Both the position numbers and the translations under genes were made by a program. From Asterias amurensis (taxonomy: Eukaryota), in the NCBI RefSeq assembly GCF_032118995.1, contig NC_092652.1:15638336-15688335 (forward strand): a stretch of 50,000 bases of DNA. Direction: 5' to 3'. The notes under the pieces are model-generated. The model did not search any database. It was given only the letters and a program-made list of their open reading frames with translations, and was not told the DNA's origin. Within the stretch, counting starts at the first letter, position 1, and every line of letters begins with the position of its first letter. Positions 1 through 50,000 of the stretch are shown one piece after another.

Positions 1-240
1 CCTTTTTATAGCTCCATGCACATAGTGACTTCGTTGTTAGGCAGGCATTGGTGTTTCCCGTCACTGAAATAAAACGGGGGTTAAGTAAATAAAATCATAA
101 AAAATGTAAAAATCATCTCATGTAAAATGCATTTTTTTCATTTATTTTCTAAACAACGTGTCGTTTTACAGTGCGTGTTGCTTTTGAAAACCTCTTGTCT
201 TGCTAACAAGAAAGTTTATACACATAGGATACGAACTGCC

Positions 241-478
241 TCTAGTCATCGGGTTGGTAGTGGTTAGTCATATGCCCTAGCATTGCAAAGGTCATGGGTT
301 CGAATCCCACCGAGTTATTTGCCTAAGGAAAGTGTAGCCTTTTGTCAAGGCCTCCGTGGCTTGGACAGCTTCGTAGAACCGCGACCCCAAGCGACTGAAA
401 GTGGAGACCACGCCCGCGAGTCGAGCGGCGAATTCATGAGGCTCTTTTACATCTTGTTTTACATCTTGTTATTTTGTA
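241..478 (+). mobile_element. tRNA-derived SINE-like element.
   Basis: tRNA-like head 'gggttggtagtggttagtc...ggtcatgggttcgaatccc' (D-loop-like segment and T-loop/B-box GGTTCGAATCC), then the body 'gtcaaggcctccgtggcttggacagcttcgtagaaccgcgaccccaagcgactgaaagtggagaccacgc', then a short tandem tail (tacatcttgtttt x2). Confidence 0.65.
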
Positions 479-879
479 TGAAACACGATAAAATAATCAA
501 AGCGCGGACTTTCCCTACTTTGGTCCATTAAAAAAATCAAAAATAATCAGACAACATGGAAGTAAGTTTATGTTAAAATAAGTTTGAAAAATACGTTGAT
601 GAATAATATAAGAGAATGAAGCATCAACTACTTGGACATTATCTGGAAAAAAGGTAGTGTGAATGCAACAGACTAGAATGCATGATACGTGTAAACGAAC
701 CCAAGGTGGATGACTTTTGTTTTTCCAGGCAGTGCAGTTTGCTTAATTTTGTAATGTATGCTGACCCGTTGACCCCGTCGCTTCTGATTGGTTTGGACTT
801 TAACTGCCAATTCGGCAGCAGAAGTCGAGATTTATAACGAAAAACATAAGAAACCGCAATCGGGTTGTAAAAGTTCCTT

Positions 880-1010
880 GTGGCTGTGCCACTCGGTGCG
901 TGGTCTCCTTTTCCAGTCGCTTGTGATATCGGCTCTATGAAGCTGTAAAAGCAACGAAGGCCTTGACATAAGGCTAAGGGAAAGTACTGAGTATAAGGGT
1001 AAAAGCAAAT
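880..1010 (-). mobile_element. Second copy of the same SINE body, inverted orientation, head degraded.
   Basis: The reverse complement of 880-1000 aligns to 330-430: 'gtcaaggcct.cg.gc....acagcttc.tagagccg...aagcgactg.aaaggagaccacgc.ccgag'. The ORF track shows paralogous peptides FCQGLRGLDSFVEPRPQATESGDHA and LCQGLRCFYSFIEPISQATGKGDHA. Confidence 0.65.
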
Positions 1011-1929
1011 CATTTTCTATAACCCTGGTGCAAAACTAACATTTATTTAGTAATTATGACACCAAGTTCAGCATAACTCTCCCTTAAAAAGTGTAAAGCA
1101 GAATGAACATTTCTAATTGATTTAACGGTCTCACAATAGAGTCTGATTTTTGTCGATGCTGATATCTGAACCGATTGTGAGAGGGATGGGGGTCTCAGGA
1201 CGTGAGGACAGTTATTGGTTTTATGTTATCCATTATCAGTCATGGCTCGGATTGTTTACCTAATACTTTTATTTTAAACTAAAGATGTGACGACACAGGG
1301 AATTAAACGGAATGTTGTCCCTTCTCTTCATTACTTATGCACCGAAAGTGACTTTGTTTGAGTTGAAGGGTTCCTACAAGGTAATTTTACAGCCTTTTAA
1401 AAAATACTGTTGAAACAAACTTCTCGACCTCATTAGAATCGAAGAGAGCTGGGATGGGAATTTTGATGAGGAGACATACGCCTTTTGGCGATAGTTATTT
1501 TTTATAACTTTTATGCTGTCCTGGGCACCCCACTGTTGTTTTACTTTGTTTTCTTAAATATGTTTAATGTATGTACATGTGCTTGTAAATATGATTGCCC
1601 GAAGAAAATATTATTATTTTTATGAGTTATTGCAAGTTCTTCAACTAAGTTCTGCGCTAAACGGCGAACTTTGGCCGTGGTGACAATTAAAACTAGTCAT
1701 TGACAACTTGGAAATAAGTATTCAAGTAGTTTGCTGCACTTAAAATAATTCAAAATGGAGACGCCGGGAGAAGATTCCTGAACAATCGTAAAGAGTCGTG
1801 CACTGTGTTATGATGTGTTCCGAGTTAGCAAAAGTATAGCTTCAAAGGGACTTAGAGTTCGAGTTGCTATATAATTAGCTGGGTCCTTATATATCTCATA
1901 CGGGAATGTGTTGAAATCTGTTTTCAACG

Positions 1930-2720
1930 GTTTAATTGATGTTGTCAACATGAACAATAAATGTGCACTGAATTGAGTTAAATTCAAAACGCTGGTCAAA
2001 CCATGGAGGAAGGAAGAGAAGGAGCTCGAACGAAGGGACCTCAAAAGTCGAACCCGCGGTACCGCGGTCGTTTAACGATACCTCGTAATCACCGACATAC
2101 CTTATACAGACAATGGGCGACCTGGCGTATGTGAGTTTGCGCGTGCGCACTTGGTTCTTCACTCAACTATGGTGTCGTGTGTCGTATGGATATAGTACAG
2201 AAAAAACAACATTTATTGAGACCTGATAAAAATTGTGTACACTTGTGCTCACCAAATCGAAAAACACAATTGAATACCAACCACCCTCGTGTGCTAATAC
2301 CCAAATTATGAACCACCGCTAGTGACCGGAAAGTCACAAAAAATGTAAAAATATGTCATGATGTTTCAGTGAAACACCACAAACGGTATTGAAAACGTGT
2401 ATAATATTCACAATTCTTGTCTCCAATGTTTCAACTTTACACGCAGGCAAGAGCGCAGACTGGCGGTACCACACGTTCTGCACAAAGAGATTTAATCCCG
2501 CTCGTTAATCGGCCGTCCAGCTGGAGGTCCCCTATCTTTTTCCACTGGCCAGACAGGGGCATTGTCAGAGTATTCTTTTGTTACTCTGCGGTTTTGCGGG
2601 TCGTTCGAGCTCCTTCTCTTCCTTCCTCCATGGTCAAACTGACTTACCAGGATTTCTGTCTGTTCTGACCTTTGATCTTTACTCTTAGATACTTGTTCGT
2701 GAATGATTAAAAACATTATT
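1930..2720. mobile_element. Foldback-type element with long inverted arms of about 230 bp.
   Basis: Arm 1 (about 1960-2165) 'ccatggaggaaggaagagaaggagctcgaacgaagggacc...ccgcggtaccgcgg' is the reverse complement of arm 2 (about 2440-2660) '...tcgttcgagctccttctcttccttcctccatggtcaaactg'. A 270-bp spacer lies between them. Confidence 0.6.
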
Positions 2721-2744
2721 ATTAAGGATCAGCACATGGTCGCT

Positions 2745-3042
2745 TAAAGGCACTGGACACCTTTGGTTATTGTCAAAGACCAACACACTCGTTGTATCCC
2801 AACATATGCATAAAATAACCATATGCGAAAATTTAGACTCAATTGGTCATTGAAGTGCAAGTATGAAAGAAAAACACCTTTGTTTGAAAAATGCACCTAT
2901 TAAAAAAAAAACTTTACTACTTCAGAAGGAACCGTTTCTCACAATATTTTATACTATCAGCAACTCTCCATTGCTTCCTCTAGGTTAGTTATTACGCTAA
3001 CAATTATTTTTGAGTAATTACCAATAGTGTCCACGCCTTTAA
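2745..3042. mobile_element. MITE family A copy, degenerate.
   Basis: TIR-like 'AAAGGCACTGGACACCTTTGGTTATTGTCAAAGACCA' at the left, and 'TGAGTAATTACCAATAGTGTCCACGCCTTTAA' at the right. Confidence 0.6.
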
Positions 3043-4037
3043 CCATTTATCTGAAAGACTTAAGACTGGGTTGCTGTAAAAATCAAAGAAGTGGTGGCAG
3101 ACTTTCAAAAATGGATTTCGTTTATACTTTGCACAAGTGAAGGCCATCAACCAAAATGTAAAAATAAAGCATAAGTTTTGCTTTTACACCTTCGTTGCCA
3201 TGGCAACGGTCAAAAGTAGAAAATTACCATTTTTAACCTTATTCAGCACTTTTCATGAGTACAAATTACCGAAAGTTGAGGGCTTCACTGTGTGAAAACC
3301 AAATAGTGGACCTACCTCTCAGCTGGATAAAAATGGTAACTATAGATCCTTAATTTTTCCAAAAATGCATTTTACAAAAGTCCATTAATTGTGAATGGAA
3401 GATTCCATTATTTCAAAAAGGTGTGTTTTGAGGAAAAGTCAACTTGTGAAATATAGGGGGTTGCTATAGATTGTATAGATTTAAAGTTATAAAATAATGC
3501 TCTTTTTATGACTTTCTACATGCTTAACAATAATTGAAAGCATTTTATGACAACCTAACTCTCAGTTGTATAAACATGCATCACAGAATTAAAAAAGAAA
3601 GTTTTTGTATTTTTTGAACTGTGGAGCAGTGTTGCCAGAAACTTCATGTTAAAAAAAAAAAAATGTATTTTGCAAATTTCATAATCATATGAAAAAATAA
3701 TGCTCTTTAATTACTTTTTACACACTGAACAATGATGTTGATTGAAAACACAGGCACACAGTATAGACAAGCAACTTACAAGTATATAAATATAACTTTC
3801 AATTGTATAAACATGCATCACAAAGACATTCTGTTGTATGTTTGTGGTCATTTACGTTTGGCTATAGCAGCTACAATCATCAACAAAATGTTCAATTTTC
3901 TTGACAAAATGGCCGTTCCAAGCTTTTCGTTTAAACTATCAAAAATGTCTAACACGTCCTTAACGCGGCGCACAGGCATCACATAATCAGTGACTGTACA
4001 ATTAATGGTAACGAAAATCAATTATTTTCCAAGTTCC

Positions 4038-4269
4038 TTAAAGACACTAGACACTATTGGTAACTGTCAAAGACAAGTCTTCTCAATTGGTGTATCTCAA
4101 CATATGCTTAATATCAAATTCGTGGAAAATTACTTCTTTCTCGAAAACAATGAGGGAGCCGTTTCTCACAATGTTTTATACTTTTAACCTCTCCCCATTA
4201 ATCGTTACCAAGTAAGGTTTGGTGCAATAATTATTTTGAGTAATTACCAATAGTGTCCACTGCCTTTAA
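4038..4269. mobile_element. MITE family A copy, internally deleted to about 230 bp.
   Basis: Left 'AAAGACACTAGACACTATTGGTAACTGTCAAAGACAAG' and right 'TTGAGTAATTACCAATAGTGTCCACTGCCTTTAA' inverted termini. Retains the 'ttcgtggaaaattacttctttctcgaaaac...ggagccgtttctcacaatgttttatac' core. Confidence 0.75.
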
Positions 4270-6862
4270 TGGAACAAAGCCGGATAACACTATACCAGCC
4301 GAATTAGCTGGGGAGAGTCTTCGAACTATACACTGTATACAATTGACAGTTAAATTTTTATTTTAAGTTGCTTTAGCTTTATTTTATCCTGGTTTTTTTT
4401 TCAATCAACATCATTGTTCAGCATGTAAGAAATGCCATTTTAGAGAATTATTTAGATCTTGTTTTTGCAAATATTACCATGTTTGAAACAGTGTCACAGT
4501 TGCCCATTTTGTGCTCCCCAGACATGAAAACACAAATAATTCGCCCAATCATAACCGAAAGGGAAATATTCTCTGAAGGAAACTGAAGACACTACAAACT
4601 TTCCTACTACTAATGATGTCCAATTGGAATTTAAAAAGGGACTTTCAACAAAGGAAAGCGCTGTTCACATCGCTTTGTAATGAATTGTCACCAAAGTTTG
4701 ATATGCTTGGGGGCTGGGCAGGGGAGTGGGGGGGGGGTATAAAATCCAAAACTTAGGTCATTCAAAATATTCTTTGTCAATGTTGGGTAGTCCACAAGGC
4801 TACGGGTGCTAATGAAAGGTACCGGATTGATGGAAAACTTAAAAAATAAAAGTATTATTTTATTAATGTTATTATTTCAATCTGAAGAAAACAAATTCAA
4901 AATGCTTTTTTTTTTAGGCTGTAATGTTACAACCGGATACAATTGTATTTCTCAAAAATTTGTTCTCAAAATGGAAGGACCAATGTTGGCCCAAAATACA
5001 ACCGAAAGGACAACATTTTGAGACTCCTGGCAAATTGTCATTTAGAGGGCCAAAAATAGGGTAAAAATGCTGATTTTGCAATTTTCTAAAGACATGCGCT
5101 AATGCTGTTCTAAAAATAGCATAAGGGTAAAAGTTGAAGCAATTATTGTTTGTCTCAAGTAAAACAAAGGACGACTCGTTGTATTGAAGTGAAAGGTTTT
5201 ATAAATAAAAATTAAAAAATGCGCATTGGCTGGGTGGAGCTGCAATATGCTAAAATACAGTTTTTCAGACAAAAAATCGGCAAAACATTGCAAAAACACA
5301 AAATGAGCTGTTACCATGGCAACGGGCTATGTGGTGATTTCAAAAGTTTTTTTTTATGCACCTCAAAGCCCTTCCACCCAAAAGGTATTTAAAAAAACAA
5401 ATAAAAATACCTGATATTTTCCTATCAATAATGTATAATTTTTGGTCATTTATTGCGTTTTTCCCCCTGCAACGGCAAAACTGTGTTCGCGCACTTAAAA
5501 TACCAAAACATTTTATTGCATTTTTATGTAGATTGGTACCTTATCTTCCAACTATAAACGTGTCATAATCCACAAAGTGCCACTTTCGGACTTATGGCCC
5601 ATTTCAACACCCCTATTTTTCGCTAACAGAAAATATGACAACACCCCCATTTGAAATAGTGGTTCGATCCAAAGTTGATCGCACAGTTAATTTTTAAAAA
5701 CATTTTCTGAAAGAGTAAACATGGTTGTGCAATATGTGTGAAAGAAAAACTTCAACGTTTTCCCCTTTAGACGTACCAGTACTTTCAATTCACCTATATT
5801 TCAACACTTAAAAAAGGTAAAAACTTGGAAAATTTGCTGAAAATCTTATTTTGGCCGTAACCATGGCAACCAATGTCTGATATAACTTTTTTTTTTTTTT
5901 TTGTGTTTTGTGTACCCATACCTACTCGTACATGGAGTTTTGCCAAAATCCATTTTTTGAAGTCTGCCAACATTTCAAAAATATCTTTGATTTTTACAGC
6001 AACCCAGTCTTAAGGCCACAAATTTGGGTTTTTGCATTAAACGGTAATCGGATTCATGAGAATATTTCAACCTCCTCTTGTGGTTTACTCTGGTAATTTG
6101 ACTGTAATACTGTTTGGTCTTTTTTTATGAAATAGAGTTTTAAATATCTTAGAAATATCCACCTTTGTTACCCCGTTTTTGGGGCTAGTTTTAATCGCAA
6201 ATTTTAAAACTAAATATTTAATGATAGTTTCGGCCGAATGCAAACTCCCTTTTTGATACAAAGCGAAATTTGACAGCGAAAACTTTAGTTCACCAAGGAT
6301 GACGTACATGCCATGGCTGTTTGGGGATTAATTAAGCAATTACTACCCAGCTTCCACAACTCAATTGTACTCAACTCCTGAACTCCACAACTGCTATATA
6401 GTTACCAACCCATCAAGGGTTGCCTATCACTTGATAATGGTTGTTGCCCGACTACAAGGGCCAACAATGTACATACACAACTAGTCTAATGACCAGAAAA
6501 CATGAAATTGGTCAAGGAAACGAAATGTTGACAGCGGTTATACAGATTCGTGTCCAACTATAGTAAGACTGATTATTTTGAATAATTGAAAGAAAAAAAG
6601 TACCCAAAACTGGTTGGATTTCCATGGTTGATTTGTTTTACTGTACTGGCCAACAGGAAAGATGACAATATAGGAGTGTTTCTAGGCTTTACCTGACATA
6701 CAAATCTGACAACCGCAAGGGGTTTATGCAAACATAAACACTTCCGCACTTGACGTTTAATTCCACCACATTAATATTGTTTAATCCTGTCGTTTGACGG
6801 ATTAACTTATTAATTTAGGTGTTGATCATTATAACGATTACATTTACCCGCCATTCATTTAT

Positions 6863-7232
6863 TTAAAGGCAATGGACAATATTGGTAATTGCTCAAAATA
6901 GTTGTTAGCGTAACAACTTACTTGTTAGCGATCAATGAAGAGATTTTGATAGTAAAAGAAACTGTGAGAATCGGCTCCCTCTAAAGTAACGTCATTTTCT
7001 AGAAAGAACTTATTTCTCATTAAACATATTTGAATTTGATTTCGAGTCCTCAGAATTAGATTTTGAGGTATCGGATTCAAGCATCTGAAAGCACACAACT
7101 TCGCGTGACAAGTTTTTAAAAATATATATTCCATTGTTATCTCGCAACTTTGAAGACCAATTGAGTTCTAATTTTCACAGGTTTGTTATTTTGTGCATAC
7201 GTTGAGACCCACCAAGTGAGAAGACTGGTCTT
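6863..7232. mobile_element. MITE family A copy, 3' terminus truncated.
   Basis: Left TIR 'AAAGGCAATGGACAATATTGGTAATTGCTCAAAATAGTTGTTAGC', the internal 'gatttcgagtcctcagaattagattttgaggtatcggattcaagc' hairpin, and the 'aattttcacaggtttgttattttgtgcatacgttgag' core. Confidence 0.75.
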
Positions 7233-7320
7233 TAAAGGCACTGTACACGTTTGGTAATTGTCAAAGACCAGTATTCTCATTACATGGGGTGCAGTATCCC
7301 AACATGCTTATGTCCTCTCC
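7233..7320. mobile_element. MITE family A 5' fragment abutting the previous copy.
   Basis: 'AAAGGCACTGTACACGTTTGGTAATTGTCAAAGACCAGTATTCTCATTACATGGGGTGCAGTATCCCAACATGC' repeats the element start. Confidence 0.55.
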
Positions 7321-8134
7321 TGAGTGAAACACCACTCGTTTTGTCCGCCATACCACTCTTGCAAAGAACTATTTGGCGGACAACTCTTTTTGGCAAAAGA
7401 TAAGAACCACGTGATACACATTTATCTATAATATGTATAAAGTCTTATCCGCAGCAAAAAGTATGAAGTTTTATTGAGTATGGCCTACATATGTTTCTAC
7501 AGCTCTAGTCAGGATGCATTGCTGATCTACACATAATAGGCTCCAACGGTTTTAGTCAGGTTGTTAAACAAAACACTGTTTTGCTAAATTTTGTCTGAGG
7601 GCACAAAAAAAAAAATTAGAAATCGGACTGATTTTAAGAATAAAGGAATACTATCATGCAAGCTGTAAATTGCAAAACCAATACACATTTTTGCCACTGC
7701 AAGAGACAGGTGCATATGGGAACAATTACCGCTGCAATGCACATTAAACAAATTACTTTGGCAGGGTCCAACTTTGTGAACCTTTCCGAGAATAAAAAAA
7801 AAAAAAAAAATTAGATTTGAATGTTTACTCTTCTTCAAGATTGCAGTGTTGCCTGCAATGGCCTTAGTGAACACCATCCTAATGCAAAAGGTGCGCTTTC
7901 TACTGCGTACACTTACTGTGCTGTAAAAGTATAACTTTGTATTTGTATAATCTATAAGTCATTGTGAGCACCATTCCTTTCCATTTGTGGATCTACTCCA
8001 CCGCCGTTTCTGATTCATCATTTCTGTCTGACTACAAAACAACTAGCCTTATTTTTATTTTTAAAAATAAATTAATAACTCAACAAAAACCTAAAGAGAA
8101 CGAAGGAAAATGTATCAAACCCAACACAAACCCC

Positions 8135-8516
8135 TTTAAAGGCAGTGGACACTACTGTTAATTACTCAAAATAATTATTAGCATATAACCTTTCTTGGTG
8201 ACGAGTAATGGGGAGAGGTTGATGGTATAACACATTGTGAGAAACGGCTCCCTCTGAAGTGCCATAGTTTTCGAGAAAGAAGTAATTTTCCACGAATTTG
8301 ATTTCGAGACCTTAGATTTAGAACTTGAGGTCTTGAAATCAACCACCGAAACGCACACAACTTCGTGTGACAAGGGTGTTTTCTTCTTTCATTATTATCT
8401 CGCAACTTTGATGACCGATTGAGTTCAAATTTTCACAGGTTTGTTATTTTATGCATATGTTGACATACACCAACTGTGAAGGCTAGTCTTTACCAATAGT
8501 GTCCACTGCCTTTAAA
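8135..8516. mobile_element. MITE family A full-length copy, about 382 bp.
   Basis: TIRs 'AAAGGCAGTGGACACTACTGTTAATTACTCAAAATAATTATTAGC' and 'CCAATAGTGTCCACTGCCTTTAAA'. Central palindrome 'gatttcgagaccttagatttagaacttgaggtcttgaaatcaacc'. Confidence 0.85.
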
Positions 8517-9640
8517 ACGACACTGTAAAAAAGTATGGACCCTTATTTTTACGACCTTCGCCTATAAAAAATGCTGCCTTTTAGCCTTTTATGTGAAGGG
8601 AGTTTTCTTCAAAATTATGTTGTGACTGACTTGATGGACTTTTCCAAAGACGAGAGACAGTTTGTCAAAATCTGAATAAACTTATTTTTGTCGGTCAATC
8701 ATAAAAGCCTATAAGGACACAATGCCTAAATAGCGATTCAGGCTCATCAACAAAACGGGAACAAAGAATATTGTAAAATTATAGTTCAATTTCCATCAGT
8801 TCTTGCATTGAATAGAAAAAAAGAAGATCAAGACAAAAGCCTTACCTTTTGGCACGTTTGCTATTCGTCGAATTATAGGTCCGTGTTTGGTCCAACTTAT
8901 AATCAAGAACTTTGCAAAGTGAAGTTACCCCAGAAGATCAAAACGTGATGACATCAGAGATATATGCCTACTTTGAAACCGCCTCTTAAAATCCATATGG
9001 CACCTCGAGCTCCAAACATTAATGTTCACTTAGCTGTTTGAATAATAAATCGCGTAATTCCCCATATAGTCAACTAGGTGGGTGTTTCAAGGAATCTTGT
9101 CTCTAGTGACGATGTCAGACCAGTCAACAGGTCACACCTACATTGGCAATGGTGGTAGCGTGTAAGTGGATATTACGACGTACAGCACACTAAGTTGCTA
9201 TGGCATCATATACAGTGTAGTACACAGGTATAGGGCCTGTTAGATCAGAACGCTTCAGTTACCATAATTTAACTTTGAACATTTTAGTAAGTCAAAACTA
9301 TTACCGAAACTTCTTTAGAATAAAGATTGCCCTAAAGGATTGGTGATGATGGATAACGTCTGATTCGTGTCAATTTAACCGATAGCTTTACCGATAATAG
9401 GTAAAGTTCAAACAAATAATCTCTGACAGGAACATTTCTTCAATCTGTCAAAGTCTAGAGAACAAGCCCATTGAAATGTTAAACAGCTTTTTTTCTTGAC
9501 GAAATAATCATAAATTGTTTGAAAATTTAATTTGGAGCAAAAAGGAGCCATTGTTTTTAAAAAAAAACTCGAGACCCAAGATTATGTGGCCAGCCATATA
9601 TGCAAGTAATTTGAACAAAAACAATTTCGCTTTTTGTGGT

Positions 9641-9676
9641 GAGGTCGTTACAACTCAACTCACAACTCACAACTCA
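9641..9676. repeat. (CAACT/CACAACT)n microsatellite.
   Basis: 'gttacaactcaactcacaactcacaactcaactcaactctg'. Confidence 0.8.
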
Positions 9677-10524
9677 ACTCAACTCTGTCGACCCAAGTAC
9701 ATGTTATAGCCATTATACGTGACTGCATGCAGTGCTGTCTCTGTTGTTTTAGTGTTAATTTTATTGGACATGCACGTGCGTGTACTCACGTCGCACGCAC
9801 ACCATAATGTTTCTGGGTCATTATTTAACTGAGCGTTCAAGTTAGATTATTCAAACTCTATCATCATTCATGTATATAAATCTCCTGATGTAATGTCCAT
9901 ACTCTCTACAAATATGATGTCCATCATATTCATGTTTATATATATTTTTTTGTTAATAACACAATACATTATAATATTGTAGACTTTTCCATTGTTGATA
10001 AACGAAGTGCGCCGGTTGGCATAAACTGCCGAATGTGGGCAAAACATTCAAGCACGTTAAAACAAAAAAATACCAAATTTAAAATTTTTTGTAAACATTT
10101 ATGAGTTGAAATATATCTGTTATTGATTCCATAGTTTTCCAAACTCAGTTTAGTTGGCAAAAACTCGGGCTGTGACGTTGCAATGTATATTAGACCTGTT
10201 TTCCTTTTCATTTGATTGGTGGGACATGCGTCACGTGTCATCCTTTATTTTGTCATGTTTTTCAGTGAACTTTGGGACAAAGATAAGTACTATTATTGGC
10301 TCATTAAATGATTGTGCCTCTTTGTGACCTTTGTTTATCTTAATCTGTCGTTTGAGGGAGCCCAGTGTATTAACATTAACATATCATTAGAGGTGTCCAT
10401 ATTCCAAAGTCTTAAAAGATTCCAGGGGTGTCGATGGTGTTTTTCCAGGAACATGATCCAGACGAAAATAAAAGAGCGAACTATGTTCAGGTGGCTTTAC
10501 TTTCTGTTGGGGGGCTAATCATCC

Positions 10525-11050
10525 TTACTCGCAGCTAGAGCTGAACCGCGAAGGACGCTGCTTCAACGGGTTCGAGAAGCAGGCATGCAAGGGCGCCTTT
10601 GGCTGCCAGCCACACTAACCCATTATGACTACGGAGCGCAGCCAAAGATCGAAAGTGTTTGATTTTTCCCGCGGGAGGGACACCGGATGGTCTAGAAGAC
10701 CCTTTAGAACCAACGCACAACTCACTTCACATATAGCCCTGGCCGGGAATCGAACCGGGGTCGTCACCTTGGTGAGAGGCGAGCGCTTTAACGCACAAGC
10801 CAACCATGCCACCCAAACATCAACCCAAACACCCAAACATCAACCCATTATGACCACAGAGCACAGGAAAGATCGAAAGTCTTTGATTTTTCCCGAGGGA
10901 GGAAAACCAGATAGTCTGGAAAACCCTCGCGGCACAGCAGAGAACCAAGTTCGCACAACTCAACTCACATATGGCCCTGGCCGGGACTCGAACCGGGGTC
11001 ACCTTTTGTGAGAGGCGAGCGCTTTACGCACAAGCCAACCGTACCACCAC
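10525..11050 (-). mobile_element. Two tandem copies (about 10525-10830 and 10830-11050) of a tRNA-derived SINE, on the minus strand.
   Basis: Reverse complement gives 'GGTTGGCTTGTGCGTAAAGCGCTCGCCTCTCACAA(A)GGTGACCCCGGTTCGAGTCCCGGCCAGGGCCATATGTGAGTTGAGTTGTGCGAAC...'. It has a tRNA T-arm (GGTTCGAGTCC) and a D-loop-like region, and the unit is repeated with about 85% identity. The ORF track's 128-aa ORF here is an artefact. Confidence 0.7.
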
Positions 11051-11557
11051 TTGTCCGTTTAACTATAATATCATGACTTCTTATCTTCAACCCTAATTTA
11101 AAAATTGCTTGATCTTGAGGTCTGCACGAAAAATCCACAATTGAGAAATTGTATGTTTTGTAACAGCATCATCTTTCAAGATATAAACCTTCGAACCATT
11201 TAACTTTTCGGCGAACTCGGGTGATTCGACTTTAATTCACATTAGAGTGTATTTGATAGCGACGCACGGCTCACGCAATTGTTTATTTTTTTAGTTTTCC
11301 CTTTGTTCAATGGTTTTCCTTTTCAGAGAGAAAAGTTGGGGTCAATTGGTCATCGAAGAAAAAAACACCCTCGTTGAATATAACTGTGTGTTTTCAGATG
11401 CCTTAAAGCAAGACTCAATGCGCGAAGCCTCTCATGATCAAACTTTATGGTGAAAAGTACCCCTATCTCTTCAACTACATTACAATTCTCAGCTGAAACT
11501 TTGAAAGGTGACTTTTATCGTATCATTCTTGATAATTGATTGATGTGCCTGTAATCC

Positions 11558-11913
11558 TTTAAAGGCAGCTGACACTATTGGTAATTACTCCAAATAATTA
11601 TAAGCATGGGGAGAGGTTAATAGTATAAAACATATTGAGAAACGGCTCCCTCTGAAGTAACCTAGTTTTCGAGAAAGAATTAATTTTCCACGAATTCGAT
11701 TTCGAGACCTCAGATTTAGAATTTGAGGTCTCGAAATCAAGCATCAGAAAGCAAACAACTTCGTGTGACAAGTTTTTTTTTTTTTTTTTGCATTATTATA
11801 TCGCAACTTCAACGACAAATTGAACTAAAATTTTCACAGGCTTGTTATTTATGCATATGCTGAGAAGAAGACTGGTCTTTGACAATATTACCAATAGTGT
11901 CCACTGTCTTTAA
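11558..11913. mobile_element. MITE family A full-length copy.
   Basis: TIRs 'AAAGGCAGCTGACACTATTGGTAATTACTCCAAATAATTATAAGC' and 'TATTACCAATAGTGTCCACTGTCTTTAAAA'. Central palindrome 'ttcgatttcgagacctcagatttagaatttgaggtctcgaaatcaagc'. Contains a T18 tract. Confidence 0.85.
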
Positions 11914-12341
11914 AAGGACTGCGCGATCATGCTTCCCCATATCCATTTGTATTTCGCCAGAGTTGCCCATGTTGAACCCTGTAGCTTACCAGTTATTAAA
12001 ATATGCCAGTAACTTTATTTGTTTTGATGTAGTCATATCGCCTCTCTCAATTCTCTGTCGAGTGCGTTCTTCTCCTGCACACAACGAACCCGCCCAACAA
12101 CCCACACTTAAATCCACACAACTGGTGTTTGAACCCGTATTTACACATGGTCACAATTGACCGGTAATTGACTATTTACATTACTGTTTATAAAACCGCT
12201 GACGTTTTGTTTGATGAAAAGGCACTTGAGATTTTATGAATTTAGGGGTTCGTATTTTACCCGACAGCAGACATATTTGTGAGACCTATAAGGTTACGCA
12301 ACCAATCGTGTGGTTTTTCCCTTCCTATAAAGCCGGTGCTT

Positions 12342-12447
12342 GAAGGCAGTGGACACTATTGGTACTTACTCAAAATAATTATTAGCATAAAACCTTGTTT
12401 GATAACGAGTAATGATGGGGAGAGGTTGAAAGTATAAAACATTGTGT
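12342..12447. mobile_element. MITE family A terminal fragment.
   Basis: 'GAAGGCAGTGGACACTATTGGTACTTACTCAAAATAATTATTAGCATAAAACC...GGGGAGAGGTTGAAAGTATAAAACATTGTG', truncated before the ggctccctctgaagt core. Confidence 0.65.
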
Positions 12448-12452
12448 GTCTT

Positions 12453-12742
12453 ATTTAAATACACTGGACACTATTGGTAATTGCCAAAGACCAGTCTGCT
12501 CCTTGGGTGTATCTCGACATAAAATAAACCTGTGAAAATTTGAGCTCAATTGGTTATCGAAGCTGCGAGATAATAGGCCTAATGAAAAAGAAATTGTCAC
12601 ACGAAGTTGTGTGCTTTTAGATGCTTGATTTCGAGCCCTCAAAATTATAATCTGAGGTCTCGAAATGAAATTCGTGGAAAATTACATCTTACTCGAAAAA
12701 CTACGTTACTTCAGAGGGGCCGTTTCCCACAACATAGAGCTA
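12453..12742. mobile_element. MITE family A copy lacking the distal terminus, inverted relative to the preceding fragment.
   Basis: 'AAATACACTGGACACTATTGGTAATTGCCAAAGACCAG' ... 'gatttcgagccctcaaaattataatctgaggtctcgaaatgaaattcgtggaaaattac' ... 'cttcagaggggccgtttcccacaac'. Confidence 0.7.
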
Positions 12743-12803
12743 AGAAAATTGTTGTCAATCTCTCGTGAAATTTGATGACAATCAATACATTTTTATCATT
12801 GCT

Positions 12804-13177
12804 TAAAGACACTGGACACTATTGGTAATTGTCAAAGTCTAGACACCACATTTGGTGTATCTCAACATATGCATAAAATAATAAACCTGTGAAAATTTGA
12901 GCTCAATCGGTCATCGAAGTTGCGAGATTATTAATGAAAGAAAAAACACCCCTGTTACACGAAGTTGTGTGCGTTTAGACGGTTGATTTCGAGACCTCAA
13001 TGGTCTCGAAATCAAATTCGTGGAAAATTACTCCTTTCTCGAAAACTATGTTACTTCAGAGGGAGCCGTTTCTCACAATGTTTTATACCATCAATCTCTC
13101 CCCATTACTCGTTATCAAGTAAGTTTTTATGCTAATAATTATGTTGAGTAATTACCAATAGTGTCCACTGCCTTTAA
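12804..13177. mobile_element. MITE family A full-length copy.
   Basis: TIRs 'AAAGACACTGGACACTATTGGTAATTGTCAAAG' and 'TGAGTAATTACCAATAGTGTCCACTGCCTTTAA'. Internal 'gatttcgagacctcaatggtctcgaaatcaaattcgtgg' (shortened palindrome loop). Confidence 0.85.
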
Positions 13178-14205
13178 TTTCGTCCCGTCTCGTCACATAA
13201 CTCTTATTGGTTGGCATGGCAAGACCTTTACGCTAGACCTTAAAAAAAAAATCATGAGTTGACAATTAAATTTGTTTAACACTCCAAGAAAATATACAAC
13301 CGATTGTTCCTTATTTTCTAACTCGTGGCGCATCAGGGCAGGTTGACTAATAATATACGAGTGCAATACCATTTTGTGTTGACTTGTGACAACAAGAAAA
13401 AAGTAGGCCCATGCGAACTGGTTCATAGTACGATATTAATTGCACCCTAGTTTACCACCTTATCTCAAATTACTATACGCCTAACTAATGATCATCAGGG
13501 TTGTAAACGTATTTTATTTATCTTTATGGGCGTTTGGTTAATAGTCATCGTAAACAGGATGGGGAAAATGGGGGAAACACCCTTGCCAAAACTTTTGGAC
13601 CATTGAAGCCAAAATGGACGATGGACCATACCTCTGAGATAAGTGACACAATCAACCTTCTTCAAGACGTGAGAGCTAATGAAATATTATTCGTATTTGG
13701 CCCGCTTCCTTTTTTAGAGGCCGCCTACTTTTTTAAAGATTTGTTTAAATGTTTTTTGTAATGGAAAAATTGATAAATTTTAACGGTCTCTTAAAAAAAA
13801 TACTTCTTAAAAAAAAAAACACTTTTTTTTTATAAATATGTTTTGGTTTTGTTCAATGTCTTGTTCAGCATGTTTCATTTTTTATTGTAAGTTTGCCGAA
13901 ATTTTGAATTTTTAAAAAGAATGGTAGTCATCTTGAAACAAAAAATAAAAATAAAAAGCACCTCCTCTACCTTGTTTTTAGAAACCCAGGCGCTAACCAT
14001 GTTTCTTTTTTATACGGCCTTTTGTTTCAAGATATCGCGAGGCTTCTAACTTCATAGTTTGTGCATTATATCATTCAAGCGTTGTTGTTTTGTGATTCAG
14101 TGCTTCCTTTTGCACTTCACTGGATGGATGCAGCGTTGCCACTCGTATGAATACTGTGTAAAAATGTTGCCCAACATTGTGATAAGTGGGTTGTTGGCTT
14201 CCAAC

Positions 14206-14549
14206 TTAAAGCCATTATTATACACTTTCGGTAAACAGTGATGTCCAAGTCCCACACTTCGTGTATCACAACTTATATATAAAATAACAAAAGTCGGGGG
14301 AAAATAACGGGAAAACCCACTCTTGTTTCCGCAAGTTTCGCCGTGTCATGACATGTGTTTAACATAAGTCCGTAATTCTCGCTATCGAGAATTAATATTG
14401 TTTTAATGTTTACTCAAAAAGTAAAGCATATCATGGAATAATATTTTTAAAGAGAAGTATTTCACCATTACCTTCTGTTAACCCTGTAAGTTATTTGTAA
14501 ATGTGTGAACTTTTTCTTTTCTGTACCGAAAGTGTATAATGGCTTTAAA
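14206..14549. mobile_element. MITE family B copy (related to family A).
   Basis: TIRs 'AAAGCCATTATTATACACTTTCGGTAAACAGTG' and 'CCGAAAGTGTATAATGGCTTTAAAG'. Core 'cgagaattaa...gggaaaacccac...ttgtgatacacgaagtgtggg' shared with 18383-18757 and 27271-27624. Confidence 0.8.
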
Positions 14550-14962
14550 GATAGTTTGGATGATATAGGCTCTTAAATAAATGGTGATATTTGGACTTTT
14601 GGACAAAGGACCGGAGATTATTTTTCAAAATATTGATGATCGCACATTAATTGAAACAACAACTGGGGGGGGGGGGTTAATAACTCGAAGGGAACTGGTA
14701 CTCCGCGTATTAAGTTGAGTAGAAGGTTAAAGTTTAGGAGTAAATGAGTAATCTTCTTTTTAGTATAGAAAGCTGTGAGACTTCTAACTTTTGAATAGTT
14801 AGGAATTATTTTGCACATGTCTATGGGAGTTTACGTGTGATGACACACCCACCCGTAGTGAAAACAATTCTTGCCAAGAGAGGGCGCCATTTACACGCAT
14901 TGACATTTTGTTGTTGACATACAGGTTTGTTGTTTCTCCTCCTCCATAATCTAACATTACAC

Positions 14963-15082
14963 AGATTTAGCAATGGACTTCACGGATGAAGAATTTGAAG
15001 AAGCTTGCTCTGAGCTGGACAATCCAAGAATTTCGGACTATGAGTTCTTTGTTGAGTCTTTAGGTGTACAGATCTACCGCAA
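14963..15082 (+). CDS. PCTP: PCTP-like (StAR-related lipid transfer, STARD2) coding exon 1. Translation: MDFTDEEFEEACSELDNPRISDYEFFVESLGVQIYRKYQE, followed by donor GTAAAT.
   Basis: ATG in Kozak-like context (agcaATGG). The peptide aligns to the vertebrate PCTP N-terminus (EEQFWEACAEL...ETSGISIYRL). Canonical GT donor at 15083, phase 0. Confidence 0.85.
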
Positions 15083-15943
15083 ATATCAAGAGGTAAATTC
15101 ACTAACGTATTAAAACTCAAACAACCGGAAGCGTTTCTTCATGTTATCATATCATGGAAACCATTTGCCGTATCAAATCCATGAAATGTGCTAAACCTTC
15201 TGTGTAAACCACCTCATGACGACCTAGTGGTGTGAGTGTCATGGTGTCATTAACATTATTGTTAAACCTTAGTTTTAGTGAAATTAAACAACATGTAGGA
15301 ACTTAAACTGTGGTGATAAATTTTGTCTTTACAAATAATGTATTTAAGTTAAAAATAAGTCGTGGATAAGTCGTTAATATTGGGCGCGAGAATACCGGGG
15401 AATCGCAGGGAACGCTTACTGCGACAGACATTTAAAGACTTGTCCACAAGTCTATGCATGATCAACTCATATTGTCATGTTGTTAGTGACTGATTTATTA
15501 TCTAGCCGGCTGAAGTTGATTGTCCATATTATATTGTGATAGATCTATACGTTGTAAGTTCAAGGTCAAGTCAAATGTTAATCGATAGGATTTGTAGGCC
15601 TATTTATCATTATTGTCCTAAAAAGACAGACTGCAGTATATTGTGAACACTTGGTTGGGGCATGGAGGAAGGTTGGGGGTAGGCCTTGTCTTGATTTGTG
15701 TCGTTGATTTTGTTAGCGTAGTCGCTGATGTCGCAACTTGAATACTGTCCATACACATGGATGGAGAAGAGATCTGTATCACACAAGAATCTGGATCAAA
15801 CTAGATGTGTGGACTTTCCCCAATCCTTCCGAGTAATAGGTTGATGTAGCGCCCTCTAACTATTAGCACAAGAACAGGCCACTTATCAAGACATACTTTG
15901 GGAGTGGGGACAGGGGAGGAGGAGTTGTAAAGTTTAAAGGCAG

Positions 15944-16320
15944 TGGACAATATTGGTACTTGTCAAAGACTAGCCTTCACAGTTGGTGTATCTCAACATA
16001 TGCATAAAATAACAAACCTGTGAAAATTTGAGGTTAATCGGTCATCGAACTCGCGAGATAAAAATGAAAGAAGAACCACCCTTGTCACACGAAGTTGTGT
16101 GCTGTCAACTGCTTGATTTCGAGACCTCAAATTCTAAACTTGAGGTCTCGAAATCAAATTCGTGGAAAATTGCTTCTTTCTCAAAAACTACTTTACTTTT
16201 AGAGGGAGCCGTTTCTCACAATGTTTTATACCATCAACCTCTCCCGATTACTCATAATCAATAAAGGTTTTATGCTGATAATTATTTTGAGTAATTACCA
16301 ATAGTGTCCACTGCCTTTAA
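15944..16320. mobile_element. MITE family A full-length copy in PCTP intron 1.
   Basis: TIRs 'AAAGGCAGTGGACAATATTGGTACTTGTCAAAGAC' and 'TTTGAGTAATTACCAATAGTGTCCACTGCCTTTAA'. Palindrome 'gatttcgagacctcaaattctaaacttgaggtctcgaaatcaaattcgtgg'. Confidence 0.85.
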
Positions 16321-16519
16321 CTCTTATTAGGCTGGACAGGTAGCGCTTCCATGGCTCAACTCAAATACTCAATCAACCCGTTATGGTTAATAAGTGCCAT
16401 GTTGAATCTGCCATGTGCTGTGGTGCGTTGTTTATTTCAAACTCTAGTTCTGCAACTTGATGCACTTGATACACAGCGTGGGAAGCATGCGTGATGTTAC
16501 GAATCATGTAAGTCTGTTC

Positions 16520-17130
16520 AAATTACAGTGCACTCATACATTGTACCCGTAGAGCAACATAGCAGATTCAACACCAGGCCTTTTTGCTTTTGAAGTGGCA
16601 CAATAATTTTCCTCTGGTAAGGGACACTCTTCACGTATGGTGAAAATGTAAACTTGTCCTGGAACTTTTCAGAGGCACCAAGGCAAGGGCATGGAGGCAA
16701 TCGCCTTTGTTGCCTTCTGTGAAGTGTCAGGCTTGTCCATGGCTGCATGATACAACTGTGGAAGGTTCTGATGGAGACTTCCGTACAGGCTATCACTAAT
16801 ATTACCACAGCAATCAAAGGGCACCACGGCAATTGCTGTTCGAGACCTGCAACATCCATGCAGGCCTGTACAGTATGCTTCCGTTTTGAAAGGGCAATGG
16901 CACCTTGGCATTTTCTTCTTGGTATAGGGCACCCTATGAGGAAATTGTAAAAATTCACCTGTAACGTTTCAAGGGCACCAAGGCAATGACCAGGGGGCAT
17001 GGAGGCAATTGCCTTTGTTAGCTTTGTGAAGTACGTGCATCATGGCTGCATGGTACAAAAGGTTCTATGGAGACGTAAGCATTCACTGATATTACTATTG
17101 TCATTGTGGAGAGTCCTGAATTACAATTGT
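16520..17130. repeat. Interspersed repeat of about 340 bp, tandemly duplicated about 1.4 times (motif 'gggcaccaaggcaatg...ggcatggaggcaat.gcctt'), in PCTP intron 1.
   Basis: 16650-16990 and 16990-17130 align. An inverted partial copy lies at 40985-41160. It hosts the window's longest ORF (160 aa, minus strand), which has no protein-like composition. Confidence 0.7.
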
Positions 17131-17650
17131 GTGTGTTTGGTGTGGTCTTTTCGTCATTGCACGCAATATTGTAAACAGTCCCTTTAGACCAAGTTACATT
17201 TTCTACTTGCTATACATCGAGTGTCTTCATTGACCAAAATACTTAGCAAACCTACTTCAAACTATGTAATGAGTAGAAGTAGTAGATGTAACCATTACAA
17301 GTTTTGACGTCATCAAGCGTCAAATTACATTAACTAAAGTTTCATATATTTATAAATATCATGTAACTCCTCCAACATTTTCAACAAAGAATTTCTATGG
17401 CTTAGAAAATTTAACAAAAGTTACATTGACCTCATTTGGTGTGGGATGCAGAAGAACTATATTTGTCCATAATAATTCCTGTCATGCTGGGGTGATAACT
17501 ATGATTGGCATTAGTATATAAATATGCTACATGCAATAATTACTGTGTCATGAACAATACTTTTCTAACTTACTAAATCTAACCAAAATTGTTTTTTTTT
17601 TTTAAAGATACATTTTATTAACAGTAAATTATTTTTTCATTGGTTTTGAG

Positions 17651-17768
17651 GACTCAGGATTGTATGAATACAAGGTATTTGGGACATTAAGTGGTGTTGG
17701 ACCAGAGACTTGCGCCAAGGTGTATGTTGATCTGGAGTACCGGAAAACATGGGACAGTTATGTCAACA
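17651..17768 (+). CDS. PCTP: PCTP-like coding exon 2. Translation: DSGLYEYKVFGTLSGVGPETCAKVYVDLEYRKTWDSYVN, then 1 nt.
   Basis: Acceptor tggttttgAG|GAC and donor A|GTAAGT. Matches PCTP 'TGLYEYKVFGVL...DSDYRKQWDQYVK'. Phase 0 to phase 1 is consistent with exon 1 and exon 3. Confidence 0.85.
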
Positions 17769-17894
17769 GTAAGTATGATTCCCCATCTTTATCCCCCTAG
17801 CAGACTGCTGAACATTTTCAACTTATTTTTCAAGAGATTGTCGAAAGTTGTCATTATATTTCAAGGTATAAAGTTATATAAACCACAAGTAAAA

Positions 17895-18030
17895 TTGACT
17901 ATCGCCCCCGAACAAAGACATTGACAAAATGGGGAGACCAGCAAAAGGCTCTAACACGAACATTTAATAGGACTTAATAGCTCAGTTGTTAAAGAGTCGG
18001 CACAAGTCCCGCTCTAGTAAATTTTTCTTT
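17895..18030 (+). mobile_element. tRNA-like SINE-type unit, copy 1.
   Basis: 'cccccgaacaaagacattgacaaaatggggagacc...aatagctcagttgttaaagagtcggcacaagtcccgctctagtaa' parallels 18168-18310. Confidence 0.55.
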
Positions 18031-18167
18031 GTCCAACCAAAAATTAACTTAAGAATTTACCAAGTTGGTGTCCCTTGTGTTTTTTTTAACTTAATATTTG
18101 AAATTAACTTGGGAGTGTGATCTGTGGCTTTACAGCAGTTACAGGTTGTATTGCATCTGAGTGGCAC

Positions 18168-18310
18168 CCCTGAACAAAGAATTTGTCAAAAAAGGGACAC
18201 CGCCAACATAAGCACCGAATAGCTCAGTAAGTAAAGCGCGGGCACAATAATCCGGAGGTCGCAGGTTCTAGTCCCACTCCATTCACTTTGTATTTTTCTA
18301 GCCCCCAAAA
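18168..18310 (+). mobile_element. tRNA-like SINE-type unit, copy 2.
   Basis: 'cccctgaacaaagaatttgtcaaaaaagggacaccgccaacataagcaccgaatagctcagtaagtaaagcgcgggcacaataatccggaggtcgcaggttctagtcccactcc' has a D-loop-like 'TAGCTCAGT' and a T-arm-like 'GGTTCTAGTCC'. Confidence 0.6.
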
Positions 18311-18382
18311 CATCCTACAGAGGGTAGTTTTAAAAAGACCCCAACCTGGCCTCACATGAAGGCCCTCAACTCAATGGCAAAA

Positions 18383-18757
18383 AAACCCATTATACACTTT
18401 CTGAACAGAAAAAAATATATAAAAGTTCTCAGATTTACAAATAACTTACAGGGTTTACAGAAGGTAATGGTGAAAGACTTCTCTTGAAATATTATTCAAT
18501 GAAATGCTTTACTTTTTGAGAAAACACTAAAACAATTAATTCTCGTTAATGAGAATTAAGGATTTATTGTAAACACATGTCATGACACTGCGAAACGTGC
18601 GGAAACAAGGGTGGGTTCTCCCGTTATTTTCTCCCTGACTCCGATGATCGATTGAGCCTAAATTTTCACAGGTTTGTTATTTTATATATAAGTTGTGATA
18701 CACGAAGAGTGGGCCTTTGGACAACACTGTTTACCAAAAGTGTCCAATGGCTTTAAA
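18383..18757. mobile_element. MITE family B copy in PCTP intron 2.
   Basis: 'AAAACCCATTATACACTTTCTGAACAG...aattttcacaggtttgttattttatatataagttgtgatacacgaagagtgggcctttggacaacactgtttaccaaaagtgtccaatggctttaaa'. Confidence 0.8.
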
Positions 18758-18783
18758 CAAATTAGGCACAATAGGGTTACTTC

Positions 18784-19012
18784 ATTTTGTCTATAGGGGC
18801 TCTCTTAGACTTGTGGACAAGTCGTTAAATCGGCCCCACACGCTGAAAAAGTGCTCTCGCGAGATCACTGCTCTCACGCGAACTGATGGCTCCCCGATTT
18901 GAGTCGAAATCGGGGAGCCATCAGTTTGCGCGAGAGCAGTGATCTCGCGAGAGCACTATCTCAGCGCGTGGGGCCGATTTAACGACTTGTCCACAAGTTT
19001 AGGGCTCTCTCG
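18784..19012. repeat. Near-perfect long inverted repeat (hairpin or cruciform-forming), arms of about 110 bp, centred near 18900.
   Basis: Left arm 'ggggctctcttagacttgtggacaagtcgttaaatcggccccacacgctgaaaaagtgctctcgcgagatcactgctctcacgcgaactgatggctccccgatttgagtc'. Right arm 'gaaatcggggagccatcagtttgcgcgagagcagtgatctcgcgagagcactatctcagcgcgtggggccgatttaacgacttgtccacaagtttagggctctctc' is its reverse complement with about 5 mismatches. The terminal motif 'agacttgtccacaagtct' also occurs at 15432-15455. Confidence 0.85.
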
Positions 19013-20989
19013 GCTAATTTTTCTTAACCTCATTCCTACAATCTATGCATTTCAGCGCTCTTGTTATGCCATTTCTTAATTCTTGAAAGCAAGTTTGATG
19101 TGGAGGTAACATCAAATTACATTAGTGTGTATGAAGGACAAGAAGTTATACCAGTGATCGTCCAGGTTTTTCCAAAAGGGATGAGGGTCTTTTTATTTTG
19201 TATTTCTTAAGGTGGTCACCAAGCATTTTATTTCAAATTGGGATTCTTCAGTTTAAAGTCACCACCTACCTTTAATGTAGTTTACAAGTTCTTCAAAGAT
19301 TAGTTAGTTAAATGAGAAATACACCAAAAATTTGTTTAAAAAAAAAAGAAAAAAAGGGGGCGACGGCCTCAAACAAAGGATGATGGAGGGAGTGGGGACG
19401 AACAACTGGATTTTTGTTTTGCGTAGTATAGAAAATAGTTTTCAACAATTAAACGCAGAGTTTAATTGGTATTGTCAAAAAGCTTATAAAATGTACCTTT
19501 TTACTTTTGGTCGTCCTCTAATTTTTTAATCTCAAATAACATTGTCAGCGTGTAAATAGAAAAACAGTTTTAATACCACATGAAAGCTTATCATAGGTAG
19601 TGTTGAATCTCAAAGGTCTGGGTCCAAATTGGGGATCAGGGCTGGGGGGGGGGGGTGACTGGCACAAGCCCCCCCTTTTAATTATTGTATTGTCAGTGTT
19701 TTTTTCCCCTTTGTAAACATTGTAAACTGTAGTCTTACTCAGCAGTTTTTAATTACCATTTATGTCATTTAAGAATCATACTAATAACAATTGTAGTAAT
19801 ACCAGTAGTATTGTAGTTGTACAGCACTGTTTAACCCATAGATCTACATGTACATGTACACGTGGACTGAGCATGTACTGTGAGCTGCATTTGTGTGCAC
19901 TCCCATGTTTGTGTACACACCTTTGAAAAAGCCTCAAATATTATGTGCTTGTGACGCGCATGCACATACATGTATGCACAACAATCTTATGATTTGGCTG
20001 AGGTTTTGCAATTTGTTTCTTTCCAACATTCAAAGCGTATTTTTATTGTTTAAATTAAGACAAAAGATGCACTTCACAGAAATAGTGCATATCACAAAAA
20101 CTGATTTCACAGAAATAGTGTATAGCAGAGCAAAGACAGGTCCTGCTGGATGGTTTCTTACAAGTTTTAAATGATTATATCTCAACTGTTAAGATCTGGG
20201 GTTACACAAATACCTATTGCCCCAAACTTAAATAGACTTTTAACTACACCTAATGCCTAATATACATATTTATACAATGACATAATGATCAATAATACAG
20301 ATAAAATACTTAAATGATCAAATGATTTTCAACAAAATGCCAAACTGCCCTGCCTTTGTTATGAGCTTTTGTTACAATAAACAAAAACAAAAGTCTTTCA
20401 ACAAAGTTCAGAATTTGATATTAAGAGGATATGAAGACAACTAAAAAGCGACATGGGTTACTTTTAAACTTAAATCACAACCTCGCCTTTCTGTGTGGCC
20501 TTTCTTTAGCTTTATAACTCGTGTGAGATAATTGGCTTTACCTTTATCCGTCCAAAGAATTCAATAATCGGATTAAAGCTCTCCAGCTAATGATAAGAGT
20601 TTAGCAATATCACCCGATGAAAAAAAGATTAGAACTGAACAGAAAAGACTGAACATTAGTAATTTCTTCTTTGTTCAACCCAACATCATATACATGTAAC
20701 CCAGTCAGTTTCCCTTAGTTTATCACTTGGAAACATTTGAATTTGCAGTTACTGAACACAAAACCGGTTCATTTTACACTACATTGTATCCTTGAAACAA
20801 GAAAAAATAGTCTTTCAAGAAAAAAAATACGTGCGTTGTTTTCTAATACTTTTTGGAGGTGACACAGGAATGCAATTTTTCTTATTTTAGGCGTACCTCC
20901 TTAAAGCGTTGTACAGCTTCCTTTTACCATAGAGCAGGGTCTGTTTTTATAAGGAGCAAACCAAGTCTTCGAGACCCATAAATGACTAA

Positions 20990-22038
20990 GTTCCTAGGGA
21001 CTAGTACCAAATCAATTTACCAAATCAAATCAAATCACGGTGACTTAGGAACAAATCAGTTTACCTGGACTTTATGATTTAATCAATTCACTGGAACATG
21101 GGAGAATCAGTTCACAATGACCTTGATAGGAACAAATCATTTTACTAAGGAACAAATCAATATGAACAAATAAATTTTAGTTTTACCTAGGAACATTTCA
21201 ATCCACTAGGACCTAGGAAAAATTCAATTCACTAAGACATACTGTATAGGAACAAATCAATTCACTAGGAACAAATGAATTCACTAGGACCTAGGAATAA
21301 TTCAATTCACTAGACATTGGAAAAAATTAAATCCACATTCCACTAGTACCTAGGAACAATTCAATTAACTAGGACATATAGGAACAAATCAATTCACTAG
21401 GAACAAATCAATTCACTAGGACCTAGGAATAATTCAATTCACTAGAACCTAGGAACAATTCAATCCACTAGGACCTAGGAACAATTCAATTCACTGAGAC
21501 CTAAGAACAAATCGATTCACCGAGAACTAGAAACAATTCAATTCACTGAGACCTAGGAGCAATTCAATTCACTAGGAACAATTAAATCCACTAGGACCTT
21601 GGAACAATTCAATTCACTGGGACCTAAGAACAAATCGATTCACCGAGAACTAGAAACAATTCAATTCACTGAGACCTAGGAGCAATTCAATTCACTAGGA
21701 ACAATTAAATCCACTAGGACCTAGGAACAATTCAATTCACTGGGACCTAAGAACAAATCGATTCACCGAGAACTAGAAACAATTCAATTCACTGAGACCT
21801 AGGAGCAATTAAATTCACTAGGAACAATTAAATTCACAAGGACCTAGGAACAACTCAATTCACTGAGACCTAGGAACAAATCAACCCACTAAGACCTATG
21901 CACAAATCAATTCACTGAGACCTAGAAACAATTCAATTCACTAGGACCTAGGAAACATGCAATTCACTAGGAACAAATCAATTCACTAGGACCTAGGAAC
22001 AAATCAATTTACTAAGACCTAGGAACAAATCAATTACA
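20990..22038. repeat. Minisatellite or satellite array (base unit about 20-24 bp, 'AGGAACAAATCAATTCACTAGGACCT'-like) with a 118-bp higher-order repeat, in PCTP intron 2.
   Basis: The basic motif '(g/t)aggaacaa(a/t)tcaattcact' is iterated about 45 times. The segments 21478-21595, 21596-21713 and 21714-21831 are near-identical 118-bp higher-order units ('ggaacaattcaattcactgagacctaagaacaaatcgattcaccgagaactagaaacaattcaattcactgagacctaggagcaattcaattcactaggaacaattaaatccactaggacct'). Confidence 0.9.
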
Positions 22039-23600
22039 AACGCTTTTTGTAGACCGACTCGTCCGATCCAAGGCAACGTGTTCCTTTAACCGTAAAAATT
22101 GTAAATAAAGGGTATTTTGACCCTGCCAGGTCAACCCAAAACGCAAGTTTATGCGTTGTGCCACAAACCACATTCACAAAAACATGATGAATGATTCTTC
22201 TTTCTCAATGAATAAAAGAAATGTGACCCCCATCCCACCCAACCAATAATGTAGTACAGGGAAGCCACATGTCCTGTTGTATGAAGCGAGTGTTTATTAT
22301 TGTTTATATAAAAGTGTTCTCAGATCCGCCTATAACCTTACAATTTTCAGGAACTTGGTTACCATAGACATCCACTTTAGGTCTAACCTTCGGTATGTTG
22401 TTTGGGCTACACTTTCATAATGAAGTACGAGAAAAACCACTAACTTTAAGTTGTTCAAACCATTTAATTCATGTTTTGGCCATGGTTAAAAAATGCTGGA
22501 AAATGGAGTAGAACAATTTTGAATTAAGTGCTCACTTTTTAGCCGCCCAAATGAGGACTTCTGAAGGCTTATTTACTTGCTTTTAGTTTAGCAATCTTTT
22601 AAGAATTTACGGCATACTGTTGGAAAATGATGGACATTTTGAAGCTTATTTATCTAAATGAACAACTATAAATTGTGGAATCACTTTGAAAAATATTTCA
22701 CTTACCAGAGATTTTCGTAATTGTCATTAGGCCAACTCTTTTCCAGCCCGCCTTTGCTAAGTTGCAACTGATGCGACGCACTGTGCAGGCCTACTGCTTG
22801 GTGTGTGGAGCGTCAAACACTGTTTTTTCCTGCCTACTGGATTACGCAACATTAATCCGACGCTCTTCTCCATCTGCCTTTACTGACATGACGCTCTTAA
22901 CATATGAGGACTGTGAACATTTCCGATAGAACCAGGCCACAAATTGTGCTTCTGAGTCGTTCTGCTCGGCTGTCTAAAAGCATGAAACAATGAATTCGGA
23001 GTGAAACTTGCTGGAAATCTTTTTTTCATAGGAACACAATAATATGTTTGAGAAAATGAATGATTAATTTAAAGGAGCTAAACAGTATTATTTTTTGGGA
23101 AAACAAGTAATTATTTTTTATAGGAACGAAATTTAGGTCCTCTCATAATTTTTCTTTTATTTTGTATATTTAATTTTTTTTAAATTTATGCTTTATTTAA
23201 TTATAAATTTTTTTTTTTTTTTTTGGGGGGGGGGACATTAGTTCAAATATATATCATTTGTTTTCCTCAAATTAAAAGTGGGTATGGAGCCCTTGATGTG
23301 CCATTTGATTTATCAGGATAAGAAAACTACTACTTCAAGTATTTCTGTTAAGGTCAATGGGTTTAGGTGTATTTCCTGGCAACAAAAGAGCTGTCAATCA
23401 ATCTCCTGAGGTACCCCTTACCAGAAGAAAATTGCTGTGCCCCTTCAAGAGCGAAGTTCAAGGTCTAAAAATGGTTTTGAGGGAACAACATTTATTTCAT
23501 GGTTCTTTTTTGTTAAGTGTTCAAAACCTATTAGTTTAAAGGCTCCGTACCTGGTCTTTACTAATTGAAAACTCAATTGATTTGTTTTTTTCTTTTGCAG

Positions 23601-23680
23601 AGTTGTATAAAGTTAAAGATGGTGACAGAGAGGGCGTTTACTGGAGAGTCAACTACCCATTCCCAATGTCATCAAGAGAT
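23601..23680 (+). CDS. PCTP: PCTP-like coding exon 3. Translation: (K)LYKVKDGDREGVYWRVNYPFPMSSRD.
   Basis: Acceptor tcttttgcAG|AG completes the AAG codon. Matches PCTP 'KELYEQECNGETVVYWEVKYPFPMSNRD'. Donor GAT|GTATCT. The downstream in-frame run VSFLLL... does not match PCTP and is intronic. Confidence 0.8.
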
Positions 23681-24501
23681 GTATCTTTTTTATTATTGAA
23701 GAATCACTCTGAAACATTTTACTTCAAAGTAATGTGGTTATGTAAAAAGATGTCAGCCATTACCAATTTTGGCAATTATACCACAATTTGTTTGTGCTGG
23801 TTGAGCAGTGTGCAGCAGCTAGTTTATTTGTTTCTGATTGACGCGGAATGATGTCATGATAAATATCATTAGTCTTATGTGCCTAAACTAAGGCCTCATT
23901 GTTTTTTATATTCAAAATAATGAGTCTGTAAAGACATGTTTGGTAATTCCTGTAAAAAAATCAGTTTATTCGGATAGCTTTCTAACTATAAAAGCTCCTC
24001 CAGAACCATCCTTCAGACGAATATTTTTGTTATAAATATTTATAATGATTGAGTCATTTAGAGTGATTGCTGTGCTCCAAATCCCTGGCTAAAAATAAAT
24101 GTGTTTCCATTGTTATCACCAAGACGAAACAACCAAATTCGATGTTTTTCACAGGCTGACTGCTGTAATATTGAAAAATAACAATTTCAATATTTTGTAT
24201 AATAAACTGAACTTGAATCATTTTCATCAAATTAAACATGTACCAAATATGTATCTACAAATATATAAATTTTGTTCTATAGGCATTCACACACAGGTAA
24301 TGATAAACAATTGAGAAAGACTCATTTATCATACCTTATCTCCCAGTATTGGAAAATGGAGCAGAATGGGGTTTCGTCCAATAATTTTGGTCAACTTCTG
24401 GTCTTTAGGTCCATCTTTGACATTTTGACAATCTCAATTCGTTATTTTTTAAATTAATTCAACATTTTATTTTGAGGATTTCTTAACACTTTTGCGGACA
24501 G

Positions 24502-24670
24502 TACGCGTTTATACGAGAGTCAAGAGAGTTTGACATTAATGATGAGCATGTATGGGTGATCCTGGGTCGCAGTGTTCCCTTTGCCTCCAAACCGCCTGTG
24601 GCTGGTGTCATCAGGGTGTATGATTTCAAGCAAAGTATGGCAATCAAAGCAAGTGGTGATGGTTCAAAAG
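24502..24670 (+). CDS. PCTP: PCTP-like coding exon 4. Translation: YAFIRESREFDINDEHVWVILGRSVPFASKPPVAGVIRVYDFKQSMAIKASGDGSK, then 1 nt.
   Basis: Acceptor ggacAG|TAC; an in-frame TAA 15 nt upstream fixes the exon start. Aligns to PCTP 'YVYLRQRRDLDMEGRKIHVILARSTSMPQLGERSGVIRVKQYKQSLAIESDGKKGSK'. Donor G|GTAATG. Confidence 0.85.
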
Positions 24671-25391
24671 GTAATGAAATAGGTTAGACCCCTTGCATAT
24701 GACATTAGGCCAAGTAAAAAAAGAAACACGTTAAGCGTCCCCGCCCGCTTCTTTTTTAGAGGCTGCCTCCTTTTTTGTCTTCATTTATATATATTGTGTG
24801 TTTGAACAGTAGGAAAAACAATGGATTAATGAAATTTTTAAAAGAATGGCGGCCATCTTGAAAATAAAAAGTTAAAAGCCACTCCTTCCTTGTTTTTAGA
24901 AACCCGTATGCTAAACATGTTCCCTTCTTTTACTCGGCCTTACATGGTCACAATGCCCTCACTGAGATCAAAGGAAGAACTACAGTGAATGAGAATTGTA
25001 CTTGATAGTTTTCAAGATTGTAATGGCGGCCATCTTGGATTTAGAGGTCAGGATGATCCCCAAACAACTAACAATCTAGTGGATTTGTTATGCCAGAATT
25101 TTGAGTATTGTCAAAGGTATAAAAATGTCTCCCTTTTCCGGTTTCCAAACAGCATCATCTGTAGAAATTATTTCAGAGAAATCATTTCTTAATGATTTAT
25201 TATAAGATTAAGTAACAGTTTTTAAGAAACAGAACAATTAAACGTGTTCTGTTTTTTTTAATTTAACACATGCTTTCTAGTGTAAACTTCACCTGAAGAA
25301 ATGAACATGTGACTGGAATTTCAACATTCGGGGGCGATTGCAAGTTTTTGAAACTCTTTGTAATTAACAATATTGTCTTTGATATCTGTAG

Positions 25392-25459
25392 CGTTCATGC
25401 ATTACTATGACAACCCTAAAGGAATGATACCAACATGGTTGGTCAACTGGGCTGCCAAA
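25392..25459 (+). CDS. PCTP: PCTP-like coding exon 5. Translation: (A)FMHYYDNPKGMIPTWLVNWAAK.
   Basis: Acceptor tatctgtAG|CG and donor AAA|GTAAGT. Aligns to PCTP 'VFMYYFDNPGGQIPSWLINWAAK'. Confidence 0.85.
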
Positions 25460-26006
25460 GTAAGTCATCTTTCATCAATTCATGTTCCTTTTGTGTTGGA
25501 AAATGTACAATTAATCAGCTAAAATTTGCATATACTGCAATTGCTATTTCAACCTGTTTGTTTCTGGAAAATGTATTAGGATAAAGCTTATGAAGCACCA
25601 GTGGTTTGTTCTCCTTTATTATTTTTTGTTTTGTCATTTTCTGAATGGGGCCTTTTCCTACTCTAAGAAAAAAGCAGGGCTTCATTTCACAAAGCATTAA
25701 AATTCATTGTAAAGAACAATTGTCGGTGTAACAATAGTGATTTGTATAGTGACATAACACTTTACTTAAAAGCAACTACCATCGATTTTGCAGTTAAGAT
25801 CACTCTAAGCTCTTTTTCGGGTTATGAGTCAGTTTGACACAGGTTTAGGTCAGTTTGGTACAGATTTGGGGTCAAACTGACCCGTACATGGTTCAGACCC
25901 CTGGGGACAATTCTGGCCCAAAGTTTTTAGAGTGATAAGATTCTTTGTTTGTTATACATAAATATGAAATCTTAAAATATCAATATTTTTTTGTACCGTT
26001 TCCTAG

Positions 26007-26105
26007 ACTGGAATTCCTGGTTTCATGCAATCCATGACGGACGCATGTAATGGTTATCCAGAATACCTGGCTAAATTGGAAAGGAGTAAAGGCACGACCA
26101 GTTGA
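26007..26105 (+). CDS. PCTP: PCTP-like terminal coding exon. Translation: TGIPGFMQSMTDACNGYPEYLAKLERSKGTTS, then TGA stop at 26103-26105.
   Basis: Acceptor ccgtttccTAG|ACT. Aligns to PCTP C-terminus 'NGVPNFLKDMARACQNYLKKT*'. The summed CDS is about 217 aa versus 214 aa in human PCTP. Confidence 0.85.
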   Translation, partial: TGIPGFMQSMTDACNGYPEYLAKLERSKGTTS

Positions 26106-26188
26106 TGCTGTTTGTTGGTAGTCGGCAAAATACTTAATCAATTTGCTATTTATATCAGTAGATGCAATACTTGTTTAGCAAATCATGT

Positions 26189-26678
26189 TAAAGGCACTGG
26201 ACACTATTGGTAGTTTAATTCTTATTTGAATACTTATAGTTATTAGCAAGACAGTTCTCTAAAGAACAAACTTTACCTGGCAAGTAGATATACTCATGTG
26301 GTTTCCGTAAAGTAAAAAATACACTGTTTATTGAAAATAGCTGTTGGCATACAAAGTTGCTTGGTAATGAGCAATTGGAGAGCTGTTAATAGTTTAAAAA
26401 ATTGTGAGAAATGGCTCCCTCTAAAGTAACATAGCTTTTGAAAAAGAGGCAATTCTCACTCCAAATTATTAAAATCCCCAGGCCCAAAATGAATTTAAAG
26501 GCATCTGAAAGCACACAAATTTGTGCAACAAGGCTGTTTTTTCTGTCATTATTCTCTTGCAGCTTCGACGACCAATTAAGTCAAAATTTTCACAGATATG
26601 TTGTTTTATGCATATGTTTGGTTACACCAAGTGTGAATTCTGGTCTTTGACAATTACCAATAGTGTCCAGTGCGTTTA
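26189..26678. mobile_element. MITE family A copy of about 490 bp with a roughly 110-bp foreign insert, lying about 85 bp downstream of the PCTP stop codon (probable 3' UTR).
   Basis: TIRs 'AAAGGCACTGGACACTATTGGTAGTTTAATTC' and 'GACAATTACCAATAGTGTCCAGTGCGTTTAAAGG'. The inserted segment 'agacagttctctaaagaacaaactttacctggcaagtagatatactcatgtggtttccgtaaag' recurs at 35815-35930. Confidence 0.75.
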
Positions 26679-27270
26679 AAGGGAAAGTATACATTGGTTT
26701 ATCACTCTTAAAATTAATGGCAATATAAACTTACTTTCGATAATAGCATTTTGAGAATCCTTTCACTCAGAAGTGATGTGATTATGTAAAAAGATATTGG
26801 TTTTTATGCCCCACAATTTGAATCAGAGAAGTGTTACTAACAGTAACGTCTCCCAGATTGTGTACTGTAAAAGTCAACATTTAAGTAAGATTAAAACAAT
26901 CGAACAGTTAAACAAAAACAAGGTACAGTATATATTATGTACTTTGCCGTTTAGGAGCTACTTGGGCCTCTAATTTGTTTGTTTTTTAAACAATGTTATT
27001 ATTGTAAAGTGATAACCATTCCTTTTTCATGGAGATTTTGTTATATATACCCTATACATTTGAACTTTTTAAGATGTCCAATTTCTAAGGATTTGACTAT
27101 TTTATTGGTTCCTGTTGAAATAGTATGTGTGTGTTTTAAGATTGTATTATTTCCAAACATTTAAAATATGCAGAGCGGTAATTTTTGACAGTCAAGGACT
27201 GCTATCTACTTAAAGTGTGTGCACAACATTGGCATGATTGAAAGTCAATTTCCACAGATATGCACATGAC

Positions 27271-27624
27271 TTAAAGCCATTGGACACTTTCGGAACAGGA
27301 AAAAAAGTTCACAGATTTTACAAATAACCTACAGGGTTTGGTATTGGTGAAAGATTTCTCTTGAAACATTCCATGAAATGCTTTACTTTTTCTGAAAACA
27401 TTACAACAATTATCAATTCTCGATATCGAGAATTACAGATTTATTTTAAACACATGTCATGACACGGCGAAACTTCATAAACAAGGGTGGGTTTTCCCGT
27501 TATTTTCTCCCCACTCCGATTGAGCCTAAATTTTCACAGGTTTGTAATTTTATATGTAAGTTGTGATACACGGAGTGTGGGTCTTTGGAAAATACTGTTT
27601 ACCGAAAGTGTCCAATGGCTTAAA
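27271..27624. mobile_element. MITE family B full-length copy.
   Basis: TIRs 'TTAAAGCCATTGGACACTTTCGGAACAGG' and 'CTGTTTACCGAAAGTGTCCAATGGCTTAAAGG'. Same internal core as the other B copies, and shares 'aaattttcacaggtttgtaattttat' with family A. Confidence 0.85.
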
Positions 27625-28020
27625 GGGTCAAACCAAATAACTGATATTTAGTGAATCAGTGGCATTATTTTCAACAGCAATACCATTTTATACAAGATTA
27701 TTGAAGAAATAATTTTTAATTTTACATCAATACTATTGTTCTATATCGATACTTAATTGATAAAACTTTATATAGAGCGGGCTGTATAAGGGCGACTCCT
27801 TTCAAAATCAAACTAAAATAAGTTTTTATACTGTTTTTGAAAAGCTGCCTTATTTACTCCTATATTTCTAGAGTGGGTTTTCCTATACAATTATATGTTT
27901 ATTGTTTGATTTAGTTAACAATATTGTTTATTATATTTATTAGTATAAATGCAAATGTCAGAGAGAAGCATCAATATGGATTTACCTAATTTATTTTAAA
28001 GAACTGCTTTAATACAGTTT

Positions 28021-28188
28021 CCTGGTTCATACTTTATGCGAATGCGAATGTTGACATCAGAAATTTGCAACGAATTATTCGCAGAGTTGAGCTGTGCTCG
28101 ACTCTTGCGAATGTTCACAGCGTAAACAGAGTTGTGATGTCAAATTCACTGGAACTTCGCTTCGCATTCGCAGGAAGTATGAACCAGG
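28021..28188. mobile_element. Small MITE (family G) with 28-bp terminal inverted repeats.
   Basis: Ends 'CCTGGTTCATACTTTATGCGAATGCGAA' and 'TTCGCATTCGCAGGAAGTATGAACCAGG'. Internal second inverted pair 'gagttgagctgtgctcgactcttgcg'. A related terminal fragment lies at 35265-35310 ('ttgcattcacatgaggtatgaaccgggcttcag'). Confidence 0.75.
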
Positions 28189-28567
28189 CTTTCAGCTCAT
28201 ATAAAGGTTCTTCTCTAAGGAGAATGGTACAAATTCAATAAATGGTACAAATTCAATAATTTCCAAATGTTGTGCCTGAAATTCTCAGGGTCACTCTATT
28301 TAAACAAAAGTAAGGCGGTATTGTTTAAATTAAATTTTTACAAGTTACACACAACGTTGTATGTACAAATAATGCGAAACTTTTGAGATGTTGGCAGCTG
28401 CAGACATAACTGTCCTTTTTAATGTCTATAAGTGTGCACGCAGATGCTCACTGTTGTACCCGTACTGGCGAGAACTATTAAAAAGGACCGCCCAAAAGTC
28501 TCCCATCAATTCATGCCCATTGCTATTGGCCATCCACTCAGCTAAGGTGTAAAGTTGGCACGGTAAG

Positions 28568-28775
28568 AACTCAAACTTAAAGTCAGTGGACACTATTGGT
28601 ATTTACTCAACAAAAATGTGAGAAAAGACTCCCTCTGAAGTAACATATAGTTTTTGAGAAAGAAGTAATTTTCCACGAATTTGATTTCGAGACATCGGAA
28701 TTAGATTTTGAGGTCCCGAAATCAAGCATCGGAAAGATACACCAATTGAGAAGACTGTGTCTTCGACAATTATCC
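28568..28775. mobile_element. MITE family A copy, left part, interrupted by the LINE fragment.
   Basis: Begins with TIR 'AAAGTCAGTGGACACTATTGGTA' and carries the internal 'gatttcgagac...gaggtcccgaaatcaagc' palindrome. It ends at 'gacaattatcc', exactly where the LINE-derived sequence begins. Confidence 0.75.
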
Positions 28776-29567
28776 TTGCCAGGAAGAAGTGGAGGAACAG
28801 TTGATAGGAGGAGCAGACGAGTGGCTCCTGTCATGATCGCAGACCTTGATTTTGCAGATGACATTGTTCTGATATTTGATGAGATTGAGCAAGCTCAGCT
28901 GGTTCTGCAAAGAACAGAGACTGAATGTGCCAGAGTGGGGTTATTTCTCAACACCAGGAAGACAAAGTACATGATATTTAACAGACCACTGCCACTCCCT
29001 AAAAGACAACCATCAGTTCAGAGCTGAACTGGGTAACAGATTTCAAATACTTGGGCTCGTGGGTTAATGACACCGAGAAAGATGTGAAATGTCGTATCAC
29101 TCTTGCCTTAAAGAAACTCGACTCCATGAAGAACATTATGGTTAAGTCGGATGTCCCAGTCCCTGAAGGTGAAGTTCTTTACTGCCACTGTGGAATCAGT
29201 ACTGCTGTATGGATGTGAGTCTAGAGAAGAGACTGGACCGCTGCTATACAAGAATGCTTTGTTGTGTTAAACAGATTCATTAACTGGGAGAGGCATGTCA
29301 CAAACCTGGAACTCTATGGTGGACTACCAAAAGTTGGCACCAGGATTAGGGCAAGAAGGCTGAGACTAGCAGGTCACTGTCTCAGACATGCAGAGCTGGC
29401 AGTGAGCTAGCTTGTGCTATGGGCCCCTACTCAAGGTCACTGTTCCTGGGGCAGACCACCTTGTGCAAGGACACCTTGTGCAGGGACTCTAAGACTGTGT
29501 TGGGAAGAGCTGCGTACAGTAATGGAGGACCAATGAATGAATCGCATCGGCTGAATGAATGAATGAA
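28776..29567 (+). mobile_element. 5'-truncated, decayed non-LTR retrotransposon (LINE) fragment covering the 3' part of the reverse-transcriptase ORF plus a (GAATGAAT)n tail.
   Basis: Translations across three frames give 'IADLDFADDIVLIFDE...KTKYMIFNR', 'DFKYLGSWVNDTEKDVKCRITLALKKLDSMKNIM', 'VKFFTATVESVLLYGCES', and 'HVTNLELYGGLPKVGTRIRARRLRLAGHCLRH'. These are FADD/YADD-box and C-terminal RT motifs typical of the CR1/L2/RTE-type LINEs. Multiple frameshifts and stops; microsatellite tail at 29536-29567. Confidence 0.8.
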
Positions 29568-29587
29568 AGGTGTCCAGTGCCTTTAAG
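29568..29587. mobile_element. MITE family A copy, right terminal remnant after the LINE insertion.
   Basis: 'GGTGTCCAGTGCCTTTAAG' is the terminal inverted repeat end, immediately after the LINE microsatellite tail. Confidence 0.65.
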
Positions 29588-29859
29588 ACTGCTTTGTAGA
29601 CAAACTTGTGTTACACTGAAAACATTTGAAAAACTGTTTCTGTCACTTCAAATACTCATTTTTCAGGCAGAAACAATCAACCAGTCACAAAAGAGTATCT
29701 GATACAAAGTGACCGATTTACATTGTATAGCAGAGCAAAAGCAACACCAAATGTTTCAATTGCTACTCAAAAATCAGGATTTGCAACTCAAATTTACAAT
29801 TCAGTATGCTCGAAATTAGCCTTGATCAAGGCGCTACAGCCAGCCGCGATCTGCAAAAT

Positions 29860-30000
29860 CCCAGTCCCCATCACTGAATTCCACCAGTGCACCCCCATAC
29901 ATAACACAGTGCATATAATACGTATACAGCGTATGTACACACATACGTACTGTACATGTACATGTACCATCTGTATACGGTACACTTACGGTACATGGGT
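29860..30000. repeat. Low-complexity (GTA/CATA)-rich simple sequence.
   Basis: 'cataacacagtgcatataatacgtatacagcgtatgtacacacatacgtactgtacatgtacatgtaccatctgtatacggtacacttacggtacatgggtac'. Confidence 0.8.
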
Positions 30001-30954
30001 ACTTCCTAAGTAGCGCCTTGATGGTTTTGTATCTGCCAAAATTTAGGGCGGAGCTCATTATGCTAATGTTTACTAACAACCCGTTCTCATTGGTTGTTGG
30101 TTGACCTATAAACTCTCGATGCGATGTCAATCACAACGTTCTGCAAGCACTCGCACACATGTGCTCGTCGACGTAATTGTAAACAAACCGTGGTTGTAGT
30201 TGCAACGGCGGCGGGCGAGGGAGAAATCCCTACTAGTAAAACAAAACAGTAAGTCGCTGGAAATCAGTGGTGTATAATTTGCAACACAACTACAGAAACT
30301 TTCAACAAAATATAACAACCGCGTTTAATGCATCAATCATGGGTTTAGAAATAGAAGGAAGAAAATTAGAACATGTGAAATGTGTTTGAGAAAGGTTAAA
30401 AAAGTATCCAGGTGTCATGGGTTTCCGGCAAGATGGCTACTTGGTAAGAATTCTTAGGTGTTGGGCATATGACAGTACAACACACCCCATCCCCTTGAAG
30501 CACAAACACAGACCAGATGAGATAAGAAACCCAGCTGTTTATTTTGTCTTAATGTAGACATATATTATTTATTACGTTTCTCGCGGTAAATCAAAGTTGA
30601 GGATCGAAAATATGTGTTGTCGAAAACATACCAGACGGTAGAAGATGGCGTGTGGCTGAACAACAACTACAAGTAAAGTTCACATTCATAAACAAACTCT
30701 TGCCATACTACTAGTACTACACTACAACGTTACACTTATAGTACAGCAGCTTTAAATTCAGGGACAAATCTACCAGCTACGTTGTAATTATGATGCTAGT
30801 CCTCGTGTTATAATGAAACGCAAGACAACGGAAGTTGTTCGAAGTTGTTCAACACCATTACCGACCGGGCGAGTCTTGTCCGGCTCACCCGTCCGGCAGC
30901 GCATTCAGACCCCTTACAATTATAGCTAATATACACGCCACGCTCTCGACACTG

Positions 30955-31250
30955 CTATAAAAAGCACGTATTACAGTACATAGACCTTATCGCAAATACC
31001 AATGCGCAAGCGCAGACTGTTGAATGAGGTGCATTGTGGGATAGATATGAATCCAATTTTGCTACCAGCTAGACCACAATGCACCTAATTCCAAGCTTTA
31101 CGCGCGCGCCCCAGTATTTGCGAAAAGGTCTATGTCCATACAGCTAGCGTACAGCGTACACACACACACACACACGCACGCATGCATGGACGTGGCATGA
31201 TTGCTCGCAGTAATACGTCATTCTCAATCGCGCCTGTGATTGGCCAATGT
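30955..31250. promoter_or_regulatory. Candidate promoter-like segment with a TATA-like box (30955-30964 'TATAAAAAGC'), a palindromic CCAAT/Y-box 'GATTGGCCAAT' (31238-31248), a (CA)n tract, and nested inverted repeats at 30975-31143.
   Basis: The motifs are seen directly and lie in the CpG-richest part of the window (about 30100-31500). The inverted repeats 'catagaccttatcgcaaatac' / 'gtatttgcgaaaaggtctatg' and 'gaggtgcattgtgg' / 'ccacaatgcacctaat' form a stem structure of about 170 bp. No adjoining first exon could be confirmed. Confidence 0.3.
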
Positions 31251-32171
31251 TTAGAATGACACGCCCACATCATGAATACCCTTTTATCGGAATTCCGATA
31301 AAGCTTTACAATCCCATCAAGGCTGTTGTTTGAGCCACGTGTGCGAGGTTGAAAGTAGAAAGACACGACCGTACTCACGACTACGCTATACTGTTCTCGC
31401 TGTACAATGTATGGTAATGTACATTTGTGTATGCACTGCATGCGTGTGCAGCGAACCGGGCCGGGGAACAGTACGTCAACAGCCTTGATCAAGGCTAGCT
31501 CGAAATAAGTTCAGTCTAATATTCTTGGTATGCAAAATTGATGGACGAAATCGTTCCCTGATACATTACATGGTATTTGGACCAGTAACATGTTTGCTTT
31601 TTGCAAGATTTTGTGCTCACGCAAAAAATTATGACCGCAGTTTTTCAGTAAAATGCACCACAAACACATAAGAAATAACTCACTTTGTTCAAAGTTGCAA
31701 GAACTTAAACAGCCAGTGAGTTACCACAAACTGGAGACACAACTTTGTTAAGTATAAATTCATTGCATAATTACCTGGACCCAATTTCCTAGAGCTGCTT
31801 ACGCACAAAAAGTAGCTAAGCACAATAAAATTATGCTTACCAGAAAAAGGTTACCAGCCAAACTGCCATGTTTCATGTAAAATTTGAGACTGGTATCCTG
31901 CTCATTTCTGTTTAGCAGACAATTCCTAAGCAATATTCTCTGCAGCTATGAAATCAGGCCCTTGAGTTATTATTCATCATTAAAAAATCTACCAACACTT
32001 GCTTTGTTTGTTGTAAGCATGAGGCAGTTTAATCCTCCCGTCATCGACAGTAAACTCTGCAACTCTGGGCTGAAGCCTCGCTACAATCTCCTCAACCAAG
32101 AGCCTGCCAATACAGTAAACTTCATCTGTTAAGTCGACATTTCGACTGGTTTTACCCAAACATTTAAATAA

Positions 32172-32336
32172 GGGAATAAAAGAGTGGTGACTCAGCATTC
32201 TTAAACGGTTGTTTCTAACCAGCAGGGTCTTGGCCGTGTGATAAAGGCCCGAGCAGAAACGCCCTTAACCCTGCAATGTTTAAGCGGCCGTTTAAGAACG
32301 AGTCACCACTCTCAAATTTCCATCCATAAATTCCCT
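32172..32336. mobile_element. Foldback or palindromic element (family C), copy 1.
   Basis: 'gggaataaaagagtggtgactcagcattcttaaacggttgtttctaaccagcagggtcttggcc...gccgtttaagaacgagtcaccactctc' is self-complementary end to end. Homologous to 36270-36410. Confidence 0.7.
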
Positions 32337-32809
32337 TTTGTTTAAAAAGCGATTTTTTAAAAACAATCGTAGACAATTGTGACAATCTGCTTGGTGTAAT
32401 GAATTTCTACAAAGATTGTACATTTCAAAAACTTTAAAACATTCTGCTAGGTGTTATGGGTTGTGTGTACACGCATGTACAAATAGATGACGCACTGATA
32501 CTAACTGGTACAATGATTGCGTTCCACGACCCCCAAAATGTGTACCTATGATTGTGGCTTTGCACATTATATACTTGTTTTCTGTCTGAATGAAGCTTGA
32601 CTGGTCTCCACCTAACAAAGCCATCAACATATTCTTCACTCGAATAACTTTGAATTTAGATAAAATTCTAAAGCGGTGTTCCAATGGGATTTTTTTTTTA
32701 TTACTGCGACTTTTCTGTTAGATGACAATTTAATCCAATGGGGACGCATGGGTTACTTACCTCCCTGTCAATTTACCGTGACCGTGATGTAAAACTAACA
32801 GGCCAAACA

Positions 32810-33235
32810 TAAATATCTAATAGATGTTAGGGATAAAGAATATAATTTTTTTTTTTTTACCCATACACCAATGTGTGTTAGCACTCTTACTCAGTATTTT
32901 CCCGAGTCCTATGAACAAATATCACAGGCATATTACTCGGGTGGGATTCGAACCCACGACCCTTGCATTTCTAGAGCAGTGTCTTCCCAACTAGCCTTGC
33001 GAGATTGGCCGGTAGCTAGAGGCAGTTCGAATCCTATGTTTTGGCAGCGGGTACCGCAACGATATATAATAGATGTTAAATTTGCATCGGGATAAAGAAT
33101 ATTAGTTTAGTTTTTTTTTACCCATACACCGATGTGTGTTAGCACTGTATACTCAGTACTTTCCCGAGTCCTGTGAAAAAAATATCACAGGCATATTACT
33201 CGGGTAGGATTCGAACATAAATATCATTAGACTAA
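32810..33235 (-). mobile_element. Tandem duplication (about 250 bp plus about 175 bp) of a minus-strand tRNA-derived SINE-like unit.
   Basis: The unit 'tttttttttacccatacacc(a/g)atgtgtgttagcact...ctcagta(t/c)tttcccgagtcct(a/g)tgaa...atatcacaggcatattactcgggt(g/a)ggattcgaac' is repeated. The reverse complement contains 'gggtcgtgggttcgaatcccaccc', a tRNA T-arm. Confidence 0.65.
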
Positions 33236-33245
33236 ATCAATATCC

Positions 33246-33378
33246 TAAGGCAGGCCGGGTATACTTTTGGTAACAATATTGTCAAAAACCACTATTCTCA
33301 CTGGGTGCATCCCAACAAATGCATAAACAAACCTGTGAAAAATGGGATCAATTAGTCATCGAAGTTCCAAGAAAAAAA
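33246..33378. mobile_element. MITE family A 5' fragment.
   Basis: 'GGCAGGCCGGGTATACTTTTGGTAACAATATTGTCAAAAACCACTATTCTCACTGGGTGCATCCCAACAAATGCATAAACAAACCTGTGAAAAATGGGATCAATTAGTCATCGAAGTTCCAAG' shares the family core 'aaacctgtgaaaa(t)ttgag.tcaattggtcatcgaagtt'. Confidence 0.55.
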
Positions 33379-33519
33379 TTTAAGAACAAAATTAAAATTT
33401 GAAAAATAAAATAAAATAAATCAACCACAATGTTCTTGCATTTGGGAAATAATAGTCAACGACTTGAGTTGATTCTGATCTCTCACATTTTAAAGAACAA
33501 ATGATGCGACTTGTCATGC

Positions 33520-33625
33520 CCAAGCGGTGTAGGTCCCCTGGCAAGCTCTGACGCTGTCAGTATAGCAGGGTGTGGGTTCGAATCCTGGTCATGGCACTTG
33601 TGCCCTTGAGCAAGGCACTATAACC
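33520..33625 (+). mobile_element. tRNA-derived SINE-like fragment.
   Basis: 'ggcaagctctgacgctgtcagtatagcagggtgtgggttcgaatcctggtcatggcacttgtgcccttgagcaaggcactataacc' has a GGTTCGAATCC B-box and the 'gcccttgagcaaggcact' motif common to many metazoan SINE bodies. Confidence 0.6.
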
Positions 33626-33889
33626 AAAATAACTTTGCAAAAAGTTGGGAAGGTTGCATTATGCTCTACCAGACAGGCTCTTACATGTCCTATGTGGATA
33701 ATACCCAGTACTACTTGAAGTCAAGACAGTAATTGTGAAGCGTAGTGTAGTTACATCCAGGGGCGGTATACACATCCTCGATCCCAGTATGTGTGCGTGA
33801 CGGTTGCATGAATGTATAATCGAACGGAACTGTTGGATGAAGGGCAGAATTGTTGGATGAAGGGCAGAATGTGTGTTTGTAACAAATAG

Positions 33890-34060
33890 CCAGCGCCTTA
33901 AACGACTTGCCATCAAGTCTAGGGTTTACCCTGTTTCAGCCCCAGGAATAGGCGGCAATATGCCACTAGTGACAGTTGAGAGTTGAGTTTGGTTGACAGC
34001 CCACATCAGTCTATCCTAGCTCCTCCCGTGAAGTGGCAGTTCCTGGCCTTGAAATAGGCG
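33890..34060. repeat. Interspersed repeat (family E, motif 'ccctgtttcagccccagga').
   Basis: Aligns with 47755-47900. The reverse complement of 49958-49985 ('cctagggctgaaacagggttccccc') is a further partial copy. Confidence 0.6.
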
Positions 34061-34113
34061 ATCTCTTATAAAAAAAAACCCAGAAAACACTACGATACTT
34101 ATTTCAAACATAC

Positions 34114-34295
34114 CTTATTACCGAGTAACAGACAAGGTATTGGACTCATATCTGGCATGAAGACTTTAGAATCTACATCATTCTTCCAAGTGACTACATG
34201 CTGAAATGACTTGATAGACGTGACATCAAACATGATAACACATGCAGATGCTTCCTGGTAATACACTCTCGTTAGATAACTGTTCCTCTCCGTAC
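34114..34295 (-). CDS. RAB29: Rab GTPase coding exon 3. Translation: (G)TERNSYLTRVYYQEASACVIMFDVTSIKSFQHVVTWKNDVDSKVFMPDMSPIPCLLLGNK.
   Basis: Acceptor ttttctactctgaAG|GT and donor AAG|GTATGT. Strong match to RAB29 '(Q)ERFTSMTRLYYRDASACVIMFDVTNATTFSNSQRWKQDLDSKLTLPNGEPVPCLLLANK'. The exon ends just before the expected CD of the NKxD G4 motif; downstream exons were not located. Confidence 0.8.
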
Positions 34296-34359
34296 CTTCA
34301 GAGTAGAAAATATAAAATAACAATAATAACTTCGGAGTAAAGTACACTCGCTTAAGACA

Positions 34360-34557
34360 GGCGCTCCAGAGTCACGCCAAACCATATTTTGAATTTAATA
34401 CATGAAAAGTTTGTTGTCTAAAACAGTTAGGAACGACGGGATGCGCTAGAAGTCGAAAGATTGACTGTTGCAGTCGTTCGGAATGACTCTAGAGAGAGAG
34501 AGCCTTGGTTTTAGACATCGATCTTGTCATGAACCAAACCTTTATGTAAACATTTTG
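34360..34557. repeat. Repeat family F, part 1 (split by a family-A MITE).
   Basis: 'ggcgctccagagtcacgcc...gattgactgttgcagtcgttcgg' matches the reverse complement of 40290-40330 ('ggcgctccagagtcgttccgaccgactgcaacagtcaatc'). Confidence 0.55.
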
Positions 34558-34946
34558 TTAAAGGCAGTGTGATGGACACTATTGGAAATTACTCAAAATA
34601 ATTATTAGCATAAAACCTTACTTGGTAACGAGTAATGGGGAGAGGTTGATCGTATAAAACATTGTGCGAAACGGCTCCCTCTGAAGTGCCAGAGTTTTCG
34701 AGAAAGAAGTAATTTTCCACGAATTTGATTTCGAGACCTCCAGACTTAGAACTTGAGGTCTCGAAATCAACCATCTAAACGCACACAACTTCGAGTGTCA
34801 AGGGTGATTTTTCTTTCATTATTATCTCACAAGTTCGATGTCCGATTGAGCTCATATTTTCACAGGTTTGTTATTTTATACATATGTTGAGATACACCAA
34901 CTGTGAAGGCTAGTCTTTGACAATTACCAATAGTGTCCACTGCCTA
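34558..34946. mobile_element. MITE family A full-length copy, inserted into another repeat (family F).
   Basis: TIRs 'AAAGGCAGTGTGATGGACACTATTGGAAATTACTCAAAATAATTATTAGC' and 'TGACAATTACCAATAGTGTCCACTGCCTAAG'. Palindrome 'gatttcgagacctccagacttagaacttgaggtctcgaaatcaacc'. Family-F sequence resumes on both sides. Confidence 0.85.
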
Positions 34947-35040
34947 AGTTCGCCTGTCTGAAACCAAAAATTGTTTGGGTCGACTTAGAATCGGTACTAT
35001 TCTATTTGGTTCGGCGCGACTCTGGCATGCCCTTTCAAAC
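34947..35040. repeat. Repeat family F, part 2.
   Basis: The reverse complement of 'gttcgcctgtctgaaaccaaaaattgtttgggtcgacttagaatcggtactattctatttggttcggcgcgactctggcatgcc' matches 40140-40250 ('ggcacgccagagtcgcgcagaaccaaatagagtagg...gactctaagtcgacccaaataactttttgtttcagatcacacaggcgaac'). Confidence 0.6.
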
Positions 35041-36094
35041 AGTCTTAAAAGTAAAAATTACCAGCAAATAAAGATCTACACAATATACGTTACATTTGTG
35101 TATAAGCATCATACTTAATTGACTTTACCACCGAGGGTTTTGTTAATAAACAAATTAAAATGAGTTTTGACGTCACAAATTAACAAAGAATAATTCACGT
35201 GAAAGTTGACTTGACCTGAACCCCTGTGAAACATTTACTGGAAAACAGCCATGTGACATCAACATTTGCATTCACATGAGGTATGAACCGGGCTTCAGAT
35301 GCAACAATGCTATTACAGGATTTGAGGGATTGCATGGTGAGGTATCAATATGTTTGGTTTGCCATCCATCTCAGCATTCCAACAGGTTGCCCTGCCAGCA
35401 ATTTGAGTCCTAAGACCTCTGGCTGGCTCTACGATGCTGTAAACACAGCCTGGCGCTTGCCAAAGTGAATAGTGCACAACCCTTTTTTTTTTCTCCTTTT
35501 TTTTTTCTTCGCACCTTGCACCATCAACCAATGGCGTCACCAACACACCATCCCAGTCATGGCTTCCTAAGTGAGCTGTATAGGGATTAATCTACTCAAA
35601 ACTCAAAACCAGTAATGTCCTGCTTTTTACCTACTACCCTGCTAGTCAAAACGTTGAGACCAATTCAAGAACTGACTCTGCTGTAGTGCAGGTAAACAAT
35701 CCTATAAGCTTAAGTAGTAGTCCCAGCCAATTTTCTATACCTTTCGCCCGGGTAGTAGTTAAATAGCAGAACAGTTCTTTTCAGAACTGAGAAGTCTCCA
35801 GACCATCCGATAAATCTACTCCGCGGAAAGAAAGACAGTTCTCTTAAGAACAAACTCTACCTGGCAAGTAGATACACATATGGTGTTACCGCAATATGTA
35901 AAAATGCTATTTCAATACATAAAAAGGGATAACCATACTTTGTACAAGTTACAACCATCAATATGGGGAAGGCATGGAATACTAACTGGTGTTGATACCA
36001 AAAAGTTCAAACAAAATCAACAGAGAACCAACAGGAGGTCCCTATTGCTGGTGTTTACACAAATGAGTGAGTGATTGTGTTGATCTATATTAGA

Positions 36095-36240
36095 AGTGAC
36101 GTGGAAGTGTCGTGGCCAAGGGGTCGAGAGCACCAAATTCAAACTCTGGTGTTTCTGATCAGCAGAGTGAGGGTTCAAGTCTTTTGTGTCCTTTAGCCAG
36201 ACACTTAACCATTGCTTTGTCAAAAGTATGTTAGCCAATA
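36095..36240 (+). mobile_element. tRNA-derived SINE-like element.
   Basis: 'gtggccaaggggtcgagagcaccaaattcaaactctggtgtttctgatcagcagagtgagggttcaagtcttttgtgtcctttagccagacacttaacc' has a D-loop-like 'gtggccaagggg' and a T-arm-like 'gggttcaagtc'. Confidence 0.5.
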
Positions 36241-36269
36241 CATCTACACTTGTTTTAAAAACAAGAGAA

Positions 36270-36410
36270 GGGAATAAAAGGGTAGCGACGAGTTCTTAAA
36301 CAGCCGTTTAAAACCAGCAGGGTCATGGCCCATCGCTCGGCCACGACCCTGCAAGGTTTTAAACGGCCATGTAAGAACAAGTCACTACTCTTTTATTCCC
36401 ATTCATGAAT
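36270..36410. mobile_element. Foldback or palindromic element (family C), copy 2.
   Basis: 'gggaataaaagggtagcgacgagttcttaaacagccgtttaaaaccagcagggtcatggccc...ggccatgtaagaacaagtcactactcttttattccc'. Confidence 0.7.
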
Positions 36411-36577
36411 GCCCTTTCGTCAAAAGGCGAAACAGTTTATTAGTTCTAGACACTCTGCCACTTGTTTCCTTAGCAAAGTTTCTGAATTCATATTGCTATT
36501 TAGAAGGGTTGTGTTTACATGATGTTATCATGAGAAAATAAGCAAAATTGTGCAAGTCTGTATACATTTAAAAATTT

Positions 36578-36956
36578 TTAAAGGCAGTGGACACTATTGG
36601 TAATTGTCAAAGACCAGTCTTTTCACTTTGTGTATCTCAAAATATGCAAACAAACCTGTGAAATTTGAGCTCAATTGGTCATCAAAGTTGCGAGATAATA
36701 ATGATAGAAAAAATATCGTTGTCACACGGAGTTGTGTGCTTTCAGATGCTTGATTTTAAGACCTCAAAGTTCTAAATCTGAGGTCTCGAAATCAAATTGG
36801 TGGAAAATTGCTTCTTTCTCGAAAACTATTCCACTTCAGAAGAAGCCGTTTCTCATAATGTTTTATACTACCACCCTCTCCCCATTACTGATACCAAATA
36901 AGGTTTAATGCTAATAATTGTTTTGAGAAATTACCAATAGTGTCCACTGTCTTTAA
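36578..36956. mobile_element. MITE family A full-length copy.
   Basis: TIRs 'AAAGGCAGTGGACACTATTGGTAATTGTCAAAGACCAG' and 'GAGAAATTACCAATAGTGTCCACTGTCTTTAAA'. Palindrome 'gattttaagacctcaaagttctaaatctgaggtctcgaaatcaaattgg'. Confidence 0.85.
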
Positions 36957-37170
36957 ATGCAGGGTGTACATTTGGTAATTACTCCACAATTTAACGAGCA
37001 TAAAAACTTACAAGGTAAAGAGCACTGGAGAGCTGTTGATTCTTTCAAACATTGTAGAAAGGACACCCTTTGAAGTAGGGTGATTTTTCAGTTCAACCCA
37101 AAAATTGAATTAGAAGGCCTTTCTAAGGCATCTGAGGCACCAAATATTACGCATCAATGGTGTTATTATT
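36957..37170. mobile_element. Diverged MITE family A-like fragment.
   Basis: 'GGGTGTACATTTGGTAATTACTCCACAATTTAACGAGCATAAAAACTTAC...agagctgttgattctttcaaacattgtagaaaggacaccctttgaagta' parallels the family A terminus and core. Confidence 0.5.
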
Positions 37171-37360
37171 TTGATTTCGAGGTTGAACAAAGAATTGACT
37201 AGAGTGGGATACAACCGTTAACTGCCGTGTAGCCAGGGATCACACCCAAATTACGATACAACCTGGGAAGTGGTAGCTCGGGGATCACCTTAAGGGGATG
37301 CGACTTTTTGTTTCAAATATCAATACAAACCACAAGGGAAACTGACTGGGTAAATTTGTA

Positions 37361-37470
37361 AATGATTTCGAGGTTGAACAAAGAATTGACTAGAGTGGGA
37401 TTCGAACCAACGACCTCCGCATTAACGTGCTGGCGCTCTACCAACTCAGCTATCTAGCCGTATATTGGCA
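37361..37470 (-). pseudogene. tRNA-like sequence (tRNA pseudogene or tRNA-derived SINE head) on the minus strand.
   Basis: The reverse complement of 37393-37460 reads 'GGCTAGATAGCTGAGTTGGTAGAGCGCCAGCACGTTAATGCGGAGGTCGTTGGTTCGAATCCCACTCT'. It has an acceptor-like 5' end, a D-arm GCTGAGTTGGTAGAGC, and a T-arm GGTTCGAATCC, but the anticodon stem does not pair cleanly. The adjacent 'gatttcgaggttgaacaaagaattgactagagtggga' is duplicated at 37172 and 37361. Confidence 0.45.
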
Positions 37471-38349
37471 GTGTCCCTATTTTGTCCATATCTTTGTTCG
37501 GGGGTGCCAGTCAGAAGCCATACAACCGTGTTATCATTTTATCGCAACTTTGATGACCGATTGAGCCCAAATTTTCACAGGTTTGTTACAATGTTAGTTA
37601 CGATTATATATATATATTTAATTATATAGCAATCTCCAGATGAGCAGACCCTACCGTGCCATTTCAGAATTGTGTATGGGTGTTCAAACGTACCTTACGT
37701 AACTACGCAAAAGCCTGCCCTTAATCATGTGGCGTAGCAACTGTCTCGATAGTCTGAGGAATTCAATCGTAAGCGATGCATTGCAACTGGGCGATTCGTT
37801 GCACCAGACTCTCGCAAATTGCTTATTGTTCATGTCAGAATTTAACCTCATGGAGACATGTGTATAATTGTATTTCCCTCCTCAGTAGCTGTGAGCTTAG
37901 TAATAGTTTGCTGACCTCATGAATAATTCATCAGTAGGAAGGGCCAGTAGGTGGTTATTTGTTATGTTTAAATGCTTTGCCTTATTTGGGTCTTGAGTCT
38001 TTATTTGAGTTTTGAATGGGTGAAATTTTGGGGTATGTTGAGTACATGGGTGCGGTCAGTGAGAGTGAGGGTTGCTAGCTGTGTGTTTGGTAGAGGGTGG
38101 TCATTCTCGTAGCGTCTTAGATAGAGAGAGGATCCTTGATGCAGTGACAGAAAATTGCACTGGGTATTAGTCTCAGCAAATCTTTGTGATTGTGCGCCAT
38201 AATTTGCTAAATTCAGAGCAGATTTTGAGGCTGCTGTTAATCTTAAGGCAAATTGGTTGAAGTGAGACAACAACTCTGAGAGCTGGACTTCAAGAGCTAC
38301 ATATACTATTATGAAAACCTTGCGGGGTAAGCTGTGACAGTACATATTT

Positions 38350-38402
38350 GTATGCATTATATGTTGGGATACACACCAAGTAAAGAAACTGGTCTTTGAC
38401 AA
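38350..38402. mobile_element. MITE family A 3' terminal fragment.
   Basis: 'gttgggatacacaccaagtaaagaaactggtctttgacaattaccaaaagt' matches the '...gagatacaccaa.tg.ga.gactggtctttgacaattaccaatagtg' end. Confidence 0.5.
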
Positions 38403-38485
38403 TTACCAAAAGTAAACCATGCTTAAAAATGGGCCTGTGGCTTGAAAACAGATTGAGGAGCACATTGAGCCGTAAAGGTGTTTAC

Positions 38486-38557
38486 CTGAAATATCCCAAA
38501 GCTGAAGTGTAATAACTTCATCCTCTGATCTTTGGATCTTCTTCAGACAAAAATCAA
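38486..38557 (-). CDS. RAB29: Rab GTPase coding exon 2. Translation: (V)DFCLKKIQRSEDEVITLQLWDIS, then 1 nt (G).
   Basis: Acceptor ttccttttcAG|TT on the minus strand. G+TT makes Val, restoring the TIGVDF Rab motif. Aligns to RAB29 'VDFALKVLQWSDYEIVRLQLWDIAG'. Donor CAG|GTAAAC. Confidence 0.8.
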
Positions 38558-38855
38558 CTGAAAAGGAACAATACAAGCTGTATCAAAGTACAAGATAACA
38601 AAGAACATAGGCATACAGTACTTGGGATATTTTAGAGTTTTGTTTATTGTTTGTTATTTGTTGTTGTCTTTTTTTCTTTTCCCTTTTTATTGGGGGGGGG
38701 GGGGGTATTTAAACATTATAAAACTCCCTTTTCATTGGGGGGGGGGGGGTATTTGAAAATTATAAAAATCCATGTGAATGTGCTTCTAAAAACACACTGA
38801 CCACGATTTGGAAATAGAAGTCTAGAAGAATGTAGATTTATTGATATTTTTCTTT

Positions 38856-39125
38856 CAAAGGCAGAGGACACTACTGAAAATAATTTTAGCACAAAAAATT
38901 TACTTGGAAAACAAGTAATGGATAGCTGTTTTCAACTAAAATAGTTAAATTTGATTTCGAGAACTAAGAATCTGATTTAGAATCAGAAAAGAATCTGAAA
39001 AACACACAACGTTGTGTGACAAGGGTATTTCTTCTTCCATTATTATCTCGCAACTTCGACGACCAATTATTTTGTGCATAATTTTATACAATGTTGAGAT
39101 CCACCAAGTGAAAAGACTGGTCTTG
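38856..39125. mobile_element. Diverged MITE family A copy.
   Basis: 'AAAGGCAGAGGACACTACTGAAAATAATTTTAGCAC...gatttcgagaactaagaatctgatttagaatcag...attattatctcgcaacttcgacgaccaatt...gactggtcttgacaattacc'. Confidence 0.7.
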
Positions 39126-39126
39126 A

Positions 39127-39321
39127 CAATTACCTTAAAAGACACTATAGACACTAAGCGAAAAATTACTTCTTTCTCAAAAACTTTGTCACTTCAGAGA
39201 GAGAGAGCAGTTTCTCACAATGTTTTATATTATCAACCTCTCCTCATCTCGTAACCAAGTAAGGTTTTATGCCAAAAACTATTTTGAGTAATTACCATGC
39301 AATAGTGTCCACAGCCTTTAA
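39127..39321. mobile_element. MITE family A copy, internally deleted, ending 13 bp from the donor site of Rab exon 1.
   Basis: 'AAAGACACTATAGACACTAAGCG...cacttcagagagagagagcagtttctcacaatgttttatattatcaacctctcctcatctcgtaaccaagtaaggttttatgccaaaaactattttgagtaattaccatgcaatagtgtccacagcctttaag'. Confidence 0.75.
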
Positions 39322-39334
39322 GTGACATACCCAC

Positions 39335-39446
39335 CTCCTATTGTTCTCTTATGGTCGAATCCATTATGACCATAACATTGTACAAATGCAGTCTTTCCAA
39401 CTAGGGATTCACCAACTATGATGATCTTGAACAACTTCTTGTTCAT
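39335..39446 (-). CDS. RAB29: Rab GTPase (RAB29/RAB7L1, RAB32/38 subfamily) coding exon 1. Translation: MNKKLFKIIIVGESLVGKTAFVQCYGHNGFDHKRTIG, then 1 nt (G).
   Basis: Minus-strand ATG at 39446-39444. Contains the P-loop G1 motif GESLVGKT. Aligns to human RAB29 'LFKVLVVGDAAVGKTSLVQRYSQDSFSKHYKSTVG(VDF)'. Donor G|GTGGGT, given by plus-strand AC at 39333-39334. Confidence 0.8.
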
Positions 39447-40124
39447 TGTAGGAGAAACGTCGAAAAGGAACTAGGCAGAGAGTTGGTTGTCATTGCATTT
39501 TAAAACCACTGATGCAGGTTTTTGGTTAGAGTTGATGTAAATGTCTCCACAACATTGCAGTCTTGTGTCTTTGGATTTAGGAATTGTCAGCTAACTCTGT
39601 AAAAAGCTACGACCATAAACAAAGAGTAAGAAATTAAAGAAATATAATATCATGAAAACTTAGTTTGATAGAGAAAAGAGAAGAGGGGGTCGGGGCCTTA
39701 AAAAACAAATGGCAATTCTTTTCACCCATACTGTCCGTAAAAATAAAGTATTTGTGGATAGTTTTGTCATCACTACTCTTCGACTGTTAATAGACTTCGA
39801 CTTTAAAAAAAAAAAATCTGTATCACAGTTCGTCGACATCTGGATTATAATGCTACCTATTCATGGGATCTAATCCAAGTTCACTGGAACCAACAACGGT
39901 TTTTTTAAAACATCAATTTGACATTAGGCCTATCTGGTACAGGTATGTCCAAAACACCCAATTAGCCTATTCTGAAGTATGGTGGACACATGAGTGCACT
40001 GAGATTTGGATGTATACAGACAAATCTAACCAGACCTATTTTTTAATATCTCAAAATGGCTTATTGCTGTGGGTTGGGTCTATTCCAAGTTGATGGAACC
40101 AAAAGTAATTAACTTAGGGCTTCC

Positions 40125-40420
40125 TCCCGATTCAGACAGGCACGCCAGAGTCGCGCAGAACCAAATAGAGTAGGAGGGACTCTAAGTCGACCCAAATAAC
40201 TTTTTGTTTCAGATCACACAGGCGAACTTAACAATTATAAAAATTACATTGGCTCGACTCATGACCATGCAGTTAGACATCTGAAACCAAGGCGCTCCAG
40301 AGTCGTTCCGACCGACTGCAACAGTCAATCTTTTGACTTCCTAGCGTGTCCAGTTGCTCCTATGTTTCAGACGTCGAACTTAACATGTACTTAATTCAGA
40401 AAGAGTCGCGCCTGTCTGAA
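40125..40420. repeat. Repeat family F, uninterrupted copy in opposite orientation.
   Basis: Matches both parts at 34360-35040. Includes the internal inverted pair 'cagacaggcgcgactct' / 'agagtcgcgcctgtctg'. Confidence 0.6.
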
Positions 40421-40984
40421 ACTGGTGTAAGTCCAGTAACTCGGACTACATGGAAAGTGTGGTAATTGTGTATTAAGTCACTTTGCAATGACATGCCACC
40501 GCTTGTCAGCCTGACGTGGGCAGTTTCAAGATGGCGACAGGTCTCGAGTCTCCTTTTGAATAGTTGACCTAGCTGTGTCTGTATCTTGTTCCTTTGCCAC
40601 CTCTGGACTAACACCATAGCACCAATGCTACTACAGACAAGCATCCACCGAGAAAGTCCACAGACAAGCAACTTGCTTTGTTATAGACTGTATACCAACA
40701 CCTATGGGAGGCAATCCAGTGTCATAGACTGACTTGCTTTTGACATGGGCAACTTGACAACACTACACTACCACTGGTCTAGTCAGTACATGTACATGGA
40801 CAGAACAACCCAAACCTGAGATGCTAATGGGTGTGGGTATAGGGACACTCTCAGAAAACAAAAGTGACATTCCAACTCACAGCTGTCAACTCACTTTGAA
40901 GAGTAAATGGCAAGACATTTTTTTCCTATCTGAATCTGAATCTTGGCAAAGCATATAGCATATAGAATACAGGACTGATACTTC

Positions 40985-41160
40985 ACGGAGGCAACGGAGG
41001 CGATGGCCTCCATGCCCCTGGTCATTGCCTTGGTGCCCTTGAAATGCTCCAGTCGAAATTTACAATTTCCTCATAGGGTGCCCTTTACGATGACGAAAAT
41101 GCCTTGGTGCCTTTGCCCTTTCAAAATAGAGCATCAGGCCTGAGAATGCCAATGGAAACA
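40985..41160. repeat. Inverted partial copy of the 'gggcaccaaggca' repeat.
   Basis: The reverse complement of 'ggcaacggaggcgatggcctccatgcccctggtcattgccttggtgcccttgaaa...cctcatagggtgccctttacgatgacgaaaatgccttggtgcctttgccctttcaaa' matches 16890-17030. Confidence 0.7.
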
Positions 41161-41454
41161 TCACAACTTTTTGTTGAGAAGACATTGACAATTAAGAATT
41201 TTCAATTTTAGAAACGGGAGGGAAACCCCTAAAGACCCCTTGTATGCACGTCACACGCGGCGAGTGATGCCACGCTCACCAACTACTCATCATGTTGGTG
41301 GGCAGTTAGGTTTACGTGTATTAACGCAGCATCTCCTAAAAATGTGCACTTCCACTGCATAACGCAGGGTATAGAGTTATATTTAAAAACGCACAGTATG
41401 GCACATTCAATATTGATGATATTGGGTCAATAGGGAAAAGCCACACAGTTAGGA

Positions 41455-41570
41455 CGGTACTGAAAAACCCAATCCACATGTAAGGCTCCGGTCTTGGTAT
41501 CAAACCAGGCGTCCAAAGAGGTGAAAGGCAGGGACAGAAACCACTGACTGAGCCAACCTAGCCCCTCATC
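41455..41570 (-). mobile_element. Possible tRNA-derived SINE-like fragment.
   Basis: The reverse complement reads 'gaggggctaggttggctcagtcagtggtttctgtccctgcctttcacctctttggacgcctggtttgataccaagaccggagcc', with a D-arm-like 'ggctcagtcagtgg'. Confidence 0.35.
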
Positions 41571-41659
41571 TTCCTCCTGTACCATGCATAAACCTATTTC
41601 TATCTTTTTTTCTTTCTAATTCTAGTGCAGCCTTCATGATTGCAAATAGTCCCCCTAGC

Positions 41660-41960
41660 TGCCGTACACCGGGGCGTACTCCTTCTCTTTCCGATAAGTG
41701 TATTTTACGTACGTTGATTTACAACACATAGGACCTATACATTTACGTCCCTTCTGAAGGACAAAGCAACGGAGTGTCCTTGGGAAAAGTTTCCGTATGG
41801 CGCCACCACTTTTTCATTCGATATGAAATAATATAGTATCTAATTTACCTCAATGAGATATCCCTTTTTGTAAAAAAGAGTGATACAGTGGTGGCGCCAT
41901 ACGGAAAATTATCCCTGGGGGAACTTTGAAGAAGTTGTGGCCGCTCTGGTTCGTAGTGAG
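41660..41960. repeat. Repeat family D copy with an internal inverted repeat.
   Basis: 'ccttctctttccgataagtg...tttacgtcccttctgaaggacaaag' is homologous to 43880-43985 ('ccttctcttttcgataagtg...tttacgtcccatccgaaggaagag'). Internal IR 'ccgtatggcgccaccact' (41797) / 'agtggtggcgccatacgg' (41888). Confidence 0.6.
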
Positions 41961-43849
41961 TATGCACTATCTCTTTCTGATTCAGCAGACACCTACCGAC
42001 AAAATCGGGTTCGGGAAAAAACATCAGATGGCGCCCTCCATCGACTTTGATCAGCGCATTTTGAGAATTGTCAAGTAGAGATGTCGCTGCTCGATGTTTT
42101 AAGCCTTACGCGCTCAATTTGAAAAATTTCCAACGATGGAGAAAACCGCCAAAGTTTTTCAAATTAACTAAATCCCACGTGGCGTGGCTGGTGTGATTGG
42201 CCGTAGGTAGGCTACACCTCTTCTGGGTTTTATGTGAATCTCAGGAATTCATATGAGGGCTAGTGTATCAGGGAGTGTCTTTCAGTGGTTTACACTGATG
42301 TTATGCAATTGTTTAGGACTAATAATTTAAATCATAAAATACTTTGGTAGAAAAGTAGCACCTATCAGATTATACATTGATACATTGTATGTATGCATTG
42401 GTACAAAATCGGCAGCATGCTCTCTTTTTATTTACGGGCAAAGTTTAAAAAAAACCATTCCCTTAAAACAAAGCCAGGCTGCATGCTTGCAACTTTGTTG
42501 GTCAATGAAATTCAAACGCTGAATAGGCCTAATCATGCATTAAGTTAAATTTACTCTGCATTTGAATTTACCACAACTTCTAAAAGAATATGCTTAACAA
42601 ACACTATTACTCGCTGTTTTTTTTTATTTTACAACATAGACTATAGTCTGACTAGTGGAAATATCCCATTGATTCGTACACGAACAAATGAGTGTCGTGT
42701 AGAGAGTAATACTGTTGACACCTGATAACCCCAGCCAAGGAAGTGTTCATGTTCGCCCATGGAATGGAGAAACACAATCTCAAGATCATCTGGAAGCCTG
42801 TGGGATTGCTTTACAGTATCAGTTGAATTTCCCCTCGGTATATGACTATATAATTTACAATTTACCCAGTCAGTTTACGATGTGGTTTATTGTTTTAATA
42901 TCTGTATTGTTAACATTTCTTTCCCTGATATATTATTACTTAATATGTTTATGCTTAAGAATGGGAAAAAAGTTGCACTGCAATTACTTTTACATAAGTT
43001 TTGGAATGTCATAAAAGATATCGAATTTTTTAGGGCAAGTTCTTATCATGATTCCGATAAACAAAATGCTATTTTTGGTCCACTTATTTATAGAATCATA
43101 GCTTGCCTATGAACTAGGAACCTCAGGTCAAAAAAAAAGTTAGAGAAATATAAACATCGTACGTAAGAAAATATTTGAAGAAAGCCAGAGGCTTAAGAAG
43201 TGTGATGACAAACTCTGCCTGTGCCGAATACCTCACATGTTCAATCCCATACAAAATAGTTACTGCATTTTTTTTAGTGGGCAAAGTCACATTTTTAGCA
43301 ACCTATTGACTGGATACTGAAAGTTTTTAATTATTTGAAATTAAATGAACTGTGTTTATTGGTATAAGCTACAATTAATTTGTTTAACATGGTCAAACCT
43401 TTGTTCCAATAACCTCGTGTAACCTAAGGAAACATTAGGATAAGGATTAAGATTAAGGATTATAGGGTTAGGACAAAACCATTACCTGAGGGGTGTTGAA
43501 ACATAGGTCTGAATTGTTACCAAATCTGCTAATGATAAGGTATTTCTCAGGTTTGTTTTGCACACAATTTTGAACTGCATTTATTTGTATGTCGTAAATC
43601 AATATAACTATTATTACAGTGGAGTGTATATCTCAGTGGGGGGGAAATAATTTCGTAGTTTACAAGGACTAACAAATTACTTAACAATTTAATTTGTATC
43701 AAAGTCTTATAATAGCGCACGTATCTACCAAACAAGGTACTCAAGGCGCTGAGTATATACAAACTTTCAGAAAGTTAGGGTAATGCAGTGATGAATTCCG
43801 AGACCCAACTATTTAGCACCTTTTACGGGTTTACAAGGTGCTACGGCGC

Positions 43850-43990
43850 ATACAGCAGCCACAGCCAGGAAAACAGGGGCGACTGAACCCCTTCTCTTTT
43901 CGATAAGTGCACTGGGCTCGTTAGCATGCGTTGCACAACAAATTGGACCAACGGCTTTACGTCCCATCCGAAGGAAGAGTTAATGGTTAA
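43850..43990. repeat. Repeat family D second copy (partial).
   Basis: See 41660-41960. Confidence 0.55.
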
Positions 43991-45127
43991 GTGGGTATTG
44001 AATTTGGTGCTCTTATCGCTCAGCCAGTTTTGCTGCAGTTTTCTCAGCAATTACACACTAATATGAAGTAGAAACTTTCACAAACTGTGACTTGAATGTT
44101 TGGACAAAACCAATGTGGTATCATAAGAGAAAACTTCCCTTTTGCCTGAAATGCTTTAGTTTTTGACAAACAGGTAAAACATTAACTAATCAAGCAAGAC
44201 CAAACTCAATGTTCTTGAACTGTGAAATGTATCAGTCTGTTCACTCACTATTTTTTGACTCCTATGAAATTGAATTTAACATATAGCTTCACAGGTTTGT
44301 TGTTTCATTTTGGGTGACAGTTCTGATGTTGTAGGCCTACATTAACGAACAATAGTTTGGCAATAAAACATCTGTACAATCAGTACATACTGTGCAATCT
44401 CATGTTTTGTGTCAGTTGGGTTGATGTCTTCTTCTTAGTAATGTATACAATGTATACGTGTAATGACATGGGAAATCACACAATTGGAAAGTAAAACATA
44501 AATAAGCTTAACTCGATACTCTACCAAAATATGTTCGATACCTTCTCACACTGGTAGACAAGTCCAGCCGATTTTAACATGCTCATGAGAGTCAAATTTC
44601 ATATAATAGGGGGGCACATACAGTGTAAAGCAAAAAACAAATCCATTTCAATATACCTTTATCATGGTGGGACCATCTTGATTTTACTCCATTCCAACAG
44701 TGTAACCAAACTGATGCTGGATGAAATAATAGTCTGGTGCCATGTTTGAGCAATGAATGTTAGCATTCATTACTGTTATCAGGTTATGAAAACAGGGAAC
44801 ATGACCAAGATGGTGACAGCATTTGTCAAATATAAGAATGTGTTATTTAAACATTACAATTTTTAGCCGTTGCACATATGTAGCACACATATAAGACAAT
44901 AGACCCTTCCCATAATATGTAAATTGCACATAGCGCCTGCGCAGTTACATTTTGGTTGGCAAAATGAGGGAATATCGCGTTGTTTTGTACACGGCTAATG
45001 GGTGCGTGGCGTCTACTTAGTGCACAACTCTATGGCGTTTGCCAGCATGTGTGAAAGTAATTAGTAACTTCATGGGAAGGGTCCATTAACATAACTCATG
45101 ATTGGCAAATTCTTGGAAGACACTCTT

Positions 45128-45660
45128 AAAGGGACACACCGGCTCACCGTTTACGCAATTTAGGGGTGTAGAATCATAAATAATGTTTTTATAGATGGTT
45201 GCTATAAAAAAAATCATCAAAATGTCACGTATTTAGCGAAAAATGATTTTAAAAAACCAAAGCGGCCATATAACAAGCTTCCGTTACATGGACTCATTGA
45301 ATGTGAATCTTACGTTAGATTTTTCACCATTATTTACATTTTGAAGCGATAATTTGAATACATGATCTTTTTCGTCAATTATTCGTAAATAATTTTGTAA
45401 AAAAAAAGATTTAAATTTGGTTAAGTAAGTTACTTTTAGACGGCTGAAAGTAAAACTAGCCCGGAAGGTCTCGTGATTGTTTGTACCACTTTTTGGTTAG
45501 AACAATCACGCGACCTGCGTTTTTGTCTTAAAATGCTCAAAAACGGCTAAATTTGATGATTTTTTTAGGGACTGTTCTTCTTCATTCTTGGAAGACCGTT
45601 GAAGTCATATCTTAGTCTATTTTGTAGCCCAAATAGCCCAATTCGGCCGGTGTGTCCCTT
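45128..45660. mobile_element. TIR element (family H) of about 530 bp, non-autonomous.
   Basis: Termini 'AAAGGGACACACCGGCTCACC' and 'GGCCGGTGTGTCCCTTTAAA' are inverted repeats. An internal hairpin lies at 45468-45515 ('gtctcgtgattgtttgtacc...ggttagaacaatcacgcgac'). Flanking direct repeats 'ggaagacactcttaaa' and 'ggaagacacttttaaa' sit immediately outside both ends. Confidence 0.65.
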
Positions 45661-47118
45661 TAAATAAAAGTGGAAGACACTTTTAAATAAAAGTTTCTTA
45701 CATGCACCAATCCTACTCCTTCAGAAACACAGGAAGCCTCAGCAGCATAGCTACAGGGGAGATGTGGATACCCCCCCCCCCATTTTTAATGCAACACTCA
45801 AAAGGTTAATCAACATCGTAATGCATATTGCAACATAGATAACCACTTTCGGTAGTTTTTATGTTAGCGCAACCTATTGGACAGAATTACTGGTATGAAT
45901 TTTGATTATTATTTTGCCAACCACTTGGCAGAGATTTGTGCTTAGCACAGTAGGTCTTCCTGGGACATAATGAGTCTTCACTTCACAAGGCAAACTGAAG
46001 AAGATTTGCATATTTGCCTCCTCATTGCATTCATAGTTAAATTTAGTGTATGGTAAGAAATGCTTACCAGGAAAACTTGCTAACCCCACCCTCTTTCAGG
46101 TACACCACTGGCCTTACAGACAGGTCAACTCAAGACAAAATGCAAGATTTTTGTTTTAGGATTCCATGTACATAAACCCACAATACAGAATGTAAACCTA
46201 TCCTTGTGGGACCCAGCCACTGCTTCACAATCTGAACCATTTACACACTAAACTGATCATGAATGGTTGTGTACACTTTGATCATCTGATCAACGTCAAA
46301 AGCTATAGAATGTGTACAAAGCTAATTAGGATAAGCATGATGAATGGATTTTTGAATGATTTGAATGATATCAAATGCTCAATCAGTCGGAGGGTTAAAA
46401 CCTCTAAAATGTCACAATTGCACTAAATCGAATGTCATTCTCCAATGTGCCATATTTTTGACCGTGTGAGAGCACTCTCAAATATATTTGTATCACTTCC
46501 GGGGGTACATGTATATTCATTCATACCCATCACAGTTATCAACGACTGAAACACCACTATGGACATCTTATCCACCATGGACAATAACACCTTTAACGGA
46601 GCCGTGACATATTCAACCTTTAAAGCAAATTTGAACTTCGCCGCAACATAAGTGACAGAACGCCCAAAACTGTGCAGGCCGAATCGTGTATACCCCCGGA
46701 AGTGATAATATACTATTGAGAATGCCCTTACACAGTAAAAAAAAAGTTACATTCTTTTGGAATCTAGCATTCATTTTACATTTATTTACCCCTCCACCCC
46801 ACCCCAATTTGATCTACATGTTAATCTGCATCAACTGATATCCCAAATTCCTTTGAGGAATTTTGGTCAGAAAATGATGAAAATATAGGTCAATAAAATC
46901 TCAAAATGTAAAATAAAAAAAATTAAAAAAAATTCTCACCTATGGGTGACTTGAAATAGTTAGACATGAAAATTATTATAAATCGGTTCCGAATATTGTT
47001 AAACATTTCAATAAATAACCAAAAAAGTATTTCACTTGTAAAATTGGACATCATCGAACTCGAAACCCAACCATATCAAAAGTGTTGTTTACTCATTTAT
47101 GTCAGGCCAAATCTTATT

Positions 47119-47140
47119 TGTTGTTGTTGTTGTTGTTGTT
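47119..47140. repeat. (TTG)n / (CAA)n microsatellite immediately 3' of the AGPS stop codon.
   Basis: 'ttgttgttgttgttgttgtt'. Confidence 0.85.
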
Positions 47141-47146
47141 TTTTCT

Positions 47147-47268
47147 TCAGAGCAGGCAATCATTCCCAAAGATATTCTGAGGGTCGAGATGCTTCTTGAT
47201 TGCTCGTAGCGTATCCAAGCCGGGCTGCGAGATGGCTTTTGGCATCCACTGTTTCCGCACCTTACCAA
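47147..47268 (-). CDS. AGPS: AGPS-like terminal coding exon. Translation: (V)GKVRKQWMPKAISQPGLDTLRAIKKHLDPQNIFGNDCLL, then TGA stop.
   Basis: Acceptor tttttttaaccAG|TT on the minus strand, phase 1. The C-terminus matches the AGPS/FAD-oxidase family end '...VGKLRKQW...[25 protein letters not shown]'. The stop is the reverse complement of plus 47147-47149, followed by an (AAC)n microsatellite in the presumptive 3' UTR. Confidence 0.7.
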
Positions 47269-47754
47269 CTGGTTAAAAAAATTGGAAAATTGTGCAATTA
47301 AAAACCATTTCATTTATTAACTCTGGTTGTGAAGCCAAGGACTCTCAGAAAAGGGAAACTTAATCACTGTATTAATTAAGAACCCAAGGAAGAAAAGACA
47401 AGGAAGGAAGTTTCAGCTTTAGATGTGGGAGGAAAACCCCAGAGAATTATTCCAGGATAAACCCACGCAGTCAAGTGGAGACTGAAAGCCTACAGTGCCC
47501 TCGGCATGATTCCACCTGGGATCCTAGAAGTTGAATGCAAGGAAAGATACCATTCCGCCAACCCGGCCACACTTTTATGAGGATGGTTCAAAATATATTG
47601 AACATTTTGAATGTGACTAATATAAAGACTTAAATATTGACTATGAATATGACCAAATTGAGGGCTACAGGTATAGTGCGTTCTGCTTCACCAGCCAAGC
47701 TCCTAGTGGATGATACCCATATCTACATCCTTACAGACTGTGAAAGGTACATGT

Positions 47755-47900
47755 ATCACCCTGTTTCAGCCCCAGGAGTAGATAATAACATGCCCCTAGT
47801 AGCAGTTGATTTGGGTCAACAGTTCAACTTGGTTACGTGCAGCCTTCACCTTGAAGTGCATGGCTGTCTAGCCTTGGGCAAGTGTGTACAACATGTTACT
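47755..47900. repeat. Interspersed repeat family E copy (inside the AGPS intron).
   Basis: 'caccctgtttcagccccaggagtagataataacatgcccctagtagcagttgatttgggtcaacag...gccttcaccttgaagtgcatggctg' versus 33915-34050. Confidence 0.6.
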
Positions 47901-49450
47901 ATACATTCTTCTCTTATGCAGCTAGCGTAGAAATTTGGCGCTTGAACAGTAAGCGAAAAATGATGAGTGCAGAATTGGGCGGTACGCAGAGCCATGAAAT
48001 TGGGCCCAGGTGGTTTTCAGAACTTGATCAATCAAAATTTTATGAAGAATGCTCAAACTTTCTTCAGAGCATACAAATTATGTTAAGTTGTGAAACCATC
48101 AATTCTGATTAAGACCAGTAACTCAATTACTAACAGAGAAACCGCCACGATGACCAAGACCTACCTAGGCATAGCAAAGGTCCCTACTTCGAACAGAGCC
48201 TAAGCATCATATTTGAGAGAAAACAATGTGACGCGGATCTTCAACAGGTAAGTTTGAATTTTATTACCGAATCATCTCTTAGTGGTAAGAAAAGAAGAAT
48301 GATATTTTTACCTCCGTGGTGATGCGATAGACTTCCTCCAAGACCCAAGATCTCGTCCCTAGCTGCAGCCTAGAGGTAGAAATTGAATGAACCGTCTTGT
48401 TAACCCTGTTGTTAACTTGAATTTTGACATAACACATAAAACAAGGGTTGTGAACACAAGGGTTGTGAACACAACACCTGACCACTCCAGCGTGATAAAC
48501 ACATAAAAGCTCTTGTTCAAAGACCAATTCAACAACCTGTATTATCAACTTCACAATGTTTTACAGCCAATTTAAGTTTTTTGCTCATTTGTCAACGCTA
48601 AATTATTTCAGCAGTCTGTAAGAGAGACATGTCTTTCTATGATCATGATCATGGAGAATGCTTGAAATTAGTGAACAAAAATCTTTATAATTTGATAAGA
48701 ATTTTTTTTAAATCATTTATCTTGTTATCATTATTAGACAAATTCATAACTTTTTCAGAGATGAATGTCACAAATCAAAGGATACACCCTGTATTAGCAT
48801 TTTGCACTAATGACGACACTTTTGCTCAAAAAATCAGACAAACTTTTCACCACTCATGTAAGCAATCACAAAATTTGTGTGCACTAAACTGCAGTAGTAA
48901 TCAGTGTGTCAGACTGCAGCAGTACAGTACACACAAGTCAACATAAACCACTGCCAATGGCTTGGACATGAATGCTCTCCGAGATCCCGCTACTTGCATT
49001 ACTTCACCATAAATGTAGTTAGCTTCCATTTTTTGGGCAGAGTGCTAGTTACCCATCATTTGGCTTTTTTAGGGGGACATTTTGTTTACAAAAGAGTCCT
49101 ACTCTCCCACTATGTATGACATAGCTTTTCTCTCCACTTATTTATTTTCTTTTGTCGTCTTCAGTTAGCCTGGTTTAACATTCTTTGTATTTTGTCGTCA
49201 GTATTTTGTATTGTCATTGTGTAATTGTCTTGCCCTTGTTTCTTCTTCGATGTTTATTTGTTTGTTTTTGGTTGGTTGTGTGTTTTCTTGTCTGTATAAA
49301 GACTGTTGTCTACAAGCCACGGCTTAACTAACAGCCTTAACTAACATAGTTAATTCCTAGTTATTAATTTATTATTTGCTTTTAGATTATATTGTTTTTT
49401 TGGTATAATTTAATGCACTTTAGATTTTTAAAATTTCTATGTACTGTTTA

Positions 49451-49834
<384 letters not shown>

Positions 49835-50000
49835 TCAGGGAGGATAGTTTTGTTTATGCAAGTCGCCAGACACACAAGTCATGAAGGCCACTTTAAGGTG
49901 TGGGCTACAATTATTTTTTTGCCAGGGGCCATTGCTACCGACTCCTAGGGCTGAAACAGGGTTCCCCCATTTACAGTCCATACGGATGTAGACTTGGGTC

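Follow-up and report, generated by a model that had tools for sequence, protein, structure and literature searches.

MITEs such as the plant Tourist and Stowaway elements are short, non-coding, multi-copy sequences with terminal inverted repeats and a target-site duplication of fixed length, and they often lie in introns and UTRs. Typically they are AT-rich, and the duplicated sequence is TA or TWA. The Drosophila element Mar is said to be a MITE of the hAT superfamily. Another Drosophila element, Foldback (FB), was reportedly described by Potter in 1982 as an inverted repeat over nearly its whole length, which forms a hairpin and is flanked by 9-bp duplications; the sea-urchin TU foldback elements, reportedly described by Liebermann et al. 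in 1983, are said to be foldback-type transposons of echinoderms with 8-bp duplications. The arms of FB and TU measure from hundreds of base pairs to kilobases and are made of tandem arrays of sub-repeats. In root-knot nematodes, the Mutator/Foldback family Tm1, which includes MITE-like members, has long inverted repeats and most often duplicates 9 bp, within a range of 8-10 bp (PMC3169594), and Muta1, an active Mutator-like element of Aedes aegypti, generates duplications of 8 or 9 bp with no target preference (PMC5225508). Here we describe a palindrome in intron 2 of a PCTP-like gene of the starfish Asterias amurensis. With a probability that we put at about 85%, it is a copy of a foldback-shaped MITE, a non-autonomous DNA transposon of class II (cut-and-paste).

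The palindrome lies in the 50-kb stretch of A. amurensis DNA that was analysed (the window), which has numerous dispersed repeats and no long ORFs. Six exon-like blocks on the + strand of the window match a PCTP/START-domain protein, as re-checked against database proteins; the top database match of the blocks is the PCTP-like protein of Asterias rubens, and the differences fall inside exons. When the exons of the window are spliced at canonical GT/AG sites, the product is a 217-aa protein identical to the A. amurensis PCTP-like protein XP_071788930.1. Exon 2 (17651-17768, + strand) and exon 3 (23601-23680, + strand), both placed by their GT/AG splice sites, enclose intron 2, which is defined by the GT/AG junctions and the spliced product and runs from 17769 to 23600 on the + strand. 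The palindrome is wholly inside this interval, in agreement with the preliminary description of this DNA, which had assigned it to intron 2 of PCTP. Most likely, it is a neutral intronic passenger of the gene.

A repeat search of the window resolved the palindrome into a left arm at 18806-18900 and a right arm at 18907-19001, each 95 nt long and 94% complementary to the other, separated by a central spacer of 6 nt, GAGTCG, at 18901-18906. The preliminary description had noticed a near-perfect inverted repeat with almost no spacer at this place, and such a repeat is indeed there; the arms, which it had taken to be ~110 bp long with about 5 mismatches, measure 95 nt and differ at 6 positions. 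Five of these differences are transitions and one is a transversion; half of the six are CpG-to-CpA changes. The whole element, hereafter copy 1, occupies 18806-19001, begins with TAGACTTGTGG and ends with CCACAAGTTTA. Like a MITE, it is short (196 bp) and non-coding, and no ORF of at least 110 aa overlaps it or lies near it. With 54% GC, 18 CpG dinucleotides and a CpG observed/expected ratio (o/e) of 1.28, copy 1 is CpG-rich compared with the window, which has 37.6% GC and a CpG o/e of 0.64; the genome is CpG-depleted. Folding, which the preliminary description had proposed as a check, gave -193 kcal/mol for RNA of the palindrome region versus -73 ± 4 in shuffled sequences (z = -29.5), and -113 versus -33 ± 3 for DNA (z = -23.9). 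The null consisted of 200 dinucleotide shuffles, none of which folded as well as the palindrome. With 95-bp arms and a 6-nt spacer, putative fragility or cruciform extrusion at this locus is physically plausible.

Copy 1 is a transposon insertion. It is flanked by the 9-bp sequence GGGCTCTCT on both sides, at 18797-18805 on the left and, in identical form, at 19002-19010 on the right, a 9/9 match that has a chance probability of 3.8e-6. The orthologous intron of A. rubens (locus L002) lacks the element and has one GGGCTCTCT, at 16201-16209, in the order ...TTTTGTATAGAG-GGGCTCTCT-TGGCTAATTTTT...; the flanks of copy 1 are ~94-96% identical to the A. rubens sequence. This filled/empty pair, together with the 9-bp duplication, is the signature of cut-and-paste transposition. 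Since the A. rubens junction reads ...GGGCTCTCT|TGGC..., without a TA, the TA at each end is part of the element and 9 bp were duplicated. A TA duplication, as in Tc1/mariner or a Stowaway-like MITE, was considered because each end begins with TA, and was rejected because there is no TA at the A. rubens empty-site junction. We likewise rejected an HUH single-strand transposon (Helitron or IS200/IS605-like), for which neither inverted termini nor a duplication is expected, since copy 1 has both inverted termini and a 9-bp duplication.

Judged by sequence alignment, copy 1 belongs to a starfish MITE family. Other short elements with the same termini occur in A. amurensis, in A. rubens and in a third starfish, likewise a forcipulatid. 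The terminus common to the members is TAGACTTGTGGACAAGTCGTTAAAT, with the consensus TAGACTTGTGGACAAGTCGTTAAATGTTTGTCGCGGTG, and the family-wide common terminus extends over ~25-38 nt. Copy 1 begins with the same 25 nt as the family and has internal blocks in common with it, CAGCAGTCTCGCGAGAGCAGTG and GCTCTCACGCGA among them; in comparisons with ordinary members its arm interior reaches scores of 35-66, where shuffles give 20 ± 4. Inside the terminus is a 16-bp near-palindrome, read from the sequence as GACTTGTGGACAAGTC at 18808-18823 in the left terminus, and located by sequence and motif match as GACTTGTCCACAAGTT at 18984-18999 in the right one. The arm ends had been said to be palindromic themselves, and they are, over the outermost ~18 nt of each arm: at both places the arrangement is GACTTGT-GG-ACAAGTC. 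Among 33 termini, the outer half-sites GACTTG/CAAGTC are mostly kept, with single substitutions in a minority, and the central 4 nt are more variable. Since the half-sites are kept and the centre varies, the pattern fits a protein-binding site with two half-sites; the terminal near-palindrome is a probable candidate for the binding site of a transposase.

At up to 3 mismatches, the terminal motif matches the window at five places, versus 0.03 expected, and the 50 kb hold three copies of the family. Copy 2, in intron 1 (15356-15454), is a complete member of ~100 bp; its terminal inverted repeats are ~23 bp long and its interior is not palindromic. In A. amurensis a small deletion has damaged the left end; in A. 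rubens both termini are intact (L002, 11627-11726) and read TAGACTTGTGGATAAGTCGTTAA ... TTAAAGACTTGTCCACAAGTCTA. The right flank of copy 2, TGCATGAT at 15455-15462, equals the left flank TGCATGAT kept in A. rubens, and the two species combined give a duplication of 8 bp, or of 9 bp if the last A of the element is counted. The preliminary description had reported a terminal motif standing alone at 15432-15455. The motif is real (15436-15453), but it is not isolated: it forms the right end (15430-15454) of the ~100-bp copy 2, and its reading as a solo terminus fails, since copy 2 is complete and has an intact left end in A. rubens. Copy 3 is a solo right-type terminus, TTAAACGACTTGCCATCAAGTCTA, at 33898-33921 on the + strand, identified by motif match (33903-33920) and present also in A. 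rubens; an nhmmer search of the window, L002 and L001 with a profile of the terminus gave no partner end for it. The A. rubens PMI locus (25.6 kb) and the Acanthaster PCTP locus (25 kb) contain no copy of the family. Members other than copy 1 range in size from 100 to 266 bp.

The third starfish came from a scan of a metagenome collection with the 18-mer GACTTGTCCACAAGTCTA, which matched 26 loci, 21 of them in assembly JACSEG01. At least 21 JACSEG01 contigs carry the exact 18-mer, and the element-bearing contigs have long uninterrupted ORFs of common animal genes, among them anoctamin, phosphomannose isomerase (PMI), fasciclin, patatin-like lipase, carboxylesterase and C-type lectin. One contig aligns on the A. 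rubens genome as a spliced mRNA, with an exon identity of 89-95%, and the JACSEG01 PMI protein is 94% identical to that of A. rubens and 84-86% identical to those of valvatid starfish. The host-gene ORFs, the spliced alignment and the PMI identities together indicate that these contigs are transcripts of another forcipulatid starfish. The elements sit mainly in the UTRs of these transcripts, and complete copies measure 137-266 bp. A search for further copies and their target-site duplications, which the preliminary description had suggested, thus turned up relatives, several of which have flank matches of 8-9 bp. Over 9 bp, the flanks match at 9/9 in L019 and at 8/9 in L004 and L028; weaker matches were seen in L006 and L012 (6/9 each), L010 (5/9), L016 (3/9) and L005 (1/9), and in the last two of these nine complete copies, copy 1 included, a recognisable duplication is missing. 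Pooled over the nine, 55 of 81 flank positions match, versus ~20-24 expected (binomial P ~1e-12 or less). The metagenome matches outside JACSEG01 (L003, L008, L020-L022 and L025) have no extended consensus and look like chance matches to the 18-mer; in prokaryotic genomes and viral contigs, nothing matches the 23-nt terminus.

Some long-read and amplification chemistries are known to yield spurious near-perfect palindromes with tiny spacers, and the preliminary description had cautioned that this one might be an assembly artefact. Copy 1 would then be a chimeric palindromic read or, if the DNA is genuine, a local inverted duplication formed without transposition. The chance that either is correct seems to us negligible. 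A fold-back chimera copies one molecule, whereas the arms of copy 1 differ at 6 positions (3 of them CpG-to-CpA); the palindrome is bordered by a 9-bp target duplication and has an exact empty site in A. rubens; and it belongs to a family dispersed in three species instead of duplicating local DNA. A local inverted duplication was rejected on this last ground, as copy 1 was not copied from nearby DNA, and the caution about the assembly is effectively set aside by the arm differences, the duplication, the empty site and the dispersed family taken together. The impression that so long an inverted repeat is not simply neutral sequence was sound, in that the palindrome is a foldback-shaped transposon with a 9-bp duplication, an empty site and relatives.

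Classical Foldback sub-repeat arrays were also considered and rejected: TRF was empty, and each arm holds two related units of ~13 nt, 17-20 bp apart (the paired internal units TGCTCTCGCGAGA / TGCTCTCACGCGA). The motif TCTCGCGAGA occurs as an exact match in the left arm (18855-18864) and in the right arm (18943-18952), and is kept in the family. These two occurrences, both within copy 1, are the only exact ones in the 50-kb window; in the ~130 kb of loci examined, all six exact occurrences fall within family members, at the same alignment position. The motif is part of the most conserved internal block of the family. In vertebrates, the same 10-mer is described as the "CGCG element", also a BANP/ZBTB33-associated motif: a methylation-sensitive element of housekeeping promoters that, at CpG-island promoters without a TATA box, sets off transcription in both directions (PMC6192621, PMC2920758, PMC10206803). 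In starfish, TCTCGCGAGA may be a putative transposase-binding site or a regulatory motif that hitch-hikes with the element, or palindromic CG-rich sequence may produce it by coincidence. A bolder proposal is that what the MITE family disseminates through starfish genes and UTRs is a working promoter or transcription-factor motif, or long dsRNA hairpins, or else that TCTCGCGAGA and GACTTG-N4-CAAGTC form the recognition site of a transposase lineage not so far described in echinoderms; we regard this as a long shot.

The hairpin had been suggested, further, to be a pre-miRNA or hpRNA-like precursor. It would then be a functional small-RNA precursor (a pre-miRNA, or a hairpin-RNA/endo-siRNA locus) within the PCTP-like pre-mRNA, and its extremely stable fold, the position of copy 1 in a transcribed intron and the presence of family members in mature starfish transcripts are all in favour of such a role. 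The Rfam scan of the window at gathering score gave only one tRNA-like match, far from copy 1. In a permissive scan of the hairpin itself the best match was MIR862, with 55.5 bits versus a gathering score of 100; these sub-threshold matches, at about half the gathering score and on both strands, are generic long-hairpin matches. A 95-bp stem is several times longer than the stem of an animal pre-miRNA. The hairpin locus is not conserved, since it is absent in the sister species A. rubens, and ordinary family members fold far less well than copy 1 (-0.40 to -0.50 versus -0.93 kcal/mol per nt). In addition, a small-RNA survey of A. rubens found that transposon-derived small RNAs are piRNA-like and that there is a single Ago1-like Argonaute (PMC6085071). 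We consequently hold a small-RNA precursor to be very improbable and do not follow the earlier suggestion: the hairpin belongs to no Rfam family at gathering score, and the locus is missing from A. rubens.

Ordinary family members have loose long inverted repeats, as opposed to the nearly identical arms of copy 1, and no second copy of the palindromic sub-type, or of the interior specific to copy 1, was found in the DNA examined. Probably, one half was copied in inverted orientation, which would have produced the near-identical arms; template switching during repair synthesis is one route by which this might have happened. A slight, non-decisive preference (10 of 14 comparisons) points to the right half as the template. 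The arms would have drifted afterwards, chiefly by CpG decay.

Between the arms of copy 1, the K2P divergence is 0.067, more than the neutral divergence of 0.037-0.038 that separates A. amurensis from A. rubens in the same intron; with CpG sites left out, the arm value falls to ~0.03. The value of 0.067 is awkward for a perfect palindrome inserted after the split, unless there was CpG hypermutation, the source copy was imperfect, or an older insertion was precisely excised in A. rubens. If the insertion predates the split, the empty A. rubens site would reflect precise excision or the sorting of an ancestral polymorphism. The excess arm divergence is in line with this timing, and we kept the option because an animal MULE flanked by its duplication excises precisely in ~90% of events, removing the element and one copy of the duplication (PMC5225508). 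We nevertheless find a pre-split insertion unlikely. CpG decay accounts for half of the mismatches between the arms, in an element unusually rich in CpG (18 CpG, o/e 1.28), and the difference of ~3% that is left agrees with an insertion after the split. Moreover, identical arms in the source copy are not required, and 6 mismatches versus an expectation of at most 3.6 is not a significant excess. The arm divergence thus fits an insertion soon after the split followed by CpG hypermutation, or a source copy that was already imperfect. Under either timing, copy 1 has moved. The preliminary description had spoken of a young foldback transposon: a foldback-shaped transposon it is, as the 9-bp duplication, the empty site and the relatives indicate, and "young" applies only in a relative sense, the arms having diverged more (0.067) than the two species (0.037-0.038).

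Movement of the MITE would depend on a transposase encoded elsewhere in the genome, which would bind the terminal near-palindrome through the half-sites GACTTG/CAAGTC and perhaps, or even probably, the paired internal TGCTCTCGCGAGA-like units as well. The enzyme would excise the element and reinsert it by way of a staggered cut of 9, sometimes 8, bp, and repair of this cut would create the target-site duplication. Duplication lengths are TA in Tc1/mariner, TTAA in piggyBac, 3 bp in PIF/Harbinger and CACTA, and 5 bp in Transib, and all of these superfamilies were ruled out on this basis. In hAT elements the terminus consensus is YARNG and the typical target pattern is nTnnnnAn. The duplications of the starfish family fall within the range of MULEs, which is 8-11 bp and typically 9 bp. 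To judge by the shape of the elements and by how long the duplications are, the enzyme that mobilises the family has close to an even chance of being a Mutator-like (MULE/Foldback/Phantom-type) DDE transposase; we prefer this assignment because Mutator-like elements are the best match for a family that has long arms, duplications of either 8 or 9 bp and no target consensus. We can only infer the superfamily, since the coding partner was not found: no autonomous, transposase-encoding copy with the family termini was recovered from the window, L001, L002, L029 or the 21 element-bearing transcripts. There is no transposase-like ORF of at least 110 aa in the window, and each of the 20 ORFs on the starfish transcripts that bear elements either is a host gene or lacks a Pfam match. 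In catalogue terms, the starfish family may be unclassified.

The same transposon might, alternatively, belong to another superfamily, such as Merlin (8-9-bp duplication), hAT or P (8 bp), or be moved by an undescribed transposase. We lean against this without considering it far-fetched; together, these candidates take up most of the probability that a Mutator-like enzyme leaves. Copy 2 is read most simply with an 8-bp duplication, the window, the starfish loci and the transcripts yielded no transposase partner, and the start of the terminus, TAGAC, partly resembles the hAT consensus. Merlin fits the family better than hAT or P. A hAT-derived MITE was rejected, since 9-bp duplications predominate and only copy 2 fits 8 bp, the fifth base of TAGAC is C where the consensus has G, and the duplications do not follow the hAT target pattern. 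As to other superfamilies in general, four independent copies match at 9/9 or 8/9 over 9 bp, in register with the symmetric TA...TA ends, and a mixture of 8 and 9 bp is documented for an animal MULE (PMC5225508).

The filled/empty pair indicates movement of at least one family of short DNA transposons after, or close to, the divergence of two closely related Asterias species. One of the two, A. amurensis, is a major invasive pest. So clean a pair could be of use in two ways, to score presence or absence as a marker and to start a search for the responsible transposase. It also illustrates that a very long, near-perfect palindrome in an invertebrate assembly need not be an artefact and may be a true transposon; a target-site duplication plus an empty orthologous site provides a practical test. 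The embedded TCTCGCGAGA prompts the question, which can be tested, whether MITEs of deuterostomes carry regulatory motifs. Long-armed MITEs in introns and UTRs are commonplace, and copy 1 would not surprise a transposon specialist; probably, it is a mobile repeat of an unremarkable type, a MITE of foldback shape that has duplications of 8 or 9 bp and is mobilised by a MULE.

Compared with generic MITEs, the starfish family has a duplication of 9 (or 8) bp instead of TA or TWA, and copy 1 departs from the usual AT-richness with its 54% GC and CpG o/e of 1.28. Copy 1 resembles FB and TU in being nearly all inverted repeat, and differs from them in its length of 196 bp and its two sub-repeat units per arm. 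Tm1 is like the starfish family in its non-coding, MITE-like members, its long inverted repeats and its lack of a target consensus; the arms within one Tm1 element are typically ~93% identical, versus 94% in copy 1 (PMC3169594). The Tm1 arms, however, are built of units of 13-15 bp repeated in tandem, and their outer motifs are asymmetric and 7 bp long (PMC3169594), whereas each arm of copy 1 has two related ~13-nt units and its terminal near-palindrome is symmetric. The two families show no similarity in sequence, and a Phantom-type transposase has been identified for Tm1 (PMC3169594), unlike the starfish family, for which none was found. Muta1 differs in that it is a coding element whose activity was shown experimentally (PMC5225508), the starfish family being known from short non-coding copies with a putative link to MULEs. 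Like the starfish family, Muta1 makes duplications of 8 or 9 bp, and its precise excision would leave an empty site of the type seen in A. rubens (PMC5225508).

The PCTP-like gene of the sister species Asterias rubens, at the locus orthologous to the window (L002), carries two blocks of sequence that A. amurensis lacks. The first, a lineage-specific insertion of 1.2 kb (L002 14891-16088, corresponding to window position ~18687), is bounded by terminal inverted repeats of about 45 bp (GGGTACGTTC...GAACGTACCC) in a TATA-rich target, and lies only ~120 bp upstream of the site of the MITE, the 196-bp near-perfect palindrome at window 18806-19001. A. amurensis does not have this insertion, so DNA transposons other than the MITE were also mobile after the two species split. 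The second block, of ~1.26 kb, is found in intron 1 (L002 10234-11497), where A. amurensis has about 38 bp instead (window 15205-15243); one of its ends is similar to window 22024-22090 (87%).

Other repeats are present in the same region. Directly upstream of the MITE, at window 18383-18757, is a dispersed repeat of ~340-370 bp, the copies of which are 82-92% alike. Related copies occur in the window at 14296-14514 (inverted), 12846-12920 and 15978-16052, and in A. rubens at L002 6136-6472, 9310-9563 and 23747-24110; several lie within or near the PCTP-like gene in both Asterias species. Window segments 8136-8497 and 12828-13177 are mutual inverted repeats of ~350 bp (181 nt at 92% and 173 nt at 86%) separated by ~4.3-4.7 kb. 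One possibility is that they form the two arms of a larger transposon, another that they are a repeat present twice in opposite orientations. A 20-bp stretch (TGTTGGATGAAGGGCAGAAT) that is single-copy in A. rubens is tandemly duplicated in A. amurensis (window 33830-33869), some 30 bp before the solo MITE terminus on its upstream side (copy 3, window 33898-33921). Two tRNA-like sequences were also observed, both on the reverse strand: a tRNA called by Rfam at 37387-37459 (41.8 bits), to which ARAGORN could assign no anticodon, and a tRNA-Val(CAC) at 10735-10810, called by ARAGORN alone. Each could represent a tRNA gene, a pseudogene or the head of a SINE.

The JACSEG01 records bearing copies of the MITE family (L004 to L028) are filed as metagenome and are mostly spliced animal transcripts from one forcipulatid starfish. 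Their open reading frames, which lack introns, include anoctamin, PMI and fasciclin, among others, and the PMI is 94% identical to that of A. rubens. Starfish host sequence deposited as a metagenome is a workable supply of eukaryotic repeat copies. One of these contigs, L028, has an unusual arrangement on its reverse strand: in the 459-bp stretch that runs up to the single right terminus there are two left termini, spaced 195 bp apart and preceded by near-identical flanks (AAATACTTG|TAGACTTGAGG and AAATATTTG|TAGACTTGTGA), and the right terminus is followed by AAATGCTTG. This looks like either a partial tandem duplication that took in the target duplication or an aberrant product of transposition.

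Within the MITE family, the exact 10-mer TCTCGCGAGA is a conserved internal feature. In the window and the fetched loci, all exact matches to it fall within family members: twice in copy 1 (window 18855-18864 and 18943-18952), and in the JACSEG01 copies at L004 258-267, L005 1978-1987, L006 1351-1360, L010 2037-2046, L013 1158-1167 and L016 365-374. In vertebrates the same sequence is described as the 'CGCG element' or BANP-type motif of bidirectional promoters (PMC6192621, PMC2920758, PMC10206803).

Follow-up and report, generated by a model that had tools for sequence, protein, structure and literature searches.

Some small GTPases work with a natural replacement of the Gln residue of switch II, which is Thr in Rap1 (Thr61), Ser in Rab24, and Leu in Rab25. 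Like members of the Rab32LO/Rab32B class, these proteins hold a complete G domain, the G4 and G5 motifs, and lipidation signals, and the substituted residue is conserved across species. In the Rab32LO/Rab32B class, the residue at the Gln position of the DxxGQ motif is normally His (PMC4728774), as seen in P0058, P0060, P0072, and P0083. The Rab29/Rab7L1 class, exemplified by human RAB29 (PDB 8FO2 and 6HH2), bears as its mark a FALK stretch after switch I (PMC4728774). A Rab29-like copy from the sea star Asterias amurensis, which holds at the Gln position the same residue as Rap1, has none of the features that the Gln-less GTPases keep, and its substituted residue is not conserved between species. 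In the first-pass annotation of this copy, the invariance of the Gln was overstated for the Rab32 group.

The copy is located in the window analysed here, a stretch of 50,000 nucleotides of the contig NC_092652.1 (assembly GCF_032118995.1, positions 15,638,336 to 15,688,335), and its features are collected in Table 1. It is very probably an unprocessed (intron-containing) pseudogene originating from a DNA-level duplication rather than a novel type of GTPase, because an internal exon has been lost, the reading frame breaks off before the end of the gene, and its exons change as fast as its introns. Like unprocessed pseudogenes in general, it retains introns, shows a dN/dS near 1, a premature stop, and exon deletions that differ between lineages, and has an intact parent elsewhere.

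Table 1. Features of the Rab29-like copy of A. amurensis, in window coordinates (a slash marks the splice junction).
Feature	Position	Strand	Details
Exon 1 (coding part)	39335..39446	minus	encodes MNKKLFKIIIVGESLVGKTAFVQCYGHNGFDHKRTIG; starts with ATG; donor ATAGGAG/gtgggt
Exon 2	38486..38557	minus	encodes (V)DFCLKKIQRSEDEVITLQLWDIS; acceptor ttttcag/TTGATT; donor TTTCAG/gtaaac
Exon 3	34114..34295	minus	encodes (G)TERNSYLTRVYYQEASACVIMFDVTSIKSFQHVVTWKNDVDSKVFMPDMSPIPCLLLGNK; acceptor ctctgaag/GTACGG; donor AATAAG/gtatgt
6.3-kb block with exons 1-2 and 5' flank	35119..41425		present in the window; missing at A. rubens L001 13817-13850
Deletion junction, ~390 bp lost	32795..32820	minus	breakpoint about 32806/32807; from alignment with the A. 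rubens locus
Remnant of the last exon (exon 5)	31980..32103	minus	acceptor ttggcag/G kept

Exons 1, 2, and 3, with WDISGTERN, were all found where the first-pass annotation had placed them, their splice signals are all standard, and the peptide quoted was exact. Once spliced, they give an open peptide of 122 residues. The two unusual residues reported are also present: Thr at the position of the switch-II Gln (codon ACG, 34293-34291; CAG in the canonical gene), and Asn at that of the conserved Phe that follows (codon AAC, 34284-34282; TTT in the canonical gene). Since both codons lie inside exon 3, these replacements are independent of the exon 2-3 join. The concern that a micro-exon could restore GQERF turned out to be unfounded. 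The (G)TERN stretch is colinear with the canonical (G)QERF, and such a rescue is implausible because the exon 3 acceptor of the canonical copy (ENA contig L002) falls at the same nucleotide (gaag/GT CAG GAG AGG TTT).

The remaining motifs of these exons are conserved to different degrees. The P-loop (G1, GxxxxGK[ST]) is present in exon 1 as GESLVGKT, with GE instead of the canonical GD before it, and the switch-I Thr of G2 is kept (HKRTIG). However, compared with canonical Rab29, switch I has suffered a two-residue deletion and the change of its conserved Tyr to His, whereas in exon 2 the FALK motif has become FCLK and WDIA has become WDIS. G3 reads DISGT, without the catalytic Gln. The Ala of FALK, which is Cys in this copy, is at least 90% conserved among 60 homologues. 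Seven of the 38 columns conserved in at least 90% of 60 full-length homologues are altered or missing, and the copy deviates at 13 of the 54 sites of exons 1-2 where the A. rubens canonical protein and that of Patiria are identical.

The placement of the copy in the Rab29/Rab7L1 family, within the Rab32 group, is supported by database, PDB, and gene-structure matches. Its similarity to Rab29 is far above chance, and by descent it belongs to the Rab29/Rab7L1 class (Rab32 group, Rab supergroup III). Exon 3 matched human RAB29 with a tblastn E value of 1e-20, and the A. rubens Rab-7L1-like protein with one of 2e-32. The best database protein was found by phmmer at E = 1.7e-54, and at least the 30 top matches are named Rab-7L1. 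Using as query an assembled sequence of 159 residues (exons 1-3 plus LLVEE...KCW), which is not a real predicted product, the best PDB match was the solved human Rab29 chain 8FO2_B (E = 3.6e-40), and the Pfam Ras profile, 162 positions long, was matched from position 1 to 118 at 92 bits, versus 150 bits for the canonical protein. Canonical Rab29/Rab7L1 is the best match throughout, and the A. rubens member (P0001) is 77% identical to the copy across exons 1-3. Both share YY.EASACVIMFDVT, DSK, and P.PCLLLGNK, together with the intron positions and identical exon 3 boundaries. The database search returned no protein identical or nearly identical to the copy, no matching transcript-derived protein was found among 5.8 billion sequences, and the Rfam and tRNA scans yielded nothing bearing on this gene.

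The decisive defects are located at 32.8-32.0 kb, downstream of the range of the first-pass annotation, which ended at exon 3. The deletion took all of exon 4 (122 nt, SDLDEHKVSDEEIKAMSEDHNFVGWSKISVKDNYNLEESM-), including its acceptor and donor, and its junction is free of Ns and gaps. In A. rubens, this exon occupies L001 15476-15597 (donor ATGAT/gtaagt), and the content lost with it comprises the D of NKxD, helix 4, strand 6, and the G5 motif. Searches of the whole window for exon-4-like sequence by blastn (word 7) and tblastn (E <= 100) gave only chance-level matches. One tblastn candidate for an exon 4 remnant upstream of exon 5, 'MLSHHSFIPLFKCLGKTSRNV', was ruled out, as it belongs to an intron and is conserved in that of A. 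rubens, while the true exon 4 of L001 sits about 1 kb further upstream. The deletion has been observed in a single assembly, and in principle it could represent a haplotype-specific state or an assembly error.

The 122 nt of exon 4 are not divisible by 3, and exons 3 and 5 therefore join out of frame. Their sole join reads GCT CTT GGT TGA (stop codon at 32094-32092) and ends a product of 125 residues as ...LLLGNK-ALG-stop. An in-frame skipping of exon 4, which would give a 159-residue product, was ruled out by the A. rubens donor, which makes exon 4 122 nt long. The G4 motif is incomplete, since its N and K end exon 3 and the x-D was in exon 4, the join giving NKAL instead, and the G5 motif S[AV]K is missing, as ISVK belonged to the deleted exon. 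With exon 4 deleted and exon 5 out of frame, the part of the fold formed by helix 4, strand 6, and helix 5 is gone. In its ancestral frame, the last exon encodes LLVEEIVARLQPRVAEFTVDDGRIKLPHAYNKQSKCW followed by TAG at 31991-31989, whereas the canonical one ends in KCCWIF and TAA at 31982-31980. Thus, unlike canonical Rab29, the copy has no C-terminal Cys motif (CC, CXC, or CCXn) for geranylgeranylation, its ancestral-frame tail being KCW-stop, out of frame with exon 3. Downstream stops or frameshifts, which had been named as the sign of a pseudogene, are therefore present: the GNK-ALG-stop join that follows the loss of exon 4, and the early TAG by which the CC motif is cut off.

The window is collinear with Asterias rubens chromosome LR699094.1 over about 47 kb, with 85-96% DNA identity and identical neighbours, and the copy is flanked by an AGPS-like FAD-oxidase gene and a START-domain gene. 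Its A. rubens orthologue (locus L001) is P0085, annotated by NCBI as the protein 'ras-related protein Rab-7L1-like'. This annotation runs counter to a pseudogene, and transcription at that locus is possible. Both copies share the derived KCW-stop, a five-residue tail deletion, SFQHVVTWKN, SPIP, and E/T/I substitutions. Unlike the window copy, P0085 holds Arg (CGT) instead of Thr at the switch-II Gln codon, retains exon 4, and lacks exons 1-2. Both proteins differ at 13 of 61 exon 3 residues, and the 5' exons of the P0085 gene model show indels of 2 and 4 nt in the window. Since positions 35119-35317 of the 6.3-kb block align with an intron of the canonical gene, the block was deleted in A. rubens. 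In both species, the last exon reads TGT TGG TAG, as opposed to the canonical KCCWIF or KCCWLL, which indicates that the prenylation motif was lost before the split.

A. rubens has its canonical WDIAGQERF gene on a chromosome-scale contig of 25.66 Mb, distinct from the one of 22.89 Mb that carries P0085. The introns flanking exon 3 of the copy are 79-81% identical to those of the canonical gene, and because they can still be aligned, the copy must come from DNA duplication and not from retroposition. The dS between paralogue and canonical gene is 0.30-0.39, versus 0.08-0.10 between the two species, which places the duplication well before the species split. The canonical comparison sequence is the L002 contig with canonical exon 3, and the dN/dS against the canonical gene covers exon 3 only.

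The window copy and its A. rubens counterpart differ in exons 3 and 5 by 21.2 nonsynonymous and 4.8 synonymous changes (dN/dS = 1.25). An omega of 0.3 or less is rejected (P = 0.002) and an omega of 1 fits (P = 0.49), while an omega of 0.5 is not rejected (P = 0.058) in this test, which is based on only 26 substitutions. For exon 3 alone, dN/dS is 1.4. The divergence of exon 3 is 12.2%, versus 10.3-13.3% in its flanking introns, and that of exon 5 is 3.6%, versus 3.1-5.2% in its flanks. A disabling lesion and neutral substitutions thus occur together in this copy, and an intact parent gene is seen in the sister species. Nine of the 22 differences in exon 3 fall inside the 18 nt of the switch-II codons (Fisher P = 2.8e-5). 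Such a dense cluster is unusual for an unprocessed pseudogene, and plain neutral decay does not predict clustering.

The main reading of the first-pass annotation, a functional lineage-specific atypical Rab29 paralogue with slow GTP hydrolysis, is exceedingly doubtful; exon 4 would then be missing only by an assembly or haplotype artefact. The open 122-codon frame, the canonical splice sites, and the intact GxxxxGKT and switch-I Thr, which also count against a pseudogene, would suit such a protein, as would the existence of working GTPases with natural Gln replacements; a long-dead gene need not keep exons 1-3 open. However, even if exon 4 were present, the last exon would still end in KCW-stop without CC in both species, the deletion junction does not look like a gap in the assembly, changes have also hit FALK, the switch-I Tyr, and GD(x)xVGKT, and exons diverge like introns with a dN/dS about 1. 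Moreover, the orthologue lacks exons 1-2, the Gln site is T in one species and R in the other, and exon 3 differs at over a fifth of its residues. Nor is there much reason to regard the locus as the only Rab29 gene of the species, now undergoing unitary loss instead of being a redundant duplicate. Although the window holds no second Rab29 copy, this reading is barely conceivable, given that synteny and shared derived changes make the locus the orthologue of the second A. rubens copy, that A. rubens carries a canonical gene on a separate chromosome as well, and that the dS values date the duplication well before the split.

Other proposals assign a role to what is left. The locus could be expressed with a non-GTPase function, either as a 125-residue truncated Rab, for example one that binds GEFs, effectors, or pathogen proteins as a decoy or dominant-negative form, or as a regulatory non-coding RNA. 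The frame and splice sites kept in exons 1-3, the gene model at the A. rubens locus, and the substitutions clustered in switch-II codons are in line with this proposal, which is nevertheless very unlikely. The window copy retains exons 1-3 and that of A. rubens exons 3-5, so that they overlap in exon 3 only and have no conserved product in common; exon 3 changes as fast as the introns; a G domain broken off at strand 5 misses one third of the fold; and the search of 5.8 billion sequences gave no matching transcript-derived protein. It is also highly improbable that diversifying selection acted on switch II of the Rab29 duplicate before the copy was disabled, or acts even now on the 125-residue fragment, as the clustered differences and the different replacement of the Gln in each lineage (Thr, Arg) might suggest. 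The Rab32 family is a target of bacterial proteases and GAPs, and a decoy for pathogen effectors would be one possible role. If this were true, the loss of the Gln would be adaptive and not simple decay.

Under the pseudogene interpretation, the canonical sea star Rab29/Rab7L1 gene would have been duplicated at the DNA level, with the second copy landing between the AGPS-like and START-domain genes. Its decay began before the split from A. rubens, with the loss of the CC prenylation motif (TGC TGG to TGG TAG) and the five-residue tail deletion, and the switch-II Gln was most likely gone already by then. After the split, the structural hits differed, exon 4 being lost in A. amurensis and exons 1-2 in A. 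rubens, while point substitutions built up at the intron rate with a dN/dS about 1. The changes of Gln to Thr and Phe to Asn would reflect relaxed constraint instead of adaptation towards a GTP-locked Rab. Judging from its sequence, the copy is not expected to produce a functional G protein. Any transcript would encode at most a 125-residue fragment without the G4 Asp, G5, helix 4, strand 6, helix 5, and lipid anchor, and would likely be a target of nonsense-mediated decay. Between the two possibilities raised by the first-pass annotation, the decaying paralogue is therefore upheld, whereas the loss of exon 4, the TAG, and the dN/dS about 1 speak against a lineage-specific hydrolysis-impaired Rab.

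Exons 1-3 alone would lead a gene finder or a reader to call this locus an 'atypical GTP-locked Rab29'. The finding is mainly a matter of annotation, since the copies of both species are pseudogenes with complementary exon losses, even though NCBI lists that of A. rubens as a protein. It also argues that active-site substitutions should be checked by tracing the gene to its end, comparing the orthologous locus, and contrasting exon with intron divergence. The window copy opens no new question in GTPase biology, and its recognition removes a tempting false lead on Rab29/LRRK2-pathway biology in echinoderms.

Three minus-strand exons in the window, numbered after the ancestral five-exon gene, encode a 122-residue peptide whose similarity to Rab29/Rab7L1 is far above chance. 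This peptide matches P0001, the canonical A. rubens "Rab-7L1-like isoform X2", with E = 1.7e-54 and 77% identity, and exon 3 alone matches an A. rubens protein by tblastn with E = 2e-32. Human Rab29 (chain 8FO2_B) is matched with E = 3.6e-40, the query being a 159-residue construct (later rejected) and not the bare 122-residue peptide; the aligned residues, 4–126, are those of the exon 1–3 peptide. The window itself, with ~38% G+C and many SINE-like repeats, is animal DNA. The exons give exactly the peptide read in the first-pass annotation, with switch II as WDISGTERN (Thr codon ACG, 34293–34291; Asn codon AAC, 34284–34282). The doubt raised there about the exon 2–3 join can be dropped, since both codons lie within exon 3 and the acceptor (...ctctgaag/GT ACG GAG AGG AAC) falls at the same nucleotide as in the canonical gene (...ctttgaag/GT CAG GAG AGG TTT) on L002, an ENA marine metagenome contig whose exon 3 product is identical to P0001 residues 64–124.

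Features of the window and of the A. rubens exons compared with them
Feature	Position	Strand	Remarks
Exon 1	39446–39335	−	standard splice signals
Exon 2	38557–38486	−	standard splice signals
Exon 3	34295–34114	−	standard splice signals
Exon 5	acceptor at 32103	−	ttggcag/G; retained
A. rubens exon 4	L001 15476–15597		122 nt; tttag/TCTGATCTG...CCATGAT/gtaagt; encodes SDLDEHKVSDEEIKAMSEDHNFVGWSKISVKDNYNLEESM(M)
A. rubens exon 5	starts L001 16637
AGPS-like FAD_binding_4/FAD-oxidase_C gene, 3' part	~47100–50000 (one exon near 49.7 kb)	−	conserved with A. rubens
START-domain gene	~18700–26100 (exons near 23.6 and 24.5 kb)	+	conserved with A. rubens
~380 bp repeat	34558–34945, 36578–36957, 12802–13177, 15934–16320	both
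~380 bp repeat, further copies	8131–8515, 11557–11913, 6862–7233, 26360–26694, and more	both
tRNA-like sequence, intron 2	37387–37459	−	Rfam tRNA 41.8 bits; ARAGORN assigns no anticodon
tRNA-Val(cac)	10735–10810	−	called by ARAGORN alone
Minisatellite	21185–22035		26-nt unit ACCTAGGAACAATTCAATTCACTAGG, ~34 copies, 123-nt higher-order period
Reverse-transcriptase-like ORFs	28644–29407	+	..FADDIVLIFDE..
~60-nt element, two inverted copies	34980–35040, 40140–40200	−, −	gggtcgacttaga..ctatttggtt..gcgcgactctgg
44-nt unit, intron 1	38680–38771		run of 13–14 C (minus strand), two tandem copies

Downstream stops or frameshifts, named beforehand as signs of a pseudogene, are present. Alignment to L001, the A. 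rubens locus on LR699094.1, leaves a clean ~390 bp gap at window 32806/32807 (in one assembly), with exon 4, its acceptor and its donor all gone, and no trace of exon 4 was found across the whole window. Lost with this exon are the NKxD Asp (G4), the G5 motif (S-V-K), helix 4, strand 6 and the beginning of helix 5. Its length, 122 nt, is not a multiple of 3, so splicing exon 3 straight to exon 5, the only join left, shifts the frame and reads ...LLLGNK ALG stop (TGA at 32094–32092), 125 residues in total. An in-frame 159-residue product skipping exon 4 was rejected on the same grounds; the Pfam Ras match of this construct scores 92 bits, vs 150 for the canonical protein, and reaches only position 118 of the 162-position profile.

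The database search also returned P0085, a second A. rubens "Rab-7L1-like" protein, whose switch II reads GRERF and which shares SFQHVVTWKN and SPIP with the window gene, both absent from the canonical protein. Its locus, at ~10.64 Mb of LR699094.1, is flanked by a FAD_binding_4/FAD-oxidase_C gene and a START-domain gene and is collinear with the window over ~47 kb at 85–96% nucleotide identity; the window gene is therefore the positional orthologue of P0085. P0001 (WDIAGQERF, tail KCCWIF) is encoded on a different chromosome-scale contig (25.66 Mb vs 22.89 Mb). Both introns flanking exon 3 align with L002 at 79–81% identity, so the second copy arose by DNA-level duplication, introns included. 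The exon 3 dS is 0.30–0.39 between paralogue and canonical gene and 0.08–0.10 between the paralogues of the two species, which dates the duplication to well before the two species diverged.

The last exon ends, in the ancestral frame of both species, in AAG TGT TGG TAG ATT TTT TAA (KCW-stop-IF-stop), where canonical tails read KCCWIF in A. rubens and KCCWLL in Patiria. Thus, the double-Cys geranylgeranylation motif was destroyed before the split; C-terminal prenylation has a described role in Rab membrane insertion (PMC7818423). A five-residue tail deletion is likewise common to both. Exons 1 and 2 are absent in A. rubens, where the 6.3-kb window block 41425–35119 is reduced to ~30 bp; a part of this block, 35119–35317, aligns with the canonical intron, so A. 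rubens suffered a deletion and the window no insertion. Hence the species keep complementary halves of the gene, their overlap being confined to exon 3 and the disabled last exon. The odd non-Rab N-terminus of the P0085 model stems from two upstream "exons" (L001 10001–10066 and 12221–12325), which correspond to window 42780–42702 and 41997–41918, with indels of 2 and 4 nt in the window, and are not conserved coding sequence. These indels, together with the splicing of the RefSeq model after KQSK, which sidesteps the shared TAG, indicate that P0085 is probably a mis-annotated pseudogene too.

Several repeats occupy the locus and its surroundings. The ~380 bp repeat (core GTGGACACTATTGGTAATT...) has at least 10 copies in the window, two of them within intron 2 of the pseudogene; the one at 34558–34945 is absent from the canonical intron and so was inserted after the duplication. 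The tRNA-like sequence of intron 2 probably represents the head of a SINE derived from a tRNA, not a genuine tRNA gene. The copies of the ~60-nt element, which resembles a dispersed repeat and might have promoted rearrangements at this locus, flank the exon 1–2 part of the locus, and window 40139–40401 is matched at ~72% by L001 13934–14195 and L002 354–575. Farther away, the minisatellite sits in the stretch that is syntenic with the START-domain gene of A. rubens, and the reverse-transcriptase-like ORFs belong to a LINE-type retrotransposon fragment found at the orthologous position, L001 17234–18437.

Between the window and the A. rubens paralogue, exons 3 and 5 differ by 21.2 nonsynonymous and 4.8 synonymous substitutions (dN/dS = 1.25; 1.4 for exon 3 alone). 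These 26 substitutions fit omega = 1 (P = 0.49) and reject omega <= 0.3 (P = 0.002), with omega = 0.5 a borderline case (P = 0.058). Exon divergence equals that of the flanks (12.2% vs 10.3–13.3% for exon 3 and its introns; 3.6% vs 3.1–5.2% for exon 5). Of the 54 exon 1–2 positions at which canonical A. rubens and Patiria agree, 13 are changed in the window; switch I has lost two residues and its conserved Tyr is His, the GD before the P-loop is GE, and FALK, a motif of Rab29's family (PMC4728774), is FCLK. The Gln site holds Thr (ACG) in the window, Arg (CGT) in the A. rubens paralogue and Gln (CAG) in the canonical gene. Nine of the 22 nucleotide differences in exon 3 between species are packed into the 18 nt directly following the GGT codon, that is, in switch II (Fisher P = 2.8e-5), where both copies depart from the canonical sequence, each differently. 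This cluster could reflect chance, multi-nucleotide mutation or past diversifying selection; the last, for which the cluster is the sole support, is very unlikely.

Rap1, Rab24 and Rab25 carry Thr, Ser and Leu, respectively, at the Gln position. The premise of an invariant Gln is too strong for the Rab32 group, as His is the usual residue in the Rab32LO/Rab32B class (PMC4728774), and WDIAGHERF occurs in full-length Rab32B-like proteins, e.g., from Tachypleus and Varroa (P0058, P0060, P0072, P0083). However, all these proteins are otherwise complete and conserved, whereas the window gene is neither: it belongs to Rab29/Rab7L1 by descent, but as a functional member it fails at G3, G4, G5, FALK and the prenylation motif.

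The locus is thus very probably an unprocessed pseudogene, a redundant Rab29 duplicate in neutral decay whose parent copy is known from A. rubens. Of the two readings proposed beforehand, the decaying paralogue agrees with the exon 4 deletion, the KCW-stop and the dN/dS, and the atypical, hydrolysis-impaired Rab is not supported; the Gln to Thr change would be one among many unconstrained substitutions, and no marker of a GTP-locked state. A functional atypical Rab lacking exon 4 merely through assembly error would fit a gap seen in one assembly, but the tail lesion shared with A. rubens makes it highly improbable. The 125-residue frame could be taken for a functional truncated fragment, or the locus for the source of a functional RNA; given exons diverging like their flanks, there is very little chance of either. 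Loss of the species' sole Rab29 copy is very improbable for a copy duplicated well before the split. This duplicated pseudogene was previously undescribed but is unremarkable: what was seen in the sequence is genuine, and its biology is ordinary. In practice, the consequence is that the A. rubens "Rab-7L1-like" model P0085 is probably a pseudogene as well.
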